From positions 71,890 through 135,889 of the forward strand of contig CAJARJ010000005.1 of the NCBI GenBank assembly GCA_903944345.1: a stretch of 64,000 bases of DNA, in the 5' to 3' direction. Numbering within the stretch: position 1 is the stretch's first letter; every line of letters starts with the position of its first letter. The position numbers and the translations under genes were made by a program. Shown piece after piece: positions 1 to 64,000 of the stretch. Origin of the DNA: Candidatus Omnitrophota bacterium. GTDB taxonomy: Bacteria > Omnitrophota > Gorgyraeia > Zapsychrales > Fredricksoniimonadaceae. The notes under the pieces were generated by a model. The model saw only the letters and a program-made list of their open reading frames with translations, did not search any database and was not told where the DNA came from.

Positions 1-110
1 TGAGAGGCGTATGCAAAGTTGAGGGAACCTTGGCAATCAGTTCAAGCCCGAGAAAAACAGAAAGCATGAACACAAAAAAGAGAAACATGATGTTTGTAGG
101 ATCAAGGGAC
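1..110 (-). CDS. pntAB: NAD(P) transhydrogenase subunit alpha part 2 (PntAB), partial; the gene runs past the window edge
   Basis: The reverse complement of 1-110 reads MSLDPTNIMFLFFVFMLSVFLGLELIAKVPSTLHTPL, the typical N-terminus of the small membrane alpha-2 subunit. Its ATG lies 9 nt after the pntAA stop. Confidence 0.6.
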
Positions 111-118
111 ATAAACCA

Positions 119-1240
119 TCAACCTTTCAGCCGTTCATTAACAATTTCGCCGGCGTGGGTAACCAGGCAGCCGCGGATAATTTCGTCATTCAGATCCAGA
201 TCAAAAGCTTTCTTCTCCTTGTTCCAGAAATGTTCGATAAAACTGGTGAAGTTGGAGGAAAGCATGTCGCTGGCATTCAGGGCAACCCGGCCGGGAAGAT
301 TTCCTAGTCCGATCAGGCGAACACCATCGGACACAAGTTCCTGATCCAGCTGGATGCCTTCAACATTGCCGCCGCTTTCGACCGCCATGTCAACAACAAC
401 ACTTCCGGGCTTCATTCGGGCAAGCATGTCGCGGGTCACAATAACAGGAGCCCGTCTTCCGAAAACCTGTGCGGTGGTAATCACAATGTCTGACTGGGCG
501 CAAACCTTGGCCATCGCTTCACGCTGCAGGGCCAACTGCTCCGGGGTAAGGGCCTGTGCATAACCGTCTTTAGTCTGCCCGGTCGTGCCAAGGTCAACCT
601 GAACAAAACGTGCTCCCAAAGATTCAACCTGTTCCTTGACAACAGGGCGAGTATCAAAAGCATCCACCCTGGCTCCCAGGCGTTTGGCGGTAGCAATCGC
701 CTGCAAACCGGCAACGCCTGCACCGATAATAAAAACACGAGCCGGAGAGATGGTTCCCGATGGGGTCATCATCATCGGCAATATCCGGTTGATTCTTTCA
801 GCGGCCAGAATAACGGCCACATAACCGGCCAGGCTGGCCTGGGAACTTAAAGCATCCATTTTCTGGGCCAGAGTTGTCCGGGGGATCATCTCCACGCTGA
901 TGGCCGAAATCTTTTTTTTGGCCATGGATGCGATCAGTTCAGACTCATTAAAGGGATTAAGAAAACTCAAATGCACCGCGTGTTGTTTGATTCCGGAAAT
1001 CTCCTCGAGAGAAGGCTTGCCAACGCGAACAATCAGGTCACTTTTTGTCAGCACTTCAACACGGGAGGCGAGCACGGCACCGGCACTCGCATACTGGCTG
1101 TCTTTTATGTTCAGTTCACTTCCGATCCCCTGTTCAACTAAAACCAGAGCACCCTTTTTAACCAGCTTATCTGTGCTGGCAGGGGTCAAGGGAATACGTT
1201 TCTCGCGTGAACCTGTTTCTTTAACTGCTCCGATGATCAC
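119..1240 (-). CDS. pntAA: NAD(P) transhydrogenase subunit alpha part 1 (alanine dehydrogenase/PNT fold)
   Basis: 387-aa ORF with an AlaDH/PNT N-domain and the NAD-binding GxGxxG motif (FIIGAGVAGLQAIATAKRLGARV). The track start at 1282 is a TTG. I prefer the GTG at 1240 (..IVIIGAVKETG), which has an AGGAGA Shine-Dalgarno about 8 nt upstream and aligns with the E. coli PntA N-terminus. Confidence 0.8.
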   Translation of the reverse strand: MIIGAVKETGSREKRIPLTPASTDKLVKKGALVLVEQGIGSELNIKDSQYASAGAVLASRVEVLTKSDLIVRVGKPSLEEISGIKQHAVHLSFLNPFNESELIASMAKKKISAISVEMIPRTTLAQKMDALSSQASLAGYVAVILAAERINRILPMMMTPSGTISPARVFIIGAGVAGLQAIATAKRLGARVDAFDTRPVVKEQVESLGARFVQVDLGTTGQTKDGYAQALTPEQLALQREAMAKVCAQSDIVITTAQVFGRRAPVIVTRDMLARMKPGSVVVDMAVESGGNVEGIQLDQELVSDGVRLIGLGNLPGRVALNASDMLSSNFTSFIEHFWNKEKKAFDLDLNDEIIRGCLVTHAGEIVNERLKG

Positions 1241-1420
1241 GATGTTGGTCTCCTGTAAACGCTTAAAAAGTATAGGATTCAAAGAATATATGCTTTTCTT
1301 AGGGTAACAGATTAGCCAAACCTGTCAAGTTAACACAAAACTTGCATAAACCTGGATGCTGGCCCGATTTCCACGACTCAGAGTGGCAGCGGCGCTTTCT
1401 TTAGGTTATTCTTTACATAA

Positions 1421-3997
1421 ATGAAAAGAATAATTGCAAGCCTATTGATCGTAACTTCTCTGCTGAATCCCCGCTCTGCGGCTTTTGGATCAGAGATTTT
1501 ATTGCCTGTCCCTGGCCAAATCACACAATTAAGCGCAGCCTTTGATCCTTTGCTTATTAAGGGGATTCAGGTTGACCCCCAGGATCCTTTCCGTTTTGAT
1601 TTTCTGATCGATCCGGGCAAGCAGCCTCTTATTGCCTATACCGTTAAAGCCGATATCGAAAGAATGGTCAGATACTTCTTTGCCAGTCTGACCATAGCTG
1701 ATAAGGATCTGTGGGTTAACCTCAGCCCGTTTGAAAAAGAACGTATCGTGTCCGATCCTCTGGAGCGAACTGTCATGGGACAGGATCTTCTGGCTCAGGA
1801 TTATATGCTTAAACAGATCACCTCTTCCTTGCTTTATCCCGAGAGCGATACAGGAAAAGAATTCTGGAAAAATGTCTACAGGCTGGCACAAGAAAAGTAC
1901 GGAACAACCGATGTGCCAATGGACACGTTCAACAAAGTCTGGATCATTCCGGACAAAGCGGTAATTGAAGTCAATGGCAATGTGGCCCTGATCGTCCAAA
2001 GCCATCTGAAGATTATGATGGAAACGGATTATCTGGCTTTGAAAGAAACTTCGAAAAAAGATATCCCTGACACCTCATCTCCCGATGCCACAGGGATCAG
2101 CCGCGAAATTACACGCAGAATCATTCTTCCTCTGCTGGAAAAAGAAATCAACGAAGGCAAGAACTTTGCCCGTTTACGCCAGATCTACCGGGCCATGATT
2201 ATGGCAACCTGGTTTAAACGCACCCTGCGCCAAAGCCTGCTGGGCAGAGAATACGCCGGTCAGAACAAACTGGTAGGAATAGAAAGCCTCGAAAAGAATG
2301 TTGCCGAAACCATATGGGAACGGTATGTCCAGTCTTTCAGAATGGGCGCATTTAATATGATCAAAGAAGAGTACGACCTTTATTCCGGAGAAATGATCCC
2401 CCGCAAATATTTCTCCGGCGGTTATCAGTATGATGCGTCCATGGTCGAAATTCTGACCGTACCTGCGCAGAACATCCTCCAGGCCCTTTCAACCCGCAGA
2501 TGGATCGCCGCACGGTTTGACGCCAGACCCGTGGGTAAACCTCAATCTATGGCCGAATATTTTCAATATGGTCGCTACAGCCGCCCATCCTCGAGTGGAA
2601 TGATCAGAAAAGTGGCCGGAGTTGCGGCATTGCTGGTCGCAGGCAGCCTCTGGCTTAATCCTCCTGTATGGAAGATAATTCAGTCCGAACAGGAAAGTAA
2701 TGCGTATACTCCGGTGTCTATATTCGACAAGCTTGACTTTACCAACAGTCGAACCTACACACATTACGGGATTCCATTTAAAGGGTTTAAACAGGATCCG
2801 GTCGATCTGGCATATCTTTTGCCGACGAAAGCATACAATTACGGGATCAAGGGGTTTTACTATCTTCTGCCTGAACAAGAGCAGGTTATCAAGAATGAAC
2901 TTGGCCCGTTTCACTTTATGGCGGGTGATCTTAATCTGCCTTTGTTACGTGCCTTTATCAAGGGCGAAAGGACAAGTGATATCTTTTTGCGTGAAAAGTT
3001 AGCGGAGGCTTCCGAGCAACCTGAAAGTTTATCCGAACAAGAATTCTACGCAATTTTCAATGATGTTCTAAAGATTCGCAATCTGTACTTTCTCCTCTCA
3101 GAATTTATTGATGAGAATTTTTTAGACGAAAACATTCGGCGATTAGTTGAACGAGCTTCAGCGGGCGAAAACCTTCTTAATGCTGTGGAGATTGAACGTC
3201 TGAACAGGGCCGTCCTGGAAGCGGCTTATCCTCAGGGAATAAGAAAAGTCCGCAATAGAGAACTGGGCGGAGTCTATTATGATAACCGGGTTGCCATCAC
3301 CTCGGTCAGCCCCAGAACTTTGACCCACGAAATTTTTCATCACTACTGGCAGAATTTCCTGACAGACGAAAAAAGAGAACGTTTTTCTTCCTTTTACCAG
3401 CGCCACCGGGACGTTTTCCGGGATATTCGCGACTCTCCAAACGAGGCATCGTACGCATACCATATCAATTCTCCCGAGGAAGGATTCACCGAGCTGGCCG
3501 CCACCTATGTGTCAAACCCGGTGCTGTTTACAGACTTTGCCCGACGCCATAAAGACGTCGGTGCGTGGGAGATCCTTGCGATGGTGGTCGGAGGTTTCTC
3601 TGATTATGACGACAAGACGCAGTCTGTCAATCTGAGGATTTATCGTAGTACCCACGGACAGAGGGCAGCAACATCCGGTAAGATCGAACCTGTCAATGTC
3701 AAGTTTCCTGCAAACAAGTTCAGCCTGGATAATGTATTGCGAAGCATGGAACAAATCAATTCGCCGGAATTTGACGCTCAATTCGATCAGCAACTATCCG
3801 CCCAACCAAAAAAAGATGAAACAAAAGGTGGTATTGACCTTGATTCCAGTCTTCTGGATATTGATGAGCTGGGGGAACAGATATCTTTCAGCGCCGCTGA
3901 CAGCCGCAACGTTGAACTGGATGGTATCCGCCCGGTCATTATCGGTGTCCGCTATCTGCAGGGCTTCAGAGCTATGACCGAATTCTTCCGGCACTAG
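1421..3997 (+). CDS. Secreted hypothetical protein, long paralogue of 30484..31893, with an HExxH motif in its unique C-terminal half
   Basis: Signal peptide MKRIIASLLIVTSLLNPRSAA. About 430 aa at the N-terminus are clearly homologous to the ORF at 30484 (FDPLLIKGIQVDP.., WVNLSPFEKERI, LLAQDYMLKQITSSLL, ..RQIYRAMIMATWFKRTLRQSLLG). The C-terminal roughly 430 aa are unique and contain LTHEIFHHYW. I could not assign a family. Confidence 0.7.
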   Translation: MKRIIASLLIVTSLLNPRSAAFGSEILLPVPGQITQLSAAFDPLLIKGIQVDPQDPFRFDFLIDPGKQPLIAYTVKADIERMVRYFFASLTIADKDLWVNLSPFEKERIVSDPLERTVMGQDLLAQDYMLKQITSSLLYPESDTGKEFWKNVYRLAQEKYGTTDVPMDTFNKVWIIPDKAVIEVNGNVALIVQSHLKIMMETDYLALKETSKKDIPDTSSPDATGISREITRRIILPLLEKEINEGKNFARLRQIYRAMIMATWFKRTLRQSLLGREYAGQNKLVGIESLEKNVAETIWERYVQSFRMGAFNMIKEEYDLYSGEMIPRKYFSGGYQYDASMVEILTVPAQNILQALSTRRWIAARFDARPVGKPQSMAEYFQYGRYSRPSSSGMIRKVAGVAALLVAGSLWLNPPVWKIIQSEQESNAYTPVSIFDKLDFTNSRTYTHYGIPFKGFKQDPVDLAYLLPTKAYNYGIKGFYYLLPEQEQVIKNELGPFHFMAGDLNLPLLRAFIKGERTSDIFLREKLAEASEQPESLSEQEFYAIFNDVLKIRNLYFLLSEFIDENFLDENIRRLVERASAGENLLNAVEIERLNRAVLEAAYPQGIRKVRNRELGGVYYDNRVAITSVSPRTLTHEIFHHYWQNFLTDEKRERFSSFYQRHRDVFRDIRDSPNEASYAYHINSPEEGFTELAATYVSNPVLFTDFARRHKDVGAWEILAMVVGGFSDYDDKTQSVNLRIYRSTHGQRAATSGKIEPVNVKFPANKFSLDNVLRSMEQINSPEFDAQFDQQLSAQPKKDETKGGIDLDSSLLDIDELGEQISFSAADSRNVELDGIRPVIIGVRYLQGFRAMTEFFRH

Positions 3998-4053
3998 CAA
4001 GAAAATCCACGATTATTCTTGCTCTGTGGTTCCCGTAAACATAAACTTGTTAC

Positions 4054-5130
4054 ATGATCATTCGGACATGTTCGGTTCAGCCTCTTCAGGCCCCGTTAAA
4101 AACGCCATTTCGCATCGCGAGCGGACAACACGACTCGCTTGACAACCTTCTTTTCCGGATCACTCTCGACAACAAGATCAGCGGTTATGGAGAAGCAGCC
4201 ATAGCAACCCATATTACCGGTGAAACGGTTCCCAAAACCCTGGCCGCGCTTAAAGAAACCGCTGCTGCTCTCAGCGGCGAAAGTATTGCCGACTATTTTT
4301 CCCTGATTGCCGGAATTAAAGAACGCCTGCACGACAATCATGCCGCGCTGGCCGCCGTAGAAATGGCCGTGCTCGACGCATTTACACGCACTTTCCGCGT
4401 TCCTTTATGGAGTCTTTTTGCCAACAAGCCAGCCTATCGTTTCCAGACAGATATTACAATTGTCATTGGTTCAATCGAAGAGGCGTACCAGGCGGCCGTT
4501 TCCTGGCACCGGCAAGGTTTCAGAACATTCAAAATCAAAATCGGAAAAGACAAATCTCTTGATACCCGACGGATACTGGCTGTACACCGGGCCGCTCCTA
4601 AGGCCGGAATTATCATTGATGCCAACCAGGCTTTTACCTCTACAGAAATACTCAAACTTCTGGCAGACCTCCGCCGGCAGAAAGTCTGTCCAATTCTTTT
4701 GGAACAACCGGTTGCACGAGCTGACACGGACGGTCTGCGCAGACTGACCCGCCTGGCCCGTATTCCTGTCTGCGCGGACGAGAGTGCCCGTTCACTGGAC
4801 GATGTAACCCGGCTTTTGCGCAGTAAAACCGTCAATGCCATCAATATCAAACTCATGAAATCCGGCCTCCTGGAATCGGCCCAGATTGCCCGCGTCACTC
4901 ATGCGTCCGGCGCTACACTGATGATTGGGGCCATGATGGAAAGCAGCCTGGCCATTACCGCGGCCGCGCATTTTGCCGCCGGGATGGGATGTTTCTCTTT
5001 TATCGATCTGGATACAACATTCTTTATCCGCGGCCCTTTGTCCCGTTCGCCCTATCTGGACAATCACGGACATTTTAATCTCTCAGGCTGTACACCCGGA
5101 ACAGGCGTTACAGTTCCAACCGCCCCATGA
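4054..5130 (+). CDS. L-Ala-D/L-Glu (dipeptide) epimerase, enolase superfamily (MR/MLE family)
   Basis: Enolase-superfamily motifs are present (FKIKIGKD, DANQAF, LEQP, CADES). The gene lies in the same operon as a YkfC-like NlpC/P60 peptidase, which matches the Bacillus ykfB context. Confidence 0.75.
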   Translation: MIIRTCSVQPLQAPLKTPFRIASGQHDSLDNLLFRITLDNKISGYGEAAIATHITGETVPKTLAALKETAAALSGESIADYFSLIAGIKERLHDNHAALAAVEMAVLDAFTRTFRVPLWSLFANKPAYRFQTDITIVIGSIEEAYQAAVSWHRQGFRTFKIKIGKDKSLDTRRILAVHRAAPKAGIIIDANQAFTSTEILKLLADLRRQKVCPILLEQPVARADTDGLRRLTRLARIPVCADESARSLDDVTRLLRSKTVNAINIKLMKSGLLESAQIARVTHASGATLMIGAMMESSLAITAAAHFAAGMGCFSFIDLDTTFFIRGPLSRSPYLDNHGHFNLSGCTPGTGVTVPTAP

Positions 5131-6296
5131 TCCAGCATCCTCTTGAACTCATTGCGATCCTGGCCATTATTGAACTGGCCATTCTCTGGAGCGCCAATCT
5201 CCCGGTTCTTTCCGGATTCTTTAATATTGTTTCGCCTATTTTCTTTATTTATTTTCTTCCCATGCTGGCATCAAGCCTCGGACTTATCGACCCGCAGTCT
5301 CCGGTTCTGAATCTCGTCACAACACATCTATTACCGCCCGCCTTGTTCCTGTTGCTGGTGACTGTGGACATCCGGGCTATCTTCCGTCTGGGTCCGCAGG
5401 CTCTTGGCATTTTCTTTATAGGCAGCGCTGGTGTTCTGGCCGGGACTGTGTTGGCTTTTCTTGCTTTCAAACCGGTCATCGGAGCACATTATTGGGGAGG
5501 ATTTGCGGCATTATCTGCCTCTTGGACAGGCGGCAGTGCCAACATGATCGCTGTCAAGGAAGCCTTGTCAGTTCCCGACCAGATTTTTTCTCCCATGGTT
5601 GTCGTTGATACCATCATCCCTTACCTCTGGATGGGAATACTCATCGCCGCAGCGCGTCTGCAGCCCGTATTCAACCGCTGGAATTGTCCCGATACCGCTA
5701 TCCTCACAGCCTTGCGCCGCAAAACCTCATCAGTCTCGAATGAAAAGCCGCAGTGGACTTTTGCAGGGACTCTTTTGGTCATTGTCTGTGCTTTTCTTGC
5801 CAGCGAATTGACCATTTATGCGTCCGCATTCTTACCCGTGATAAAAAATGTCCTTTCCAGATCCGCCTGGAGTGTTATCCTGATTACCGTAACAGCGCTT
5901 GGACTGTCGCTGACTCCGGTCAGACGGTTGCACAGATACGGGGCAGGCCAGATTGGTTCCTGGATGCTGTATTTTGTCCTTGCCGGTATTGGCGCCAAAG
6001 CAACCTTGACCGATTTCAAGTCATCGATAGTCCTTCTGGCGGCCGGGGGGATTATAATCCTGACCCATCTGATTTTTTTGCTGACCGGAGCAAGGCTGTT
6101 ACGTCTTCCTTTATCCCTGGTGGCCGCAGCCAGCCAGGCCAATATAGGAGGCGTTGCCTCTGCACCGGTCGTAGCTGCCGTGTTTGATCCGTCTCTGGCC
6201 TCTGTTGGCTTGCTGATGGCGATTACAGGAAATATCCTGGGCACTTATCTGGGGGGACTATGCGCTTTCTTCTGCCATTCTTTGTCTTTACTATAA
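5127..6296 (+). CDS. Multi-pass membrane protein (DUF819/YjcL-like)
   Basis: 389 aa and highly hydrophobic with many predicted transmembrane helices. Its ATG overlaps the epimerase stop (ATGA), so it is translationally coupled inside the murein-peptide cluster. Confidence 0.6.
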   Translation: MIQHPLELIAILAIIELAILWSANLPVLSGFFNIVSPIFFIYFLPMLASSLGLIDPQSPVLNLVTTHLLPPALFLLLVTVDIRAIFRLGPQALGIFFIGSAGVLAGTVLAFLAFKPVIGAHYWGGFAALSASWTGGSANMIAVKEALSVPDQIFSPMVVVDTIIPYLWMGILIAAARLQPVFNRWNCPDTAILTALRRKTSSVSNEKPQWTFAGTLLVIVCAFLASELTIYASAFLPVIKNVLSRSAWSVILITVTALGLSLTPVRRLHRYGAGQIGSWMLYFVLAGIGAKATLTDFKSSIVLLAAGGIIILTHLIFLLTGARLLRLPLSLVAAASQANIGGVASAPVVAAVFDPSLASVGLLMAITGNILGTYLGGLCAFFCHSLSLL

Positions 6297-7609
6297 TATT
6301 AATTTCATTTGCGGCGGCATCCGGGGAAAATCTTCATTTAGCCGCTCCGCAGATCCTCTCCGGGGTCACCGGCGACATGACCACGCCTGGATACTGGATC
6401 GCCAAGCATCCGGCTCCCGACGCCTTGATAATGAACGAACGCCAGATTGCTGCTTTTAACCAGAATTCAATCAAACAAGGCCTGATCGAAGATTTCCGCG
6501 AGCCTCCCGAAATCATGCCGGGCAACAAGATTTCTGCTTTATTGCAGGCAATTGGCGATGACTTCAAAAAGCATACCTATTACAACAGTAAGAGCGAAAC
6601 GGTCGATCCTGCTTTTATTACCGGATTCGACCGGGAATCGGCCGCAATAAGCGAAAAGGTTGCCGTCCGTTACGGATATATTGTGCGTAACACTGACCAG
6701 CGCCTTTTGCCGACGGCAGACGCACTTTATCTGCAACCCGGCGATTTCGACTTCGACCAGAACCAGAACAGCCGTCTTGCAATTGGTGAGCCTGTTCTGG
6801 TTCTGGCCCGAAGCCGCGATCATGACTGGCTCTTTGTCAAAGGACGCATTTCGCAAGGCTGGGTCAGGACTGATGCGGTAGCCACCATGTCCAGGGATTT
6901 TTTTCTTTCCCGCGCAAATACCAAACGCACACTGGTGGTTCTTTCTGCCCGGGCGGATCTTTTTGGAGACCGAAAACTGACACAACATTTAACGTCCGTT
7001 CGCATGGGGAGTCTGCTTGCGTTCAAGCAGGTTCATCCAGATGCCTGGGAGGTCGAGATTCCGACACGTAATACTGACGGAACAGTGGCCTTTTCGCCGG
7101 CATTCCTGGCCAAAACTGATGCTAATACCGGATTTCTCCCGTTTACCCCGCGCACTATCTTCCGGCAAGCCTTCCGCCTGCTGGATGCGCCTTATGGCTG
7201 GGGAGACGCCAATGAAGCGCAAGACTGTTCCCGATTCATCCAGATGGTCTATGCTTGTGTAGGTATTACACTGCCAAGGAATTCTTCTGAACAAGGCAAA
7301 ACCGCAAATGCTATCCCGGGCTTCACCCAGGATACCCCCGACAATACCAAACAGGCACTGATCCTTGAGCATGCCACAGGCGGGGCAACCCTGTTTCTTC
7401 TGCCGGGACATATCATGCTCTATCTGGGCTACAGCGCTGGGCAGCCCTATGTGATCCATGCAACCTGGGCGTACCGGGACAAAACAGAAACTGGCGAAGA
7501 CCGGGTCAGGCTGGTCGCGAAAGTTACAATAAGTGATCTGAGCCTGGGAACCGGATCGGCAAAAGGATCATTACTCCAACGACTCTCATCTGCCAGAAAC
7601 TTGAAATAA
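6260..7609 (+). CDS. Secreted gamma-D-glutamyl-L-diamino-acid endopeptidase-like protein (SH3b domains plus NlpC/P60, YkfC-like)
   Basis: Signal peptide MRFLLPFFVFTIILISFAAASG. The C-terminal NlpC/P60 domain has the catalytic Cys motif DCSRFIQMVYACVGITLPRNSSEQ and His (GHIMLYLGY). The middle region is SH3-like. Confidence 0.8.
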   Translation: MRFLLPFFVFTIILISFAAASGENLHLAAPQILSGVTGDMTTPGYWIAKHPAPDALIMNERQIAAFNQNSIKQGLIEDFREPPEIMPGNKISALLQAIGDDFKKHTYYNSKSETVDPAFITGFDRESAAISEKVAVRYGYIVRNTDQRLLPTADALYLQPGDFDFDQNQNSRLAIGEPVLVLARSRDHDWLFVKGRISQGWVRTDAVATMSRDFFLSRANTKRTLVVLSARADLFGDRKLTQHLTSVRMGSLLAFKQVHPDAWEVEIPTRNTDGTVAFSPAFLAKTDANTGFLPFTPRTIFRQAFRLLDAPYGWGDANEAQDCSRFIQMVYACVGITLPRNSSEQGKTANAIPGFTQDTPDNTKQALILEHATGGATLFLLPGHIMLYLGYSAGQPYVIHATWAYRDKTETGEDRVRLVAKVTISDLSLGTGSAKGSLLQRLSSARNLK

Positions 7610-7636
7610 AAAGGTCCTCAAAAAATCATGCCCCGG

Positions 7637-7666
7637 CTTGACAGTTTTTACTGAACGGGTGTATAT
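7637..7666 (+). promoter_or_regulatory. Putative sigma70 promoter of the rseC-like-rnf operon
   Basis: TTGACA (7637-7642), an 18-bp spacer, then TATATT (7661-7666), about 45 bp upstream of the rseC-like start. Confidence 0.4.
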
Positions 7667-7710
7667 TCGTTCTTCGGTTATTGTCAATTGTCCGGTGGGG
7701 GTGGCAAACT

Positions 7711-8121
7711 ATGCCTGATATTGATCACCCCGGAACTGTCTTGGATATTAAAAACGGGGAAGTAACGGTCAAGATTACCCGTGCATCACCGTGTGGAAAC
7801 TGTCAGGCTCGTATGGCTTGTGGCAGTGAAGCCGAAGACAGTATCCTGAAAATCCGTGGTTTTTATCCGGAACTAAAGCCCGGAGACACTGTCAGTGTCC
7901 ATATTTGTCGCTCAACCGGCATGAAGGCAGTTCTTATCGGTTATATTCTGCCTTTTTTAGTCTTTTTAAGTAGCTTCTTTTTATTTCAGTTTCTTTTCAA
8001 GCACGAAGATCTTGCGGGACTATTCGGGCTTCTTATGCTGGGACCATATTTTCTGATTATCCGGCTTCTGCGCAAACAGTTAGCCGACAAGTTTTCACTA
8101 ACTTTAACGAGAACACCATGA
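7711..8121 (+). CDS. RseC/MucC family protein (SoxR-reducing system component-like)
   Basis: Conserved Cys cluster (CGNCQARMACG) followed by two transmembrane helices, immediately upstream of rnfB and overlapping it. The track start 7681 is a TTG. I prefer the ATG at 7711 (MPDIDHPG..) with a G-rich Shine-Dalgarno. Confidence 0.6.
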   Translation: MPDIDHPGTVLDIKNGEVTVKITRASPCGNCQARMACGSEAEDSILKIRGFYPELKPGDTVSVHICRSTGMKAVLIGYILPFLVFLSSFFLFQFLFKHEDLAGLFGLLMLGPYFLIIRLLRKQLADKFSLTLTRTP

Positions 8122-8978
8122 ACCCCGTTATTTTATATACACTTCTGACCGCAGGACTGATAGCCGCTTTTGCTGCTATAGTGCTTTTTTTTATTGCCCG
8201 CAAATTTCATGTTCAGGAAGATCCCCGTATTGATGAGGTTACCAACGCTTTACCGGGAGTTAATTGCGGGGGATGCGGCCAGCCCGGCTGTCGCGCCTTT
8301 GCCGAATTATGTGTCAAGTCGCCCGATATGGAAGGTTTGTTCTGCCCGGTCGGTGGTAACGATACCATGGCTAATGTTGCTAATCTCCTGGGACGAACTG
8401 TCCAGGCCAAGGCTCCGGTAGTTGCTGTGCTGCGCTGTAACGGAAGCCTGACCAACCGGCCCAAACACAGCCGTTATGACGGCCCGCAGTCCTGCGCTGT
8501 TATTCACGCTCTTAGTCGTGGAGAAACCGGCTGTCAATATGGCTGCTTATGGTGCGGAGACTGTGTTAAAGCCTGCAAATTTGGTGCAATGACGCTGGAT
8601 AAAGAATCCGGACTTCCAATAATTGACGAGGCCAGGTGTGTGGCTTGCGGAGCCTGTGTAACGGCGTGTCCACGCCAGCTCATCCAGATGAGGCTCAAAG
8701 GCCCCAAAAATCGCAGGGTCTTCGTTTCCTGTGTGAATAAAGAAAAAGGCAATGTGGCCATGAAAGCCTGTCGCGCAGCCTGTATCGGCTGTTCCAAATG
8801 CCTGAAAGAATGTCCTTTCGAAGCCATCACCCTACAGGATTCACTGGCTTATATCGACGATCAGAAATGTAAAATATGCCGTAAATGTGTATTGGTCTGC
8901 CCTACAGGGGCAATACATGAAGTCAATTTCCCTCCGAAACCAAAGACAGCAGAGACCTCAACAACCACAGGTACATAA
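8118..8978 (+). CDS. rnfB: Rnf electron transport complex subunit B (polyferredoxin)
   Basis: N-terminal transmembrane helix, NCGGCGQPGCRAF, then multiple CxxCxxCxxxCP 4Fe-4S motifs. Confidence 0.9.
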   Translation: MNPVILYTLLTAGLIAAFAAIVLFFIARKFHVQEDPRIDEVTNALPGVNCGGCGQPGCRAFAELCVKSPDMEGLFCPVGGNDTMANVANLLGRTVQAKAPVVAVLRCNGSLTNRPKHSRYDGPQSCAVIHALSRGETGCQYGCLWCGDCVKACKFGAMTLDKESGLPIIDEARCVACGACVTACPRQLIQMRLKGPKNRRVFVSCVNKEKGNVAMKACRAACIGCSKCLKECPFEAITLQDSLAYIDDQKCKICRKCVLVCPTGAIHEVNFPPKPKTAETSTTTGT

Positions 8979-8986
8979 ATATTTTT

Positions 8987-10354
8987 ATGGGTTCAACTCC
9001 GGCTAACATCAAAGCTTTGTCGTTTCCACAGGGAGGCATTCATCCGCCCGACTCGAAACTGTCTAGCGAGCGGGCTGTACGCCCCATAACACTTCCTGCC
9101 AGCATCGTTTTGCCGCTGGGACAACATATCGGGGCGCCTTCAAAGCCATTGGTCAAACCCGGTGATAAAGTCAAAACCGGTCAACTGTTGGCCGAGGCTG
9201 CAGGTTTTGTGTCTGCCAACCTGCATTCCTCCGTGTCAGGGACTGTCAGCAAAATTGACGGAGTTATCGATGTGTCCGGATATAAAAAACCGGCCATCTT
9301 TATAGATGTCCAAGGCGACGATTGGCTGGACTCGATTGACCGGACACCCGGAATCCTTGCGGATATTTCCATATCTTCCAAAGACATCCTCCAGCGCATT
9401 ACCGATGCCGGACTAGTCGGTCTGGGCGGGGCGACTTTCCCAACTCATGTCAAACTCGCAGTCCCGCCGGGCAAAAAACCTCCGCAGATTTTGCTGATCA
9501 ATGGTGTCGAATGCGAACCCTATCTGACTTCCGATCACCGTTTGATGCTTGAGCACCCGCAGGAAATCATGATCGGCATCCGGCTGCTTATGAAGGCCAC
9601 CGGAGTTTCACGCGCCATTCTTGGTATCGAAACCAATAAAATGGATGCTATCAAACTTCTAACTCGCTACTGCGATCCGAAAGAAGGCATTCAGGTCCAG
9701 GCACTGAAAATGCAATATCCCCAGGGAGGGGAGCGTCAGCTGGTCAAGGCGCTTATCGGAAAGGAAATTCCGCCACCCCCCAGAGGTCTGCCCATCGACG
9801 TCGGAGCTGTAGTCATAAATGTTGCGACTGTTTTTGCTGTTTACGAGGCCGTACAAAAACGCAAACCTTTGATTGAACGGATCGTAACCGTGACCGGAAA
9901 ATCGCTCAAAGACCCGGGGAACTTCAGAACACGCTTTGGAGTGACTTTTGATCATCTGGCCGCACTGGCCGGGGGAGTACCGGACGACACCGGGAAAGTT
10001 ACTGCCGGCGGCCCGATGATGGGCCGGGCCTTTGTTGACCTTAGCGCACCTGTCACCAAAGGGACTTCAGGCATAGTCTTTTATCCTAAAGATCAATCCC
10101 TTCGTGAAACTCTGACCAATTGTATCCGTTGCGGAAAATGTGTCGAAGTCTGCCCTCTGGGACTCGAACCCTATCTGGTCGCAGCTCTGGCCGAGCAGGG
10201 GAATTGGACTCGCGCCGAGGAGGAAAAACTGACCAACTGCTGTGAGTGCAGTTGCTGTGCCTATATCTGTCCGGCCAACAGGCCGCTGGTCGATTTTATT
10301 AAACTCGGGAAAAGCCGTATCCTGGATATAATGAAGAAAAGACAAAAAGTATGA
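8987..10354 (+). CDS. rnfC: Rnf complex subunit C
   Basis: 455 aa. NADH/FMN-binding region GLGGATFPTHVKL and C-terminal 2x[4Fe-4S] motifs (CIRCGKCVEVCP, CCECSCCAYICP). Confidence 0.9.
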   Translation: MGSTPANIKALSFPQGGIHPPDSKLSSERAVRPITLPASIVLPLGQHIGAPSKPLVKPGDKVKTGQLLAEAAGFVSANLHSSVSGTVSKIDGVIDVSGYKKPAIFIDVQGDDWLDSIDRTPGILADISISSKDILQRITDAGLVGLGGATFPTHVKLAVPPGKKPPQILLINGVECEPYLTSDHRLMLEHPQEIMIGIRLLMKATGVSRAILGIETNKMDAIKLLTRYCDPKEGIQVQALKMQYPQGGERQLVKALIGKEIPPPPRGLPIDVGAVVINVATVFAVYEAVQKRKPLIERIVTVTGKSLKDPGNFRTRFGVTFDHLAALAGGVPDDTGKVTAGGPMMGRAFVDLSAPVTKGTSGIVFYPKDQSLRETLTNCIRCGKCVEVCPLGLEPYLVAALAEQGNWTRAEEEKLTNCCECSCCAYICPANRPLVDFIKLGKSRILDIMKKRQKV

Positions 10355-11349
10355 CAACAGCCCGCTTACTGGTCGTTTCACAGCCTCCGCACATTCCAGG
10401 CCCTTTCTCAACCCGCCGGATTATGCTGGATGTCCTGATTGCCTTGACGCCCGCGTTTCTTGCCGCGCTTTATTATTTTGGTGTCGGAGCTTTTCTGGTG
10501 ACTGCAACAGCCGTGGTCTGTTGTCTGGCTACCGAATACCTGATCCAGAAGTTTCTATTGCGCAAGGAACCGACCATTAATGACCTGTCCGCAGTTGTCA
10601 CCGGCGTACTGCTGGCCATGAATCTGCCTTCCAATATTCCTCTGGGCATGGTCGCAGCAGGAAGCATTTTTGCTATCGGAATTGCCAAAATGTGTTACGG
10701 CGGACTTGGACATAATCCTTTTAATCCGGCATTAATGGGCCGGGTTTTTCTGCTTATGTCTTTTCCGGTGGCCATGACCTCTTGGCCCAAACCGCTCATC
10801 AACCGGTTTTCAGTCGACGCAGTCACAGGGCCAACTCCGCTGGCTATTATTAAAGAAGGCCTGCATGCCGGACAGCCTTTAGGCGAGCTTATGCCAAAAA
10901 TTCCCGGTTATCTGGATCTCTTTCTGGGCAATCGCGGCGGATGTCTTGGGGAAGTGTCTATACTCGCCATTCTTCTGGGGCTGGCTTATCTTTTGTATCG
11001 TCAGGTCATCACCTGGCATATTCCTGTTATCGCAGCTCTTTCCGCTTTCCTGCTGTCGGGTTTGTTCTGGATTATGACCCCGGGCTCAACTCCGGATCCG
11101 TTCTTTCATTTGCTCACCGGAGGACTCATTTTCGGAATCGTTTTTATGGCCACCGACTATACAACTTCGCCCATGACCGTCAAAGGCATGTGTTTTTACG
11201 CTGCCGCGATCGGCATCCTGACGATCCTGATCCGATCTTTTGGCTCATATCCTGAAGGGATGTCTTTTGCCATACTGATCATGAATGCTTTTGTTCCCCT
11301 AATTAATAAATTATGCAAGCCTTACCGTTTTGGAGAAGGGAAAATCTGA
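10351..11349 (+). CDS. rnfD: Rnf complex subunit D
   Basis: 332-aa polytopic membrane protein of the NqrB/RnfD family. Start overlaps the rnfC stop. Confidence 0.9.
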   Translation: MTTARLLVVSQPPHIPGPFSTRRIMLDVLIALTPAFLAALYYFGVGAFLVTATAVVCCLATEYLIQKFLLRKEPTINDLSAVVTGVLLAMNLPSNIPLGMVAAGSIFAIGIAKMCYGGLGHNPFNPALMGRVFLLMSFPVAMTSWPKPLINRFSVDAVTGPTPLAIIKEGLHAGQPLGELMPKIPGYLDLFLGNRGGCLGEVSILAILLGLAYLLYRQVITWHIPVIAALSAFLLSGLFWIMTPGSTPDPFFHLLTGGLIFGIVFMATDYTTSPMTVKGMCFYAAAIGILTILIRSFGSYPEGMSFAILIMNAFVPLINKLCKPYRFGEGKI

Positions 11350-11350
11350 T

Positions 11351-11929
11351 ATGGCCAAGACCGAATCAACATTCATGAACATGCTGCTGGCGCTTTTTCT
11401 GGTGACACTTCTGTCGTGTACCGCATTAAGCAGTGTTTTTCTTATGACCAAAGACGCGATCGCCGCTTCGAAAGTCAAACAGAAGAGTGTCCTTCTCAAA
11501 GAAGTCCTGCCCGAATTTGATAATGATCCGGTCGCAGAAAAATTTTCGGTGAACACCCCGAATGGTGAAATTGTTTTTTATCCCGCCAGAAAAAACGGGG
11601 TTCTTGTAGCTGCGGCGGCAGAAACATTCAGTATGAAAGGTTATGCAGGCCGCATTGATATTCTGGCAGGGTTCATGGCTAATGGAATAATTTACAATAC
11701 TGTTGTTATCAGCCATAAAGAGACTCCTGGACTGGGCTCAAAGATGGAAGCCAACCAGTCATCTTTCGCCGCCCAGTTCAAAGACAAGAATCCGGCAAGC
11801 TTCCGTCTTAAGGTCAAAAAAGATGGCGGCGACGTAGATGCGATCACTGCGGCCACGGTCAGTTCAAGAGCCTATTGTGATGCCTTGCGTACGGCTCACG
11901 ATGCATTCAAGACACATTTCCTGAAATAA
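11351..11929 (+). CDS. rnfG: Rnf complex subunit G (FMN-binding)
   Basis: N-terminal transmembrane helix plus FMN-binding domain (..TPGLGSKM.., ITAATVSSRA). The track start 11330 is a TTG. The ATG at 11351 follows a GAAGGG Shine-Dalgarno and sits just after the rnfD stop. Confidence 0.85.
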   Translation: MAKTESTFMNMLLALFLVTLLSCTALSSVFLMTKDAIAASKVKQKSVLLKEVLPEFDNDPVAEKFSVNTPNGEIVFYPARKNGVLVAAAAETFSMKGYAGRIDILAGFMANGIIYNTVVISHKETPGLGSKMEANQSSFAAQFKDKNPASFRLKVKKDGGDVDAITAATVSSRAYCDALRTAHDAFKTHFLK

Positions 11930-11946
11930 AAAGGGGAGAGAATTAA

Positions 11947-12549
11947 ATGTCGCATTTGGCCAATTTCTCCAAAGGACTGCTCAAAGAAAATCCTCTTTTG
12001 GTTCTTGTTCTGGGAACCTGCCCGTCTTTGGCAATTACTTCATCCGCGGTCAATGGTTTGGGTATGGGGCTGGCGGCTACCTTTGTTCTCATCTGCTCCA
12101 ACGGCGTTATTTCCTGCATCAAGGATCTTATTCCGGACAAAGTCAGAATTCCCTGTTATATCACCGTTATTGCCGCTTTTGTCAGTATTGTGGACTTGCT
12201 TATGGCCGCAACTTTGCCGGATTTGCATAAGACGCTTGGGATTTTTATTCCTTTGATCGTTGTTAATTGCATTATTCTCGGACGTGCGGAAGCTTTTGCC
12301 GCCCGGAACTCGCTTTTACCGTCCTTGCTGGACGGTGCCGGAATGGGGCTCGGGTTTACTCTGGCGCTCTCGGTTATGGGATTTATCCGGGAATTCCTGG
12401 GCAACGGAGCCGTATTTGGACACAAATTTATTCCGGGTGACGGCATACTGATCTTTATTCTTGCCCCTGGAGCCTTTATTTGCCTGGGCTTCCTGATTGC
12501 GCTGGCGAATATCCTCAACCGTGCCTCTGCCGGAAAGGGAAGGGCGTAA
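11947..12549 (+). CDS. rnfE: Rnf complex subunit E
   Basis: 200-aa membrane protein of the RnfE/NqrD family with an AAAGGGGAG Shine-Dalgarno upstream. Confidence 0.9.
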   Translation: MSHLANFSKGLLKENPLLVLVLGTCPSLAITSSAVNGLGMGLAATFVLICSNGVISCIKDLIPDKVRIPCYITVIAAFVSIVDLLMAATLPDLHKTLGIFIPLIVVNCIILGRAEAFAARNSLLPSLLDGAGMGLGFTLALSVMGFIREFLGNGAVFGHKFIPGDGILIFILAPGAFICLGFLIALANILNRASAGKGRA

Positions 12550-13127
12550 TGAAATATTATATTCTGACTATTATCTCGGCCGTCTTTGTTAATAACATTG
12601 TCCTCAGCCGTTTTCTTGGCATTTGTCCTTTTCTGGGTGTTTCCAACAAGACCAGCAGTGCTTTGGGGATGTCCGGCGGCGTGCTTTTTGTCATGACGCT
12701 TTCAACCACCGTCACTTTTCTAGTCAATCAGTATATCCTGCTGCCTTTGGGCCTGGGATTCCTGCAGACCGTCATGTATATCCTGATTATTGCTGCTCTC
12801 GTGCAGATCGTTGAAATTGTCCTCAAAAAAGTCAGCCCGGCTCTTTATCAGGCGCTGGGTGTTTACCTTCCTCTTATTACAACCAATTGCACCATTCTGG
12901 GTGTTGCTCTTCTGGTTATACAAGACGGACTGGGGCTGTCACAAAGTATTGTATACGCAGTTGCCAACGCGCTCGGGTTCGCCTTTGCGCTTCTTTTGTT
13001 TTCAGGAATCAGGGAACGAATGGAACTCTCCGATATTCCCCAGGAATTACGCGGAGTTCCCATTGCTCTGATCACAGCCGGACTTTTGTCCATGGCTTTT
13101 ATGGGCTTTGCAGGAATGGTCAAATGA
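12549..13127 (+). CDS. rnfA: Rnf complex subunit A
   Basis: RnfA/NqrE family. The real start is the ATG at 12549 (MKYYILTIISAV..) overlapping the rnfE stop. The track ORF at 12480 begins inside rnfE. Confidence 0.9.
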   Translation: MKYYILTIISAVFVNNIVLSRFLGICPFLGVSNKTSSALGMSGGVLFVMTLSTTVTFLVNQYILLPLGLGFLQTVMYILIIAALVQIVEIVLKKVSPALYQALGVYLPLITTNCTILGVALLVIQDGLGLSQSIVYAVANALGFAFALLLFSGIRERMELSDIPQELRGVPIALITAGLLSMAFMGFAGMVK

Positions 13128-13699
13128 AAATTATCGTCGTCTTCCATAGCGTTTGCGGCAATACTTATCTGATCGCAAAAGAATTTCGCGATCAACTGGC
13201 CGGGGCAGGACACAGCGTTATCCTTAAACGAACCGCTGATCCGGACTGGGTTCTTAAACCGGGGCTGGACGACGCGGCTTGTGCCATGCTGGGGGAAATG
13301 CGCTCTTTGCCCGAAGCGGCACCAGGAGATCTTGCCGATTGCGACCTGATCCTGATGGGGTGTCCGGTCTATTTTGGCAATGTCACTGCCGAAATGAAAA
13401 CTTTTATGGATTCTACCGGAGGCCTTTGGATCAAGGCCGTCCTGGCCGGCAAGAAGTTTGCGGCCTTTACCTCCGGCGGCAACACCGAAGGAGGCGCAGA
13501 CCTTTGCCTGCAGGCTTTGCATATCTATGCCAAATACATGGGGCTGCTGAGCGTCCCGCTTCCCGTAACCAGCCTTCCGGGGGAAAACAGTAATGTCATG
13601 GGCATCATTCATTATTCGGCAGGGAAGTATGCAAGCGAATTGCCAGCAAAAATAAAACAGCTGATCAAAAACTACTGTTTGTTTCTTTCAAAAACCTGA
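13124..13699 (+). CDS. Flavodoxin-like fold protein (flavodoxin / FMN-dependent reductase family)
   Basis: MKIIVVFHSVCGNTYLIAKEF.. is a flavodoxin-type phosphate-binding loop. Its ATG overlaps the rnfA stop (ATGA). The track ORF 12887..13699 is the same frame run upstream without a stop. Confidence 0.65.
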   Translation: MKIIVVFHSVCGNTYLIAKEFRDQLAGAGHSVILKRTADPDWVLKPGLDDAACAMLGEMRSLPEAAPGDLADCDLILMGCPVYFGNVTAEMKTFMDSTGGLWIKAVLAGKKFAAFTSGGNTEGGADLCLQALHIYAKYMGLLSVPLPVTSLPGENSNVMGIIHYSAGKYASELPAKIKQLIKNYCLFLSKT

Positions 13700-13713
13700 C
13701 AAGGAAAACGCTT

Positions 13714-14208
13714 ATGGCCACCAGACAACCGGAAAGACAATACCCCCGTTTTGATTCGAGTGCCAAGGTCTCTTTCAAAGTTTCTTACCAGTTCCGAACA
13801 GATGTCAATTTCAAGATTGCAGACCCGAAGCCCAAGGATCCAAACTCGAGTTTTATCGGGTTCTCCCAGAACATTTCGGTCAACGGGCTTTGTTTTGAAT
13901 CGCCCAAAGAACTGACCCCCGGAGACAAACTGTGGATCGAACTGCATCTGCCCAAACAGACCCATATGATTGCCATGGAAGGCGAGGTTCGCTGGTGCCG
14001 TCTGATGGCAGTCACAGCCAATGCCCCCAAACAATTCCTATCAGGAGTTCTAATCACCAAAGTGAATGGCAAACCAGTCCAGGACACCATTTACCAGGAC
14101 GAACAATACCATGTGGCCTGGAGCCAGCTGCTTAACGATGTCCTGGGAGAATTTGCCCGGATCTGCCGTGAAAAGAATCTACTTTCTGACCAGCCTTCCC
14201 AGGAATAA
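13714..14208 (+). CDS. PilZ domain protein (putative c-di-GMP receptor)
   Basis: N-terminal RxxxR (RQPERQYPR) and DxSxxG-like NISVNG motifs. Confidence 0.65.
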   Translation: MATRQPERQYPRFDSSAKVSFKVSYQFRTDVNFKIADPKPKDPNSSFIGFSQNISVNGLCFESPKELTPGDKLWIELHLPKQTHMIAMEGEVRWCRLMAVTANAPKQFLSGVLITKVNGKPVQDTIYQDEQYHVAWSQLLNDVLGEFARICREKNLLSDQPSQE

Positions 14209-14240
14209 ATAGCTCTCAACGCAACAGCTGCTAATAACAA

Positions 14241-14273
14241 GAAGCCCGGCTCTTTCGAACCGGGCTTCTTTAA
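14241..14273. terminator. Bidirectional rho-independent terminator between the convergent PilZ and OmpA-like genes
   Basis: Perfect 9-bp stem gaagcccgg/ccgggcttc around a 10-nt loop, followed by TTT on the plus strand and preceded by an A-run (a T-run on the minus strand). Confidence 0.6.
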
Positions 14274-14296
14274 CTGAATCTGACAAACGTATTATA

Positions 14297-15280
14297 TTAT
14301 TCGACAGGAATAATAATTACAGTGCCTTTTTTGAGTTTATTGGGATTCTTGATGCGATCCTTGTTGAGCTCGTAAAGATACTGCCAGCGATTGCCGTTGC
14401 CCATCTGCTGAGCGGCGATCTTCCAGAGAGAATCATTGGGCTGAACCGTATATTCACGGGTAGAGACTTTTACGCCTGATTCGACATGTTCTTCTTTCTC
14501 AACCACGTATTTGCCTTCTTCGACCAGCTTGGCTTCCGGTTCCGCCGGCTTCTCTCCGGAGCCCATCATGACTTCCTGGACTTCTGCCACCATAAATTGA
14601 GCATTGCGGTCTTTTTGCATTCCGACAATGTCCTTGACCGGAGCTACCGCATTAAGTTTCCCGCGGGAAACAATCTTGATCCGATCCGGGCTTATGCCAT
14701 GATCCAGCATGTATTCCTCAACAACCGAACCACGTTTGGCGCCCAACTTCATGTTGTATTCGTCCGAACCGCGGGCATCGCAGTTGCCAGTAATAAGAAT
14801 AGAAGCATCGGGATTCTTCTCCAGCGTCTTTATGGCCCGATCCAGAATAGGGTAATGATCCTCCCTGAGATCGGCCTTATTGTAGTCGAAGTATATTTTT
14901 ACGTTACGCAAAATGTTGCGAATGATCAAGGATGGCTTGACCGCAGTCTGCTCTACGTCAACAGGAGCTTCTTCGTCAGCCTTGTAATCATAAATCACCT
15001 TGAAGACATAAACATAACCGCGATTGCCCCACAGGTCCTTGACGCTCCCGGGATTAACCGGCCACCACCAAAAGCCGCCTTTTTCGTCTTTAACGGGAGC
15101 AGGCTTGGCATCTGTCGGCCACCAGCTAAATTTCTCCGAGTTGGCCTTTAACTGCTGTTCCCGCCGAACCTCACGATCCGCTTTGGTTATAAACTGGGCA
15201 CTGGCCAAAGGAAGCGGCTGCAGAGCCAATGTGAAGACAAGAGAAATAGCTACCGGGATAATCCGACTTTTGTTTTTCAT
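14297..15280 (-). CDS. OmpA-family outer-membrane/peptidoglycan-associated protein with a C-terminal LysM domain
   Basis: Signal peptide MKNKSRIIPVAISLVFTLALQPLPLASA. OmpA_C-like peptidoglycan-binding motif (ITGNCDARGSDEYNMKLGAKRG). C-terminal LysM (YTVQPNDSLWKIA). The track start 15526 has no ribosome-binding site. The ATG at 15280 has AAGAGG about 7 nt upstream. Confidence 0.75.
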   Translation of the reverse strand: MKNKSRIIPVAISLVFTLALQPLPLASAQFITKADREVRREQQLKANSEKFSWWPTDAKPAPVKDEKGGFWWWPVNPGSVKDLWGNRGYVYVFKVIYDYKADEEAPVDVEQTAVKPSLIIRNILRNVKIYFDYNKADLREDHYPILDRAIKTLEKNPDASILITGNCDARGSDEYNMKLGAKRGSVVEEYMLDHGISPDRIKIVSRGKLNAVAPVKDIVGMQKDRNAQFMVAEVQEVMMGSGEKPAEPEAKLVEEGKYVVEKEEHVESGVKVSTREYTVQPNDSLWKIAAQQMGNGNRWQYLYELNKDRIKNPNKLKKGTVIIIPVE

Positions 15281-15495
15281 AAAAACCTCTTTTTTGAAAT
15301 AGCGGGCCTGTGGCCCTTGGGGAGTATTTGTTTTAAAGATAGTAGCACATTTTTTCTCTTTTAAAACAGTTGTTTGAAATTTCGAACAGGCTTGACCGGC
15401 CCCGGTTAATGCTCCCCGAACAGGGCTAATTTTCCAGGAGGATAATACCCTTTTCTTGAATTGCACCCGATGCAGGTTTCTGTTATAAGATAAAT

Positions 15496-16026
15496 ATGGA
15501 TACTCATGACGCCTGGACACGCGCACTCAAGGAAACCAATATAATCCGTTCCCGGGTTTCTTCTTTGCAAACTTTTTCTGACACCCGGGTGCCCTACATT
15601 TTCCTTTCTCCGTCGAGTATTAACGAAGGCGATACTGTGGTCCGTTCCGGAGAAGTGACCATCCAGCAGCCAGGCCTTATTCTGCCCCCAAACATTCCCC
15701 AGCTACAGGGTTTTGACTTGCCGCAGGAGCAGGGTGAATCTGAAAACAGCACGTTAAGTTTTCTTTTCGTACGGGGCATTGTTCTTCCTTCGCTCAAATA
15801 CGACAATGTCACCAGCTCGCTGAATGTCTTCGAGGGGGATTTGCCCAAAGCGATCTCTTTTCATGCCAATCGCCTGGAAAGGGAAGAAGACGTCCTGACC
15901 GGACTATTGACGGGGCATGAAGACAACTGGCAATTTTCTCTTTTAATTTATATCTGTTCCCAGATCACCCGCAATGCGGAAAGGGACATCAAACGTCTTT
16001 TACAGGAATACCGGAGAAAATCATGA
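15496..16026 (+). CDS. Hypothetical protein (176 aa), translationally coupled to the M16 peptidase
   Basis: No recognisable motifs. Its stop overlaps the peptidase ATG (ATGA at 16023). Confidence 0.45.
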   Translation: MDTHDAWTRALKETNIIRSRVSSLQTFSDTRVPYIFLSPSSINEGDTVVRSGEVTIQQPGLILPPNIPQLQGFDLPQEQGESENSTLSFLFVRGIVLPSLKYDNVTSSLNVFEGDLPKAISFHANRLEREEDVLTGLLTGHEDNWQFSLLIYICSQITRNAERDIKRLLQEYRRKS

Positions 16027-18599
16027 AATTGCGTTTCTTTTCTGGGCTGTTTTTTGTTCTTTATGCCTGCATCAGCCCGGCAGCAGCAGAGGTCGTTTCC
16101 AAAAAATACATGCTCGAAAACGGCCTTACGGTCATCATCAACGAAATGCCCTCAACACAGCAGGCAGCGATATACGTCTGGATAAAAACAGGATCCGCCA
16201 ACGAAGGCAAATTTCAGAACAGCGGGATTACGCATTTTATCGAGCATATGCTTTTTAAAGGCACCGAAAAAAGGGGCACCGGAATTATCCCGCAGGAGGC
16301 ACGTTCCATCGGCGGCATCATCAATGCTTCGACCAGCTATGATTTTACCGTCTATACCCTGAACCTGCCCAGGGAAAATTTTTCCGCCGGGCTTGACCTG
16401 ATGGCCGATATGGTGACCAACCCCGTTTTTGATCCGGCCGAACTGGAAAAAGAACGCGAAGTCATTGTAAAAGAAATGCGCATGATCAATGACCGGCCTG
16501 AATGGCGCCTCGATAACCTTTTATACTCAACGGTCTATACCCGCCATCCCTACCGTTTTCCTATTATTGGCCATGAAACCATTTTCCGGAACCTGACCCG
16601 TGACAACCTGCTGGAATATTTTCATCTCTGGTATCTGCCGGGGAACATGATCCTGACGGTGTCGGGAAACTTCACCGCCGAGAGTATCATTGATGAAATA
16701 CGCGCCAAATTTTCCGGGAACGAAATAAAATCCATGGCTGTACGCGACACCGCCGAGGAACCTGTGCAGATTTTCCCCCGCAGCGCGGCGGCTTCTTATG
16801 CCACAGACCTGTACCGTTACAGTATTGCCTTCCAGGGGGTTCCTCTGCTTCATCCTGACCTTTATGCAATGGACGTCCTGGCCATGGCGCTGGGGGACGG
16901 GGAAAGCTCACGCCTTTACACCAGCCTTTACCAGCAAAAGAAACTGGTTACTTCTGTCAGTGCTTCCAACCTGACGCCTATTGACCGCGGCTTTTTTGAA
17001 ATATCCTGTCTGATGGACAGCGACCATTCAGAGGAAGTCCTGGCTCATGTCAAAAATACCATTGCCACTGTCCGGACAAACGGTCTGACCCGCCAGGAAC
17101 TGGAAACAGTCAAACGCAAACTTATGGTGCAAAATATTGCCTCCCGGCAAACCGCCGGAGGGATGGCCTACAAAACAGGTATTGAAACCGCTTTCACCGC
17201 AGACCACCTTTTTTCGGACAAATATCTGGATGGAATCCGGGCTGTCACCAACGCGGATATCAAACGGGTAGCCAGCCAATATCTGATAGACGCACGAATG
17301 ACCACTGTGTCTCTGTTCCCGGAAACGACGGCACCACTGGTGTCGGCAGAAACGCCTGCGAGCAGTGCGGCGGAGCGTTATCTGCTGGACAACGGACTGC
17401 GCCTGATCCTCAAGGAAGACCATGCTCTGCCTTTTATAACAGTACGCGTAGCCCTTAACGGTGGAACCCGTCAGGAAACAACCGATAAAACCGGTTCGGC
17501 GTTTCTGGCCGGAGCGCTCTGGGGCAGAGCCTTCAAGGGCAAAACCGTTACCCAATTGAGCAGCGAGACCGAGGCAAGGGGAGGGAGCATCTCCAGCTAC
17601 AGCGGAAAAAACAGCCTTATCCTGGCCATAGACTTTCTGTCGGAAGACACCGATCTTGTGCTGGGCTTGCTGGAAAACTTCCTTAAAAAGCCGTCTTTCC
17701 CGCAGGAAGAACTGGAGCTGTACAAAAAGCAGATGATAAGCTCCGTAAAATCCATCAAAGACAGCCCTTTGCGGACCGCAACCAAACTGGCCGTAGAAAC
17801 CCTGTTTGAAACACACCCTTTTCGTAACGACGGCCTCGGTGATGAAGCTGGTATTGCCAGGCTGTCCCGACAGGACGCGCTTGACTTCTTCGAAGATTTC
17901 TTCTCGGCAGACGGAATGGTTATTTCGATCTTCGGAGATATTAACAAAAAAGCTGTCCTTGACCGGCTGGGCAAAAGCCTTTCGGTTCTTCCTGAAAAAC
18001 GCAAAACCCTTGCCGTCTTTGACGAGCCGGCTCCGGAAACTCCGCGCATCAAGGAAATAGCCATGCCCAAAGAACAAGCCGTCCTGGTTCAGGCTTTCCG
18101 CGGCCCCTGGCTGGATTCAAAAGAACGTTTTGCCGGTGAAGTTGCCATGAACGTTCTGACCTCTTCCCTTGGAGGCAGGCTTTTCAAACGTATCCGCGAA
18201 GAAATGGGGCAGGCCTATACTCTGGGCGGCAGTTTCTCTCCCGGGGTAGACGCCGGAATGTTTCTGTTTTATGTCAACACCTCTAACGAATACCTGGAGA
18301 AAGTGCGTGCCATTCTAGAAGAGGAAATCCGCAGGCTGGCGGTCGAACCGCTCACGGTTCAGGAGCTGACCGACACAAAAAATTATCTGATCAGCCGGCA
18401 AGGCTCGGGCATGGAAACCCTCGCCGCGCAGGCCACAGCAAGCTCGATCAATGAGCTATTGGGCCTCGGTTTTGACCAGGAGGACAGTTATAATTCAAAT
18501 ATAATGGCGGTTTCGGCTGAAGATGTCCGCTCTCTTGCGGAGCGCTGGCTAAATCCGGAACACGCGGCTCTGGTTATTGTTCGCTCCCAGCAACCCTGA
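16023..18599 (+). CDS. Secreted M16-family zinc metallopeptidase (two tandem insulinase/pitrilysin modules)
   Basis: Signal peptide. Inverted zincin motif HFIEHMLFKGT...E. 858 aa with two M16 active/inactive domain pairs. Confidence 0.85.
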   Translation: MKLRFFSGLFFVLYACISPAAAEVVSKKYMLENGLTVIINEMPSTQQAAIYVWIKTGSANEGKFQNSGITHFIEHMLFKGTEKRGTGIIPQEARSIGGIINASTSYDFTVYTLNLPRENFSAGLDLMADMVTNPVFDPAELEKEREVIVKEMRMINDRPEWRLDNLLYSTVYTRHPYRFPIIGHETIFRNLTRDNLLEYFHLWYLPGNMILTVSGNFTAESIIDEIRAKFSGNEIKSMAVRDTAEEPVQIFPRSAAASYATDLYRYSIAFQGVPLLHPDLYAMDVLAMALGDGESSRLYTSLYQQKKLVTSVSASNLTPIDRGFFEISCLMDSDHSEEVLAHVKNTIATVRTNGLTRQELETVKRKLMVQNIASRQTAGGMAYKTGIETAFTADHLFSDKYLDGIRAVTNADIKRVASQYLIDARMTTVSLFPETTAPLVSAETPASSAAERYLLDNGLRLILKEDHALPFITVRVALNGGTRQETTDKTGSAFLAGALWGRAFKGKTVTQLSSETEARGGSISSYSGKNSLILAIDFLSEDTDLVLGLLENFLKKPSFPQEELELYKKQMISSVKSIKDSPLRTATKLAVETLFETHPFRNDGLGDEAGIARLSRQDALDFFEDFFSADGMVISIFGDINKKAVLDRLGKSLSVLPEKRKTLAVFDEPAPETPRIKEIAMPKEQAVLVQAFRGPWLDSKERFAGEVAMNVLTSSLGGRLFKRIREEMGQAYTLGGSFSPGVDAGMFLFYVNTSNEYLEKVRAILEEEIRRLAVEPLTVQELTDTKNYLISRQGSGMETLAAQATASSINELLGLGFDQEDSYNSNIMAVSAEDVRSLAERWLNPEHAALVIVRSQQP

Positions 18600-18644
18600 G
18601 ATTTTATGAAACCGTAATCCTGAAAAAAAACCGGAACAAAAATT

Positions 18645-20006
18645 ATGAATAAGAATATCCGTTTTGATCTGGAAGAACAGTTGCTCGAAAAACTGCGGGG
18701 TAAATTGCGCCTGTTACAGCCCCAGAGTGAAAGAGAAGACCTCGCGCTGACGGCTCTGGAAGACGTGCTTCTGACCGACAAGGCCAAAAAGTTTTCCGGA
18801 GAGTTTTCCTCACCGGAAGAAAAAAGCCGTTTTGTCCGCGAATTTCTGTCTTACGGGATCATCGAACAGTTTTTGTGCAACAGCAGTGTGGAAGACATCA
18901 TTATCCACGGGCAGAAACCGATCTATATTCATCATACCGACAGCGGTTTTGTTTCCACCAATGTCCAGTTTGAGTCGCTGCGTCAACTGGATATTTTCAT
19001 CAAAAAGCTGCTTGTCTTCGGGAATCGTGACGGATACAAGAACATCATTGACCTGGAACTTTTCAACCTCGGCGGACGTGCCAATATTATTGTTTCTCCG
19101 TTTGGCCCCCAGATCACAATCACAAAAGCCAAAACGGAACCTATCAGCATTCTGGATCTTGTGGAGAAAGGCGCGCTCTCCTATGAAGAAGCCGCACAAT
19201 TATGGATCTATCTGGACGGGCTTTCCGTGCGTCCGGCCAATATCCTTATTGCCGGAGGCCCCGGAACCGGAAAAACAACCCTTCTTAACGCCCTGTTCAG
19301 CTTTATTCCGGAAAAAGACCACCTGGTTATCATTGAAGACACACTGGAACTCAACACCGTCCTGATGGACTCGGTTTCCCGGCTTGAGAGCACCACCGAA
19401 CTGACCATTGGCGACCTTATTATCAACAGCCTGCGTATGCGTCCGGAACGGATTGTGGTGGGCGAGGTGCGCGGTGCAGAAGCCCGGGAAATGATCACGG
19501 CCATGAATGTCGGCAAATATTGTATGTGCACCATTCACGCGCTGACCAGCCGTGAAGCCATTATCCGCCTGCAAAACGAACCGATGAATATCCCCGAAAT
19601 GCTGGTCAACCTGATCGACGTTTTTGTGGTGCTCAAACGGTATCACGTCAATAACAAGGTTTTTCGCGTCATTGACGAGATTTCGGAAACAGGCGGGATG
19701 GAACAAAAGAAAATCCTTTTGTCCCCGGTGTACAAGTTCAATTATGAGCAGAACAAATCCATGCTCATGTCGCCAAGCACCATATACCGGGACCGTCTGG
19801 CCAGAGAATCGGGGCAAACCCCGCGCGACATTATTAACGAAACTTTACTGCGAGCTGTCGTTTTAAGAAAACTGCATGAACAGGGTATTCATACTCTGAC
19901 CGATACGACAGTGTTTTGCAGGGCTTTCCGCAAGGATGCAGCCGATGCCATGTCCCGCATAGGGCTTAACAGGCAAACGGTGTTAAAAGAAGTGGCCAAG
20001 AACTAA
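18645..20006 (+). CDS. CpaF/TadA/VirB11-type secretion ATPase (type II/IV secretion system protein family), orphan
   Basis: Walker A ILIAGGPGTGKTTLLNAL, Walker B HLVIIEDTLE, and Asp/His boxes. No tadB/tadC, pilin or secretin genes are adjacent. Confidence 0.8.
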   Translation: MNKNIRFDLEEQLLEKLRGKLRLLQPQSEREDLALTALEDVLLTDKAKKFSGEFSSPEEKSRFVREFLSYGIIEQFLCNSSVEDIIIHGQKPIYIHHTDSGFVSTNVQFESLRQLDIFIKKLLVFGNRDGYKNIIDLELFNLGGRANIIVSPFGPQITITKAKTEPISILDLVEKGALSYEEAAQLWIYLDGLSVRPANILIAGGPGTGKTTLLNALFSFIPEKDHLVIIEDTLELNTVLMDSVSRLESTTELTIGDLIINSLRMRPERIVVGEVRGAEAREMITAMNVGKYCMCTIHALTSREAIIRLQNEPMNIPEMLVNLIDVFVVLKRYHVNNKVFRVIDEISETGGMEQKKILLSPVYKFNYEQNKSMLMSPSTIYRDRLARESGQTPRDIINETLLRAVVLRKLHEQGIHTLTDTTVFCRAFRKDAADAMSRIGLNRQTVLKEVAKN

Positions 20007-20016
20007 AGCCGACGGC

Positions 20017-21213
20017 TTAGACCAGTTTCTGATACAACTCCAGAGTCTGTCGGGCAATTTTGTCCCAGGTGAAATGTTCTATAACCCGCTTGTGTCCGGC
20101 TTGTCCCATTTGCAGGCGCAAAGCAGGGTCGGCCATCAAAGCATCAATCTGGAAAGCCAGATCACGCGAGAAACCTTCAGGATCCACCGGCTCGGCCACC
20201 AGGTCGTTCTTCATCTGCACCGGAACCAGCCGTCCGGTAACCCCGTCAGCCACCGCTTCTTTTATACCGCCCACGGCGGAGGCGACCACCGGAATTTCAC
20301 AGGCCATGGCTTCGAGGTTGATAATGCCAAAAGGTTCATAAACTGAAGGACAACAGAACAGCGAAGCGTGCGAAAACAGCGCCCGTTTGACTTCCAGCGG
20401 AACCATGTCTTTCACCCAGACCACGTTGGGATGGATGCTGCGGGCTTCCTGAACCCCGGCTTCCATTTCCGCGGCGATCTCGGGAGTGTCCGGAGACCCG
20501 GCAGAAAGAACGATCTGCAGATCCGATTTCAGGTAACGGATGGCGCGCACCAGATGAATAATCCCTTTCTGACGGGTGATGCGTCCCAGAAAAAGCAGAT
20601 ACGGCTTTTCGGGGTTGATCCCATAGGGAGTCAGCCGCCAGGGTTCGTTCACTTTGTAAACCTGGGTCAGATCGATACCATTAGGAATAACGGTAATCTT
20701 GTCGGGAGAAATATTAAAAAGAGAAAGAATATCTTTTTTAGTGTCATGTGAGACCGCAATAACAGCATCTGCCATTTCAATAGCTGTTTTCTCGACCCAG
20801 CAGCTGAAATCGTAGCCACCGGCCAGTTGTTCTCTTTTCCAGGGGCGTAAAGGCTCCAGGGAGTGGACGGTCAATACCAGGGGGATACCGTAATTGAGTT
20901 TGGCAATAATACCGGCCATATGCGTGTACCAAGTGTGGACATGCACAATGTCGGCATCTATTCCCGCCTTGTTAAAGTCCAGTCCGCGCTGAAGGGCATC
21001 AAACACACGGGCCAGCTTTTGCGGAGAGGCCGAGAAGTCCTGTTTGGCAAACCCGCGGACGCTCAGGTTGCCGGATTGAAGGTTCTGATCGCCAAAACAC
21101 TGCACCTGAACCTGGCAAAGAGCAGATAAAGCCCGGCTGAGGTCGTCAACATGCACTCCGGCTCCGCCATAGATATAGGGAGGGTATTCGTTGGTCATCA
21201 GTTGTATTTTCAT
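20017..21213 (-). CDS. GT4-family glycosyltransferase (GlgA-like, actinobacterial-type glycogen synthase family)
   Basis: N-terminus MKIQLMTNEYPPYIYGGAGVHVDDLSRAL and GT-B fold motifs (E..FG, GGI.E) are typical of GT4 retaining transferases. Convergent with the ATPase gene. Confidence 0.7.
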   Translation of the reverse strand: MKIQLMTNEYPPYIYGGAGVHVDDLSRALSALCQVQVQCFGDQNLQSGNLSVRGFAKQDFSASPQKLARVFDALQRGLDFNKAGIDADIVHVHTWYTHMAGIIAKLNYGIPLVLTVHSLEPLRPWKREQLAGGYDFSCWVEKTAIEMADAVIAVSHDTKKDILSLFNISPDKITVIPNGIDLTQVYKVNEPWRLTPYGINPEKPYLLFLGRITRQKGIIHLVRAIRYLKSDLQIVLSAGSPDTPEIAAEMEAGVQEARSIHPNVVWVKDMVPLEVKRALFSHASLFCCPSVYEPFGIINLEAMACEIPVVASAVGGIKEAVADGVTGRLVPVQMKNDLVAEPVDPEGFSRDLAFQIDALMADPALRLQMGQAGHKRVIEHFTWDKIARQTLELYQKLV

Positions 21214-21485
21214 GGCAAGGATTATATACCATCGGTGTGTTCTGCCTATATGAATTTATCTATTTTTCGCGTTCCCGGCGGGGGGAGGGGGGAAAAAGAG
21301 GGTTGCATAGCTTGTTGGTTGTGGTAGATTGGGGGAAGGTTTGATGATAAGGATGCAAGAGGCCTTTTTTGACATTTATTGACATTTGAATTCAGGATTG
21401 CTTTGGTTAACTAGGTTTGAGAAATTATGTTGCGGGGTCTCATTTCCTTTTAGAATCATCGCGTTTTATTACGCAGGGAAAAACT

Positions 21486-23969
21486 ATGAGTAAAAAAATA
21501 AGTCGAGCAATGATTCCCAACTTGCTCTCTGCGATTGCTTGGGCAGTAGGAGTTGCATCTTTCATTTACCCGCTCTGGTTTAAACCAATGTTAGTTCTTA
21601 CTGATCAGTTTCTATATGATAGGTTTGACTTTGTATTCGGAAGTTTTGCTGTGATGTGTTGCGGATGGGTTGTTGTGTTTAACGCCTTGCCATTGGCCTG
21701 GTTTGAATATAAGCAGACTTTAACCAATGATGTGAAGGGTATTGGTTATGGTGGATGGATTGTTATAACTACATGTGTCGCCCTGTTTGCCACAGTCTCG
21801 GATATTTCTCAAGGGCACTTTTCGGCCTATTTCTTACTTTGGATGATCTTAAATATTTTTGCAGGCATGGCTTGCTGGATTGCTGTTATTGCCTTTCTTC
21901 ATAAGAACAACAGTAGGACTGAGAACAAGAAAGAAAAGAAGGATTTGCTGGAGCGAGGGGTTATTTTAACAAGCCTCAAGCAGTGCATTGATAGTGCGCC
22001 AGTTGATGAAGGATCTTTTGTGATTGGTCTGTACGGCGCTTGGGGTTCAGGAAAAAGTTTTGTTACCGATCTATTAAAGCACCAATATGAAAAACAAGAA
22101 GACGTGATTTTCCTACAGTTTACTGCTAGTGCATTTAGTAGCGAGAGCGCAATAATTCGCGGACTCTATGAAACAATTGAGAATGGATTTCCGTCGAACT
22201 CTGCTTTTCTTAAAAGAGCTCTGTGTAATTATGGTCGAAGCTTGGCTGAGTGCTTTAAGGCGCCGAGTATTGGCAGCTTCTTCGGCAGTGCCGGTTCTTT
22301 TGATCAACATAAGAATGAATTGGCAAAGGAGTTGCGGTTGGCTGATGATAAAAGAATTGTTGTCGTGGTTGATGATATTGATCGTCTTGAAGAATCTGAA
22401 GCACGAGCAGTATTGCGAGCTGTCAGGAATAATTTAGATCTTCCTAGGATTGTTTTTATTGTTAGCTGTGACCCTGACAAGGTTTTAAGTTTTTATCAAG
22501 GGAATGCCGGGCAGTTGGAAAAGATTTTAAATTGTTCGCTTCATTTGCCGATGCCAACAGTCGCTCAAATTCTTGATTATCTTCGCGACCCAGTTGTGAA
22601 AGTAGTCACCGCAGCAACGGGATCGGAAGATATAGCTAAGGGTACTATGGATTTATTCTCGGATGTGCTTGCAAAGGGAGCTTTTGAACGAGTTTTAACA
22701 CTGCGATGGGCAAAGTTGTTGGTAAATCAGCTTGAAACGTATCCGAAAGATATTATGAGAGAGGTTCGGCCGCTCGACATCATTTTATTAGAAGCGCTGA
22801 GATTGTTTTCTCCTGTGGCCTGGTCTGATATAAGCATGAACGAATCCCTCTACCTTGGAACAAGGCAGGTTTTTAAATTTGGTGTGGAGGCAAAGGAAAG
22901 AAGAAAGGAGGAATTGGCAGAGCTTAAGCAACATCTTACAAATTTGGTTGGAGGCCACCACATGAATGCATGCTTTGCTCTCATGGAAGAGCTTTTTCCT
23001 GAGGTTTTTGCTGCATTAAAATATGATCCGATTAGTAGGTTTGATGAAGAGAGGGCACGTGTTGAAAAACGAGTTGCTAACTCTGAGTGTTTTGAAAAAT
23101 ATTTCTTTAAGGCCGTTTTGCCGAACATGGTGAGCGACGGCCATGTAGAGAAGCTGTATAAAAGATGGAATAGCCTTGGGGTAGATGAAGCTGTAGAGGA
23201 TATGGTAACTATTTTTAAAGAGAGTCCATTAAACAAGGAATTGTTTTTTCAGGCTCTTTTGAGAAATTGTAGCATTGCATCGTCCTCGACAGCTGAAAGC
23301 ATGGTTTTGGCGTTATCTCGTTTAGGCTTAAGATGGCATGATGGATCTAGGGAGCAGTTTGGGCAGGCAAAGAATTTGTTTTTTGATCTTCTGGAGAAGA
23401 GGTGCTTGGATTCGGATGTGGCCAAGATTTATATGCGTTGCCTTCGGGAAGGAACTTCCTTGGACTTTACTGCTGCATGTATTGCAGAGCTCGCTATTCA
23501 GCCAAGGTATAAAAAGACAGCGGGTTTGGTAGATTTCAATGAAGCTAAGAAGTTTGGTGTCGATTTACTTACAAGAATCTTTGTTAAGGAAGGTGTCGAT
23601 GTCTTTGTGCAATACCCCGATAGTGCAGTAAGTCTTTTGCGATATTGGGCTAATGAGTTTTATTCTGTGGCAGGTGGCAAGAAGGCAGAGGTGAGCAATT
23701 ATATTTGGAGTAGAATTAACAGTTGTCCTCAGAATTTGTTAATGATTGCTAATTATCTTAGCGGCCCCGGAGATCATGGTTATTATATTTCGAATATGGC
23801 GATTGAATTTCTTGATATAGATGTTGCCGTGGTGAATATCGAAGGCTTAATTACCCAAGGAGTTTATTTGGGAAAAGAGTTGGAGAAGATTTCTTCGTTT
23901 AGAGATGCTTGTAAGCAATATCTTGAGAAAAAAGATATTGTGAGCCCTAAAAATAATAATGAGAAATGA
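21486..23969 (+). CDS. Membrane-anchored KAP-family P-loop NTPase
   Basis: Four predicted N-terminal transmembrane helices, then Walker A GLYGAWGSGKSF (KAP signature GxWGxGKS) and Walker B RIVVVVDDIDRL (the hhhhDDhDR KAP hallmark), then about 500 aa of alpha-helical C-terminal region. The track start 21417 is a TTG. I prefer the ATG at 21486 with an AGGGA ribosome-binding site. GC is visibly lower than in flanking genes. Confidence 0.75.
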   Translation: MSKKISRAMIPNLLSAIAWAVGVASFIYPLWFKPMLVLTDQFLYDRFDFVFGSFAVMCCGWVVVFNALPLAWFEYKQTLTNDVKGIGYGGWIVITTCVALFATVSDISQGHFSAYFLLWMILNIFAGMACWIAVIAFLHKNNSRTENKKEKKDLLERGVILTSLKQCIDSAPVDEGSFVIGLYGAWGSGKSFVTDLLKHQYEKQEDVIFLQFTASAFSSESAIIRGLYETIENGFPSNSAFLKRALCNYGRSLAECFKAPSIGSFFGSAGSFDQHKNELAKELRLADDKRIVVVVDDIDRLEESEARAVLRAVRNNLDLPRIVFIVSCDPDKVLSFYQGNAGQLEKILNCSLHLPMPTVAQILDYLRDPVVKVVTAATGSEDIAKGTMDLFSDVLAKGAFERVLTLRWAKLLVNQLETYPKDIMREVRPLDIILLEALRLFSPVAWSDISMNESLYLGTRQVFKFGVEAKERRKEELAELKQHLTNLVGGHHMNACFALMEELFPEVFAALKYDPISRFDEERARVEKRVANSECFEKYFFKAVLPNMVSDGHVEKLYKRWNSLGVDEAVEDMVTIFKESPLNKELFFQALLRNCSIASSSTAESMVLALSRLGLRWHDGSREQFGQAKNLFFDLLEKRCLDSDVAKIYMRCLREGTSLDFTAACIAELAIQPRYKKTAGLVDFNEAKKFGVDLLTRIFVKEGVDVFVQYPDSAVSLLRYWANEFYSVAGGKKAEVSNYIWSRINSCPQNLLMIANYLSGPGDHGYYISNMAIEFLDIDVAVVNIEGLITQGVYLGKELEKISSFRDACKQYLEKKDIVSPKNNNEK

Positions 23970-24054
23970 CTTTTTGTGTATATTTTGGGGAAACACTAAA
24001 CACTCGGAGTTCTTTGATATTTGATATAATTTTAGCTATGCTCCTCATTTGAAA

Positions 24055-24924
24055 ATGAATACACTCCAAACAAATTCAGTTTTACCTTTGGTTTCACAGC
24101 TTCGTTCTTCCTACCCAGCACTCCAGCAAGTTTTACAGGCTCCTTTTCAACTTAATCTTATAATTGACACTAATGTAATTCTCGGAGACATGCTTTGGAT
24201 GTTGAAGAAAAGGAGAAATGCAAATGCCAAAACAGAAATTCTTGAGTTATTGCAAAACAGAACTCTCTTTGCTTGTGCTCCTACGCTTCTAAAGAAAGAA
24301 ATAAAAAGACACATCCCGGTAATAGCCAAAAAAGAGGGCTTGGATGAGGGGGCTTTCTTATGCCTCTGGAAAGAGTATGAGAGATACATAGAATTTCTTC
24401 CGTATAAGACCTCCCAAAAATTAAGAAAGCAGTGTGAAAGAGATCCTAACGATGCCCCATTCTTAGCATTACAAATGTCACATCGATATCCAATCCATTC
24501 GAAAGATAAAGATATGGTCGCGATGGGTGGAAAAGTAATAAATGCACGATTGATTACGGATTTGAAGGAATATTCTAGAAACGCGGAGATATGTTATTCC
24601 TTTGAAATTTCTGGTATTGGTATCGGGATTTTAACGATATCGACAGCGCGGGCAATCTTTGTCTTGCTCTCGAAGATTCCCAAACAAATTTATGCTGGCG
24701 CAGCCATAGGTTTATTTGTTTTGCTTCTTCATCCGAAAAGTAGAGAACAAATTCTGAAATGTATTGAAAGTAATATGAAAGGAATATCCGCTGCTCTAGA
24801 AGAAGCCGCCAATATGATTTCTCCGAGTCTGGAAAAGTATAATCAAAGTAGAAATATCGTAGAAGATAAGAAAGAGCTTATAATAGGCCAGCTCGCTGGA
24901 CAAGGCCTGCAGTTTCGTCGGTAA
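24055..24924 (+). CDS. PIN-domain protein with two C-terminal transmembrane helices (putative membrane-anchored RNase effector)
   Basis: PIN acidic motifs are present: LIIDTNVILGD (Asp1), a mid Glu, RDPNDAPFLALQ (the D-x-N-D motif) and SKDKDM. Two hydrophobic helices follow (ISGIGIGILTISTARAIFVLL, AGAAIGLFVLLL). It lies 79 bp downstream of the KAP NTPase on the same strand. The track start 24049 is a TTG, and the ATG is at 24055. Confidence 0.6.
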   Translation: MNTLQTNSVLPLVSQLRSSYPALQQVLQAPFQLNLIIDTNVILGDMLWMLKKRRNANAKTEILELLQNRTLFACAPTLLKKEIKRHIPVIAKKEGLDEGAFLCLWKEYERYIEFLPYKTSQKLRKQCERDPNDAPFLALQMSHRYPIHSKDKDMVAMGGKVINARLITDLKEYSRNAEICYSFEISGIGIGILTISTARAIFVLLSKIPKQIYAGAAIGLFVLLLHPKSREQILKCIESNMKGISAALEEAANMISPSLEKYNQSRNIVEDKKELIIGQLAGQGLQFRR

Positions 24925-25023
24925 ACTCAAGAAATAGGGTCTTTCTGTGCCATTCCAAGAACGATCTTAAGAGAGCTACTGTAGCTTTCTTTCGGTTAGA
25001 ACAGAAATAAGTCTAAATAACTG

Positions 25024-25058
25024 GTGACACACAGAGTTGTTTTATAACATTCTTTCGA
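25024..25058. repeat. Degenerate partial left end of the MITE-like element
   Basis: gtgacacacaGAGttgttttataacat matches the consensus left end gtgacacacacaattgtttcttaacat. Confidence 0.45.
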
Positions 25059-25093
25059 ACCAAGCGGAATGTCAGGGGACTGTATGATAATTC

Positions 25094-25200
25094 GTGACAC
25101 ACACAATTGTTTCTTAACATCTATTGACGTTTACGCCAAACAAATTCTCTGTTGGCATATACGCAAGTCATTACCAGTCTCAAAAACTATATGTGTCCTT
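25094..25200. repeat. MITE-like element copy A (about 107 bp, right terminal inverted repeat degenerate)
   Basis: Left end gtgacacacacaattgtttcttaacatctattgacgtttacgcc.. The right end ..ctcaaaaactatatgtgtcct aligns with ctcaaaattctgtgtgtcac of copies B and C. It lies in the brnT upstream region. Confidence 0.55.
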
Positions 25201-25233
25201 GACATTGTGTAACTTGGTATATACACTTGAATC

Positions 25234-25521
25234 ATGGTGATAATTGATCGACCAATTGAGTTCCAATGGGATAAGGGCAACAAGGGAAAAAATCTTGTTA
25301 AGCATAAAGTAGCCGATCAGGAGTGTGAAGAAGTTTTTTTTGATCAGAAAAAAAAGATATTCAAAGATGCTTTACATTCCGACAATGAAGAACGATTGGT
25401 CTTATTAGGACAAACCAAGAATGGACGCGTCCTTTTTATTGTTTTTACAGTTCGTTCCGGGAGAATTCGGGTTATTTCAGCCCGGGATTTAAACCGAAAA
25501 GAGAGACATTTATATGAATAA
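25234..25521 (+). CDS. brnT: BrnT-family type II toxin (DUF497 ribonuclease toxin)
   Basis: 95 aa with the signature FQWDKGNKGKNLVKHKV (the FEWDxxKxxxNxxKHG motif). Confidence 0.75.
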   Translation: MVIIDRPIEFQWDKGNKGKNLVKHKVADQECEEVFFDQKKKIFKDALHSDNEERLVLLGQTKNGRVLFIVFTVRSGRIRVISARDLNRKERHLYE

Positions 25522-25780
25522 AAAAACTGATTTGCCAAAATTCAAGAATGAAGATGCGGAAAGAGATTACTGGGCAAAGTTTGATCTCTCCGATCATTTT
25601 AGCTCAAAGGATTTTTTGAGCGTTTCTTTGCCAAATCTAAAGCCGACATCGTCTGCTATTTCTGTACGCGTTCCCAATTATTTACTCGTTCGGTTGAAAG
25701 AAAGAGCCCATGAACTCAATATTCCTTACCAAACTTTAATGAAGCAATATATTGCGAACGGAATATTTGCGCATCATTAG
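25514..25780 (+). CDS. brnA: BrnA-family antitoxin (CopG/RHH-like)
   Basis: 88 aa, overlapping the brnT stop by 8 nt, with the toxin-then-antitoxin order typical of BrnTA. The C-terminal RHH-like region is ..VRVPNYLLVRLKERAHELNIPYQTLMKQYI. Confidence 0.7.
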   Translation: MNKKTDLPKFKNEDAERDYWAKFDLSDHFSSKDFLSVSLPNLKPTSSAISVRVPNYLLVRLKERAHELNIPYQTLMKQYIANGIFAHH

Positions 25781-25795
25781 TGTAGGAATTAAAAT

Positions 25796-25905
25796 AAACA
25801 GTGACACACACAATTGTTTCTTAACATCTATTAACATTTACGCCAGACGACTTTTCTGTTGGTATGTACGTAAGCATCAACCAATCTCAAAATTCTGTGT
25901 GTCAC
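25796..25905. repeat. MITE-like element copy B (about 110 bp) with imperfect terminal inverted repeats
   Basis: aaacaGTGACACACAcAATTgtttcttaacatctattaacatttacgccagacgacttttctgttggtatgtacgtaagcatcaaccaatctcaaAATTcTGTGTGTCACgg. It starts 16 bp after the brnA stop. Confidence 0.65.
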
Positions 25906-26037
25906 GGATTTGCAACACGAGGCGTTGCAGAATGTGAACCCGAATGATGTCTACGCTGGAAAGATGAAAAAGCTATAATCTTAACCAATGAAACAATAAC
26001 TGGCTGAAGATATACAAATTAATGGGGAAATATCAGA

Positions 26038-27294
26038 ATGACGGAAGCGATTTCACAACTGCCAAGGCTATTTCTTCTCATAGGCTTGTTGTTGGCTGCA
26101 GCGCATTTCTTCGGGTACATCTTTTATAAATGCAATCTTCCTAAAGTTATCGGTGAGATCTTCGGCGGATTCCTGTTGGGAAAGTCCGTTTTGGGGTATT
26201 TCAGCCCTGATATCTATCTATGGTTGTTTGATTCATTTAAGGAAGAGGGGGGTCTGCTTTCCGGATTTTACTGGCTAGGCTTGATCTTGCTTATGTTTAT
26301 TTCCGGATTTGAAATTCAGAAATTGTTCGATCGCGATGATAAAAGAATTATTGCCGTCATAGTATTGGGCTCTACCGTTATTCCTTTCGCCGCCGGTTTT
26401 AGCGCTCCTGTATGCTTTGGTGTGGCTCCGTTAATGGGAATCAAGGGGAATGTATTGGCGTTACAACTTGTTTTCGGCACTACCGTCGCCATCACTGCCA
26501 TTCCGGTTATTTCAAGAATATTTCTCGATTTGAATATTATGCGTACCCGGTTCGCTAAAATTGTATTGACCACAGCCATAGTACATGATGTGGTCCTCTG
26601 GTGTGTGCTGGCCATTGCTACCGGTTTGGTAAGTACTCGGGCCGCCGCACCGTTACAGGTGGCTAGCACAGTGTTGATGACCGTTGTCTTTATTGGATTG
26701 TCGCTGACGGTGATGCCGAGGTTAGTCAAATTTTGCAATACTTTAAAATCGAATTTGCTTATTAAATCTTCCGTGTTCGGTTATGCAATGGTCCTTTGTT
26801 TTATTTTTGTGGCTCTGGCAAGCGTTTTGCACGTTAATATTGTCTTTGGGGCGTTTCTGGCTGGCGTAGTCATCGGCTTAATGCCTGAGGAAAAAATTGA
26901 AAAGGGAAGGGCGGATATTAAAAAGATTGCGCTGGCATTCTTTATTCCGCTGTATTTTGCCATCGTAGGAGCGCGAATAGATTTAATTCATTATTTTGAT
27001 CTGAAGCTATTTCTGGGGGTTCTGTTTTTTGCTATCTTGAGCGCTACTGCAGGCACTTTGCTGGCGGCAAGGGTGGTCACCCGTGACTGGTTATCCGGTA
27101 TCAACCTTGCAGTGGCGATGAATACCCGAGGGGCGGTGGGCATTGTGGTGGCGACCATTGCTTTGGATTCTGGTATTATTAATGAACCTTTCTTTGTTGT
27201 TCTAGTTTCAATTGCAGTAGTGACAACACTTTTGACTGGTTTTTGGTTGAGATATGTATTATCAAGAGGCTGGGAGCTTTTTAAGATCGAGTAA
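26038..27294 (+). CDS. Cation:proton antiporter (CPA1/CPA2-type Na+/H+ or K+/H+ exchanger family)
   Basis: 418 aa with about 12 transmembrane helices and a glycine-rich N-terminal helix (VIGEIFGGFLLGKSVLG) typical of Kef/NapA-type exchangers. Confidence 0.75.
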   Translation: MTEAISQLPRLFLLIGLLLAAAHFFGYIFYKCNLPKVIGEIFGGFLLGKSVLGYFSPDIYLWLFDSFKEEGGLLSGFYWLGLILLMFISGFEIQKLFDRDDKRIIAVIVLGSTVIPFAAGFSAPVCFGVAPLMGIKGNVLALQLVFGTTVAITAIPVISRIFLDLNIMRTRFAKIVLTTAIVHDVVLWCVLAIATGLVSTRAAAPLQVASTVLMTVVFIGLSLTVMPRLVKFCNTLKSNLLIKSSVFGYAMVLCFIFVALASVLHVNIVFGAFLAGVVIGLMPEEKIEKGRADIKKIALAFFIPLYFAIVGARIDLIHYFDLKLFLGVLFFAILSATAGTLLAARVVTRDWLSGINLAVAMNTRGAVGIVVATIALDSGIINEPFFVVLVSIAVVTTLLTGFWLRYVLSRGWELFKIE

Positions 27295-27298
27295 GGAT

Positions 27299-27408
27299 AA
27301 ACAGTGACACACACAATTGTTTCTTAACATCTATTAACATTTACGTCAGACGACTTTTCTTTTGGCATGTACGTAAGTATCAACCAATCTCAAAATTCTG
27401 TGTGTCAC
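27299..27408. repeat. MITE-like element copy C (about 110 bp)
   Basis: Near-identical to copy B with about 6 substitutions. It starts 5 bp after the antiporter stop and ends about 25 bp before the next gene. Confidence 0.65.
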
Positions 27409-27433
27409 GGATTGTTAAAACGAAGGAAATTTG

Positions 27434-28204
27434 ATGCGAAATCTGTTTAAAATTGATCCAAATTGGATGTTTTTGAATGTTTTTGTGTTGATGACCGGTA
27501 CGATATTAGGAGCTTATAGCCCCTCTGCTTTCCTTTGGGCGTTTGGGATGTGTTGTTTGGCGGCCTTCTTATTAGGCAAAACAAGAAAAGTATCTCAGTT
27601 ATTCTTGCCATCGCTCGCAATATTTCTCGGACTCTATTTCTGGGGTCTGATAGGGACATTCTTAGTGCATCAATATTACTTATTTGGGATCAGAGTTATT
27701 TTTTTAATTCCTGTTTTGTTGGCAATCTTTTTTCCTACCAAATTCTTCATAGCTTTTGTTATTCTAGAAGCCCTCTTTGATTTGACTTTTGATATAGTTA
27801 ACATTTCGAAATATGCGTTGTGGTCGCCGCTCCATCAATCTTTAGCCGTTGCGATTGCCTTTCGTAGCACCGGGATTATTTTAGCAATTCGATACATTAT
27901 AGTTGATTGGCAGCAGAGTCCGAAGGGTTCAGAATCGAGAAGCGCGTTTGTAACAAAATATTGGTTCAAGCCGAAACTTGGGAAATGGGGTGTTGGCATG
28001 CCCATTACTTGGGAAGGCTGGGTCGCTTCCATATTGTTTTCTACTGCAGTTATTATTTGGGCTTGGATTCTGGGTTATTTTAATGAAAACTTTAAACCGG
28101 TCTCATTTCCTCAAAGCCTGATGTTCATTTCGGGGGGCATCTTCATCTCTCTTGCTTTTTGTTATTTTGTTAAAGACAAAGTTGAAGGCGGCGTTGGATT
28201 CTAA
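27434..28204 (+). CDS. Hypothetical polytopic membrane protein
   Basis: 257 aa with about 7 hydrophobic helices and no recognisable motifs. AAGGA ribosome-binding site 8 nt upstream of the ATG at 27434. The track start 27431 is a TTG. Confidence 0.5.
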   Translation: MRNLFKIDPNWMFLNVFVLMTGTILGAYSPSAFLWAFGMCCLAAFLLGKTRKVSQLFLPSLAIFLGLYFWGLIGTFLVHQYYLFGIRVIFLIPVLLAIFFPTKFFIAFVILEALFDLTFDIVNISKYALWSPLHQSLAVAIAFRSTGIILAIRYIIVDWQQSPKGSESRSAFVTKYWFKPKLGKWGVGMPITWEGWVASILFSTAVIIWAWILGYFNENFKPVSFPQSLMFISGGIFISLAFCYFVKDKVEGGVGF

Positions 28205-28216
28205 ATAATTCTCGTC

Positions 28217-28277
28217 AATAAACAGTGACCAATAAACAGTGACACACACAATTGTTTCTTAACATCCATTAACATTC
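28217..28277. repeat. Truncated MITE-like copy D (left end only) with a 14-bp tandem duplication
   Basis: aataaacagtgacc aataaacagtgacacacacaattgtttcttaacatccattaacatt, after which similarity to copies B and C ends. Confidence 0.5.
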
Positions 28278-28324
28278 GTATCATCTCAGAAATATTCCCA
28301 TTGAAATTTTTCTTTGTTACTGAT

Positions 28325-28355
28325 ATATTCATATATTCGATTTAACATATATTAA
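28325..28355 (+). promoter_or_regulatory. Putative ArsR operator/promoter region
   Basis: An AT-rich dyad (ttcatatattcgatttaacatatattaa) lies immediately upstream of the arsR ribosome-binding site. ArsR/SmtB repressors bind imperfect dyads overlapping their own promoter. Confidence 0.25.
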
Positions 28356-28362
28356 GGCTGCC

Positions 28363-28659
28363 ATGAAAAATTATGTATTGTTGTTTAAAGCGCTCTCTGA
28401 TGAGACGCGATTAAAGATCATGATCCTTCTTTCGGAAAAAGAACTTTGCGTTTGCAAAATAGAAGCCGCGCTGGATTCTTCACAAGCAAAGGTCTCACGA
28501 CATCTGACTGTTTTGAGAAATGCGGGGCTGGTAGCTTCTCGAAGAGATGGCCAGTGGATTTATTACTCAATAGTAAAACCCAAAAGCTGCCTGGAAGAGA
28601 AAATATTCTCATGTTTCAAGGATTGTTTACGTACAAAGGATCTTCCGTATCTTTTATGA
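28363..28659 (+). CDS. arsR: ArsR/SmtB family metalloregulator (arsenite-responsive repressor)
   Basis: HTH region plus the As(III)-binding ELCVCKI motif. Confidence 0.8.
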   Translation: MKNYVLLFKALSDETRLKIMILLSEKELCVCKIEAALDSSQAKVSRHLTVLRNAGLVASRRDGQWIYYSIVKPKSCLEEKIFSCFKDCLRTKDLPYLL

Positions 28660-28672
28660 AAGGACTGTCGCA

Positions 28673-29782
28673 ATGGAAACAGAAAAGAAAGAAATCGATC
28701 AGAATAGAATGACCGGCATAAGTTTCTTTGAACGAAATCTGACGCTTTGGGTCATATTATGCATGATTTCTGGCATCCTTATCGGAAAGTTTCTTCCCGC
28801 CATTCCTAATGTTCTGGCCAGATTTGAATACGCCAAAGTTTCCATCCCTATCGCGGTTCTGATATGGTTCATGATCTATCCCATGATGATGAAAGTCGAT
28901 TTTACCAGCATCAAAAATGTCAGTAAAAACCCCAAGGGACTTTATGTCACCTGGATTGCTAACTGGTTAATCAAGCCATTTACCATGTTCGCTATTGCCG
29001 CGTTCTTCTTTTACGTTGTATTTAAATCGTTGATTCCAGCCGAATTGGCCAAACAGTATCTGGCTGGTGCCGTTTTGCTGGGGGCGGCGCCTTGCACAGC
29101 TATGGTCTTTGTCTGGAGCCATCTGACCAGAGGCAATGCCGCTTACACCGTGGTCCAGGTGGCTACTAATGACCTGATCATCCTTATCGCCTTCACCCCG
29201 ATTGTCGCTTTCTTGCTGGGCATGGGGGGGATCAGCATTCCCTGGGATACTCTCTTTTTATCAGTCTTTCTTTTTGTGGTTATTCCGCTAGTTGGGGGCA
29301 TACTGACACGAAACATCGTGATCAAAAGTAAAGGGGAGGAGTATTTCACGAACTCCTTTATTCCCAGGTTCAATAACGTGACGATTGGCGGCTTGCTGTT
29401 AACATTGATACTCATATTTTCCTTTCAGGGAGAGGTAATTCTTAATAATCCCCTGCATATCGCGTTGATCGCGGTGCCACTGATTATTCAAACATTTTTA
29501 ATCTTCTTCATATCCTATGACGCTTGCAGAAGGTTGAAATTATCGCATGATATTTCCGCACCCGCGGGCATGATCGGCGCTTCCAACTTTTTTGAACTCT
29601 CGGTGGCCGTAGCCATCACCCTGTTCGGTGCGTCATCTCCGGCTGTTCTGGCCACAATTGTGGGTGTATTGGTCGAAGTCCCTGTGATGCTTTTTCTGGT
29701 CAGAATTGCTAACCGGACAAAGTGCTGGTTTCCTGCTGATAAAAACCATCTTGATAAAGGAATATCATGTTCAAACGTATAG
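28673..29782 (+). CDS. acr3: ACR3-family arsenite efflux permease
   Basis: 369 aa with 10 transmembrane helices. N-terminus ..ISFFERNLTLWVILCMISGILIG.. and overall hydropathy match the Acr3/ArsB-Acr3 family. Confidence 0.8.
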   Translation: METEKKEIDQNRMTGISFFERNLTLWVILCMISGILIGKFLPAIPNVLARFEYAKVSIPIAVLIWFMIYPMMMKVDFTSIKNVSKNPKGLYVTWIANWLIKPFTMFAIAAFFFYVVFKSLIPAELAKQYLAGAVLLGAAPCTAMVFVWSHLTRGNAAYTVVQVATNDLIILIAFTPIVAFLLGMGGISIPWDTLFLSVFLFVVIPLVGGILTRNIVIKSKGEEYFTNSFIPRFNNVTIGGLLLTLILIFSFQGEVILNNPLHIALIAVPLIIQTFLIFFISYDACRRLKLSHDISAPAGMIGASNFFELSVAVAITLFGASSPAVLATIVGVLVEVPVMLFLVRIANRTKCWFPADKNHLDKGISCSNV

Positions 29783-30354
29783 TTTCCCACGACAGATATT
29801 TAAAAAGGATTGCCTTTTGTTGCATCATCATGATAGTTGCGGCGAATTTGTCTGTCAGAGCACAGGAGGTTCCGATGAATATCTATTTGTTAAATATGCA
29901 GCAAATCGACGGGGAAACAGTATCGCTGGAGAAATACCGGGGGAAGGTTCTTCTGATCGTCAATACGGCCTCACGCTGTGGATTTACTCCTCAATATAAA
30001 GAACTTGAGGAACTGTACCTGCGTTACAAGGACCGTGGTTTTGTTGTCCTGGCTTTCCCCGCCAACAACTTTATGGGGCAGGAGCCGGGAAACAACGAGG
30101 AAATCCGGAATTTTTGCGAGCTGAAGTACAAGACCACATTCCCTTTGTTTGCAAAAACCAGTGTCAAAGGGCCGGAAATCAATCCACTTTTCAAGTTTTT
30201 GACCGAAGACTCTGCTTTTAAAGGTCCGATAAGCTGGAATTTCAACAAATTTCTGGTCGACAGTAACGGACAAGTCATCGCCCGTTACGACAGCCGCGTA
30301 AAACCGCTCGATTCCGAAGTCGTCACGACGATCGAAAAAGCTTTACCAAACTGA
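29767..30354 (+). CDS. Glutathione peroxidase-family thiol peroxidase, probably periplasmic (BtuE-like)
   Basis: GPx catalytic Cys motif NTASRCGFTPQYKELEELY plus FPANNF..QEPG and WNFNKFLV. It has an N-terminal signal-like extension and a 16-nt overlap with acr3, so it is the last gene of the ars operon. Confidence 0.75.
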   Translation: MFKRIVSHDRYLKRIAFCCIIMIVAANLSVRAQEVPMNIYLLNMQQIDGETVSLEKYRGKVLLIVNTASRCGFTPQYKELEELYLRYKDRGFVVLAFPANNFMGQEPGNNEEIRNFCELKYKTTFPLFAKTSVKGPEINPLFKFLTEDSAFKGPISWNFNKFLVDSNGQVIARYDSRVKPLDSEVVTTIEKALPN

Positions 30355-30483
30355 GGATCTATGCCGAAATTCCCATCATCCCTTCAACCCTTGTTTTTTA
30401 TACAAATTCATGTTAAACTTGGAGCGTCAACCTGAAATTTTTTTCTAAAAAACCCCGGGCTAAAACCTGAAAAAGGCAAGACC

Positions 30484-31893
30484 ATGAGAAACAGACCATT
30501 TAATCCAGCCGCTTTGATCTCTCTTTTTGCTCCTAAAGTCATTTTCCTTGTGCTCTTCCTTTTACAGACCATTTTCCCGGTCAGCTTGCAGGCATCGCTG
30601 GCATTACCTAATGCCGGCAATCTCCCTGTTCCGGGAACAGCGCTAAACTTTACCGGATCATTTGATCCTTTGATCTTCAAAGGCATGATTGTGCACCCCG
30701 AAAATCCCTGGCTTTTTGATTTTATCCTCAATATCGGACATGTCCAGCCTGGGGAGGACGAACTCAAAGATGAAGGTCTTAAAATGATTCGGTATTTTCT
30801 CTCTGCCTTGACCATTCCCGAAAAGGAAATCTGGGTTAACCTTTCACCCTTCGAGAAGGACCGCATCACATCCGCCAACCTGGCGGAAACTGAAATGGGC
30901 GACGAGCTTCTGGCCCAGGATTACCTTCTCAAACAACTGACCGCTTCGCTGCTCAGCCCCGATCACCCGGTGGGCAAAAAATTTTGGGACCGGGTCAACG
31001 AACGGACCGGCATTTCCCTTGGCAACGAGGATCGTCAGATCGAATCTTTCTCCAAGGTGTGGATCGCCCCGGAAAAAGCAATTGTGCGTGAAGATAATGA
31101 CAAGGTGTTTATTATTGAGAATCGCCTGAAAATTCTTCTGGAACAGGACTACAACGCCATGGCGCACAGCCGTTCCGTCGCGTCCTCAACCCTGGACGAA
31201 GTAGCACAGCAAACCCGGGACGCCATGCGTGAAATTATCATTCCGGAACTTGAACGGGAGATTAACAGCGGATCTACTTTTGCCAATCTCCGGCAGATTT
31301 TTAACTCCATGATCCTGGCGACCTGGTATAAACAATACCTCAGAGAGAGCATTCTCGGACAAAGCTACGCCGATAAAGCCCTGCTGGGCGGTGTTTTAAC
31401 CACTGATCCGCAGATGAACGAAAAAATCTTTGAACGCTACGTGGAGTCTTACACCAAAGGGGTAGGCGATGCCATACGCGAAGAGCTGGATCCCGTGACC
31501 AAAGAACTTGTGCCGCGCCGTTATGTTCTGGGTGGTATCGATATGGAGTCCATGCCCAGGCTGATGGTTACAGACAATAGCCAGACTCCAAACCTGCCTG
31601 GTTTCATTTACATTGTCGAGGCTGTTATGGGCAATGCCCCTAGGATACGTGAAAGACATGTTCCGGCAGAAGACGCCAGAATAGCGCCAGAGAGTGCTCT
31701 TCCCGGACAGGATCCGGTCGGTGGTTTTGCTTTCTCTTCGAAAGACTTGTCCACCCAGGTGGTTGGTTCGGGCGTTCGCCGCTTTGTTCCAGGCTCGGCA
31801 GTTCCGCTGGAAGGGCTTAGCCCGGTACGTTTACTGATTTACAAAATTACCAAGGATGCTTTAATGTCAGGTGGGCCGCTAAAAGGCCGTTGA
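30484..31893 (+). CDS. Secreted hypothetical protein, short paralogue of 1421..3997
   Basis: Signal peptide. 469 aa collinear with the N-terminal 430 aa of the 1421 ORF (FDPLIFKGMIVHP.., WVNLSPFEKDRI, LLAQDYLLKQLTASLL, NLRQIFNSMILATWYKQYLRESILG). It lacks the HExxH-containing C-terminal half. Confidence 0.7.
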   Translation: MRNRPFNPAALISLFAPKVIFLVLFLLQTIFPVSLQASLALPNAGNLPVPGTALNFTGSFDPLIFKGMIVHPENPWLFDFILNIGHVQPGEDELKDEGLKMIRYFLSALTIPEKEIWVNLSPFEKDRITSANLAETEMGDELLAQDYLLKQLTASLLSPDHPVGKKFWDRVNERTGISLGNEDRQIESFSKVWIAPEKAIVREDNDKVFIIENRLKILLEQDYNAMAHSRSVASSTLDEVAQQTRDAMREIIIPELEREINSGSTFANLRQIFNSMILATWYKQYLRESILGQSYADKALLGGVLTTDPQMNEKIFERYVESYTKGVGDAIREELDPVTKELVPRRYVLGGIDMESMPRLMVTDNSQTPNLPGFIYIVEAVMGNAPRIRERHVPAEDARIAPESALPGQDPVGGFAFSSKDLSTQVVGSGVRRFVPGSAVPLEGLSPVRLLIYKITKDALMSGGPLKGR

Positions 31894-31933
31894 TCCCGGT
31901 TAGAAAATAACCGATATTATTTGGTGAAAACAT

Positions 31934-31962
31934 TGCCTGGCGTCCGAAAATAGAGTATAATT
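31934..31962 (+). promoter_or_regulatory. Sigma70-type promoter (TTGCCT-17 bp-TATAAT)
   Basis: -35 TTGCCT at 31934-31939, a 17-bp spacer and a consensus -10 TATAAT at 31957-31962, in a gene-free gap. Confidence 0.45.
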
Positions 31963-32048
31963 TATCAAGTCAAACGTTAGTTGTTAAAGAAGCGTATTTC
32001 AGTGGTCGCAGCGTTGTATTCAGGACTCTTTAAAGAAAGGATCAAGCC

Positions 32049-32138
32049 ATGGGTGAGTGGAAAGAAGACAAGCCTATCAAGATCAATCAGGCTCAGAGAG
32101 AGATCTTCGGTTGGGATAATATTGATATTCTGATCTAG
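32049..32138 (+). CDS. Candidate small ORF (29 aa, MGEWKEDKPIKINQAQREIFGWDNIDILI) or body of an sRNA
   Basis: AAAGGA ribosome-binding site 8 nt upstream of the ATG. It sits between a consensus promoter and a strong terminator, is below the size cut-off of the ORF track, and has no homology I recognise. Confidence 0.3.
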   Translation: MGEWKEDKPIKINQAQREIFGWDNIDILI

Positions 32139-32165
32139 GATTATTGCTTGTCATTTGCTGAGTCA

Positions 32166-32206
32166 AAAGAAAGCCCTTCATATATATGAAGGGCTTTCTT
32201 GTTTTT
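32166..32206. terminator. Strong bidirectional rho-independent terminator (17-bp perfect palindrome)
   Basis: aaagaaagcccttcatat/atatgaagggctttctt followed by ttgttttt on the plus strand and ttttgac on the minus strand. It ends both the small unit and nrdB. Confidence 0.7.
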
Positions 32207-33233
32207 AGAAATCCCATGTTCCGTTCATGGAACTGCTTTGAGTATAGTTGGTTACCGTTGACTCGAAAAAGTTGGTCTTTTCGCTGTTATTGTCGGCCAT
32301 AGCCTCAAGATGCTTGTAAGGGTTAGTCACCACCTCAGGGAACAAGGGAGCAATATTCAGGCTTTCCAGCCGGGTATTGGCGAGCCAGCGGGTGTAAATG
32401 CCAGTCGTCTTGTCGGTAATGCCCGGGATCTGGTTGCCTAAAATGTGCTGCCCCCAGGCGATCTCCTGCGCCACCGCTTCACTGAACATTTCCAGAACAA
32501 CTTTCTCATCGTACATGCCGGGGAACTCCCGGCGGATTTCCTTGATAATATTGGTAAAAAGCACCACATGCGTCAACTCGTCGCGGCGAATATAATTGAT
32601 CATGCGTCCGGTGGCAATCATTTTCGAAGCATAGCCAAGATTATCAAAAAACGCAAAACCGTTATAGAAATAAAGACTTTCCAGCAGAAAGTTGCCGATC
32701 AGCGCCCGAAAAAAAGTTTTCTCACCAGGATTATCGTGAAAATCCTGGTATATCCGTCCGATATACTCGTTTCTGCCAAGAAGTATCTTGTCATCCCGCC
32801 AGAAATAATAAATTTCGTCCCGTTCCCGTGCCTCGACAACTGTTTCAAGAATTGTTGTATAACTCTGGGAATGAATAGCTTCCTGGAACGACTGTATAGA
32901 AAGCAGCAGGTTGACCTCGGGAGAGGTAATGTAGTCAGAAAAATGGGGCAGATTCACTGTCTGAATACTGTCGAGAAAGGTAAGAAAAGAAAGCATCCCT
33001 TTATAAGCGCGTTTCTCAGCCGCCGAAAGAGTCGGATACATGGTTGCATCATCGGTCAGTCCGCCGACTTTCTCGGGAACCCAGAAATTTCCGATCATAA
33101 CCGGATACATGGAACGCGCCCAGGGATATTTGACCGCGTTCAGATTGAACAACCCGGTTGTATTACCTTTGATAATGGTACGCTCATTAACGGAGTCGTC
33201 CCCATTCGGATTGAATATCAGATTTTGTTTCAT
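32205..33233 (-). CDS. nrdB: Ribonucleotide reductase class Ia beta subunit (R2)
   Basis: Di-iron and radical-site motifs (FQEAIHSQSYTTI, ..EGIFF-like..). The start is moved to the ATG at 33233 (MKQNLIFNP..) with AGGAGA 6 nt upstream. The track start 33314 would overlap nrdA. Confidence 0.85.
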   Translation of the reverse strand: MKQNLIFNPNGDDSVNERTIIKGNTTGLFNLNAVKYPWARSMYPVMIGNFWVPEKVGGLTDDATMYPTLSAAEKRAYKGMLSFLTFLDSIQTVNLPHFSDYITSPEVNLLLSIQSFQEAIHSQSYTTILETVVEARERDEIYYFWRDDKILLGRNEYIGRIYQDFHDNPGEKTFFRALIGNFLLESLYFYNGFAFFDNLGYASKMIATGRMINYIRRDELTHVVLFTNIIKEIRREFPGMYDEKVVLEMFSEAVAQEIAWGQHILGNQIPGITDKTTGIYTRWLANTRLESLNIAPLFPEVVTNPYKHLEAMADNNSEKTNFFESTVTNYTQSSSMNGTWDF

Positions 33234-33276
33234 AAGATTCTCCTGAAGGCTTTTCAATGTTTCTTCGAAATTGATT

Positions 33277-35907
33277 CTATCCGCTGCAACTGACGCAGGA
33301 TTCCTGAACCTCACCGCTCATGCTGCGCAAATAATAGACTGTTTTGATGCCTGCTTTCCAGGCTTTAAAATAATATCCGTAAAGTTCAGCCGGAGAAGTC
33401 TTGGCCGGATTAATAAGCCATTCAAAAGAAATGGACTGGTCAATCCATTTATAAACCACGGCGATCATGTCGATCACCTCGTTCATGTCCATATGAACGT
33501 ATTCCTTGTAATACCAGAAATTGTCTTGTGACAAATTCGGAGCCACAGTCACTATCGGAGCAATGGCATTGGTCTCTACAAAGAATTTCTTGTAGATCGG
33601 AAGAAGCCCGGCTGTGGTGCCCACAACCGCAGCGGTGGAAGTGTTGGGAGCAGGGGCAAGATGATAGGCAAAACGCAACCCGTCTTTTTTGACCGCCTCA
33701 ATGAGCGCTTGCCATTTCTCGGGCTGACGTGAATTATTCTTGAACCAGGCGGCATCATGCCCAAGCAGTATCCCCTTGGACCAGTCGCTACCGGGAAAAA
33801 GTTCGTAGGCTCCGCGTTCACGGGCAAGGTCATTGGAGCTGAGCATGGTCTGGTAAGCGTATTTCTCAAAAAGTTCATCCACATGATTACGAGCGTCCTG
33901 GGTGCCATAATTCAGCTGATGGCAGGCAAGGTACTCGGCCAACCCCATAAACCCCAGACCGATACTGCGGTATTTCCGGGCTGTCACCTCGGATTCCTTG
34001 ATCGGATAGAAATTAAGGGTAATAACATTATCAAGGACTCGCAGAGCGATGGGAATGACTTGCCGGATGTCCTCATCGCAATGCACTTTGGCCACATTAA
34101 TCGAGGCCAGATTACACACAACTGTCTCACCGGGAGAATACTCAAGGGTGACCTTTCCGTCCTGAAAAGTTTCCTGCAAAAACTTTGCGTCGGTCGTGTT
34201 CTGGCATATCTCGGTACATAACTGGGTCGAATACACATTGCCGGCATGTTTATTAGGATTGGCGGCATTCACCGTATCGCGAAAGAAAACATAAGGCATG
34301 CCGGTCTCGACAGCGGTCTTGAGAAAGCGCTTCATGATATCTTTGGCTGGCATAACTGTCTTGAGCGTAATCTGCGGATCCTGCTCGCAATCCTGGTAGA
34401 AGGAACTGAAAGCTTGCCCGAAAGAATCCTCCAGCCGGCGGCCTTTTTTCTTGTAAATTTCATGCGGATCAAACAAAGTCCAGTCCTGACCCGAGGCTAC
34501 CCGTTCCATGAACAGATCCGGAACGGAAATAGCCGGAAAAATGTCGAAAGCTTTCGCACGGATATCGCCAGTTTCAGTCTGAAGGTTAAGAAAATCCAGA
34601 ATATCCTTGTGCCAGACGTCCAGAGTAGGGGAGATAGCCCCCAGGCGGGAGCCGAGCTGATTGACAGCTGCGGCAGTATTATTGATAAGCCGAACCCAGG
34701 GAATAACTCCACCGGAGGCTCCCTTCATTTCCCGGATAGCTGCCCCCTTGGAGCGGACATGCCCGAGATAAACCCCGACACCCCCGCCAAACTTGGAAAT
34801 CTGGGCCATGTTCTCGAAAGAATGATAAATGGCACGCAAGTCGTCGTTGACGTTGAGCTTGAAACAGCTGGATAACTGGTGAAAATTGGTCCGGGCATTC
34901 AAAAGCGTCGGAGTCGGCAGGGACAATTTCTGTGTCGAGGTAACCTCGTATATGTCCAACGCCACCGCAAGCCGCTTGTTTGCCGGTTCCGGAATGGCCA
35001 GAAACAGCGCAATAGCCATATACATTTCCTGGGGAAGCTCGCGGATATCCCGGTTCGGATTAAGCAGATAGCGCCGGTCAAAAGCCAGCACTGTGGAATG
35101 AATATAGGTAAAATCACGTTCCTTGTTTAAGGCACGTCCCGCCGCCAAAATATCTTCACGGGAGTAATGCTCAAAAAAATTGGCCGAATAACGCCCCATC
35201 TTGACGTAATGTTCAAAATGCGCAAGAAAAGTTTCCGGGGAGTATACCTCCCGAATAGGAAACGCCCTGTTTCTGGAGGCTGATTTGTAAAGATCCATGA
35301 CATAAAGACGTCCGGCAATCAGCTGCCAGTTGATACTGTTAACGGTCACCAGATCCAGGCAGGCCTTGCGCATATTCTTCAGGATCTGTGTAGTGGCTAT
35401 ATGATCGGTCAGCGTCAGCTTGAGCAGTTCGTACAATTGCTCAAAATCACATTCTTTCTCAAAACCGGCAGCAGCAACAGCAAATGTCCGGCGCACCTTG
35501 TCAACCTTGAAAATCTGGGTCTGGCCGCCGCGCTTGGTAACGCGCAGTAGCTGCTGATCGATCTTTTTCAGTTCATCTATCCGCTGCTCAGCTCTTAATC
35601 TGGCATGCTCAGCCCGATAAAGAATGTAATTACGGGCAATCTCAAAACGTCCGGCCTCAACCAGTTTGGATTCGACAATATCCTGGATGTCCTCGACAGT
35701 AATCAGGCGTTCCTGCCGGGAGAAACGCAGTTCCGCTTCCTGGGTAATTTCCACAACCAGCCCGGGAATATAGGAGGAATCCAGATGATGATACTCAGGA
35801 GCGGATTTCTGTGTAGCTGCAGTTGCCAGACGCAGGGCATTGGCAATGCGCTCGGCATCGAAATCAACAACATCACCGTTACGTTTCTGAAGCTTTTCGA
35901 TAGACAT
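33277..35907 (-). CDS. nrdA: Ribonucleotide reductase class Ia alpha subunit with two N-terminal ATP-cone domains
   Basis: 876 aa. Two ATP-cone signatures (VVDFDAERIANAL.., ..KRGGQTQIFKVDKVRRT..), the catalytic core (GGGVGVYLGHVRSKGA, CNLASINV), and a C-terminal redox Cys pair (..ESCVSCSG) diagnostic of class I. Confidence 0.9.
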   Translation of the reverse strand: MSIEKLQKRNGDVVDFDAERIANALRLATAATQKSAPEYHHLDSSYIPGLVVEITQEAELRFSRQERLITVEDIQDIVESKLVEAGRFEIARNYILYRAEHARLRAEQRIDELKKIDQQLLRVTKRGGQTQIFKVDKVRRTFAVAAAGFEKECDFEQLYELLKLTLTDHIATTQILKNMRKACLDLVTVNSINWQLIAGRLYVMDLYKSASRNRAFPIREVYSPETFLAHFEHYVKMGRYSANFFEHYSREDILAAGRALNKERDFTYIHSTVLAFDRRYLLNPNRDIRELPQEMYMAIALFLAIPEPANKRLAVALDIYEVTSTQKLSLPTPTLLNARTNFHQLSSCFKLNVNDDLRAIYHSFENMAQISKFGGGVGVYLGHVRSKGAAIREMKGASGGVIPWVRLINNTAAAVNQLGSRLGAISPTLDVWHKDILDFLNLQTETGDIRAKAFDIFPAISVPDLFMERVASGQDWTLFDPHEIYKKKGRRLEDSFGQAFSSFYQDCEQDPQITLKTVMPAKDIMKRFLKTAVETGMPYVFFRDTVNAANPNKHAGNVYSTQLCTEICQNTTDAKFLQETFQDGKVTLEYSPGETVVCNLASINVAKVHCDEDIRQVIPIALRVLDNVITLNFYPIKESEVTARKYRSIGLGFMGLAEYLACHQLNYGTQDARNHVDELFEKYAYQTMLSSNDLARERGAYELFPGSDWSKGILLGHDAAWFKNNSRQPEKWQALIEAVKKDGLRFAYHLAPAPNTSTAAVVGTTAGLLPIYKKFFVETNAIAPIVTVAPNLSQDNFWYYKEYVHMDMNEVIDMIAVVYKWIDQSISFEWLINPAKTSPAELYGYYFKAWKAGIKTVYYLRSMSGEVQESCVSCSG

Positions 35908-36015
35908 GATTTTCCTTTTATAAATTATAAATCAAGACCGGCTTTTCGAAGACTCATATTGTATGCCAAACAGGCAGAACGCGGCAAGCGTTTTCAAGTT
36001 ATTTTTCGACTTATA

Positions 36016-36630
36016 TCAATTCTGTGCCATATTTTCTGGTCTGGAATATTCACACCCGCAATAACGCTGACGGTAAAACTTTTCTCTGTTGCTGACCTGG
36101 TTAATCAATTTCTGCATTGCCGGCGTTTGCCAGTTGCATTCCAGAAATTTCAACCCCGGATAGACAGCGGCAGCCTTGAGTCCGCTGGCATGTACCTGGG
36201 AACGGTCTTTCCATCGGGAAACAGCATTGGTCGTAGCAAAAGTTTCAAAGCCGTTCTGATAAGCATACCGGGCCGTACACGCAAGACGCAGATCGAAACA
36301 TAAAGAACAGCGTGTCCCGCGCTCCGGAGCCTGTTCATGTCCCTTGACGGCATCCAGCCAGCAGGCATGATCATAATCGGCATCAATGAAAGAAAGTCCC
36401 AGACGCTGGATATAGGCCAGCAGGGAAGCTTTGCGCAACTCATATTCGTCCCGGGGATAAATATTGGGATTATAGAAAAAGACTGCCGGACGAATGTTAT
36501 CCTGCAAAAAAGACTCGATAACCCCGCCGCAGCAGGGCGCGCAACATGCATGCAAAAGAAGTTTTCCGGATTTCTGATCAGACATACCGCCGAAGTCCCG
36601 CTGGTTCCAAACAAACGGATTATACAGCAA
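36016..36630 (-). CDS. queH: Epoxyqueuosine reductase QueH (DUF208)
   Basis: KLLLHACCAPCCGGVIE.. plus downstream CSLCFDLRL and YCGCEYS Cys motifs typical of QueH. The start could be 36630 or the ATG at 36585. Confidence 0.65.
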   Translation of the reverse strand: MLYNPFVWNQRDFGGMSDQKSGKLLLHACCAPCCGGVIESFLQDNIRPAVFFYNPNIYPRDEYELRKASLLAYIQRLGLSFIDADYDHACWLDAVKGHEQAPERGTRCSLCFDLRLACTARYAYQNGFETFATTNAVSRWKDRSQVHASGLKAAAVYPGLKFLECNWQTPAMQKLINQVSNREKFYRQRYCGCEYSRPENMAQN

Positions 36631-36696
36631 TCATTACAGAATGCAAAAAAAGTGTTCACGATTTGTCTTTGGAAAGCATGATGGTATACTAACGCC

Positions 36697-37572
36697 ATGC
36701 CACGTTACCTGAATATCGCTTTGCTCCTTTCTTTAATTCTCGTCCCTTGCACTTTTGCCGCGCAGGGGAGTGACGGCATCGACTTTACCATTTCCCGCTC
36801 AACGACAGGTTTCTGGGAGAAGTCCAGACATCACTTGGCTAACGACTGGGTCAGCCATCTGCCGGACGACAACAAAAAGCTGGAGTATATCGCGATCACC
36901 TACACGCTCACCAACAACAACGAAAACCGTAAACTGGATCTCAGCGAAGGCTTCAATTTCTTTCTTCAGGACGAGTTCGGAAATACGTATCGCCGCATTA
37001 AAAAGCCGGCGGGCTATTCTGCGCCAGTTATTCTTGTGGCAAAAAACTTTCCCAGCCTGTATCCCGGCGAATCCTACGGCGAGACTCTCTTTTTTGAAGC
37101 GCCACTTGCCAAGGCCTCCCGTGTAACACTGCTCATCGATGCAAATGCTGTCGGGATCAAGGACAAAATTTCTCTTGCGGTTAACGGACACCCGGAATCA
37201 TCCCTGCCATCCCCCCGGGAACCGGTTTCACCTAAAGTCCATGAAGACCGTTGTCCTATAACAATCACTTCTCCGGAGAACGGGGCCACTCTGGACACAA
37301 CCCGTCCCGTACGCATACAGGTGAGTGTTGAACCCGAGCAAATCCCGGATCGCATTCTGATCACCGGCCCAGGATTTTCCGCCAGTGATCCATCGCCCAA
37401 GGCCAAGAACACCTACGACTTTATGGTTCCCCCCGAACAGTCTGCCGGGATACAGGTCATTAACGTATCCGCAGAATGGGCTGACACGTCCACCAGATTG
37501 CCTGGCTGCTCCGACAATATTTTTGTTTATATCAACAATCCTTCCAGCACCGGACCGGTAGAGAAGCAGTGA
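36697..37572 (+). CDS. Secreted hypothetical protein
   Basis: Signal peptide MPRYLNIALLLSLILVPCTFAAQG. No motifs recognised. Confidence 0.5.
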   Translation: MPRYLNIALLLSLILVPCTFAAQGSDGIDFTISRSTTGFWEKSRHHLANDWVSHLPDDNKKLEYIAITYTLTNNNENRKLDLSEGFNFFLQDEFGNTYRRIKKPAGYSAPVILVAKNFPSLYPGESYGETLFFEAPLAKASRVTLLIDANAVGIKDKISLAVNGHPESSLPSPREPVSPKVHEDRCPITITSPENGATLDTTRPVRIQVSVEPEQIPDRILITGPGFSASDPSPKAKNTYDFMVPPEQSAGIQVINVSAEWADTSTRLPGCSDNIFVYINNPSSTGPVEKQ

Positions 37573-37619
37573 GACGAAATGCGGATATGCTATACTTTCT
37601 GCAAGTGAGGACTGTTTAT

Positions 37620-38087
37620 ATGCGATATTTCTATCCCCTTATTCTTGTTTTTTCCCTGCTGACCATCTGCACTGGTCTGGCAGAGGCCAAAAAAATTAAA
37701 TGGGTTCAATATTACGGACCGAATCTTGTCAATATTCCCCAAGAAACCCGTATCTCCATAGAAAGTTCAACCGGACGGGCCTGGAGCAGCTATACCGTTC
37801 AGGAAAAGGCCGCCTTGCTGGATAAAAATGCTGCTGAACAGCGTAATGCAGAACTCAAGAAGAAACAACGTGCCAAAGCAGACAAACGGGCAGAAAAAGA
37901 CAAACAAGCCAAAAAGAAGGCTGAACTTAAGAAAATTAAAGACTGGGAAAAACGCGAAAAAGCACGAAAAAAAGCGATAGCAGACGCCAAAAAAGCAGAA
38001 GATAAAAAATTCCAGGATGCGATCGAGGAGAAAGAAAAAGCATTAAGAAAGCTGCACCAAAATCAGAACAAGCGTAAATACCGGTAG
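37620..38087 (+). CDS. Secreted lysine-rich coiled-coil protein (low complexity)
   Basis: Signal peptide MRYFYPLILVFSLLTICTGLAEA, then about 90 aa of K/E/A-rich repeats (KKKQRAKADKRAEKDKQAKKKAELKKIKDWEKREKARKKAIADAKKAEDKK). I prefer the ATG at 37620 to the track start 37569. Confidence 0.45.
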   Translation: MRYFYPLILVFSLLTICTGLAEAKKIKWVQYYGPNLVNIPQETRISIESSTGRAWSSYTVQEKAALLDKNAAEQRNAELKKKQRAKADKRAEKDKQAKKKAELKKIKDWEKREKARKKAIADAKKAEDKKFQDAIEEKEKALRKLHQNQNKRKYR

Positions 38088-38096
38088 CTCTACAAA

Positions 38097-38765
38097 ATGA
38101 ACCGCTCCCGAGAAATCAATTCAGTCATATTCGATATGGATGGTGTGATTACCCAAACCATGCCATTACATTGTCGCGTCTGGAAAAAAATATTTTCTGA
38201 AGAAGGCATCCACCTGACAAACTACCAGATTTACGAACGCGAAGGCCAAAAAGGGCTGGAAAGTGTCCGGGAAATCTTCGCACTTCATAATATTCCCTTT
38301 GATCTCAGCCGTGCCGGGAAGATGCTCGAAAGAAAAGAAACCCTCTTTAAAAGCCTTCGCCAGCAAACCCGTTTTATTCCCAACGCCCGCACTTTTATTC
38401 GTATGCTCAGAAAAAAGGGCCTGCACCTGGCGCTGGTATCGGGAACCAGCCGCCATGAGATCAACCACCTTCTGTCTGCCGATTTTTTGAAGAACTTCCG
38501 GGTCATTGTGTCGGGATCCGATGTCAGTAACGGAAAACCCCATCCGGAACCTTATCTTAAAGCCCTTGCGGCCCTGCGCCTGAAAAACAGCCAGGCAATT
38601 GTTATCGAAAACGCACCTTACGGAATTGCTTCGGCCAAAGCAGCCGGCCTGACCTGTTTTGCGGTCCAGACATCTCTGCCAGCCTCTTATCTGTCCCAGG
38701 CTGACTTTACATTCAGGGATATCAAGAGTATCGCGGGATTTCTCCAGGAGAAAAGATGGCTATAA
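38097..38765 (+). CDS. HAD-superfamily hydrolase (subfamily IA, beta-phosphoglucomutase-like)
   Basis: Motif I VIFDMDGVITQT, motif II LVSGTSR, and the C-terminal GSDVSNGKPHPEPY motif. Confidence 0.75.
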   Translation: MNRSREINSVIFDMDGVITQTMPLHCRVWKKIFSEEGIHLTNYQIYEREGQKGLESVREIFALHNIPFDLSRAGKMLERKETLFKSLRQQTRFIPNARTFIRMLRKKGLHLALVSGTSRHEINHLLSADFLKNFRVIVSGSDVSNGKPHPEPYLKALAALRLKNSQAIVIENAPYGIASAKAAGLTCFAVQTSLPASYLSQADFTFRDIKSIAGFLQEKRWL

Positions 38766-39610
38766 AACAACACCGTATTCTGCTGTTATGCAAAAGAAGT
38801 TCGCTGTCGCTGTCCCGGCGGCACGCCCCGGTTTTGAAAAATATGCCTCGTTTTAAAGATAACCACCTGGCCAATCGACAGAGCCAGGCTGCCGTTGAAA
38901 AAGTCCTGCGCAACAGAAATATTCCTTTTGACAAGAAGCATCGTCCCGATACCATCGACTATTCCCGTTATTCCATTGTTATAACAGTCGGGGGAGACGG
39001 CACTTTCCTGCAGGCAGCACGCCAGGCCGGAGGCAAGCACCTGTTATTAGGCGTCAACTCCGATCCGGACTGGAGCGTGGGACAATTCTGCCGGGCCAAT
39101 GCAAGAAACTTTCATCATTTTCTTGAGCGCATCTTGGCCGGAAACGCAGAAATCAAAAAACTTTATAAACTGGCTCTCAGACTGACCGCTGCCGGGCGTC
39201 GCCTGGATATCGAATGCCTCAACGATATTCTGGTCTGCCACGCCAATCCTGCGGGCATGAGTCGTTATGCCATAACAATCAACGGACACTCGGAAGAACA
39301 TCGAAGTTCAGGAATATGGATCTCTTCAGCCGCAGGCTCTACCGGAGCCATGCTTTCGGCAGGAGGAAAAATCCTTCCGCTGGAAAGCCGCGACATCCAG
39401 TACCGTCCCCGCGAACTGTATCATACAAGACACGAAAAATACTCTTTAACCGGGGGAGTGCTCGCTTCGCCAGCCTCGATTCTTGTCCGCTCCCATATGC
39501 CGCACGGGAAAATCTTTGTCGACGGAAGCCATGTCAAATTCCCGTTTACATATAACAGTACGGCTTTAATTTCCGCTTCATCCCGGTTTGTACAACTCGT
39601 TCATGCTTGA
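38756..39610 (+). CDS. nadK: NAD(+) kinase
   Basis: GGDGT motif (VITVGGDGTFLQAAR) and the conserved ..ISSAAGSTGAMLSAGG.. motif. Confidence 0.7.
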   Translation: MAIKQHRILLLCKRSSLSLSRRHAPVLKNMPRFKDNHLANRQSQAAVEKVLRNRNIPFDKKHRPDTIDYSRYSIVITVGGDGTFLQAARQAGGKHLLLGVNSDPDWSVGQFCRANARNFHHFLERILAGNAEIKKLYKLALRLTAAGRRLDIECLNDILVCHANPAGMSRYAITINGHSEEHRSSGIWISSAAGSTGAMLSAGGKILPLESRDIQYRPRELYHTRHEKYSLTGGVLASPASILVRSHMPHGKIFVDGSHVKFPFTYNSTALISASSRFVQLVHA

Positions 39611-40700
39611 ACATCTGGATTCTTCTTTCTCCAAACTGCTACTGCAATGGTATGACCGCAATGCCCGCGATCTGCCCTGGCGCCGTTCGAGCGATCCTTA
39701 TCATATCTGGATATCCGAGATCATGCTGCAGCAAACTACGGTTAAAGCGGTGCTGGGATACTACGAACGCTGGCTGAAAGAATTTCCCGATATAAGAACA
39801 GTTGCTGCGGCTGATATCAGCTCAATTCTTAAAGCGTGGCAGGGTCTTGGTTATTACACCCGCGCCCGCAATATCCACCGGGCCGCACAGATAATGCTGA
39901 GTATTCACGACGGGAAAGTACCATCCGACGCCGGGAAACTGAAAGAAATTCCGGGTTTCGGCCCCTATACGCTGGCCGCAGTCCTGAGCATTGCCTTTCA
40001 CAAACCTGTAGCGGTTGTAGATGCCAATGTCAGAAGGGTTGTTTTACGCCTGGCGGCTATCAAAGAAACCCCCGGATCCGGTTTCGACCTTAAAATACAA
40101 AACAGTCTCTCCGGCATTATTTCTTTAAAACGACCAGGCGATTTCAACCAGGCCATGATGGAACTCGGTGCCACGGTATGTAGATCGAAAGAGCCTGTCT
40201 GCAATCTTTGTCCGGTTCGTAAAGTGTGCCTGGCCTTTAAAGCTGGCATCCAGGAAACGATTCCTCAGCCGAAAACAACCGAAACGATAGATATCAAGGC
40301 TGTTGTTGGATTGATTATTAACAATAAAAAAGAAATCTTCATTCAAAAGAGACCGGAGAAAGGTTTGCTGGCCGGACTCTGGGAATTTCCTGGCGGCAAG
40401 GTTGAAACCGGAGAATCTCTGACAACAGCCTTAAAACGCGAACTAAAAGAAGAACTTGATCTTAACCCGGAAGATTTGATAGTAGGCCAAGAATTATGTT
40501 CGGTAACACATTATTATACAAAATTCCGGGTGAGACTTACGGCTTTTTGTTGCAAAACAAAAAAGGGAGCATGTTTGGTTACAACAAATGAGGGGCAATG
40601 GGTGAAACTTTCCAGGATGGCTGAGTATCCGATGCCATCAGGAAGTGCAAAAATTCTGGATCATCTGGGGTCTCCAGAGCACGCCAGCAACTTCCTATAA
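39603..40700 (+). CDS. mutY: A/G-specific adenine DNA glycosylase MutY with a C-terminal NUDIX-like domain
   Basis: HhH-GPD core (..LLQWYDRNARDLPWRR.., QGLGYYTRARN), [4Fe-4S] Cys cluster (CRSKEPVCNLCPVRKVC) and a C-terminal MutT-like domain. The start is probably the ATG at 39603 (MLEHL..). Confidence 0.8.
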   Translation: MLEHLDSSFSKLLLQWYDRNARDLPWRRSSDPYHIWISEIMLQQTTVKAVLGYYERWLKEFPDIRTVAAADISSILKAWQGLGYYTRARNIHRAAQIMLSIHDGKVPSDAGKLKEIPGFGPYTLAAVLSIAFHKPVAVVDANVRRVVLRLAAIKETPGSGFDLKIQNSLSGIISLKRPGDFNQAMMELGATVCRSKEPVCNLCPVRKVCLAFKAGIQETIPQPKTTETIDIKAVVGLIINNKKEIFIQKRPEKGLLAGLWEFPGGKVETGESLTTALKRELKEELDLNPEDLIVGQELCSVTHYYTKFRVRLTAFCCKTKKGACLVTTNEGQWVKLSRMAEYPMPSGSAKILDHLGSPEHASNFL

Positions 40701-40738
40701 TACATATTATGTAAACTAGAAGGAGAGAAAAAGAACCT

Positions 40739-42844
40739 TCAGCCTCGCTTTAAAATAACACCTTTGATTTTAGGTAATTGCGCCCTGGCAGCGGCTTCTC
40801 CTCGCTCGATCAGAGCATCCACCTTGTAAAGTTCATACCACTGCAACCCCTCAAGATCCGGATGAATAACGACATCGGCCTTCTTGGCACTTTCGTTGGC
40901 AATTAACGCCTCTGAGGCTTCCAGCGTTCTAACGATTATGTCTGAAATATTCGGAAAGCAGTACTTGTTAAACCAGAACTTCATCCTCGTATCGATAAAG
41001 AACCAGGGATCAACCAGAAAAGGCGTTTCGAGCGCAGCATTAAGCACCTTACGCGTCTGATGATAACTGTTAATAACGTCTTCCGATGACTGCAGGACAT
41101 TGACCGCTATAATGCGCTTGATATTGCCGCTCGCCAGAACATTAGTCGGCAGGGGATTCATGACTCCCCCGTCTATGACAATCTGATCCTGTTCAAGGAT
41201 AGGCTGAAAGACCCCCGGAATGGAGATGCTTTTGCGCACCGCCTCAACCAATGAGCCGGTTTCCAGAATAACGTCCTGTCGATGAATCAGGTCATAGGCA
41301 ACAATCTTGATGGGAATCCTGGCATCACGAAACGTTTTATCGCCATATTTCGAACGCAGCCAGGCCATAATGGCTTTGCCGCTGATTAAACCTGAAAGAG
41401 GAAAAACAAAATCCATCAGCTTGAAAAGATCGGATTTCTTGCGAAATTCGTTGGCGGCTTTTGTAAGATCAGCCGCAGAATATCCAATAGCCCAAAGTCC
41501 GCCAATCAAGGCCCCCATAGAACTGCCGACAATGATATCAACAGGAATACCTTCTTCCTCCAAAACCTTTATAACACCAATATGTGCCAGGCCAAAAGCC
41601 GCTCCGCCGCCAAGCACCAGCCCGACCGAAACCCCCGCCATATGACGGACAATCCCGGTTAGAATCTTCTGATAGGACGATTGTTGTTTTATCGAAGTAA
41701 AAGCGATATCCTGCGTATCGATCTGCTCGGCGAGATCCTCCGGCGCGAGATGCGGCAAATAGGCTAACACGTCAAAATCCAGCAGAGCCCGCACTTCCGG
41801 CTCGGATAATGCACTGGATAAATCCTCAGTACCGCCCACCAGAACCTTGATCCGGTCGGCATTAAAATCCTCATCCAAAGATTGCTCCAGACGATCGAGG
41901 ATCACCCGTCCATCCACCAAAGATTCGCGATCTCGCCCCATCACTAAATGAACACAGTCCGACTGGGAAAGAGTCTTGATAACAACATCATCCATGTCGC
42001 TGGGCAAATCAACAATAATATAACGATACTCATTAATAAAACCGTTAACAAAATCACTCATATTAAGAACAACGTCAACATCTTTGGGGTCAAAAACGAC
42101 ATTCAGCAGATCCAGCCCGAACTCTGCCTGCTTGAGGGCGGAAGGTACAGTTTGCTCAAAGTCTTCCGCCAGTGTTTTCAGGTCAGCTGGATCACGCCTC
42201 CAGACCGGACTAAGTCCGGGCAGGAAAGTAGGCTCTCCGCTGGCAGGAGAACGTGCATGCCCCTCTGCGGAACGTATGGAAACCAGAATAACCCTGTCAT
42301 TGGTTTCCCGGCGCAAAGTCAGCGCCAGATTAAGTGCGTAAGTGGATCCTCCCCCGCCGACCATAGGACTGTAAACAGAAATCAGCATGCTGCGGGAAAC
42401 ATTGTCCTTGGTCACACGGCTCCGGATGCGCTGGGAAAGCACCTTGCTGAACTTGACACCCAGCCCCGGATTCCAGGTCAACTGCCTGCGAAAATTTTCG
42501 ACGCTAATACGAAAAATGATTGAATCATTGATGGCTTCGAAAGTCTGGGAATGCTTCTCTCCTGTCAGAGCCGAAATAATTCCGAAAAACATGCCCCGAT
42601 GAACAAACTCAACATCATCTTTCTTGCCGTCTGAATCCGTTCTGAATGCCTGCAAACGACCGGAGACAAGAAAGAATACAAAATCCGGAGAATTGCCCTC
42701 TCTGGAAACACAATCCCCTTTGCGATAACGAACAACGTCTCCGCAACGGGCAATACTTTGAACCTGCAGCCAGCCCAGCGAGGCAAAAACCGGAATCTTT
42801 CGGACAATACCAATCCTCTTGATAAGAGAAGGAATAGTGAACAT
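40739..42844 (-). CDS. Cyclic-nucleotide-binding-domain patatin-like phospholipase (NTE/RssA-like)
   Basis: N-terminal cNMP-binding domain. Patatin GxGxxG oxyanion hole (LGGGAAFGLAHIG), GxSxG nucleophile (GSSMGALIG) and the DGG motif. Confidence 0.8.
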   Translation of the reverse strand: MFTIPSLIKRIGIVRKIPVFASLGWLQVQSIARCGDVVRYRKGDCVSREGNSPDFVFFLVSGRLQAFRTDSDGKKDDVEFVHRGMFFGIISALTGEKHSQTFEAINDSIIFRISVENFRRQLTWNPGLGVKFSKVLSQRIRSRVTKDNVSRSMLISVYSPMVGGGGSTYALNLALTLRRETNDRVILVSIRSAEGHARSPASGEPTFLPGLSPVWRRDPADLKTLAEDFEQTVPSALKQAEFGLDLLNVVFDPKDVDVVLNMSDFVNGFINEYRYIIVDLPSDMDDVVIKTLSQSDCVHLVMGRDRESLVDGRVILDRLEQSLDEDFNADRIKVLVGGTEDLSSALSEPEVRALLDFDVLAYLPHLAPEDLAEQIDTQDIAFTSIKQQSSYQKILTGIVRHMAGVSVGLVLGGGAAFGLAHIGVIKVLEEEGIPVDIIVGSSMGALIGGLWAIGYSAADLTKAANEFRKKSDLFKLMDFVFPLSGLISGKAIMAWLRSKYGDKTFRDARIPIKIVAYDLIHRQDVILETGSLVEAVRKSISIPGVFQPILEQDQIVIDGGVMNPLPTNVLASGNIKRIIAVNVLQSSEDVINSYHQTRKVLNAALETPFLVDPWFFIDTRMKFWFNKYCFPNISDIIVRTLEASEALIANESAKKADVVIHPDLEGLQWYELYKVDALIERGEAAARAQLPKIKGVILKRG

Positions 42845-42849
42845 GAATT

Positions 42850-43704
42850 CTAGCGCCCCAAAGCCTTGTTAACCAGCCAGGCATACCACTCAAAAGGAAT
42901 CAGTCGATAGCAGGCCAAACGCATTTTTTGATGCCATCCTATAAGATGTCGCAACGCCGGGGCGGATGAAGCAACAATGTCCACAACAGCAAGAGCGACT
43001 TCCCGCGGGTCACGAGTGTTGGTCTGGATATGCTTTGCCACAAGCTCTTTCAAACGCATGCTCGATTCAAAATAAGGACTGCGTGGATTATTAAAATTAG
43101 AGCCATAACGCGCATTGGACTCGAAAATACGCGTACGATAAGAACCGGGCTCAACCAGTGAAACCTTGATACCCAATGGAGCCAACTCCATAAACAAACA
43201 CTCTGAGAAGCCCTCTAAAGCCCACTTGCTGGAACAATAGGCACTAAAACAGGGAGTTCCGGAAAATGCTGACATACTGGATATATTAATGATCTGGCCG
43301 CTGCGGCGCGGACGCATCAAGGGAAGGACTTCGCGAGTGACATTAAGTACACCAAAAAAATTCACATCAAACTGCGCACGAAAATCTTCGGTAGTAACAT
43401 CCTCAAAAAAACCCCCGAGACCAAAACCGGCATTATTAACCAGCACGTCAATAACCCCGTCCTGTTCCACCACGGTAATAACCGCCGCCCGGATGCTTTC
43501 GGGCTTGGTCACATCCAGAGTCAGCAGTTTTATATTCTTTTCACATTTACGATAACGGGCCAAAGCAAGAAGATCCGAACTACGTCCCGTATGCCGCATG
43601 GTGGCATAAACCTTGTGCCCGAGAGCCGCCAACTCGACACAAATATGCATACCAAACCCGCTTGACGCTCCTGTAACCAGGATAACCTTTCCACGTTTAT
43701 TCAT
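42850..43704 (-). CDS. Short-chain dehydrogenase/reductase (SDR) family oxidoreductase
   Basis: TGASSGFG NAD(P)-binding motif and a YxxxK-type catalytic region (SAYCSSK). The ATG at 43704 is preferred over the TTG at 43710. Confidence 0.75.
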   Translation of the reverse strand: MNKRGKVILVTGASSGFGMHICVELAALGHKVYATMRHTGRSSDLLALARYRKCEKNIKLLTLDVTKPESIRAAVITVVEQDGVIDVLVNNAGFGLGGFFEDVTTEDFRAQFDVNFFGVLNVTREVLPLMRPRRSGQIINISSMSAFSGTPCFSAYCSSKWALEGFSECLFMELAPLGIKVSLVEPGSYRTRIFESNARYGSNFNNPRSPYFESSMRLKELVAKHIQTNTRDPREVALAVVDIVASSAPALRHLIGWHQKMRLACYRLIPFEWYAWLVNKALGR

Positions 43705-43716
43705 AGGCAAGAAGAA

Positions 43717-44781
43717 TCAGGCAATTGTTTTCTGAATAAGGATAGCATCGGCTATAACCAAGGCTGCCATAGCCTCAATTACAGGAACCATACGCGGGCA
43801 AAGACAAGGATCATGGCGACCCTTGATCTCGATCTGGGAAACCTGCATGCTCCTGTTGACAGCATTCTGCCGGGAAGCAATCGAAGACGTCGGCTTAACG
43901 GCTGCCCGAAAAACAACCGCATCACCGTTGGATATACCACCAACGATACCGCCGGCAAAATTATGTACCGTAGACGGACGGCCGTTCTGAACAACAACTT
44001 CATCATTATGCTGGGAACCGTACATTCCTGCCGCCGCAAAACCTGAACCGAACTCGATACCCTTGATGGAGCCAACAGACAAAACCGCATGCGCAAGCTT
44101 CGCTTCCAGCTTGTCGAAAACCGGATCACCCAAACCCGCAGGAAGGCCGATGATCTGAGCCTCCACTATTCCGCCAACGGAGTCCCCCGCATCGCGAGCC
44201 TCGATAATTTTACGAACCATTTCTTGCGCCACCGCTGCATGCGGCGCTCTGACCGGATTTTTCTCAATCTCGGAAAAGTCCACGGAAGGAACAGAAATAC
44301 CCCCTAGCGCGAGAGTATAAGCCGTGACTGAAATATTCCGGGCGGCAAGAAACTTTCTGGCCACCGCACCCGCAGCCACCCGTGCTGCCGTTTCGCGGCC
44401 GGAAGAACGCCCCCCTCCTCTGTGATCCCTGATACCAAATTTGCTCAGAAATGTATAATCAGCATGCCCGGGACGAAAGAAGTCCTGAATATTGCTATAG
44501 TCCTGTGAACGCTGATCATTGTTGCGGATAAGTATGGCCAAAGGAGTGCCCGTAGTTTTCCCCTCAAAAACACCGGAAAGAATCTCAGCTCTGTCACTTT
44601 CTTTACGGGGAGTGGTCACTTCACTCTGACCAGGCTTGCGGCGATCCAGGTCTTTCTGAATATCTTCAGACGAAAGAAGCATTCCGGGGGGAACACCGTC
44701 AATCACGCAACCAAGACCGGCGCCATGACTTTCACCAAAAGTCGTCACTCTGAACACATCACCGAATATATTTCCTGCCAT
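43717..44781 (-). CDS. aroC: Chorismate synthase
   Basis: N-terminus GNIFGDVFRVTTFGESHGAGLGCVIDGVPPG and the full-length AroC fold. Confidence 0.9.
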   Translation of the reverse strand: MAGNIFGDVFRVTTFGESHGAGLGCVIDGVPPGMLLSSEDIQKDLDRRKPGQSEVTTPRKESDRAEILSGVFEGKTTGTPLAILIRNNDQRSQDYSNIQDFFRPGHADYTFLSKFGIRDHRGGGRSSGRETAARVAAGAVARKFLAARNISVTAYTLALGGISVPSVDFSEIEKNPVRAPHAAVAQEMVRKIIEARDAGDSVGGIVEAQIIGLPAGLGDPVFDKLEAKLAHAVLSVGSIKGIEFGSGFAAAGMYGSQHNDEVVVQNGRPSTVHNFAGGIVGGISNGDAVVFRAAVKPTSSIASRQNAVNRSMQVSQIEIKGRHDPCLCPRMVPVIEAMAALVIADAILIQKTIA

Positions 44782-44909
44782 AAGCGTCCCCGGTTCCCAT
44801 CAAAGATAACGACTTATTTTATCGCTATCCGTAACAATAGCAAGCCTTACCCGAAGAATAATCCCGGATACCCCCCCTTCTTCATATAAAAAGGAAAGCC
44901 AGGGTTAAA

Positions 44910-45521
44910 CTACTGAAGCCAGGGTTTGCCAGCGGCAATGGACTGCTCATAAGAAGCAATCTTGTCAGAATACTGCAGGGACCACGCAATCTGATCAAGC
45001 CCCTTAAGCAGGCATTCCTTGTTAAATGCATCGATCACAAAAGAATATTTCTTGCCAGCAGCCGAAACCACCTGTTTATCCAGATCCACAGCGACTTGTC
45101 CGGGCGTTTTCTGCGAAGCAACAGCAAAAAGCTCATCCATTTCCTGGGGATTAAGACGCACCAGAAGAATGCCGTTCTTGATACAGTTGTTATAAAAGAT
45201 ATCCGCAAAACCGGGGGCAATAATACAGCGAAAACCAAAATCATAAAGAGCCCAGGGAGCATGTTCACGCGAAGACCCACAACCAAAGTTGTCGCGGGCA
45301 AGCAGGATGACTGAACGACGAAACGGCTCCTGATTAAGCACAAAATCCGGATTCTCACGAGTTCCTTCATAATCCTGGAAACGCCATTCGTGAAAAAGAT
45401 GTTTGCCAAAACCACTGCGTTCAATCTTTCTCAAAAACTGCTTTGGAATAATCGCGTCAGTGTCCACATTAGAGCGGTCAAGCGGAGCTGCTATTCCCGT
45501 CAAAGTCGCAAAAGGTTGCAT
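44910..45521 (-). CDS. leuD: 3-isopropylmalate dehydratase small subunit
   Basis: 203 aa with the LeuD/aconitase swivel domain (..VDTDAIIPKQFL..). Confidence 0.9.
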   Translation of the reverse strand: MQPFATLTGIAAPLDRSNVDTDAIIPKQFLRKIERSGFGKHLFHEWRFQDYEGTRENPDFVLNQEPFRRSVILLARDNFGCGSSREHAPWALYDFGFRCIIAPGFADIFYNNCIKNGILLVRLNPQEMDELFAVASQKTPGQVAVDLDKQVVSAAGKKYSFVIDAFNKECLLKGLDQIAWSLQYSDKIASYEQSIAAGKPWLQ

Positions 45522-45524
45522 GTT

Positions 45525-46937
45525 TTATCCTCTCTTCATAAATTCGCGGATATCGGTTATCTTTCCCGTGAGTGCCGCCGCAGCCGCCATAACCGGACTG
45601 ACCAGATGCGTCCGCCCCCCGGCCCCCTGACGCCCTTCAAAATTCCGGTTGGAGGTAGCCGCACAACGCTGCCCCGGCTTTAGCTGATCGTCATTCATCG
45701 CCAGACACATTGAACAACCGGCAAAGCGCCATTCAAATCCAGCAGCCAGGAAAATCTTGTCCAGAGACTCTTTTTCCGCCTGCCGCCTGACACGTCCGGA
45801 TCCAGGAACAATGATTGCCTGGACACCTGCGGCAACCTTGCGGCCTTTGACAAGCTGGGCAACCGCCCGCAAATCTTCAATACGCCCGTTTGTGCATGAT
45901 CCGATAAAAACAACATCAACCTTGATGTCGGTAATGTTCGTGCCTGGCACAAGATCCATATACTTCAAAGCATTTCTGGCGGCAACCTGCGCTACAGGGT
46001 CAGTAATAGATTCCGGACGGGGAACCCTGGAATCGACAGCGGCAACCTGTCCGGGACTGGTCCCCCAGGTAACCTGAGGCGCAATATTCTCGGCATTAAA
46101 GACAAGTGTCTTGTCGAAAACAGCGTCCGGATCGCTGCGGAAAGTTTTCCAGGAAGCAACGGCTTTAACCCAGTGATCGCCTTTTGGCGAAAGATCCCGG
46201 CCTTGCAAATAAGTAAAAGTTACATCATCCGGAGCGACCATTCCCGCCCTGGCGCCGGCTTCAATCGACATATTGCAGACCGTCATCCGTCCTTCCATGG
46301 ACATATCGGTAATAACATCTCCGGTATATTCGATCACATAGCCGGTGGCTCCGGCCGTGCCGATCTGACCGATAACATAAAGAATAACATCCTTGGGAGT
46401 GACCCCAAAAGCGAGCTTCCCGTCAATACGAATCTGCATGGTTGGTGAAGGTTTCTGCTGGAGAGTCTGTGTGGCCAAAACATGTTCCACTTCAGAGGTG
46501 CCAATACCGAACGCCAGCGCCCCAAAAGCACCGTGAGTGGCCGTATGCGAATCCCCGCAAACAATGATCATCCCCGGCTGGGTGATGCCCAGTTCAGGTC
46601 CGATAATATGAACTATCCCGTTATCTTCGTGATTAAAATTGAAACAACTGATGCCGAATTCGGCACAATTTTTCTCCAGCTGGGTCATCTGAATCCTGGA
46701 CTCGGGACCCGCCAGCGCCAAATCCTTGCTTTTGGTCGGAATATTGTGATCCATAGTTGCAAAAGTCTTGCCGGGACAACGAACCTTGCGCCCTGTCATC
46801 CGCAAACCTTCGAAAGCTTGCGGACTGGTCACCTCATGAACAAGCTGACGATCCACATAAAGTAAAGAAGCCGTCTTGTCCTTGCCATCCATAACCAGAT
46901 GAGCATCCCATATCTTCTGATATAACGTTTTCCCCAT
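45525..46937 (-). CDS. leuC: 3-isopropylmalate dehydratase large subunit
   Basis: Aconitase-family catalytic domain with cluster Cys ligands. The start is moved to the ATG at 46937 ([15 protein letters not shown]) with a GGAGAA ribosome-binding site. The track start 47024 is a TTG. Confidence 0.9.
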
Positions 46938-47010
46938 ATATTCTCCAGTGATTGAAACAGACCCGAACAAGTACGATAATAACAAAATTATTCTTATTAT
47001 AATGTTATGG

Positions 47011-49680
47011 TCAGTTAATAGCAAGCTTCCTTAAAACGGCCTGCAAGATACCCCCCTGACGGTAATAATCAATCTCAACCATTGTATCCAGACGCACAAT
47101 AACAGTAAAAACGATTATTCTCCCGGAGGCATCTGTTGCCGTAACCTGCAACTGCTGCCGAGGCTTAAGTTGCTCACCAAGGCCTGTAATATCATATAAT
47201 TCCTGTCCCGAAAGCTTGAGAACCGCAGCACTCTCCCCGGAAATAAACTGCAAAGGCAAAATTCCCATCCCGGCCAGATTACTGCGATGAATGCGCTCAA
47301 AACTCTCGGCAATGACTGCATTTACCCCAAGCAAAGCCGGCCCTTTCGCAGCCCAGTCACGACTGGACCCGGTGCCATATTCTTTTCCGGCAAGGACAAT
47401 CAAGGGGGTAGCAGTTTTTTTGTAAAGCTCCGAGGCGGCAAAAATACTGGTTTGCTCACCACCTGGTAAATGCAGAGTTCTTGACCCTTCGGTGCCGGGT
47501 ACCAGTTTATTCTGAAACCGGATATTGGCAAAAGTCCCTCTGGTCATGACCCGGTCGTTTCCACGCCTGGCTCCGTAACTATTAAAATCAGAACGATCCA
47601 CACCCAGATCAACCAAATACTTGCCCGCCGGACTGCTGGCGGAAATATTGCCTGCCGGAGAAATATGATCAGTTGTAATCGAATCCCCGGCATAAACCAG
47701 CACCCGGGCCTGTTTAATGTCCTTGATCTGCCTGGCTCCGTCCTTCATAGCCCCGAAATAAGGCGGTTCCTGGATGTAGGTACTGGCGGGATCCCACTTG
47801 TACAGCTCCCCCTTGAGCGTCCGCACCCTGCTCCAGGACTCATTGTTCACGAGCGCCCGGCGATAACGCCCCTTGAAGGCCGCAGCCGTAACATATTTGC
47901 TGACTGCATCACGAATTTCCGCTCTGGTCGGCCAGATATCCCTAAGAAAAACAGGCCCACCGTCTTTGCCAATTCCTATCGGCTCACTGGTCAAATCCAC
48001 AGACACAGAGCCCGCCAGAGCATACGCCACAACCAGAATCGGCGAGGCCAGATAATTCGCCTTGACATGAGGATTAATGCGTCCTTCAAAATTGCGATTA
48101 CCTGAAGTTACGCTGGCAACAACCAGATGTTTTTCTTCAATGGTTCCTGCAATTTCCGGATCCAGCGGGCCACTGTTACCGATACAGGTCGCACAGCCAT
48201 AACCGACATTATGGAAGCCCAGTTGCTCAAGGCTCTTTATCAACCCGCTGCGCTTCAAATAATAATCCACAACTTGTGACCCTGGCGTCAGCGATGTTTT
48301 GACAAATGAGGGGACTTTCAGCCCTTTGGCTACCGCCTTCTGAGCCAAAAGACCGGCCCCGATCATGACCGAAGGGTTGGAAGTGTTTGTGCAGCTGGTG
48401 ATCGCTGCCAGGACAACACTGCCGTGAGTCAGGCCACCAGAAACTTCCGAAGTCTGCGGAGCTTTTAACGCTACAAGTGTCTCCTGGAAATTGCGTTTGA
48501 GCTCCTGAAGTTTCAGTCGATCCTGAGGCCTCCGGGGACCGGACAACGAAGGCTCCACCGAAGACAAATCCAGTGACAACACACTACTGAAGGAAGGTTC
48601 GGACTTGACATAAGGATCAAACAGACCTTGGGCCTTGAAATACGCTTCAAGTAACCTGCCCGCAGCTTCCCGGCCAGTCAATTTATAGAAATCGATCGTT
48701 TGGCTGTCTACCGGGAAAATTCCGACCGTCGCACCATATTCCGGGCACATATTTGAGATCGTAGCCCGATCCGGAATGGAAAGATCCTTGAGCCCGGGAC
48801 CAAAGAATTCAACAAACTTGTCCACTACCCCGTGCTTGCGCAGCATTTCCACAATCGTTAAAACAATATCAGTAGCCGTAACATTATCTTTTGCCTTTCC
48901 GGAAAGACGGACGCCAACAACCTCGGGAATAACCATACACAGCGGCTCTCCCAGCATAACAGCCTCCGCCTCAATGCCTCCAACCCCCCAGCCGACCACC
49001 CCGACTCCATTGATCATCGTGGTATGACTGTCGGTTCCCACCAGCGAATCAGGATACAGCACCTTCTCTTTACCGCGGCCAGCGGAAATTTTCTCTTCCT
49101 TCACCAGCACGCCGCTGGCCAGATACTCGAGGTTGACCTGGTGAATAATCCCTACAGCGGGAGGAACAACCCTGAAATTACTGAAGGTCTGCTGGCCCCA
49201 TTTCAGAAATTCATAACGCTCCTTGTTACGGCTGAATTCCAGTGCCAAATTTTTATCAAAGGCCCCGGCAGAACCACTGACATCTACCTGCAAGGAATGG
49301 TCAATAACCAGATCACAGGGAACCTGCGGATTGATTTTGCTGACATCCCCGCCCATACGCCTCATCTGTTCACGCATGGCCGCCAGATCAACCACACAGG
49401 GAACACCGGTGAAATCCTGCAAGATGACTCGCCCGGGCTTGAAAGGAATCTCCTTGAGTTCATTTTTGGGCTTCCAGCCGGCAATTGTACGGACATCGTC
49501 AAGTGTAACCTGATAACCGTCAAAATTCCGGATAACACTTTCCAGTAGAATCCTGATGGAGAACGGCAGTGCGGCCACATCAGAAAAACCAAACTGTTTC
49601 AAACAGGAAAGCTGGTAAATAGTGTACGTCTTGCCCGCTACGGTCAGCTGCTTTTTCAGCTGGTTCTTATCGAATGTCAT
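47011..49680 (-). CDS. acnA: Aconitate hydratase A
   Basis: About 890-aa AcnA/IRP-type aconitase. The start is moved to the ATG at 49680 ([24 protein letters not shown]) with a GGAGG ribosome-binding site. The track start 49842 would overlap the divergent radical-SAM gene. Confidence 0.9.
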
Positions 49681-49804
49681 GGATGCCTCCGCTTGATTTG
49701 AAAACTCTGTATAGCTGCGGATTATATGAAAAGCTCCCCCGCGCGTCAATAAAGTAAAAGTTAATTCTTGAAAAGATGCCTTGGCCTCATTAGTATTAAG
49801 CGGC

Positions 49805-51277
49805 ATGAAAATAGCTATCCTTAATCCATCCTTTGGCGACAACTTTGTCCGCGTAGCCCGCTGGTCGGCAAAATCCCGCGGCCGCGTCCAACGTCACCCG
49901 GACTATCTGCTGATCGCGGCACAAATCCTCCTTAACGCCGGGCATGAAGTCATATTTGTGGAAGCCGCCGCGCGTAATCTTTCTCCGGAAGAAAGTTTCC
50001 GCCTGCTGCGTGCATTCAGACCCGAACTTCTGGTGATTCATGCTACCACACCATCGATCTATGCGGATATCGAACAAACCCGGATTATCAAAACCCAGAA
50101 TCCCTGCAAGGTCGCTTTTACCGGTCAACACGTCACAGCCGAACCACAGAACACACTCCTGCTAGGCCAGGGAGCCGTCGATTATATTCTCAGGGGAGAA
50201 TACGACTTAACTCTGCGCGACCTGGCCAACGGACGCCCCCCAGAGTCTATTGCCGGCATGACCTGGCGTGATGAAACGGGAAAGATTATCACCAATCCCG
50301 ACCGCGCTCCTTTGAATGTTAACGAACTCCCCTTTCCTGCCTGGCATCTGGTTAAACCCGAATGGTATCCGGATGCCGGGAAGAAATTTCCTTTTCTGAC
50401 GCTCTTTACCGGCCGCGGGTGCAACAATGCCTGTTCTTTCTGTCGTGACCCGCAACTCATGTACGGCTACCATCTGCGTAACCGCTCTGCTGCTTTGGTT
50501 GTTGATGAAATGGAATATGACATCAAACTTTTTCCGCAAATCCGCGAGATCATGTTTGAAACGGACACTTTTGCCGCAGACCCCGCACATGTCCGGCAAG
50601 TCTGTGAAGAAATTATGCGGCGCGGCCTCCACAAAAAGATTACCTGGTCCTGTAACATGCGCATCAACACAGACCTTTCCATCCTCCCGCTCATGCGCAA
50701 AGCCAACTGCCGCATGCTCATGGTTGGTTACGAATTTGGAACAGACGATGCCTTACGTGCTGTCCGCAAAGGCGGGGTCAATGTCGCCATGGGGCGCGAA
50801 TTCTCCCGGCGTGCCCACGAACTCGGGTTTACCCTGCACGGCTGCTTTATGATCGGAGCGCCCGGTGAGACAAGAGCCAGCGCGCGCGCCACAATTGAAT
50901 ACGCCAAAAGCATGCCGCTGGACACCATTCAGATCACCGGCATTGCCACTTACCCAGGCACGCACCTTTACAAATGGGCCAAAGATAACGGATTCCTGCT
51001 GGCCAAAGACTGGAAAGACTGGCTGACCGCTGCCGGAGAACAAAAAACCTTGCTCTCCTACCCCCAGCTTTCGAATACAGAAATTGACGAACTTATCGAC
51101 CAGGGGCTTAAAGAATTCTATTTGCGTCCGGCCCAGATATGGCGCATGCTTGTTTCCATCCGTTCGGTCGGAGATCTTCTGCGAAAAATCTATGGCCTGA
51201 CCGCCTTTATCCACTATTTCTTCCAGAAAGTTTTTCTCCCCGGAAAATCTGTCAAGACCCGCAAAGACTCCAAGTAG
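49805..51277 (+). CDS. B12-binding radical SAM protein (class B, HpnJ-like)
   Basis: N-terminal cobalamin-binding Rossmann-like domain followed by a CxxxCxxC radical-SAM motif (GRGCNNACSFCRD). The ATG at 49805 (MKIAILNPSF..) is preferred. Confidence 0.7.
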   Translation: MKIAILNPSFGDNFVRVARWSAKSRGRVQRHPDYLLIAAQILLNAGHEVIFVEAAARNLSPEESFRLLRAFRPELLVIHATTPSIYADIEQTRIIKTQNPCKVAFTGQHVTAEPQNTLLLGQGAVDYILRGEYDLTLRDLANGRPPESIAGMTWRDETGKIITNPDRAPLNVNELPFPAWHLVKPEWYPDAGKKFPFLTLFTGRGCNNACSFCRDPQLMYGYHLRNRSAALVVDEMEYDIKLFPQIREIMFETDTFAADPAHVRQVCEEIMRRGLHKKITWSCNMRINTDLSILPLMRKANCRMLMVGYEFGTDDALRAVRKGGVNVAMGREFSRRAHELGFTLHGCFMIGAPGETRASARATIEYAKSMPLDTIQITGIATYPGTHLYKWAKDNGFLLAKDWKDWLTAAGEQKTLLSYPQLSNTEIDELIDQGLKEFYLRPAQIWRMLVSIRSVGDLLRKIYGLTAFIHYFFQKVFLPGKSVKTRKDSK

Positions 51278-51330
51278 TTGCTCGCATGCGGAAAAAGGGC
51301 AATAGCCAAAAATTATAAATTATTTAAACT

Positions 51331-51359
51331 TTGACAATTCACAATCCAAGTATTATAAT
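51331..51359 (+). promoter_or_regulatory. Consensus sigma70 promoter (TTGACA-17 bp-TATAAT) upstream of the ferredoxin gene
   Basis: Perfect -35 and -10 hexamers with a 17-bp spacer, about 40 bp upstream of the ferredoxin start. Confidence 0.5.
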
Positions 51360-51399
51360 TTAAAAAATTTTATTTCATCCTGTCAAAAGAGGAGTCAGC

Positions 51400-51672
51400 A
51401 TGTCACATATCGTTTGCGAACCTTGCGTCAACTGTCGCAACACCTTCTGTTGTGTTGTTTGCCCTGTAGAAGCTTTTCGTGAAGACAAAAACATGCTCGT
51501 GATCGATCCTGATGTATGTATCGATTGCGGAGCCTGTGCATCCGAATGCCCTGTACAAGCCATCTATCCTGATGGCGACGTACCTGGGAAATGGTCCAAG
51601 TACATCGCATTAAACAAGGAAAAAGCGCCTACTCTTCCAATGATCAATTCAAAGAAAGACCCGCTGAAATAA
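51400..51672 (+). CDS. 2x[4Fe-4S] ferredoxin
   Basis: Two CxxCxxCxxxCP motifs (CVNCRNTFCCVVCP, CIDCGACASECP). AAAGAGGAG ribosome-binding site. Confidence 0.8.
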   Translation: MSHIVCEPCVNCRNTFCCVVCPVEAFREDKNMLVIDPDVCIDCGACASECPVQAIYPDGDVPGKWSKYIALNKEKAPTLPMINSKKDPLK

Positions 51673-51699
51673 GATGACAAGCGGAAATTAGAGAAGATC

Positions 51700-51733
51700 A
51701 GGGCGCTGGGAACACTCAGCGCCCTTTATATTT
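51700..51733 (+). terminator. Rho-independent terminator after the ferredoxin gene
   Basis: agggcgctg / cagcgccct stem, then ttatattt. Confidence 0.5.
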
Positions 51734-51749
51734 AATCAGAGGATGCCCT

Positions 51750-53480
51750 ATGAAAAAGAAAAAGAACACTCCCAACAAATCTCTGACCGGAGCCCAGGCA
51801 CTAATCAGATGCCTGGAAGCGCACGGCGTGGAATACATTTTCGGACTCCCCGGAGGTTCTGCGATCCCGATCTTTGACGCTTTATACGAATCCAATATCA
51901 AGACCATCCTCACCCGGCATGAACAGGGAGCCACTCACATGGCCGACGGCTACGCCCGCGCCACCGGCAAAGTGGGCGTGGCACTGGTCACCTCGGGGCC
52001 AGGTGCAACCAACACAGTCACCGGCATCATGACGGCTATGATGGACTCGATTCCAATGGTTGTTTTCACCGGTCAAACTATTTCCCCCATGCTGGGTAAA
52101 GATGCTTTCCAGGAATCTGACATTGTCGGAATAACTATGCCGGTGGTCAAACACAGCTATCTGGTCAAAGACACTCAATCCATTCCCCGAATCGTCAAGG
52201 AAGCTTTTCACATCGCCTCGACCGGACGTCCGGGGCCTGTTCTGGTGGATTTACCCAAAGATATTACCGCGGGAAATTTTACCGCCGGGCTCGAACAGGA
52301 AATGGATTTGCCAGGATATCAGGCGACCCCCAAAGTTAATAAACAGCAAATCCGCGTTCTGGCCCGCATGTTCCAGGAAGCAAAGAAACCTCTTTTGCTG
52401 GTTGGACATGGCGCCGTGATCGCCGGAGCCGAAAAAGCTCTCCTTCAACTGGCTGAAAAGATGCAATGTCCGGTAGTAATGACCCTGCTGGGTAAAGGCG
52501 GCTTTCCCGAAACTCATCCATTATCTCTGGGTATGCTCGGGATGCACGGCACTGCCTACGCCAACAAGGCCTTGACGGAGTGCGATCTTATTTGCTCCAT
52601 CGGATCACGCTGGGACGACCGTATCAATGGCAACAACAGCGAATTCTGCATTGGCGCCAAAAAAATTCATATTGATATCGACCCGGCCGAAATCAACAAG
52701 ATCGTCAAACCCGATCTGGCTCTTATCGGAGATGCCCGTCTGATCGTGGAAGAATTGCTCAAGTCTGTCCGGACACTGGACACCGGGCTCTGGCTGAGAG
52801 AGCTCGACTTTTTTAAAAAAGAATTTCCTCTGCACTACTCGGATGCCCAGGGTTTGACCGCACAACGCGTCATAGACGATCTCTACCATGTAACCAAAGG
52901 ACAGGCCATCGTTACCACCGATGTGGGACAACACCAGATGTGGGCCGCTCAGTTCTATCTTTGCGAACACGGAAAAAACTGGCTCTCCTCCGGCGGGGCC
53001 GGAACCATGGGGTACGGTTATCCGGCGGCTATCGGCGCCCAGTTTGGTCGTCCTGAGGAACTGGTCGTGGCCATCGTTGGCGACGGCGGCTTTCAGATGA
53101 CATTATGCGAACTGGCAACCGCCGCAGTCAATAAACTGCCGGTCAAAGTTCTGGTCATTGACAACAAATATCTCGGCATGGTCCGCCAGTGGCAGGAACT
53201 CTTTTTCGATAACCGTCTTTCCGGAGTCGATCTCAAAGGCAATCCGGATTTCGTCCTCCTGGCCGAAGCTTACGGAATTCGCGGTTTTCATATCGATAAC
53301 GTGACAGACTGCCGAAAAGTCCTGGCCCAGGCTATGGCACATAAAGGCCCAGCTCTGATCCATGCTGAAGTTATAAAGGAGGGCAACGTTTTCCCGATGG
53401 TGCCCGCCGGGAAATCCGCGCATCATATGATCATCGAACCGCCTAAAACCAAAATGGAAAAACCGACCGGATCGACATAA
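51750..53480 (+). CDS. ilvB: Acetolactate synthase large subunit (ThDP-dependent)
   Basis: 576 aa with the ThDP-binding motif (GDGGFQM..N) and an FAD-binding middle domain. Confidence 0.9.
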
Positions 53481-53524
53481 ACAGCCGGATTTGCTGAACA
53501 CAGAGACTACAAAAAGGACAAAAA

Positions 53525-54025
53525 ATGAAAACTCACGATACACATACTATAAGCCTTCTGGTGGCCAACAAACCCGGCGTGCTGGTGCGCGTGGCTCTGG
53601 TCTTTGCTCGCCGGGGTTATAATATCGATTCTTTGGCTGTTTCTGCCGTGCACAATCCTAAATTCTCCCGTATGACCATAACGGCCAAGGGAGACCCGGC
53701 TACACTGGAACAAATCATCAAACAAGTCAAAAAACTGATTGATGTTATCCATGCCAGTGAACATGACCCGGCTTTGGCTGTCGATCAGGAAATGTCGCTT
53801 CTGAAAGTCAAGCCGTCTTCTGCGGCCAACAAAGCCGTTATTGTCAAACACGCCCGGGCGGCACATGCAAAGCTGCTGGACGAGACTGACGGAGTACTGA
53901 TTTTTGCCCACGCGGGAACATCCCCGGCTCTGGACGAGCTGGAAAAAGTCATGAACACCTATGGATTGCTGGAGATGGCAAGAACGGGGAAACTATTGAT
54001 GATGAAAGGTAAAGAAACAACCTGA
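53525..54025 (+). CDS. ilvN: Acetolactate synthase small (regulatory) subunit
   Basis: ACT-domain N-terminus HTISLLVANKPGVLVRVALVFARRGYNIDSLAV. Confidence 0.85.
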   Translation: MKTHDTHTISLLVANKPGVLVRVALVFARRGYNIDSLAVSAVHNPKFSRMTITAKGDPATLEQIIKQVKKLIDVIHASEHDPALAVDQEMSLLKVKPSSAANKAVIVKHARAAHAKLLDETDGVLIFAHAGTSPALDELEKVMNTYGLLEMARTGKLLMMKGKETT

Positions 54026-54042
54026 TTCACCCGGAAAAATAT

Positions 54043-54139
54043 AGACCGTCTGTTTTCCAGACCCGAATTTCTTGTGACAGAAATTGTGCACAAAAAACAC
54101 AATCCGGGTTTAAGAAAAACAGACGGTCTTTTTTATTTT
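54043..54139. terminator. Long bidirectional terminator-like hairpin (14-bp perfect inverted repeat, 59-nt partly self-complementary loop)
   Basis: agaccgtctgtttt (54043-54056) pairs with aaaacagacggtct (54116-54129). It is followed by tttttatttt on the plus strand and preceded by aaaaatat (a T-run on the minus strand). It lies between convergent ilvN and the CoADR-fusion gene. Confidence 0.45.
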
Positions 54140-54157
54140 GCTTTCTAAAAAACCGGA

Positions 54158-56614
54158 TTAAATAAACAAATTGACATTGCCCTGCTGGGCTTCCTGGAGA
54201 TAATTTGCGACTCCTCCGGTCTGTACACCCTCAATCAATTCTTCCGGCTTGATCCCCATAAGATCCATGGACATCGCACACGCAACAAACTTGACTCCGG
54301 AGTGACGCGCAAGTTCAATCATCTCAGGCAAGGAAGAGACATTCTTGTGTTTCATAACCTGTTTGATCATCCATGTCCCCGCGCCAGCCATATGCATCTT
54401 GGACAAAACAAGCTGGTCTGCGCCTCTGGGCATCATCCACCCTAACATCATTTCAACCGGATTCTTCTTGACGGCCACGGACTGAGGCTTGCGCAAGGCA
54501 TTAAGCCCCCAGAAAGTAAAAAACATGGTCACCTGACTGCCCATGGCCGCAGCACCGGAAGCGATCACAAAAGCAGCCAGCACCTTGTCCAGCTCACTAC
54601 TGAAAACCACAATGGTTTTGGCCTGCATTGCCGGGGCAGAAGGCTCTTTAGGATTTTCTGTGCGCGATTCCCCTTTACAGATCACGGCAACAACCTTACC
54701 CTGCTCTCGCCTGACTTCAAGCAAATCATGCCCCATGGACTGGCACCAGGAAACAACATCGGTCGCAAAACCAGGATCAGAAGCCTGAATTTGCAGAGTT
54801 TCCCGGGCAGCAATTCGGTCAATCTCCTGTTTGAGGCGAACAATCGGACCAGGGCACTGCAAACCACAAGCATCAACCAGGTGCAGTGACGCCCTTGGAG
54901 CGGGACGACTAGCCTGTTGTTGTAAAGAAACAGCCGATGGAACAGGAAGGACTGAAACAGCCTGATAAATAAGATAACCACCGGATAGATTGCGGCAACG
55001 CAAAGCGTTCTGCATTAAAATACGGCAGGCTATATAACCACGAAATCCCGCTTTACAGTAAACCAGAATTTCCTTGTCTTTTGGCAACTCGGATAAACGA
55101 TTACGAAGAGAATCCAGAGGAATATTCAGCGCACCTGGTATGGCTCCGGCGATAAACTCGTCTTGCTGCCTGACATCAAGAATGATCTGATCCGGAGATG
55201 GTTTCTGAATGTCGGACACATGACAAATCAAACAGAGCTTGTCCATCAAATTTGAAGCGACAAAACCCAACTGATTTACCGGATCTTTAGCCGAATTATA
55301 AGGCGGCGCATAAGAGAGTTCAAGATCCTGCAGATCCCTCACCGTCAAGCCAGCCCGGATCGCCACAGCCAATACATCAATACGTTTGTCGATGCCGGAT
55401 GTGCCAACCGCCTGGGCTCCAAACATCTTTCCGGATACCGGATCAAAAAGAAGCTTAATGCTGATTGTGACCGCTCCCGGATAATAGCCCGCATGATCCG
55501 AGGGATGAATATAAATCTTTTCGTACGAAGTTCCCGCACCCTTGAGCTGTTTTTCGTTCCATCCGGTCATCCCTATTGTCAATCCAAAAACCTTGCAAAT
55601 GGCTGTGCCCTGAGTTCCTTTATAAGGTCTACGTGGGCTGAAGATTGCATCTGCCGCAATTCGTCCCTGCCGGTTAGCCGGACCTGCCAAAGGGATTGTG
55701 ACATTTTTCCCGGACAGGAAATCTGGAATCTCGACAGCATCCCCCGCGGCCAGAATGGACGGATCTGAGGTGCGCATAAATTCATCTACAAGAATGCCGC
55801 CGCGAGCACCAATACCCAGCCCGCAGTCTTTGGCCAGATGAACTTCCGGCCTGACCCCTATTGCCAATATGACCAGATCGCAAAGAATTGAATCCCCATT
55901 GGCCAAATCAACAGCCAGTCCTTGCTGTTTCTGATCACGAAAGCCACGTACAGCCGTATTCAAACACAGTGTGACACCGTTAGCCATAATCTCACGATGC
56001 AAAAAAGCGGCCATTTCAGGGTCAGAAGGCTCCATCACCTGTGAACGCATTTCGACCATGGTGACAGCAATTTTGCGTTCACGAAGCGCCTCACACATTT
56101 CAAGGCCAATATATCCGCCACCGACAATAACGGCCCGTTTAATCGTGCCACCGTCAACCAGATCCTTTACCGCATCCATATCAGGAATGTTACGAAGAGT
56201 AAAAATTCGACCGGAATCGACCCCGGGCAAAGGCGGACGCAATGGCTCCGCGCCTGGACTCAATACCAGAAAATCATAGGACTCCTCATATTGTGAACCG
56301 TCAGAAAGCTTTCTGGCAAGCACCGTCTTTTTCTGGCGATTGATCTGAACAATCTCGGTGCCAATGCGAACATCAATATTAAAACGCTCACGCATCGCTT
56401 CGGGCGTCTGAACAAGCAGGCTGCTTCTTTGAGGAATAACACCTGAAACATGGTAAGGCAATCCGCAATTGGCAAATGAGATATACGCCCCGCGCTCAAA
56501 AAGGACAATGCTGGCCTTTTCATCCAAGCGCCTGGCTCTGACCGCCGCCGAAGCCCCTGCAGCAACCCCACCCACAACAAGTATTTTCACAGAAACATCC
56601 TCATGATTTGCCAA
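54158..56614 (-). CDS. Multidomain FAD-dependent pyridine-nucleotide-disulfide oxidoreductase (CoA-disulfide/persulfide reductase-like) fused to rhodanese, TusA and DsrE/DsrF-like domains
   Basis: N-terminal FAD/NAD(P) Rossmann (ILVVGGVAAGASAA) with an active-site Cys (SFANCGLPY), a rhodanese domain (YCKAGFRG), a TusA-like CPxP motif (DACGLQCPGP) and a C-terminal DsrE-like domain. No ATG start was found. The options are the TTG at 56614 or the GTG at 56590. Confidence 0.8.
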   Translation of the reverse strand: MANHEDVSVKILVVGGVAAGASAAVRARRLDEKASIVLFERGAYISFANCGLPYHVSGVIPQRSSLLVQTPEAMRERFNIDVRIGTEIVQINRQKKTVLARKLSDGSQYEESYDFLVLSPGAEPLRPPLPGVDSGRIFTLRNIPDMDAVKDLVDGGTIKRAVIVGGGYIGLEMCEALRERKIAVTMVEMRSQVMEPSDPEMAAFLHREIMANGVTLCLNTAVRGFRDQKQQGLAVDLANGDSILCDLVILAIGVRPEVHLAKDCGLGIGARGGILVDEFMRTSDPSILAAGDAVEIPDFLSGKNVTIPLAGPANRQGRIAADAIFSPRRPYKGTQGTAICKVFGLTIGMTGWNEKQLKGAGTSYEKIYIHPSDHAGYYPGAVTISIKLLFDPVSGKMFGAQAVGTSGIDKRIDVLAVAIRAGLTVRDLQDLELSYAPPYNSAKDPVNQLGFVASNLMDKLCLICHVSDIQKPSPDQIILDVRQQDEFIAGAIPGALNIPLDSLRNRLSELPKDKEILVYCKAGFRGYIACRILMQNALRCRNLSGGYLIYQAVSVLPVPSAVSLQQQASRPAPRASLHLVDACGLQCPGPIVRLKQEIDRIAARETLQIQASDPGFATDVVSWCQSMGHDLLEVRREQGKVVAVICKGESRTENPKEPSAPAMQAKTIVVFSSELDKVLAAFVIASGAAAMGSQVTMFFTFWGLNALRKPQSVAVKKNPVEMMLGWMMPRGADQLVLSKMHMAGAGTWMIKQVMKHKNVSSLPEMIELARHSGVKFVACAMSMDLMGIKPEELIEGVQTGGVANYLQEAQQGNVNLFI

Positions 56615-56664
56615 CGATATACCCGTACTTCATTTCTCTGAAAACTGATTGGTATAAACAGGAA

Positions 56665-57021
56665 CTAAAGATGCCGTCTTGCTGGCCGGGATCTTTTTCT
56701 ATCATCAATATATTTGACTGCAATCTGATAGTCTCCTCCTGGAAGTTGGGCAACTCGCAAAACTTCCGCCAGCCCGCTATAGATCTCTATCATCTCTGTA
56801 AGCACAATCTCCAACTCAATCCGATCTCCGACTTTATATTCCACGGGACTGGAAAACAACAGTCCCGAAACACTCATATTACAGGTTTCCGAACGAGACC
56901 ATGCCCCGTCGACGGTCTTACGTCCCTGTCTAACCAGCCGATGCCTGACAGCCAGGGATCGTTCGGCACGCAAACCGTCACGCTGTTCAACATAGTTTTT
57001 TGTCTTTTTGTTGTCTTGCAT
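56665..57021 (-). CDS. PilZ domain protein
   Basis: RxxxR (RDGLRAER) and D/NxSxxG (NMSVSG) motifs in a 118-aa protein. Confidence 0.6.
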   Translation of the reverse strand: MQDNKKTKNYVEQRDGLRAERSLAVRHRLVRQGRKTVDGAWSRSETCNMSVSGLLFSSPVEYKVGDRIELEIVLTEMIEIYSGLAEVLRVAQLPGGDYQIAVKYIDDRKRSRPARRHL

Positions 57022-57040
57022 AAACTGCCCCCGTTATAAT

Positions 57041-58417
57041 TTAGATCATCTTGCCTGGCTGAACGATCCGGTCGAAGTCCTGCTCGCTGACATATCCTAA
57101 AGAAAGTGCCGCCTCTCTCAGGGTTATCTGGGAAGCATAAGCCTTCTTGGCAATCTCTGCCGCCTTATCATAACCGATTACAGGTGTTAATGCTGTAATA
57201 AGCATCAGGGAGCGTTCCAGGTTATCCTTGATCCTGACATTGTTAGGAGCAATTCCGGAAACACACTTTGCCGTGAAACTTACAACAGCATCTGAAAGTA
57301 AGCGCAGGGAGCAAAGCAGATTATGAATAATGACCGGTTTGAAAGCATTCAACTCCAGGTGTCCGCAAGACCCGGCAACGGTCACGGCAACATGATTGCC
57401 CATCACCTGCGCACAGACCATGGTCAGCGCCTCACATTGTGTCGGATTGACTTTTCCTGGCATAATTGAACTTCCCGGCTCGTTCTCGGGAATAAAAATT
57501 TCACCAATACCGCAACGTGGGCCGGAAGCCAGTAAACGGATATCGTTAGCAATCTTCATTAATGAAACAGCTGCGGTATTCAGCGATCCTGAAAGCTCGA
57601 CAAGAGCATCATGAGCCGCCAAAGCTTCGAAAGAATTGCGAGCCGGACGGAAATCAATTCTGGTCATTTCATTAATAATACGTATAGCCGTCCAGGAAAA
57701 ATCCCGATGAGTGTTCAGTCCTGTGCCAACGGCCGTACCACCCAGGGCCAATTCGGTCAAACGCGGCCAGGCCGCCATAATGCGCTCACTGGTGTTAAAA
57801 ACCTGCTGGGCATAACCTGAAAATTCCTGACCCAAAGATATTGGCGTGGCATCCATCAGATGAGTGCGTCCAATCTTGATTATTCCATGAAAATTCCTGG
57901 CTTTCATCTCAAGAGTTTCATGCAGGGTTTTCAAAGCCGGCAGCAAGGAATAGCGAGCCATCTCGGCCGCGGCGATGTGCATGGCCGTGGGAAAAACATC
58001 GTTAGAAGACTGCCCCTTGTTGACATCATCATTCGGGTGAATGAGTTTGGCATCCGGCTCGCCTCCCATGATCAGCGTGGCCCGGTGAGCAATAACTTCG
58101 TTGGCATTCATGTTGGTCTGAGTACCGCTGCCAGTCTGCCATACAGATAAAGGAAAATGCGCATCCAGATGCCCGGAAATCATTTCTTCACACGCCGAAA
58201 CAATATTCTCGGCCTTTTTACGATCAAGAACTCCCAGCCTCACGTTGGCCATGGCCGACGCTTTCTTGACAATAGCCAGCGCACGGAGAAACTCTCTTGG
58301 GAAACGTTCGGTACCGATCCGAAAATTGTTCAAAGAACGGAAGGTTTGAGCCCCGTAATACATATCCGCAGGAACCTTGACCTCTCCCATTGTATCAGTC
58401 TCAACCCTGTATTTCAT
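57041..58417 (-). CDS. fumC: Fumarate hydratase class II (an aspartate ammonia-lyase family alternative is not excluded)
   Basis: [11 protein letters not shown] signature and a fumarase/aspartase N-terminus. AGGAGA ribosome-binding site. Confidence 0.8.
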
Positions 58418-58443
58418 ATGTCTCCTGTGCGGCTGTCTGGGAA

Positions 58444-59889
58444 TTAATTATTAATAAAATAATGCGTTAAAAGACGAACCCCTGCACCCGTAGCCCCATG
58501 CCCGAAATACATCCGGCCATCTCCCTCAACAAAAGCAGTTCCGGCGATATCCAGATGCGCCCAGGGAGTATCCCCGACAAACTGACGAAGAAACTCGGCT
58601 CCGGTTATCGTACCGCCGGCGCCCCGCCAGCTGGAAGTATTGCGCAAATCCGCTATCTTGGATTTGATTGCTTCCCGCAACTCCGGATACGAAGGCAGAC
58701 GCCAGATACGGTCATCCGACAGCGCCGCACTTTTCAGAAGCGCCCCGGCCAAAGCATCGTCATTGGAAACAAGTCCCGAATAATCATTACCCAGCGCCAC
58801 CGATACCGCTCCGGTCAGCGTAGCCAGATCAATCAAACGCGCAGGCTTGTACTGCTGGATCACATAGGAAATCACATCAGCCAGAACCAGTCGGCCTTCA
58901 GCGTCCGTGTTGCCGACTTCAACAGTCTTGCCGGAAAAACTTGTGAGTACATCTCCGGGTTTATAAGCGTTGGCGGATATGGCGTTTTCAGCAACACCAC
59001 AGGCAAAAATGATATTTTTCCTTATTCCAAGCTCAAGCACCGTCTTGAGCAAACTCAAAACAGTTGCCGCACCGCTCATATCGCAACGCATGGTTTCCAT
59101 ATGCCCGGTAGGTTTAAGATTAAGCCCTCCGGTATCGTAGGTCAGCCCCTTACCGATCACTGCCGTGAAAGCTTCCCCGGGAGCACCTGTATACGAAGCA
59201 ATCAAAACCCTCGGTTTTTTGTTGCTCCCCTGATTGACGGCCAGAAGAAGACCAAAACCCTTTGCTGCCAATTCCTTGCGTCCAAGAATCTCGAGTTTAA
59301 CGTTCTTGTGCCCGGAGGCAATGTCTTTCATGACTTTTTCGAGATAAACGGCGTCAGTAACATCCGCATTCTCGTTAACCAGAGCACGCGCGAAATTAAC
59401 ATTGGCAGCAACTTTCGCAGTTGCGGCATAACCCGGCTGATCCTTGCCCGCGATAAAAATCTTTTTGTGTTCGACGGTGCGATCATCTTTCTTACGGGTA
59501 ACATATTTCTTCCAGGCATAAGTACCAATCAATGCTCCCTCAATAGCGGCTTCAACATTCTCCCTGTTGTCTTCTGGAAGTATCAACTCAACCGTTTCTG
59601 TCCTGGAAAGCGGAGCCGATAAAAGCGCTCGGCGAACCGCAAGCCTCAAACCGGACAAAGAAAGATCCTTCGCTTTGCCAAGGCCGACAAAAAGCACAAT
59701 TTTGCGACCCAAAAGAGCCGGAAACTGCGTTCCCGGAGCCGCCTCAAAAACCCCGGCTTCCAGAAGCTTCTGGAATTCAGCGGAAAGCCTGGCATCCTTG
59801 ACCGGCAATTCCCTGGCCTTGACCTGCTCCATGGTAAGAAAAACAACAAGGGCGTCCTGATCAAATTTATAAGGCCTTACAGTGACCAC
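58444..59889 (-). CDS. pepA: Leucyl aminopeptidase (M17)
   Basis: NTDAEGRL signature. GTG start at 59889 with AAGGAG 6 nt upstream. Confidence 0.85.
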
Positions 59890-59913
59890 ACAAAACTCCT
59901 TCGATAAATACGG

Positions 59914-61212
59914 TTAACGACGAATAATCGGTACGTAATCACGTTTTCTGGATCCGGTATAAATCTGCCGGGGCCGGCCTATTCTGGCCGAAGGACTTTC
60001 CATCATCTCTTTCCAGTGAGCGATCCATCCAGGCAGTCGACCGATAGCAAACATCACGGTAAACATGCGCATAGGAATGCCGATTGCCTTGTAAATAATC
60101 CCGCTGTAAAAATCGACATTAGGATAAAGGTTCCTCTCGATGAAATACGGGTCATTAAGAACTTTTTCTTCCATCTTGACCGCGATCTCGAGAAGCGGGT
60201 CATTAATCCCCAGCTTGTTTAACAAATCATGTGCGGAAGCCTTGATGATTTTAGCGCGGGGGTCATAACTCTTGTACACTCTGTGCCCAAAGCCCATAAG
60301 ACGAACACGGTTAGATTTGTCCTTGGCCAGACTGATATGTTTATCAACATCCCCGCCGTCTTTATGTATCATCTCGAGCATCTCGATGACCGCTTCATTT
60401 GCGCCTCCGTGCAACGGCCCCCAGAGCGCACAGATTCCTGCGGTAATGGAAGCATAAAGATTCGCCCAGGAACTGCCAACCAGACGCACCGAGGACGTCG
60501 AACAGTTCTGTTCATGATCCGCATGAAGGATCAGGAGCACCTTGAGCGCCTGAACAACTTCGTCATAAATCTTGTATGATCTGGTCGGAGAAGAAAACAT
60601 CATGTTAAGGAAATTAGGAATGTATTCCAGATCCTGCCGGGGATAAACAAACGGCTCGCCTATGGATTTCTTGTAGGCAAAAGCGGAAATTGTCCTGACC
60701 TTGGAAATAAGCATAGCCACAATACGGTCAAAGTCTTCCTTGACGGGATTAAGCATATCTATACCCGGGTAATAAGCCGACAACGAACAGACCATCGAAG
60801 CCAGAATAGCCATAGGATGCGCCGAAGAAGGGAAACCATTGAACAGATTCTTCATATCCTCATGCAGCATGGAATGCTCGCCCAGAAGATCGGAGAAATC
60901 ACCCAACTGGGCAGGAGTTGGCAATTCTCCGTGAATAAGCAGATACGATGTTTCAACGAATGAAGACGACTCTCCCAATTGCTCAATAGGATAACCACGA
61001 TAACGTAAAATGCCGGCTTCACCATCCAGATAAGTAATCGCGCTTTCGCAATTCGAGGTATTACCGAAACCATGATCAAACGTGACATAATTGCTGATAG
61101 ACCGCAGGGTTGAAATATCAATACCCTTTTCTCCCTCGGTGCCGATCACGATCGGAAGTTCGTAGGTATTGCCATCCAGGATGACTTTGGCCGTTTGCGA
61201 CATTTGATCCAT
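59914..61212 (-). CDS. gltA: Citrate synthase
   Basis: GFGHRVYKSYDPRA signature. AAGGAG ribosome-binding site. Confidence 0.9.
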   Translation of the reverse strand: MDQMSQTAKVILDGNTYELPIVIGTEGEKGIDISTLRSISNYVTFDHGFGNTSNCESAITYLDGEAGILRYRGYPIEQLGESSSFVETSYLLIHGELPTPAQLGDFSDLLGEHSMLHEDMKNLFNGFPSSAHPMAILASMVCSLSAYYPGIDMLNPVKEDFDRIVAMLISKVRTISAFAYKKSIGEPFVYPRQDLEYIPNFLNMMFSSPTRSYKIYDEVVQALKVLLILHADHEQNCSTSSVRLVGSSWANLYASITAGICALWGPLHGGANEAVIEMLEMIHKDGGDVDKHISLAKDKSNRVRLMGFGHRVYKSYDPRAKIIKASAHDLLNKLGINDPLLEIAVKMEEKVLNDPYFIERNLYPNVDFYSGIIYKAIGIPMRMFTVMFAIGRLPGWIAHWKEMMESPSARIGRPRQIYTGSRKRDYVPIIRR

Positions 61213-61369
61213 TACACTCTCTCCTTTTAACCGGCCCGTTGAGCCTCCGATTATTAATTCCGCTCGCTCTTCAAAACCTGAAATCTGAAGTGATATTATA
61301 ACACACAGTCTGGCAGTTAATCCGAATTTATGAGCGATCCCGAATCAGTCAACCAGACAAAAAATACCG

Positions 61370-62485
61370 TCAGATTTCAGCAGAATGTTCATCACTTCTT
61401 TGGGGCTGTCGCCCAAGATCGCGCGTGACCTTGCCGACTTCCTTGAATATGGCCCTGATCTGCGGAAGAATCCTTATAAAAGTGTCGACAACTTCGGGAT
61501 CGAATGCCGATCCTTTAAGCCGCTTGATCTCCCTGACGGCCTCGTCAAAAGGCCAGGGCTTTTTATAAGGACGCTCGGATGTCAACGCATCAAACACATC
61601 GCAGACAGCCGCAATGCGCCCAACCAGAGGAATCTCCTCCCCCTTCAGTCCGCCGGGGTATCCTTTACCATCCCAACGTTCATGATGATAACGGGCAATC
61701 GATTCAGCCATCTGCAAGAAAGCGGAATCTCCTCCCGAAAGAAGCTGCGCACCAACCTGGGCATGCGTCTTCATGATCTCCCACTCATCGGCAGAAAGCG
61801 GTCCGGGCTTGAGTAATATCCGGTCCGGAATGGCAATCTTGCCAACATCATGCAACGGACTGGTGGTCAAAACAAGATCAACATCCTCCTGGCTCATCCC
61901 CATCGCTGAAGCCAGAACCGCGGCATAACGGCTCATGCGTAAAATATGCTGCCCTGTCTCTGTATCACGATATTCCGCCGCAAACCCCAGACGACGAATA
62001 ACGTCTATCCTACTGTCCCGTAATTCTTTTGTCCTGGCGGCAACAATCTCTTCGAGATCACGATTCTTGTTTTTGATCTCCTGATGCAGAAGCCGCACCT
62101 CAATCAGATTGCGTGAGCGCAGAATAACCTTGGAACGGTCATAGGGCTTGCTCAGGAAATCCTTGGCTCCGGCCGCCAAAGCACGCAGATGGACATGATC
62201 ATCCACATCCGAAGAAATCACCAGGATAGGCAAATAATCGTTAGGATCCTGGGCCTTCAGGCGACGCATCGCCTCAAAGCCGTCAATCCCGGGAAGGTTA
62301 AGATCAAGAATCAGCAAATCCGGACGGTATTGAACATACATATCCGCCAGCTTGTTCGCGTTGGTAATCACGCGCAAATGTTTAAAACCCGAGTCTTTGA
62401 GTATCTCGCGGATCAAACTGGAACTGGTAGGATCATCCTCGACAATAAGTATCCTGGCCTGCAAAATTGAAGACGGGGGAATCAT
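61370..62485 (-). CDS. Response regulator with an HD-GYP c-di-GMP phosphodiesterase domain (RpfG-like)
   Basis: REC domain (ILIVEDDP..., DLNLPGIDG) plus HD (HDVGKIAIP) and GYP (HHERWDGKGYP) motifs. Confidence 0.85.
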   Translation of the reverse strand: MIPPSSILQARILIVEDDPTSSSLIREILKDSGFKHLRVITNANKLADMYVQYRPDLLILDLNLPGIDGFEAMRRLKAQDPNDYLPILVISSDVDDHVHLRALAAGAKDFLSKPYDRSKVILRSRNLIEVRLLHQEIKNKNRDLEEIVAARTKELRDSRIDVIRRLGFAAEYRDTETGQHILRMSRYAAVLASAMGMSQEDVDLVLTTSPLHDVGKIAIPDRILLKPGPLSADEWEIMKTHAQVGAQLLSGGDSAFLQMAESIARYHHERWDGKGYPGGLKGEEIPLVGRIAAVCDVFDALTSERPYKKPWPFDEAVREIKRLKGSAFDPEVVDTFIRILPQIRAIFKEVGKVTRDLGRQPQRSDEHSAEI

Positions 62486-63255
62486 CAGAACTCCATCTTT
62501 TGGGATACTGTTTGGTTAAGAAATACGTAATTTGTTGTATCACAATGAATCGGGGCCACAACTGCGTAGCCGCGCTTGATCAGCCAGGAATCAGAAAGAG
62601 TCTCCTTGCCGGAAGCAGGAGGCCGCCCGGTCATCCAGTAATATGTCCGGCCGGTGGGGTCTTTCCTTACCCGAAATTCGCCATGAATCGGAACACGGCA
62701 CTGTCTGGCCAAACGAATCCCCTTGACCTGGCCGGAGGCCAGATCGGGAACATTCAGATTAAAGAATGTCCCGCCGGGAGTTTCTGTGACGGACAATTTG
62801 CGTAGCACACGAACTCCGATACTTGCAGCCTGAACAAAATTGCGTAAACTCCGGCAATCAAGCGAAACTGCCAGGGAAGGAATCCCCAAAAGAGCCCCCT
62901 CACGGGCGGCGCCGACAGTCCCGGAATAGAAAACACTGCAACCATCATTGGAGCCATGATTGATCCCAGAGACCACCATGTCAGGCCGGCATCCTTTAAA
63001 AAGAACCGCAACAGCAAACTTGACACAGTCCGCCGGAGTTCCGCTTACGGCATGCGCTTTGTTCTTGCCCTGAAAGACAATCTCCCGATGATAAATAGGA
63101 TGTTGCAGGGTAATCGCCTGCGAGATAGAGCTGCGCTCCCCGTCAGGGGCAACTACTGTAACCTTTCCGACTTTGGAAAGAGCCTGGTACATGGCACGAA
63201 GGCCATCGGCATGCACCCCGTCATCGTTGGTAAGCAGAATATGCATTTTTTTCAC
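62485..63255 (-). CDS. surE: 5'/3'-nucleotidase SurE
   Basis: MHILLTNDDGVHADGL.. is the SurE N-terminal metal-binding motif. GTG at 63255 or ATG at 63243. Confidence 0.85.
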   Translation of the reverse strand: MKKMHILLTNDDGVHADGLRAMYQALSKVGKVTVVAPDGERSSISQAITLQHPIYHREIVFQGKNKAHAVSGTPADCVKFAVAVLFKGCRPDMVVSGINHGSNDGCSVFYSGTVGAAREGALLGIPSLAVSLDCRSLRNFVQAASIGVRVLRKLSVTETPGGTFFNLNVPDLASGQVKGIRLARQCRVPIHGEFRVRKDPTGRTYYWMTGRPPASGKETLSDSWLIKRGYAVVAPIHCDTTNYVFLNQTVSQKMEF

Positions 63256-63337
63256 TATACCTGTACTTCCCCTCTTCTGAAACCTATTGGTAATTTACAC
63301 TTTTATCGTCCGGATGGAAAGCTTTTCGATAATCTTT

Positions 63338-64000
63338 TTACCAGGCTTGCCCGGTCATGGCTGACGCTGCTTTTTCAGCCAACCACAATCGCGCAACACC
63401 AAACATAAAATGCTTCCTGGCAGAAACACGAAAACCTGTCTGCTCAAGGATCTGCTCAAAGCGCTGACCATCAGAAAAATGTTCAATCGTTTGAGCCAGA
63501 TAACGATAAGCCTGAGGCTGTCCCGTGAAAAGCCCACCAATAAAGGGAACCAGAAATCTGATATAGAAACGCACTAAAGGATACAGAATGTTACTTTTCC
63601 CTGGCAGAACAAGTTCCAGGACAATCAGCTGTCCGTTTGATTTAAGCACACGATGAGCCCCGGCCAGAACCCGGACATAATTCGGCATATTCCGCAAACC
63701 AAAAGCTACGGTCACAACATCAAAAGACTGATCAGAAAAAGGCAGATTTTGCGCATCTGCCCGGACAAAAGAGATCTGCCGTAAATGTCCGGACCTGTCC
63801 GCTTTTATACGCCCGATATCGAGCATGTGATCACAAAGGTCAATTCCTGTGACCCGACAAGCCGCTGATCGACTTTTCAGCAGAGTCAATGCCATGTCCG
63901 CTGTTCCGCAGGCTATGTCAAGAACCGCCAGGCTTCCGCTTGAAGGCAGCCAGTCCTTGATGCTGTCGCGCCAACGAATATCCTGACCAAAAGAAAGAAC
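63338..64000 (-). CDS. ubiE: Demethylmenaquinone/ubiquinone methyltransferase UbiE/MenG, 5' end beyond the window
   Basis: The SAM-binding motif VLDIACGTAD is encoded at 63900-63960 upstream of the track ORF in the same frame. The frame remains open to the window edge. Confidence 0.75.
   Translation of the reverse strand, partial: VLSFGQDIRWRDSIKDWLPSSGSLAVLDIACGTADMALTLLKSRSAACRVTGIDLCDHMLDIGRIKADRSGHLRQISFVRADAQNLPFSDQSFDVVTVAFGLRNMPNYVRVLAGAHRVLKSNGQLIVLELVLPGKSNILYPLVRFYIRFLVPFIGGLFTGQPQAYRYLAQTIEHFSDGQRFEQILEQTGFRVSARKHFMFGVARLWLAEKAASAMTGQAW

Follow-up and report, generated by a model that had tools for sequence, protein, structure and literature searches.

Do two neighbouring genes, one for a membrane-anchored NTPase of the KAP family and one for a PIN nuclease with a hydrophobic hairpin (here termed PIN-2TM), form a dedicated two-gene defence system, or do they merely share a locus? 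Both lie on contig CAJARJ010000005.1 of a Candidatus Omnitrophota bacterium (assembly GCA_903944345.1), within a stretch of 64,000 nucleotides that was analysed as a whole and is referred to as the window. A first-pass annotation of this DNA, made from the sequence, had proposed a two-gene module in which the NTPase is the sensor and the PIN protein the effector of an abortive-infection response. The genes concerned are as follows, all on the same strand, as annotated.

21486 to 23969, + strand: gene for a PifA-like KAP-family P-loop NTPase of 827 aa with an N-terminal membrane anchor (PF07693; PADLOC PifA)
23970 to 24054, + strand: spacer of 85 bp between the KAP and PIN-2TM genes
24055 to 24924, + strand: gene for the PIN-2TM protein of 289 aa, made up of a VapC-like PIN nuclease, then a hydrophobic hairpin, then a long C-terminal helix
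25234 to 25780, + strand: BrnT toxin gene (25234-25521) and CopG-type BrnA antitoxin gene (25514-25780), identified with Pfam

The assignment of the first gene to the KAP family is secure. Read from ATG 21486, its product matches KAP_NTPase (PF07693) in a Pfam profile search at E 1.3e-26, with 94 bits against a cutoff of 20, and residues 163-418 align with profile positions 7-288 of 293. The Walker A and Walker B motifs (consensus GxxxxGK[ST] and hhhhDD(h)DR) are both intact, and four hydrophobic segments precede the domain at residues ~9-31, 47-70, 86-107 and 114-138, in agreement with the four N-terminal helices annotated earlier.

21510 to 21899, + strand: predicted membrane region of the KAP protein, four transmembrane helices at residues ~9-138, ahead of the P-loop domain (Kyte-Doolittle scan)
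22035 to 22058, + strand: Walker A, GAWGSGKS, residues 184-191 (motif search on the translation)
22359 to 22385, + strand: Walker B, VVVVDDIDR, residues 292-300 (motif search on the translation)
22740 to 23966, + strand: C-terminal helical region, residues ~419-827 (PifA profile and phmmer)

Many KAP NTPases carry two or four transmembrane (TM) helices inside the NTPase domain, an arrangement that is typical rather than universal and is reportedly part of the original description of the family. No TM segment is inserted in the window protein; all four lie ahead of the domain, and the Kyte-Doolittle scan gave no hydrophobic segment between Walker A and Walker B (residues 184-292). The N-terminal anchor had been called unusual, and it is a minority architecture but not a unique one: five of 119 KAP relatives have N-terminal TM helices, a clear insert between Walker A and B is present in only about five, and most of the remainder lack any TM segment. 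A phmmer comparison with these 119 relatives, including the other N-terminally anchored KAPs, gave no homologue of the four-helix region. The C-terminal region matched no Pfam family and shows weak similarity to its counterpart in PifA-like relatives, with residues 441-827 resembling P0024, P0005 and P0032 at E 1e-7 to 1e-9 (phmmer). No close relative above 26% identity was found and a sequence search of the PDB gave no match, although an identical KAP protein is present on other contigs.

PifA of the F plasmid is the founding bacterial KAP NTPase and excludes phage T7; exclusion of T7-like phage is triggered by gp1.2 or gp10, and PifA is a single-protein, membrane-associated exclusion factor (Schmitt et al. 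1991, cited in PMC13552941). It is also the best PADLOC match of the window protein (PDLC02361, E 8.2e-33), which bears out the defence-type nature proposed for the KAP gene. The match covers two stretches, the better of which aligns residues 266-608 with profile positions 160-509 of 720, so that the KAP P-loop and part of the downstream helical region are common to both. The last ~210 profile positions, the C-terminal third, are unmatched, and identity to PifA-like relatives is only 23-26%. Moreover, in these relatives the P-loop starts at residue 44-55 and TM segments are absent, whereas the window protein has an additional 4-TM domain of ~140 aa. A tblastn search of plasmids did not pick up pifA of the F plasmid.

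Single-gene, membrane-bearing KAP NTPases defend E. faecalis against phages, and Walker B is essential for defence by these EF_KAP-type proteins (PMC13552941, PLoS Biol 2026). The window KAP likewise combines, in a single gene, a KAP P-loop, TM helices and a large C-terminal region without assigned function; compared by description, EF_KAP carries two TM helices, the first N-terminal and the second within the KAP domain (PMC13552941), whereas all four helices of the window protein are N-terminal and its domain contains no insert. A P-loop NTPase that is described (PMC13001434) as membrane-embedded, works alone, acts at the membrane, turns over more ATP once it senses a phage protein and co-occurs with Gabija is similar in these respects, but belongs to a different P-loop family and has its TM helices after Walker A. 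The YobI-ATPase profile reached only E 0.42. A Qat system was considered and rejected: NCBIfam QatA scored 43.5 bits against a cutoff of 600, and qatBCD do not adjoin the gene, the neighbours of which are PIN-2TM and BrnT/BrnA.

The KAP gene is a 4-TM, N-terminally anchored addition to the class of single-protein defence NTPases, and a natural construct for probing the role of the membrane part. By analogy with PifA and EF_KAP, the protein would act on its own as a defence NTPase, held in the inner membrane by its four predicted helices. Its C-terminal region may sense a phage cue, upon which ATP binding or hydrolysis would switch the protein to a membrane-acting state, modelled on PifA-dependent permeability lesions or Tmn-type ion export.

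The second gene matches PIN_2 (PF10130) in the Pfam profile search at E 2e-11, with 44.6 bits against a cutoff of 22.4, so both proteins exceed the Pfam thresholds for their families. Homologues place its start at ATG 24055 and not at TTG 24049, and the distance to the KAP stop codon is therefore 85 bp instead of the 79 bp first annotated.

24160 to 24540, + strand: PIN catalytic core, residues 36-162 (PF10130 and family alignment)
24607 to 24729, + strand: hydrophobic hairpin, residues ~185-205 and 212-225 (hydrophobicity scan and family alignment)

Numbered from this ATG, D38, D130, D133 and D151 are present without exception in 125 family sequences and N40, E64 and E82 are near-invariant, and the acidic PIN motifs originally read from the sequence are confirmed. 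An AlphaFold2 model built from the 125-sequence alignment (pLDDT 95.6) has the PIN fold and matched VapC-type PIN toxins best in structural comparison. The two TM helices that had been placed at the C-terminus are present as a hydrophobic pair, whose turn holds P209 and which is followed by R230, both near-invariant, but a helix of ~60 aa comes after them and they are thus not at the very C-terminus. A sequence search of the PDB gave no match to the protein, tblastn found none on plasmids, and a peptide-pattern scan found none in viral contigs.

A word-indexed search had suggested a tiny family of three to five relatives, but this was overturned by a full HMMER scan, which gave 758 clusters at 50% identity (E<=1e-3), with 189 at E<=1e-30. 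Members are nearly all 285-380 aa and align end to end. Hydrophobic segments follow the PIN core in 145 of 149 representatives checked, mostly as a pair at the same position, and PIN_2 is matched by 92 of 125 relatives; PADLOC v2 has no match for the family. PIN-2TM is a large, unnamed family with a fixed architecture and without an antitoxin. With several hundred clusters, an invariant active site and a strikingly frequent position inside other defence operons, it is the more interesting item of the locus than the KAP gene.

Genomic contexts were compared at 44 loci, including the window, that were recovered with narrow peptide patterns built from a 25-sequence subset of the 125-sequence alignment and that represent a part of the 758 clusters; genes there were called as simple ORFs, and at roughly one locus in three no neighbour carries an annotation. 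PIN-2TM is nearly always a downstream or embedded operon gene with a variable partner. At 35 of 42 loci the upstream gene is co-oriented, 21 loci have a gap of <=30 bp between it and PIN-2TM, and at least 27 of the 44 have recognised defence genes no more than three genes away. Type I restriction-modification operons account for 14 loci, in some of which the order is hsdR-hsdS-PIN-hsdM with 4-bp overlaps (e.g. L028, L025, L027 and L019). Gabija-like pairs are present at six loci, with PIN-2TM behind the GajA/GajB-like genes in L031, L033, L035, L038 and L039; GmrSD at three, with PIN-2TM between hsdR and GmrSD in L018 and L023; and methylase-Mrr fusions at three, with PIN-2TM behind the fusion in L014 and L021. 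Other partners include STAND-type NTPases, a giant TIR-STAND protein and DUF2971, the gene lying behind DUF2971/PDC-S31 in L001. The closest relatives (43-51% identity) follow DUF2971, an unrelated AAA NTPase or an uncharacterised protein. The PIN-2TM gene follows many different anti-phage systems: in a wide range of unrelated defence operons it habitually occupies a downstream or embedded position, co-oriented and often with translational coupling. The window itself has no hsdR, hsdS or hsdM flanking PIN-2TM, the neighbours being KAP and BrnT.

The KAP and PIN-2TM genes are not a fixed pair. An hmmsearch found KAP to be absent from the other 43 PIN-2TM loci, no PIN gene was found next to four loci of KAP relatives – P0018, P0112 and P0083, which have N-terminal TM helices, and the nearest relative P0005 – and contigs 99.99-100% identical to the window are the only others to carry the pair; the conservation of the neighbourhood expected of a module was not borne out. 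Contig ends that recur inside the KAP gene raised the idea of a hypervariable cassette, which was rejected: these contigs are all 99.99-100% identical to the window, those of a single sample meet end to end at the same point (L061 and L055), and the break points vary from one sample to another.

The proposal that a membrane-bound KAP protein senses infection and activates an adjacent, membrane-tethered PIN effector that kills the cell consequently stands only in part: both proteins are of defence type and PIN-2TM habitually follows a defence gene, but the pair is not conserved and its KAP relatives are solitary. The 85-bp spacer contains no terminator-like hairpin, so the two genes could be one transcription unit and one functional unit; it also contains no ORF, and its promoter-like match is weak (24014-24042, 9/12 positions, the count being not above shuffled expectation). 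The genes are probably co-transcribed here. A large P-loop NTPase lies one or two genes upstream of PIN-2TM in four contexts – the window (KAP), L005 (AAA), L004 (nSTAND3-like) and L032 (TIR-CHAT-STAND-TPR) – as a modular sensor-effector design would also yield, and the membrane segments of the two window proteins could meet in the bilayer. However, the three best-studied of these partners (the window KAP, the 813-aa protein of L005 and the 719-aa protein of L004) show no homology beyond the P-loop and, KAP excepted, lack a membrane anchor, so that there is no conserved interface; TM segments are not a general feature of PIN-2TM partners. Most partners are restriction-modification, Gabija-like or GmrSD genes rather than NTPase sensors, the pairing with KAP is unique to the window among the 44 loci, and characterised KAP defence proteins act as single genes (PMC13552941). 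We consider a two-component abortive-infection system rather unlikely. Because PIN-2TM is so often co-oriented and tight behind a defence gene, and follows a large NTPase in four contexts, the two genes may nonetheless cooperate functionally at this locus, and they may act additively.

We favour, with a probability of about 0.55, the reading that the locus is a small, horizontally acquired mini-island of three separately portable conflict modules, in which KAP and PIN-2TM do not require each other. BrnT/BrnA is a neighbouring, independent and ordinary toxin-antitoxin module, and the claim that such a pair adjoins is upheld by matches to PF04365 (BrnT, E 4.5e-23) and PF12441 (the CopG antitoxin, E 9.4e-22), the two genes overlapping by 8 bp.

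The VapC-like fold raises the alternative that PIN-2TM serves mainly as a selfish toxin for addiction or stabilisation, hitch-hiking with defence operons and stabilising the island without sensing phage. It would be neutralised in cis by its own N- or C-terminal helices or, in some loci, by a small upstream ORF. Matelska et al. 2017 (PMC5499597) place PIN_2 among the toxins of toxin-antitoxin systems and also mention antitoxin-less PIN genes that are coupled to type I restriction-modification. Small ORFs lie directly upstream in L006 (66 aa), L014 and L021 (94 aa), L037 (72 aa), L022 (84 aa), and L035 and L038 (125 aa), and the window gene adjoins another toxin-antitoxin pair. However, the small ORFs of different loci share no homology, at most loci the PIN start lies in a 4-bp overlap with the gene of a large enzyme, and the window has no small ORF between KAP and PIN. 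VapBC modules are two-gene autoregulated cassettes, whereas PIN-2TM is embedded in defence operons and, in the window, follows an 827-aa KAP gene with no VapB antitoxin gene; relative to VapC it has an added conserved N-terminal helix pair, as well as the membrane hairpin and the C-terminal helix. Antitoxin-less single PIN proteins have also been validated as defence: DS-3 of DefensePredictor, a PIN ribonuclease, confers defence with no cognate antitoxin and needs its catalytic residues, although, set beside PIN-2TM by description, it has a split PIN domain and no membrane hairpin is described (PMC13092281). A role as mainly an addiction toxin is improbable, and would, if true, show how defence islands get stabilised.

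The prr locus offers a different comparison, a latent anticodon nuclease gene of the PrrC/RloC type inside an hsd operon. PIN-2TM resembles it in the 14 restriction-modification loci, and VapC-type PINs, like these anticodon nucleases, attack RNA, cutting tRNA or rRNA. PrrC consists of an ABC-ATPase and a nuclease domain that is not PIN, so its fold differs, and the window gene has no adjoining hsd genes; because PIN-2TM also accompanies Gabija-like, GmrSD, methylase-Mrr and NTPase genes, a specific latency complex with enzymes like EcoprrI cannot be general.

As one of the portable modules favoured here, PIN-2TM would be a VapC-like, Mg-dependent ribonuclease held at the cytoplasmic face of the membrane by its helical hairpin, with no antitoxin gene. 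It may act as a second line, a nuclease that is self-contained and auto-inhibited, is transcribed together with the first-line system upstream of it, whichever that is, and cleaves tRNA or rRNA, as VapC toxins do, once infection proceeds. A broader and tentative version, possible but on balance doubtful, makes PIN-2TM a universal, swappable effector, second-line or guard, that is translationally coupled to varied first-line defences – type I restriction-modification, Gabija, GmrSD, methylase-Mrr, KAP and STAND NTPases – and fires when these are overwhelmed or inhibited. It would then be a modular, PIN-based analogue of PrrC, and the window the first KAP-coupled example. If PIN-2TM is a defence or back-up nuclease, it represents a new, common accessory layer of restriction-modification and Gabija-like loci and a clean case of one effector common to unrelated systems.

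Ordinary roles outside conflict, with KAP as a membrane scaffold or signalling ATPase and PIN-2TM as a membrane-associated RNA-processing nuclease, have a precedent in Kidins220/ARMS, a eukaryotic KAP NTPase with a non-defence role. Such roles are very improbable here, and a housekeeping nuclease does not fit PIN-2TM: its distribution is sporadic, with one relative locus among GTDB species representatives for the peptide patterns used, it is embedded in restriction-modification and Gabija-like operons, and the KAP protein lacks close relatives. The composition of both genes also argues against them, since GC is 0.41 for KAP and 0.39 for PIN-2TM compared with 0.49-0.52 in the flanks, and points to a foreign origin. 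The pair had been placed in the lowest-GC stretch of the window; its GC is indeed depressed, but the minimum, 0.365, is at BrnT/BrnA.

The surroundings had been likened to a defence island, and they do form a low-GC mini-island with BrnTA and repeats, but not a rich one: only two of the 47 other ORFs of the window have PADLOC matches at E 1e-10. No Rfam RNA family was found in the 64,000 nucleotides. The MITE copies noted nearby are present as four full copies and one partial copy, all at 25.0-28.3 kb.

25016 to 25061: MITE-like repeat, partial copy
25086 to 25213, + strand: MITE-like repeat, copy with ends GTGACACACA...TGTGTGTCAC
25793-25920, 27296-27423 and 28231-28276+: MITE-like repeat, further copies

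The two genes considered here lie on the same strand, as the first-pass annotation had stated:

21486-23969, + strand: KAP NTPase gene, 827 aa, Pfam PF07693
24055-24924, + strand: PIN-2TM gene (a VapC-like PIN nuclease with a hydrophobic hairpin after the PIN core), 289 aa, Pfam PIN_2 PF10130

Alignment with relatives places the start of PIN-2TM at ATG 24055, so that the gap following the KAP stop is 85 bp and not 79 bp as first given. Some NCBI/ENA calls use an internal methionine (244 aa), which removes D38, the first of the catalytic aspartates, together with the conserved helices at the N-terminus; the JGI call of 289 aa from ATG 24055 is in line with the homologues. Public calls of the KAP gene also vary (819 or 827 aa). 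The 270 bp 5′ of it (21214-21485) lie where the GC content changes at the left edge of the island, and include a run rich in G, GGGGGGAGGGGGGAAAAAGAGGG, as well as TTGACATTT in direct duplication.

The KAP protein matches PF07693 (E = 1.3e-26, residues 163-418), and its Walker A and Walker B motifs, GAWGSGKS and VVVVDDIDR, lie at residues 184 and 292 respectively. The four N-terminal membrane helices originally described are recovered as hydrophobic helices at approximately residues 9-31, 47-70, 86-107 and 114-138, all ahead of the NTPase domain, and a hydrophobic-segment scan found no insert between Walker A and Walker B. The top PADLOC match is PifA (E = 8.2e-33); the next, QatA and the candidate model PDC-S20, are weak and confined to the P-loop, and QatA is ruled out because the NCBIfam score, 43.5 bits, falls short of the cutoff of 600.

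Identical copies aside, the nearest KAP relative has 26% identity. Most of the 119 relatives collected are PifA-like proteins of 710-740 aa, with the P-loop starting at residue 44-55 and no membrane segment; a clear transmembrane insert between Walker A and B is present in about five. The N-terminal anchor had been regarded as unusual, and it is a minority form, but one that recurs, because five relatives (P0014, P0018, P0073, P0083 and P0112) have transmembrane helices before the P-loop. Homology between the membrane region of the window KAP and those of the other N-terminally anchored KAPs is undetectable. In Enterococcus faecalis, protection from phages is conferred by single genes for KAP NTPases that combine transmembrane helices with an uncharacterised C-terminal region; defence needs both this region and Walker B, and the abortive-infection signature is absent for one such protein, EF_KAP (PMC13552941, published in 2026). 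Tmn, a related membrane P-loop NTPase, likewise acts alone (PMC13001434). Because these proteins act alone, a KAP defence protein standing by itself is an already known kind, of which the window KAP is a further member or an architectural variant.

The PIN-2TM protein matches PF10130 (E = 2e-11) and, in agreement with the initial description, carries the PIN acidic residues followed by two hydrophobic segments. When 1.84 billion representatives were scanned in full with HMMER, 758 clusters passed E≤1e-3 and 189 passed E≤1e-30; almost all are 285-380 aa long and align along the entire profile. A word-indexed search returned five relatives only. Hydrophobic segments follow the PIN core in 145 of 149 members, mostly as a pair at about residues 190-245. 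Among 125 aligned sequences, D38, D130, D133 and D151 are invariant, and there is little variation at N40, E64, E82, W105, M157, Y173, R175, P209 (the hairpin turn) and R230; PIN_2 matches 92 of the 125 and PIN_3 matches 58. The AlphaFold2 model built on this alignment (pLDDT 95.6) has a PIN core followed by helices 164-206, 210-225 and 227-282, and no solved structure covers this helical tail. From the invariant aspartates, the conserved hairpin and the model, we predict that the protein is a VapC-like nuclease whose active site is intact and whose tether is the hairpin; no antitoxin gene accompanies it here. The family was found neither on plasmids (tblastn) nor in viral contigs (pattern scan), matches no PADLOC v2 model, and we found no literature description of a membrane-hairpin PIN family of this type. 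PIN-like genes coupled to type I restriction-modification (R-M) operons without antitoxins were noted by Matelska et al. 2017, who listed PIN_2 merely as toxin-antitoxin toxins (PMC5499597), and an antitoxin-less PIN protein was validated as a defence system by DefensePredictor (PMC13092281). Among defence-associated PIN nucleases, the PIN-2TM family stands as an uncharacterised variant.

ORFs were called in 44 non-redundant PIN-2TM loci, and their neighbours clustered and annotated. The upstream gene is co-stranded in 35 of 42 loci and separated by no more than 30 bp in 21, often with 4-bp overlaps on both sides. The partners vary between loci, including those of the closest relatives (43-51% identity), and a recognised defence gene lies within three genes in at least 27 of the 44. 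That one family is embedded so promiscuously in defence operons is the lead of greatest interest.

Partners of PIN-2TM among the 44 loci (L numbers denote individual loci)
Type I R-M, total: 14 of 44 loci, about a third
hsdR-hsdS-PIN-hsdM: L025, L027, L028, L029, L030, L019
hsdM-hsdS-hsdR-PIN-GmrSD or hsdR-PIN-GmrSD: L018, L023
Remaining type I R-M arrangements: L006, L043, L045, L047, L052
GajA-like (AAA_15 + OLD TOPRIM) and GajB-like (UvrD) pair, upstream: L031, L033, L035, L038, L039
GajA-like/GajB-like pair, downstream: L027
N6_N4 methylase-Mrr fusion: L014, L021, L040
TIR-CHAT-AAA_16-TPR protein, 1421 aa: L032
DUF2971/PDC-S31: L001
HSDR_N-like + AAA protein, 813 aa: L005
nSTAND3-like NTPase + 528-aa protein: L004

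Several of these are compact multi-system operons. In L027 (1-8025) a type I R-M system with embedded PIN-2TM is directly followed by a Gabija-like pair, and in L018 (855-8795) and L023 (949-8800) type I R-M, PIN-2TM and a GmrSD type IV enzyme succeed one another with 3-4-bp junctions. Two genes downstream of a 51%-identical PIN-2TM relative, a 293-aa protein (L003, 3004-3885) weakly matches HEPN RiboL-PSP and DUF3644 (E about 1e-3), which hints at a further nuclease-type conflict gene.

The first-pass annotation proposed that the KAP and PIN proteins form a sensor-effector system of their own, and this proposal fails, seen from either gene, the neighbourhood test that was set with it. An HMM built from the 119 KAP relatives found a KAP beside PIN-2TM in the window only, and in none of the 43 other loci; reciprocally, the KAP is solitary and a PIN gene absent in all four contexts inspected around KAP relatives (P0018, P0112, P0083 and P0005, the nearest). 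Two of these solitary KAPs adjoin other conflict genes – AAA_21 with RloB, and an MqsA/SocA-type antitoxin. A genuine two-component system is thus unlikely, even with operon-like spacing in the window and a large P-loop NTPase one or two genes upstream of PIN-2TM in four of the 44 contexts. Outside the P-loop no homology links the three NTPase partners compared with one another, and those other than KAP are essentially soluble. The KAP-PIN spacer contains no terminator-like hairpin and one weak promoter-like match. The best analogue of the sensor-effector idea is a candidate three-gene system in a Pseudoalteromonadaceae MAG (L004, 6165-10813; CAZVDU010000080.1), where a 719-aa nSTAND3-like P-loop NTPase (also with a weak PDC-S73 match), a 528-aa protein without a family match, and PIN-2TM are tightly coupled, the PIN-2TM start overlapping the preceding stop.

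We favour, with a probability of about 0.55, two portable defence-type genes side by side in a small acquired island: a single-protein NTPase and a habitually trailing or embedded nuclease. This reading builds on what was observed: the domain identities, the motifs and fold, conservation across the family, and the diversity of contexts. The KAP would be a PifA/EF_KAP-like protein bearing its own membrane anchor, sensing through its C-terminal region and acting at the membrane; PIN-2TM would ride with whichever defence operon hosts it, and may be auto-inhibited until it cleaves RNA on infection. The two genes are probably co-transcribed. That PIN-2TM serves as a modular guard or second-line effector is a tentative suggestion. 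Apart from small corrections the original observation stands, and its interpretation is partly supported.

Small ORFs upstream of PIN-2TM in some loci could indicate an addiction toxin. Conserved ORFs lie directly 5′ in L014 (4160-4444) and L021 (1621-1905), encoding 94 aa that include a hydrophobic segment at the C-terminus, and in L035 (3611-3988) and L038 (5547-5924), encoding 125 aa; a 66-aa ORF overlaps the PIN-2TM start in L006 (9804-10004). None has a family match, and ORFs from different locus types are not homologous. In the subfamilies concerned they may act as adaptors or as antitoxin-like partners, but they are not conserved across loci and the window has none, making addiction an improbable role for the family. 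A housekeeping function is very improbable indeed given the sporadic distribution, operon contexts and foreign composition, with GC of 0.41 (KAP) and 0.39 (PIN-2TM) versus 0.49-0.52 in the conserved flank.

The low GC, the BrnT/BrnA pair downstream of PIN-2TM (Pfam) and the MITE copies are all real, but 'defence island' overstates these surroundings because only two of the 47 other window ORFs match PADLOC at E 1e-10, both outside 21-26 kb: one hits the candidate PDC-S07 (E = 4.7e-31), the other a model for type II nicking endonucleases (E = 8.1e-29). Where they overlap the window, all public contigs with the locus match it at 99.99-100% identity, and no empty site or other cargo was found among them. 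Contig ends within the KAP gene are assembly breaks, with L061 and L055 abutting. A 13-kb metagenome contig (L053) shows full identity to the window rightwards of 21166, and to the left (L053 1-286) has a TonB_C fragment in place of the glycosyltransferase gene, so that either the strain is rearranged or the assembly chimeric. The MITE-like repeat (105-127 nt, inverted ends GTGACACACA...TGTGTGTCAC) occurs in 4-5 copies, confined to intergenic spacers of the low-GC island at 25.0-28.3 kb (0 in 100 shuffles; none expected by chance):

25016-25061 (partial)
25086-25213
25793-25920
27296-27423
28231-28276+

Two direct copies bracket BrnT/BrnA, and the pair could therefore move as a composite unit.

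Follow-up and report, generated by a model that had tools for sequence, protein, structure and literature searches.

Five short repeats, all in the same orientation, lie in a low-GC defence island within the 64-kb stretch of DNA analysed here (the window), and they most resemble ordinary bacterial miniature transposons. We favour, with modest confidence, the interpretation that they belong to a lineage-specific MITE-like family that has accumulated in the island and has been partly exapted. The genome surveyed amounts to ∼78 kb of contiguous sequence (the 64-kb window plus extensions of 8.5 and 5.9 kb), and proteins of the island were annotated with Pfam and PADLOC. The features, in order along the window, are as follows:

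21260 to 28900, no strand assigned: island, a low-GC, strain-variable accessory and defence region that holds all of the copies
25016 to 25082, plus strand: copy E, the left ∼68 nt of an E-type element, AATAACTG + GTGACACACAGAGTTGTTTTATAACATT...GGAATGTCAG
25086 to 25211, plus strand: copy A, a full-length B-type element, left terminal inverted repeat (TIR) at 25094–25103, nhmmer E=3.7e-37
25199 to 25227, plus strand: predicted sigma-70-like promoter, TTGACA-17-TACACT, 10 of 12 positions matched
25793 to 25912, plus strand: copy B, a complete B-type element, left TIR GTGACACACA at 25801–25810, right TIR TGTGTGTCAC at 25896–25905
27296 to 27415, plus strand: copy C, a complete B-type element, left TIR at 27304–27313, right TIR at 27399–27408
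28216 to 28277, plus strand: copy D, a B-type left end only (28231–28277), profile positions 2–46, E=1.2e-10

All five copies listed in the first-pass annotation are real, on the plus strand and between 25016 and 28277, and a profile built from copies A, B and C found no sixth copy in the 64 kb. The 25-mer left end occurs four times, compared with none expected in shuffled sequences, and GTGACACACA occurs seven times versus 2.2 expected. Copies B (GTGAC...GTCAC, 25801–25905) and C (27304–27408) are 105 nt each and are 96.6% identical over 117 nt, or 94% over 127 nt, in line with the ∼95% first estimated. Copy A shares 86% identity with B over 93 nt; its core spans 25094–25200 and its right terminus has decayed to TATATGTGTCC (25190–25200). 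The copy at 25024, originally taken for a truncated 105-nt element, is instead the left part of a second subfamily. This copy E lacks a right terminus and adjoins copy A, shares 91% identity over 68 nt with the complete E-type copies of the related strain L040, and matches positions 10–78 of the E-type profile (E=1.5e-19). The series ends, ahead of the arsR promoter, with copy D, which consists of a 46-nt left end (98% identical); before it, 14 bp are duplicated exactly in tandem (CAATAAACAGTGAC, 28216–28229 and 28230–28243). The duplication had been read as a sign of recent activity or of slippage; since it takes in flanking bases, it resembles replication slippage and not recent transposition.

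The repeats are AT-rich, strictly intergenic and mostly in a 3' UTR position. The conserved unit of copy B begins 12 nt past the brnA stop codon, while copy C follows the stop codon of the antiporter gene by 1 nt and stops ∼20 nt ahead of the start of the membrane-protein gene. Three gene modules have a repeat 1–13 nt after the stop codon, but the earlier description of copies beginning 5–20 bp past a stop codon is wrong for copy E, which is found 92–99 nt after that of PIN_2. All truncated copies (4 of 4) retain the left end, and all orientable copies (9 of 9) point the same way as the genes.

The TIR is perfect over 10 of 10 bp, extends to 16–20 bp when lengthened, and includes within the left end the palindrome ACAATTGT. 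The internal palindromic core described initially is part of a larger symmetry, as the B-type element is imperfectly palindromic over its full length. Conservation reaches past the inverted termini, with ATAA three bases outside the left terminus in all copies (ATAA-NNN) and GGAT on the right. The B-type (105 nt) and E-type (78–82 nt when complete) subfamilies have in common these flanks and ∼20-bp termini (TAA-NNN-GTGACACACA-SAR-TTGTTT), with unrelated interiors. That only the termini are conserved across the two subfamilies points to recognition of the ends by a protein rather than to a function of the RNA interior. In L040, TA...TA brackets all three complete copies, lying exactly 4 nt out from GTGAC/GTCAC. 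The right side is not TA in the window, where the flanks are TA...TT for copy B (TA at 25795–25796; GGAT and then TT after the right TIR) and TA...TG for copy C (GGAT and then TG). The TA belongs to an extended inverted symmetry (TAA...TTA) and therefore may not be a target duplication. Correia and RUP elements use TA as a target, and TA is a possible target here. One open frame crosses the element in the coding test, and a profile of repeat translations had no match among 5.8 billion proteins, a search in which the known copies themselves also went unmatched and which is therefore uninformative about further copies. The repeats carry the hallmarks of a non-autonomous TIR element, as first proposed: they are small, AT-rich and intergenic, with 10–20-bp inverted termini and no homologous ORF. 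Their size and termini fall inside the limits for prokaryotic MITEs (<500 bp; TIRs of ∼4–30 bp). Chimeric and tandem arrangements are also seen (E-left with A, and B-left with E) together with partial copies, as in the MITEs of pneumococci and Coxiella (PMC10969869).

The island encodes a PifA-like KAP NTPase, PIN_2, brnTA, an Na+/H+ exchanger, a 257-aa membrane protein and possibly arsR, and has a GC content of 36–44% versus ∼48–55% in its flanks. Homology with the related strains L040, L041 and L042 stops at window position ∼21259–21263, and the GT4–T2SSE flank of the repeat-bearing related strains is 87.5–88.3% identical to the window at the DNA level. Both subfamilies are present in L040 at the same chromosomal hotspot, beside a glycogen-synthase-like gene. 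The genes between the L040 repeats are wholly different, comprising a 220-aa protein, an NsnB-like ATPase, a TPR protein and others where the window has KAP/PIN/brnTA/antiporter, such that the repeats are the only sequence common to two otherwise unrelated gene sets at this locus. There are five copies in the window, four in L040 (one also on L041) and one in L042, where a solo end stands at the proximal boundary of the array, and gene contexts differ. Recurrence at one hotspot between different genes rules out a simple local segmental duplication. An rve-type transposase remnant beside one L040 copy indicates that mobile DNA accumulates in the island. Across at least 15 contigs from the window's population the order of the genes does not vary, giving no sign of current activity, and when ArsR, GT4, BrnT, the response regulator and the 858-aa protein were looked up by exact match, the sequences retrieved came from the same strain and kept this gene order. 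Antiporter homologues at other loci (82% and 74% identical) are without repeats and in different contexts, with homology confined to the ORF; for the 82%-identical protein, in another MAG, it ends at the stop codon. Synteny differs around more distant GT4 orthologues (68–72% identical), and those loci contain no repeats.

Further copies were found in the related strains but not outside the one hotspot in the contiguous genome, the remaining ∼71 kb of which contain none. Exact-pattern scans with GTGACACACASARTTGTTT of 185,579 GTDB genomes, JGI metagenomes and IMG/VR returned only chance matches of 19–22 nt, and the same scans recovered no IS ends related to the repeat termini. There was no match to either subfamily by blastn against PLSDB plasmids, nothing relevant in Rfam (by E-value on 20–32 kb and with gathering thresholds on the whole window), and no tRNA in a tRNA search. 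As noted at first, the window ORFs include no transposase, and a cognate IS with matching ends is absent from the related-strain loci as well. No orthologous site lacking the element was recovered.

Hairpins are predicted for both subfamilies. The B-type RNA forms a single long hairpin on the minus strand, that is, the strand complementary to the genes, with a minimum free energy of −33 kcal/mol (z −3.2 to −4.6) versus −24 kcal/mol (z −1.7) in sense. Over all B-type folds the range is −24 to −34 kcal/mol, with sense-strand z-scores of −1.0 to −1.7, and the strand preference corresponds to 6–7 G.U pairs versus one C.A mismatch. The E-type RNA is more stable (−33 to −40 kcal/mol; z −5 to −8) and folds equally well on both strands, and the B-type copy of L040 also folds well on both, the minus strand being better by only 2.5 kcal/mol. 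As single-stranded DNA, with DNA parameters, the terminal 10-bp stem alone forms (z∼−1). Selection for a minus-strand structure was suggested by the G.U asymmetry (7:1 in B and 6:1 in C) and was not sustained, given the E-type and L040 folds, the absence of compensatory changes or covariation among the four B-type copies, and changes in copy A that are not consistently one-sided in the register of B. The minus strand would be the leading-strand template if a dif site at 40690 marks the terminus.

These folds bear on a different explanation, in which the repeat is a non-mobile module between genes that segmental duplication and gene conversion have propagated inside the island and that is retained as an RNA 3'-UTR hairpin, stabilizing or processing the upstream cistron or insulating its neighbours. 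Strict restriction to the hotspot in one orientation, location directly after stop codons, the strong E-type hairpin on the sense strand and the closer identity of B and C than of copies compared between strains (92%) are all consistent with it. We nevertheless consider it unlikely. The genes between the copies are unrelated and differ in GC content and origin, so duplication of whole segments cannot have spread the repeat, and conservation of the termini alone, the weak B-type sense fold and the lack of both covariation and a terminator-like U tract also argue against it. The terminator role first envisaged finds no support, as there is no intrinsic-terminator signature and no stem-loop with U tract overlapping any copy.

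As initially described, copy A lies within the brnT promoter, where its decayed right end supplies the −35 box. The predicted promoter, TTGACA-17-TACACT, is the best promoter-like site between 24000 and 28800; it begins where the right end of copy A has diverged, and that end is the source of the first −35 bases, and with the brnT ATG at 25234 the transcript is predicted to be leaderless. From this sequence match, we propose that an end of copy A has been recycled into a leaderless brnTA promoter. Promoter donation has been reported for Correia elements. Were the inverted termini instead operator half-sites for an island regulator, such as BrnA or an ArsR-type repressor, the perfect conservation of the GTGACACACA / TGTGTGTCAC dyad, the palindrome in the left end and the overlap of one copy with the brnT promoter would be accounted for. 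Such an operator is, in our estimation, highly improbable, as 85 bp separate the half-sites, most copies are at gene 3' ends and not at promoters, copies are present in a strain without brnTA in the 8.4 kb recovered, and partial copies retain one end only.

Comparison with the Correia, RUP, ERIC and QMITE2 families of bacterial MITEs shows the same size (80–105 nt), 10–20-bp TIRs, lack of coding capacity, AT-rich composition, intergenic and often 3' UTR location (as for QMITE2), and long hairpins predicted in transcripts (PMC10969869). Size and sequence subfamilies with only the termini in common are typical of type II MITEs, and partial copies or copies beside and into each other are found for pneumococcal BOX, RUP and SPRITE (PMC10969869). 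In contrast to the former four families, to which they have no sequence similarity, the repeats described here are without a known parent IS and their target duplication is only putative. Classical MITEs occur in either orientation and number tens to hundreds of dispersed copies, whereas the present copies are all co-oriented in a single hotspot of ∼7 kb. Strict clustering and a single orientation are left unexplained by the MITE-like interpretation, and uniform orientation is by itself unexpected for a cut-and-paste element with symmetric ends.

REPIN/REP sequences mobilized by RAYTs are comparable in forming ∼100-nt inverted doublets with one long hairpin that are intergenic and lineage-specific. 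However, REPINs are dispersed in hundreds of copies, and the termini here (GTGACACACA and AT-rich) are not GC-rich palindromes and have no GTAG tetranucleotide. With no Y1-transposase (RAYT) among the window ORFs, this assignment was rejected.

The organization of the array also resembles a cassette-type system of gene capture, in which the repeats would be recombination sites comparable to attC sites or to the dif modules of Xer. Every gene module would end, on its 3' side, in a hairpin site of ∼80–105 nt with GTGACACACA termini, and defence and accessory modules would be exchanged at one fixed hotspot, close to the terminus of replication, by a recombinase whose gene lies elsewhere, in an undescribed system that is functionally analogous to attC or pdif modules and unrelated to them in sequence. 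Integrons and CALINs likewise have one imperfect palindrome of ∼60–140 nt 3' of each co-oriented, promoter-poor module, with toxin–antitoxin and defence cargo (as in sedentary integrons), strain-variable content at a fixed locus and, as for the B-type, a preferred fold on the strand complementary to the genes. A CALIN is by definition an attC cluster without an integrase. The presence of one repeat per gene module, the repeats being all that two unrelated gene sets share, and the location of left-end-only copies at the distal end of the array (copy D) and at its proximal boundary in L042 would also be accounted for. A classical attC identity was rejected, since a regular-expression scan of both strands from 24900 to 28400 gave 0 matches to the R''/R' core pair (RYYYAAC...GTTRRRY). 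No recognizable pattern of extrahelical bases is seen. Dif modules (Xer/IMEX) were likewise dismissed: the best dif-consensus match in 24950–28300 is 21/28, which is background and in coding sequence, and the true dif site (27/28) is at 40690–40717. The ORFs and called genes of the ∼78 kb include no tyrosine or serine recombinase and no integrase such as IntI. Furthermore, several adjacent genes have no site between them (KAP and PIN_2, and the four-gene block of L040), the E-type shows no strand preference, the four B-type copies are without compensatory changes, the array is invariant in its population, and the closest antiporter homologue elsewhere has no repeat. We assign the cassette explanation a low probability, with co-orientation, restriction to the hotspot and the left-end-only fragments in its favour.

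Accessory genes bracketed by near-identical, co-oriented copies are also characteristic of MITE-flanked units such as those of Acinetobacter class 1 integrons, and a bracketed unit of this type could move as a composite or be swapped by homologous recombination (PMC10969869). The difference is that there is no sign that any bracketed unit has moved. No repeats accompany the closest antiporter homologue elsewhere.

Returning to the MITE-like family, we propose that a transposase encoded elsewhere in the genome would bind the termini common to both subfamilies and that copies were inserted, presumably by transposition, at TA in AT-rich intergenic DNA. They would have built up, partly beside and into one another, in the variable island next to the glycogen-synthase-like gene. 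Resident copies may be transcribed together with the co-oriented genes and form hairpins in the RNA, and copy A would have been exapted for the −35 box of brnTA. The copies probably also provide portable homology for the gain and loss of genes in the island.

If this is correct, the repeats represent a newly recognized MITE-like family from an uncultured lineage, probably Omnitrophota; they would be a useful strain marker, would explain assembly breaks at the locus, and would add a small example of the end of a mobile element reused in a toxin–antitoxin promoter. The more interesting point is the organization, with repeats as the sole common sequence, all in one direction and with left-end fragments. 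If it reflects directed gene exchange, it would represent a new route of defence-island turnover.

Five copies of one repeat lie in the same orientation between positions 25016 and 28277 of the window. They fall into a 105-nt subfamily (B-type) and a second subfamily of ∼80 nt (E-type):

from 25016, + strand: copy E, left part of an E-type element, abutting copy A
25094-25200, + strand: copy A, B-type, 86% identical to copy B over 93 nt, right end diverged to TATATGTGTCC
25801-25905 (termini), + strand: copy B, B-type, 105 nt between the ends GTGAC...GTCAC
27304-27408 (termini), + strand: copy C, B-type, 105 nt between the ends GTGAC...GTCAC
28231-28277, + strand: copy D, left end only of a B-type element (46 nt), with an exact tandem duplication of 14 bp before it

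Over 117 nt, copies B and C share 96.6% identity. In the window the 25-nt left end is found four times versus zero in shuffles and the 10-mer terminus seven times versus 2.2 expected; these five copies are also the only matches in 64 kb to a profile HMM derived from A, B and C. The repeats are therefore real and far beyond chance, in line with the repeat family that the first-pass annotation had proposed. Population contigs extending 8.5 kb rightward and 5.9 kb leftward yielded no further copies by profile. At least 15 population contigs have the same gene order, and the repeats are points at which several assemblies break. A sense ORF (NSDTHNCFLTSINIY..., frame 25752-25937, with equivalents in A and C) stays open across the entire B-type element; it is most likely due to chance, since no similar protein was found among 5.8 billion database sequences.

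Inverted ends are present as first described, but the conserved unit extends further, to ATAA on the left and GGAT on the right. ATAA precedes GTGAC by three bases in all copies (two in the solo end of the related-strain contig L042), and GGAT follows GTCAC in the complete copies, the right end of A being decayed. Over 10 bp the termini form perfect inverted repeats, with symmetry reaching 16–20 bp. The resulting end pattern is (TA)A-NNN-GTGACACACA, and a parent IS would be predicted to have ends that begin in the same way.

The repeats recur in related strains. A GT4 glycogen-synthase-like gene (20017-21213, − strand) adjoins the low-GC island in which the window copies lie; its orthologues in these strains have 95–96% protein identity, and the contigs L040, L041 and L042 are 87.5–88.3% identical to the window in DNA sequence through GT4 and T2SSE. 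Homology of all three contigs to the window ends at window ∼21259-21263, directly after GATATGAATTTAT, and beyond it the strains represented by the window, L040 and L042 have unrelated DNA. In window orientation, the L040 island comprises:

220-aa gene
complete 78-nt E-type element, GTGACACACAGAGTTGTTTTATGACATT...AAAACAATTCTGTGTGTCAC
5332-5454, − strand: C-terminal remnant (∼40 aa) of an rve-family (IS3/IS481-like) transposase (rve_2, E=2e-5), directly after the E-type copy
four genes, one encoding an NsnB-like ATPase
left part of a B-type element
complete 82-nt E-type copy
complete 105-nt B-type copy, 92% identical to window copy B

Since the repeats are the sole sequence common to the window and L040 islands, their recurrence between unrelated genes rules out a plain segmental duplication, which the first-pass annotation had kept as the alternative. 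The L040 copies also revise the reading of the repeat at 25024, previously taken for a truncated 105-nt copy: copy E matches the left 68 nt of the E-type with 91% identity and is thus a truncated member of that subfamily. In L042 a solo end, ATAAAC-GTGACACACAGAAT, lies 18 nt inside the variable region. B-type and E-type elements have termini of ∼20 bp and flanks in common, and their interiors differ. All three complete L040 copies are situated between TA...TA exactly 4 nt outside GTGAC/GTCAC; the corresponding window flanks are TA...TT for B and TA...TG for C. Both L040 E-type copies are followed by a second short repeat, TCATAGAGTAGTTAGGGGAGACCTnTCCCTTTCTC (∼5470-5503 and ∼583-617), and a tRNA-like fragment, at which ARAGORN makes no call, is located near L040 520-590.

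Prokaryotic MITEs are <500 bp in total length with TIRs of 4–30 bp, are AT-rich, intergenic and often in 3′ UTRs, give transcripts that form hairpins, include families whose members have just their termini in common, and occur as partial copies and as copies clustered or inserted into one another (PMC10969869). The B- and E-type elements resemble them in size, TIRs, AT-rich intergenic site, predicted hairpins, terminus-only families and partial or clustered copies. We consider it somewhat probable that the repeats constitute a lineage-specific MITE-like family that would be mobilised in trans, would probably target TA in AT-rich DNA, and would have accumulated in the low-GC island. Transposition, duplication of TA, read-through transcription and any role in recombination are each matters that we infer. 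In line with the first-pass annotation, which had stated that the window has no cognate transposase, no transposase or recombinase family was detected among the window's large ORFs or the genes called on the flanking contigs. No sequence relatives were found in GTDB, JGI metagenomes, IMG/VR or PLSDB. The architecture of the family is ordinary for bacterial MITEs.

All window copies lie inside a segment (21260-28900, its right boundary near arsR) of 36–44% GC, versus about 48–55% in the flanks, that encodes a PifA-like KAP NTPase, a PIN_2 protein, BrnT/BrnA, a Na+/H+ exchanger and a 257-aa membrane protein. Taken together with the different gene set of L040, this identifies the locus beside GT4 as a strain-variable hotspot of defence and accessory genes; the window's version has the KAP NTPase and PIN_2 protein, that of L040 the NsnB-like ATPase. 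A G-rich tract, GGCGGGGGGAGGGGGGAAAAAGAGGG (21276-21300), is found just inside the variable part, in the divergent GT4/KAP NTPase intergenic region. The exchanger gene (26065-27294) is 83% identical in DNA sequence to positions 10040-11269 of L025, a contig of another MAG from Omnitrophota, GCA_037131245.1. The match stops precisely with the stop codon, and none of the neighbouring genes are shared, which suggests that the exchanger gene moved on its own by horizontal transfer; the L025 locus is without the repeat. Judging by the names of the nearest homologues, the window itself probably comes from Candidatus Omnitrophota. L025 has intergenic repeats of its own (∼50–100 nt; 6054-6131 and 6302-6349 versus 20264-20366), unrelated to the B-/E-type family, and a long series of small genes in one orientation (2777-21269) that includes PIN, DUF6788/NTP_transf_8 and AAA_14/DUF4143.

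Further along the window, where a 469-aa gene converges with the gene for the ribonucleotide-reductase small subunit, the two are separated by a perfect 34-nt palindrome (32167-32200), probably a bidirectional terminator. On the + strand at 40690-40717, ACTTCCTATAATACATATTATGTAAACT agrees with the 28-bp dif (XerC/XerD) consensus in 27 of 28 positions; the window has no second site of this kind. The genes on either side point towards it, those at 36.7–40.7 kb being on the + strand and those at 40.7–49.9 kb on the − strand. This near-perfect site and the gene convergence indicate that the window probably spans the replication terminus of the chromosome, at 12.4 kb from copy D.

The region's best promoter-like site, TTGACA-17-TACACT from 25199 (10 of 12 positions), supports the earlier placement of one copy in the brnT promoter, as the diverged right end of A supplies the first bases of the predicted TTGACA box. 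The brnT ATG (25234) lies 7 nt past the −10 box and no ribosome-binding site is visible, and a leaderless brnTA mRNA is therefore predicted. The suggestion that the copies may act as terminators found no support, no intrinsic-terminator signature being found at them.

With RNA parameters, the B-type minus strand forms a single long predicted hairpin (MFE −32.7 to −33.7 kcal/mol, z −3.2 to −4.6), versus −18 to −24 kcal/mol (z −1.0 to −1.7) for the plus (sense) strand, because 6–7 minus-strand G·U pairs become A·C mismatches on the sense strand. With DNA parameters, the terminal stem alone is stable in the B-type. E-type elements fold equally well on both strands (RNA, −33 to −40 kcal/mol, z −5 to −8). 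Given this, the lack of compensatory changes among four B-type copies, and changes in copy A that are not consistently one-sided in the register of B, the B-type asymmetry carries little weight. A purely local RNA module would suit the strong hairpin that the E-type is predicted to form in its sense strand, and also the restriction of the repeats to the hotspot (five copies in a 3.3-kb stretch out of about 78 kb), yet such a module leaves unexplained both the terminus-only conservation between subfamilies and the spread between unrelated genes, and we regard it as unlikely.

Besides this restriction, all nine orientable copies are co-oriented with the genes, and the left end is what remains in all four fragments (window copies D and E, the partial B-type copy of L040 and the L042 solo end). 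None of these three features is predicted by a cut-and-paste element with symmetric ends. All three would fit cassette or recombination sites, a reading that we regard as quite improbable. Each known version tested fails on a defining feature: the RYYYAAC...GTTRRRY pair of integron attC is missing on both strands, and no IntI was found; the repeats lack the dif-like site of dif modules; and neither the GTAG-type REP nor the RAYT gene of REP/RAYT was found. For the MITE-like family, part of the arrangement could be explained if copies in the strongly folding orientation were selected against inside operons, or if nested insertions were followed by deletions between right ends in direct repeat. 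The interest of the family rests on its cassette-like organisation and not on the element itself.
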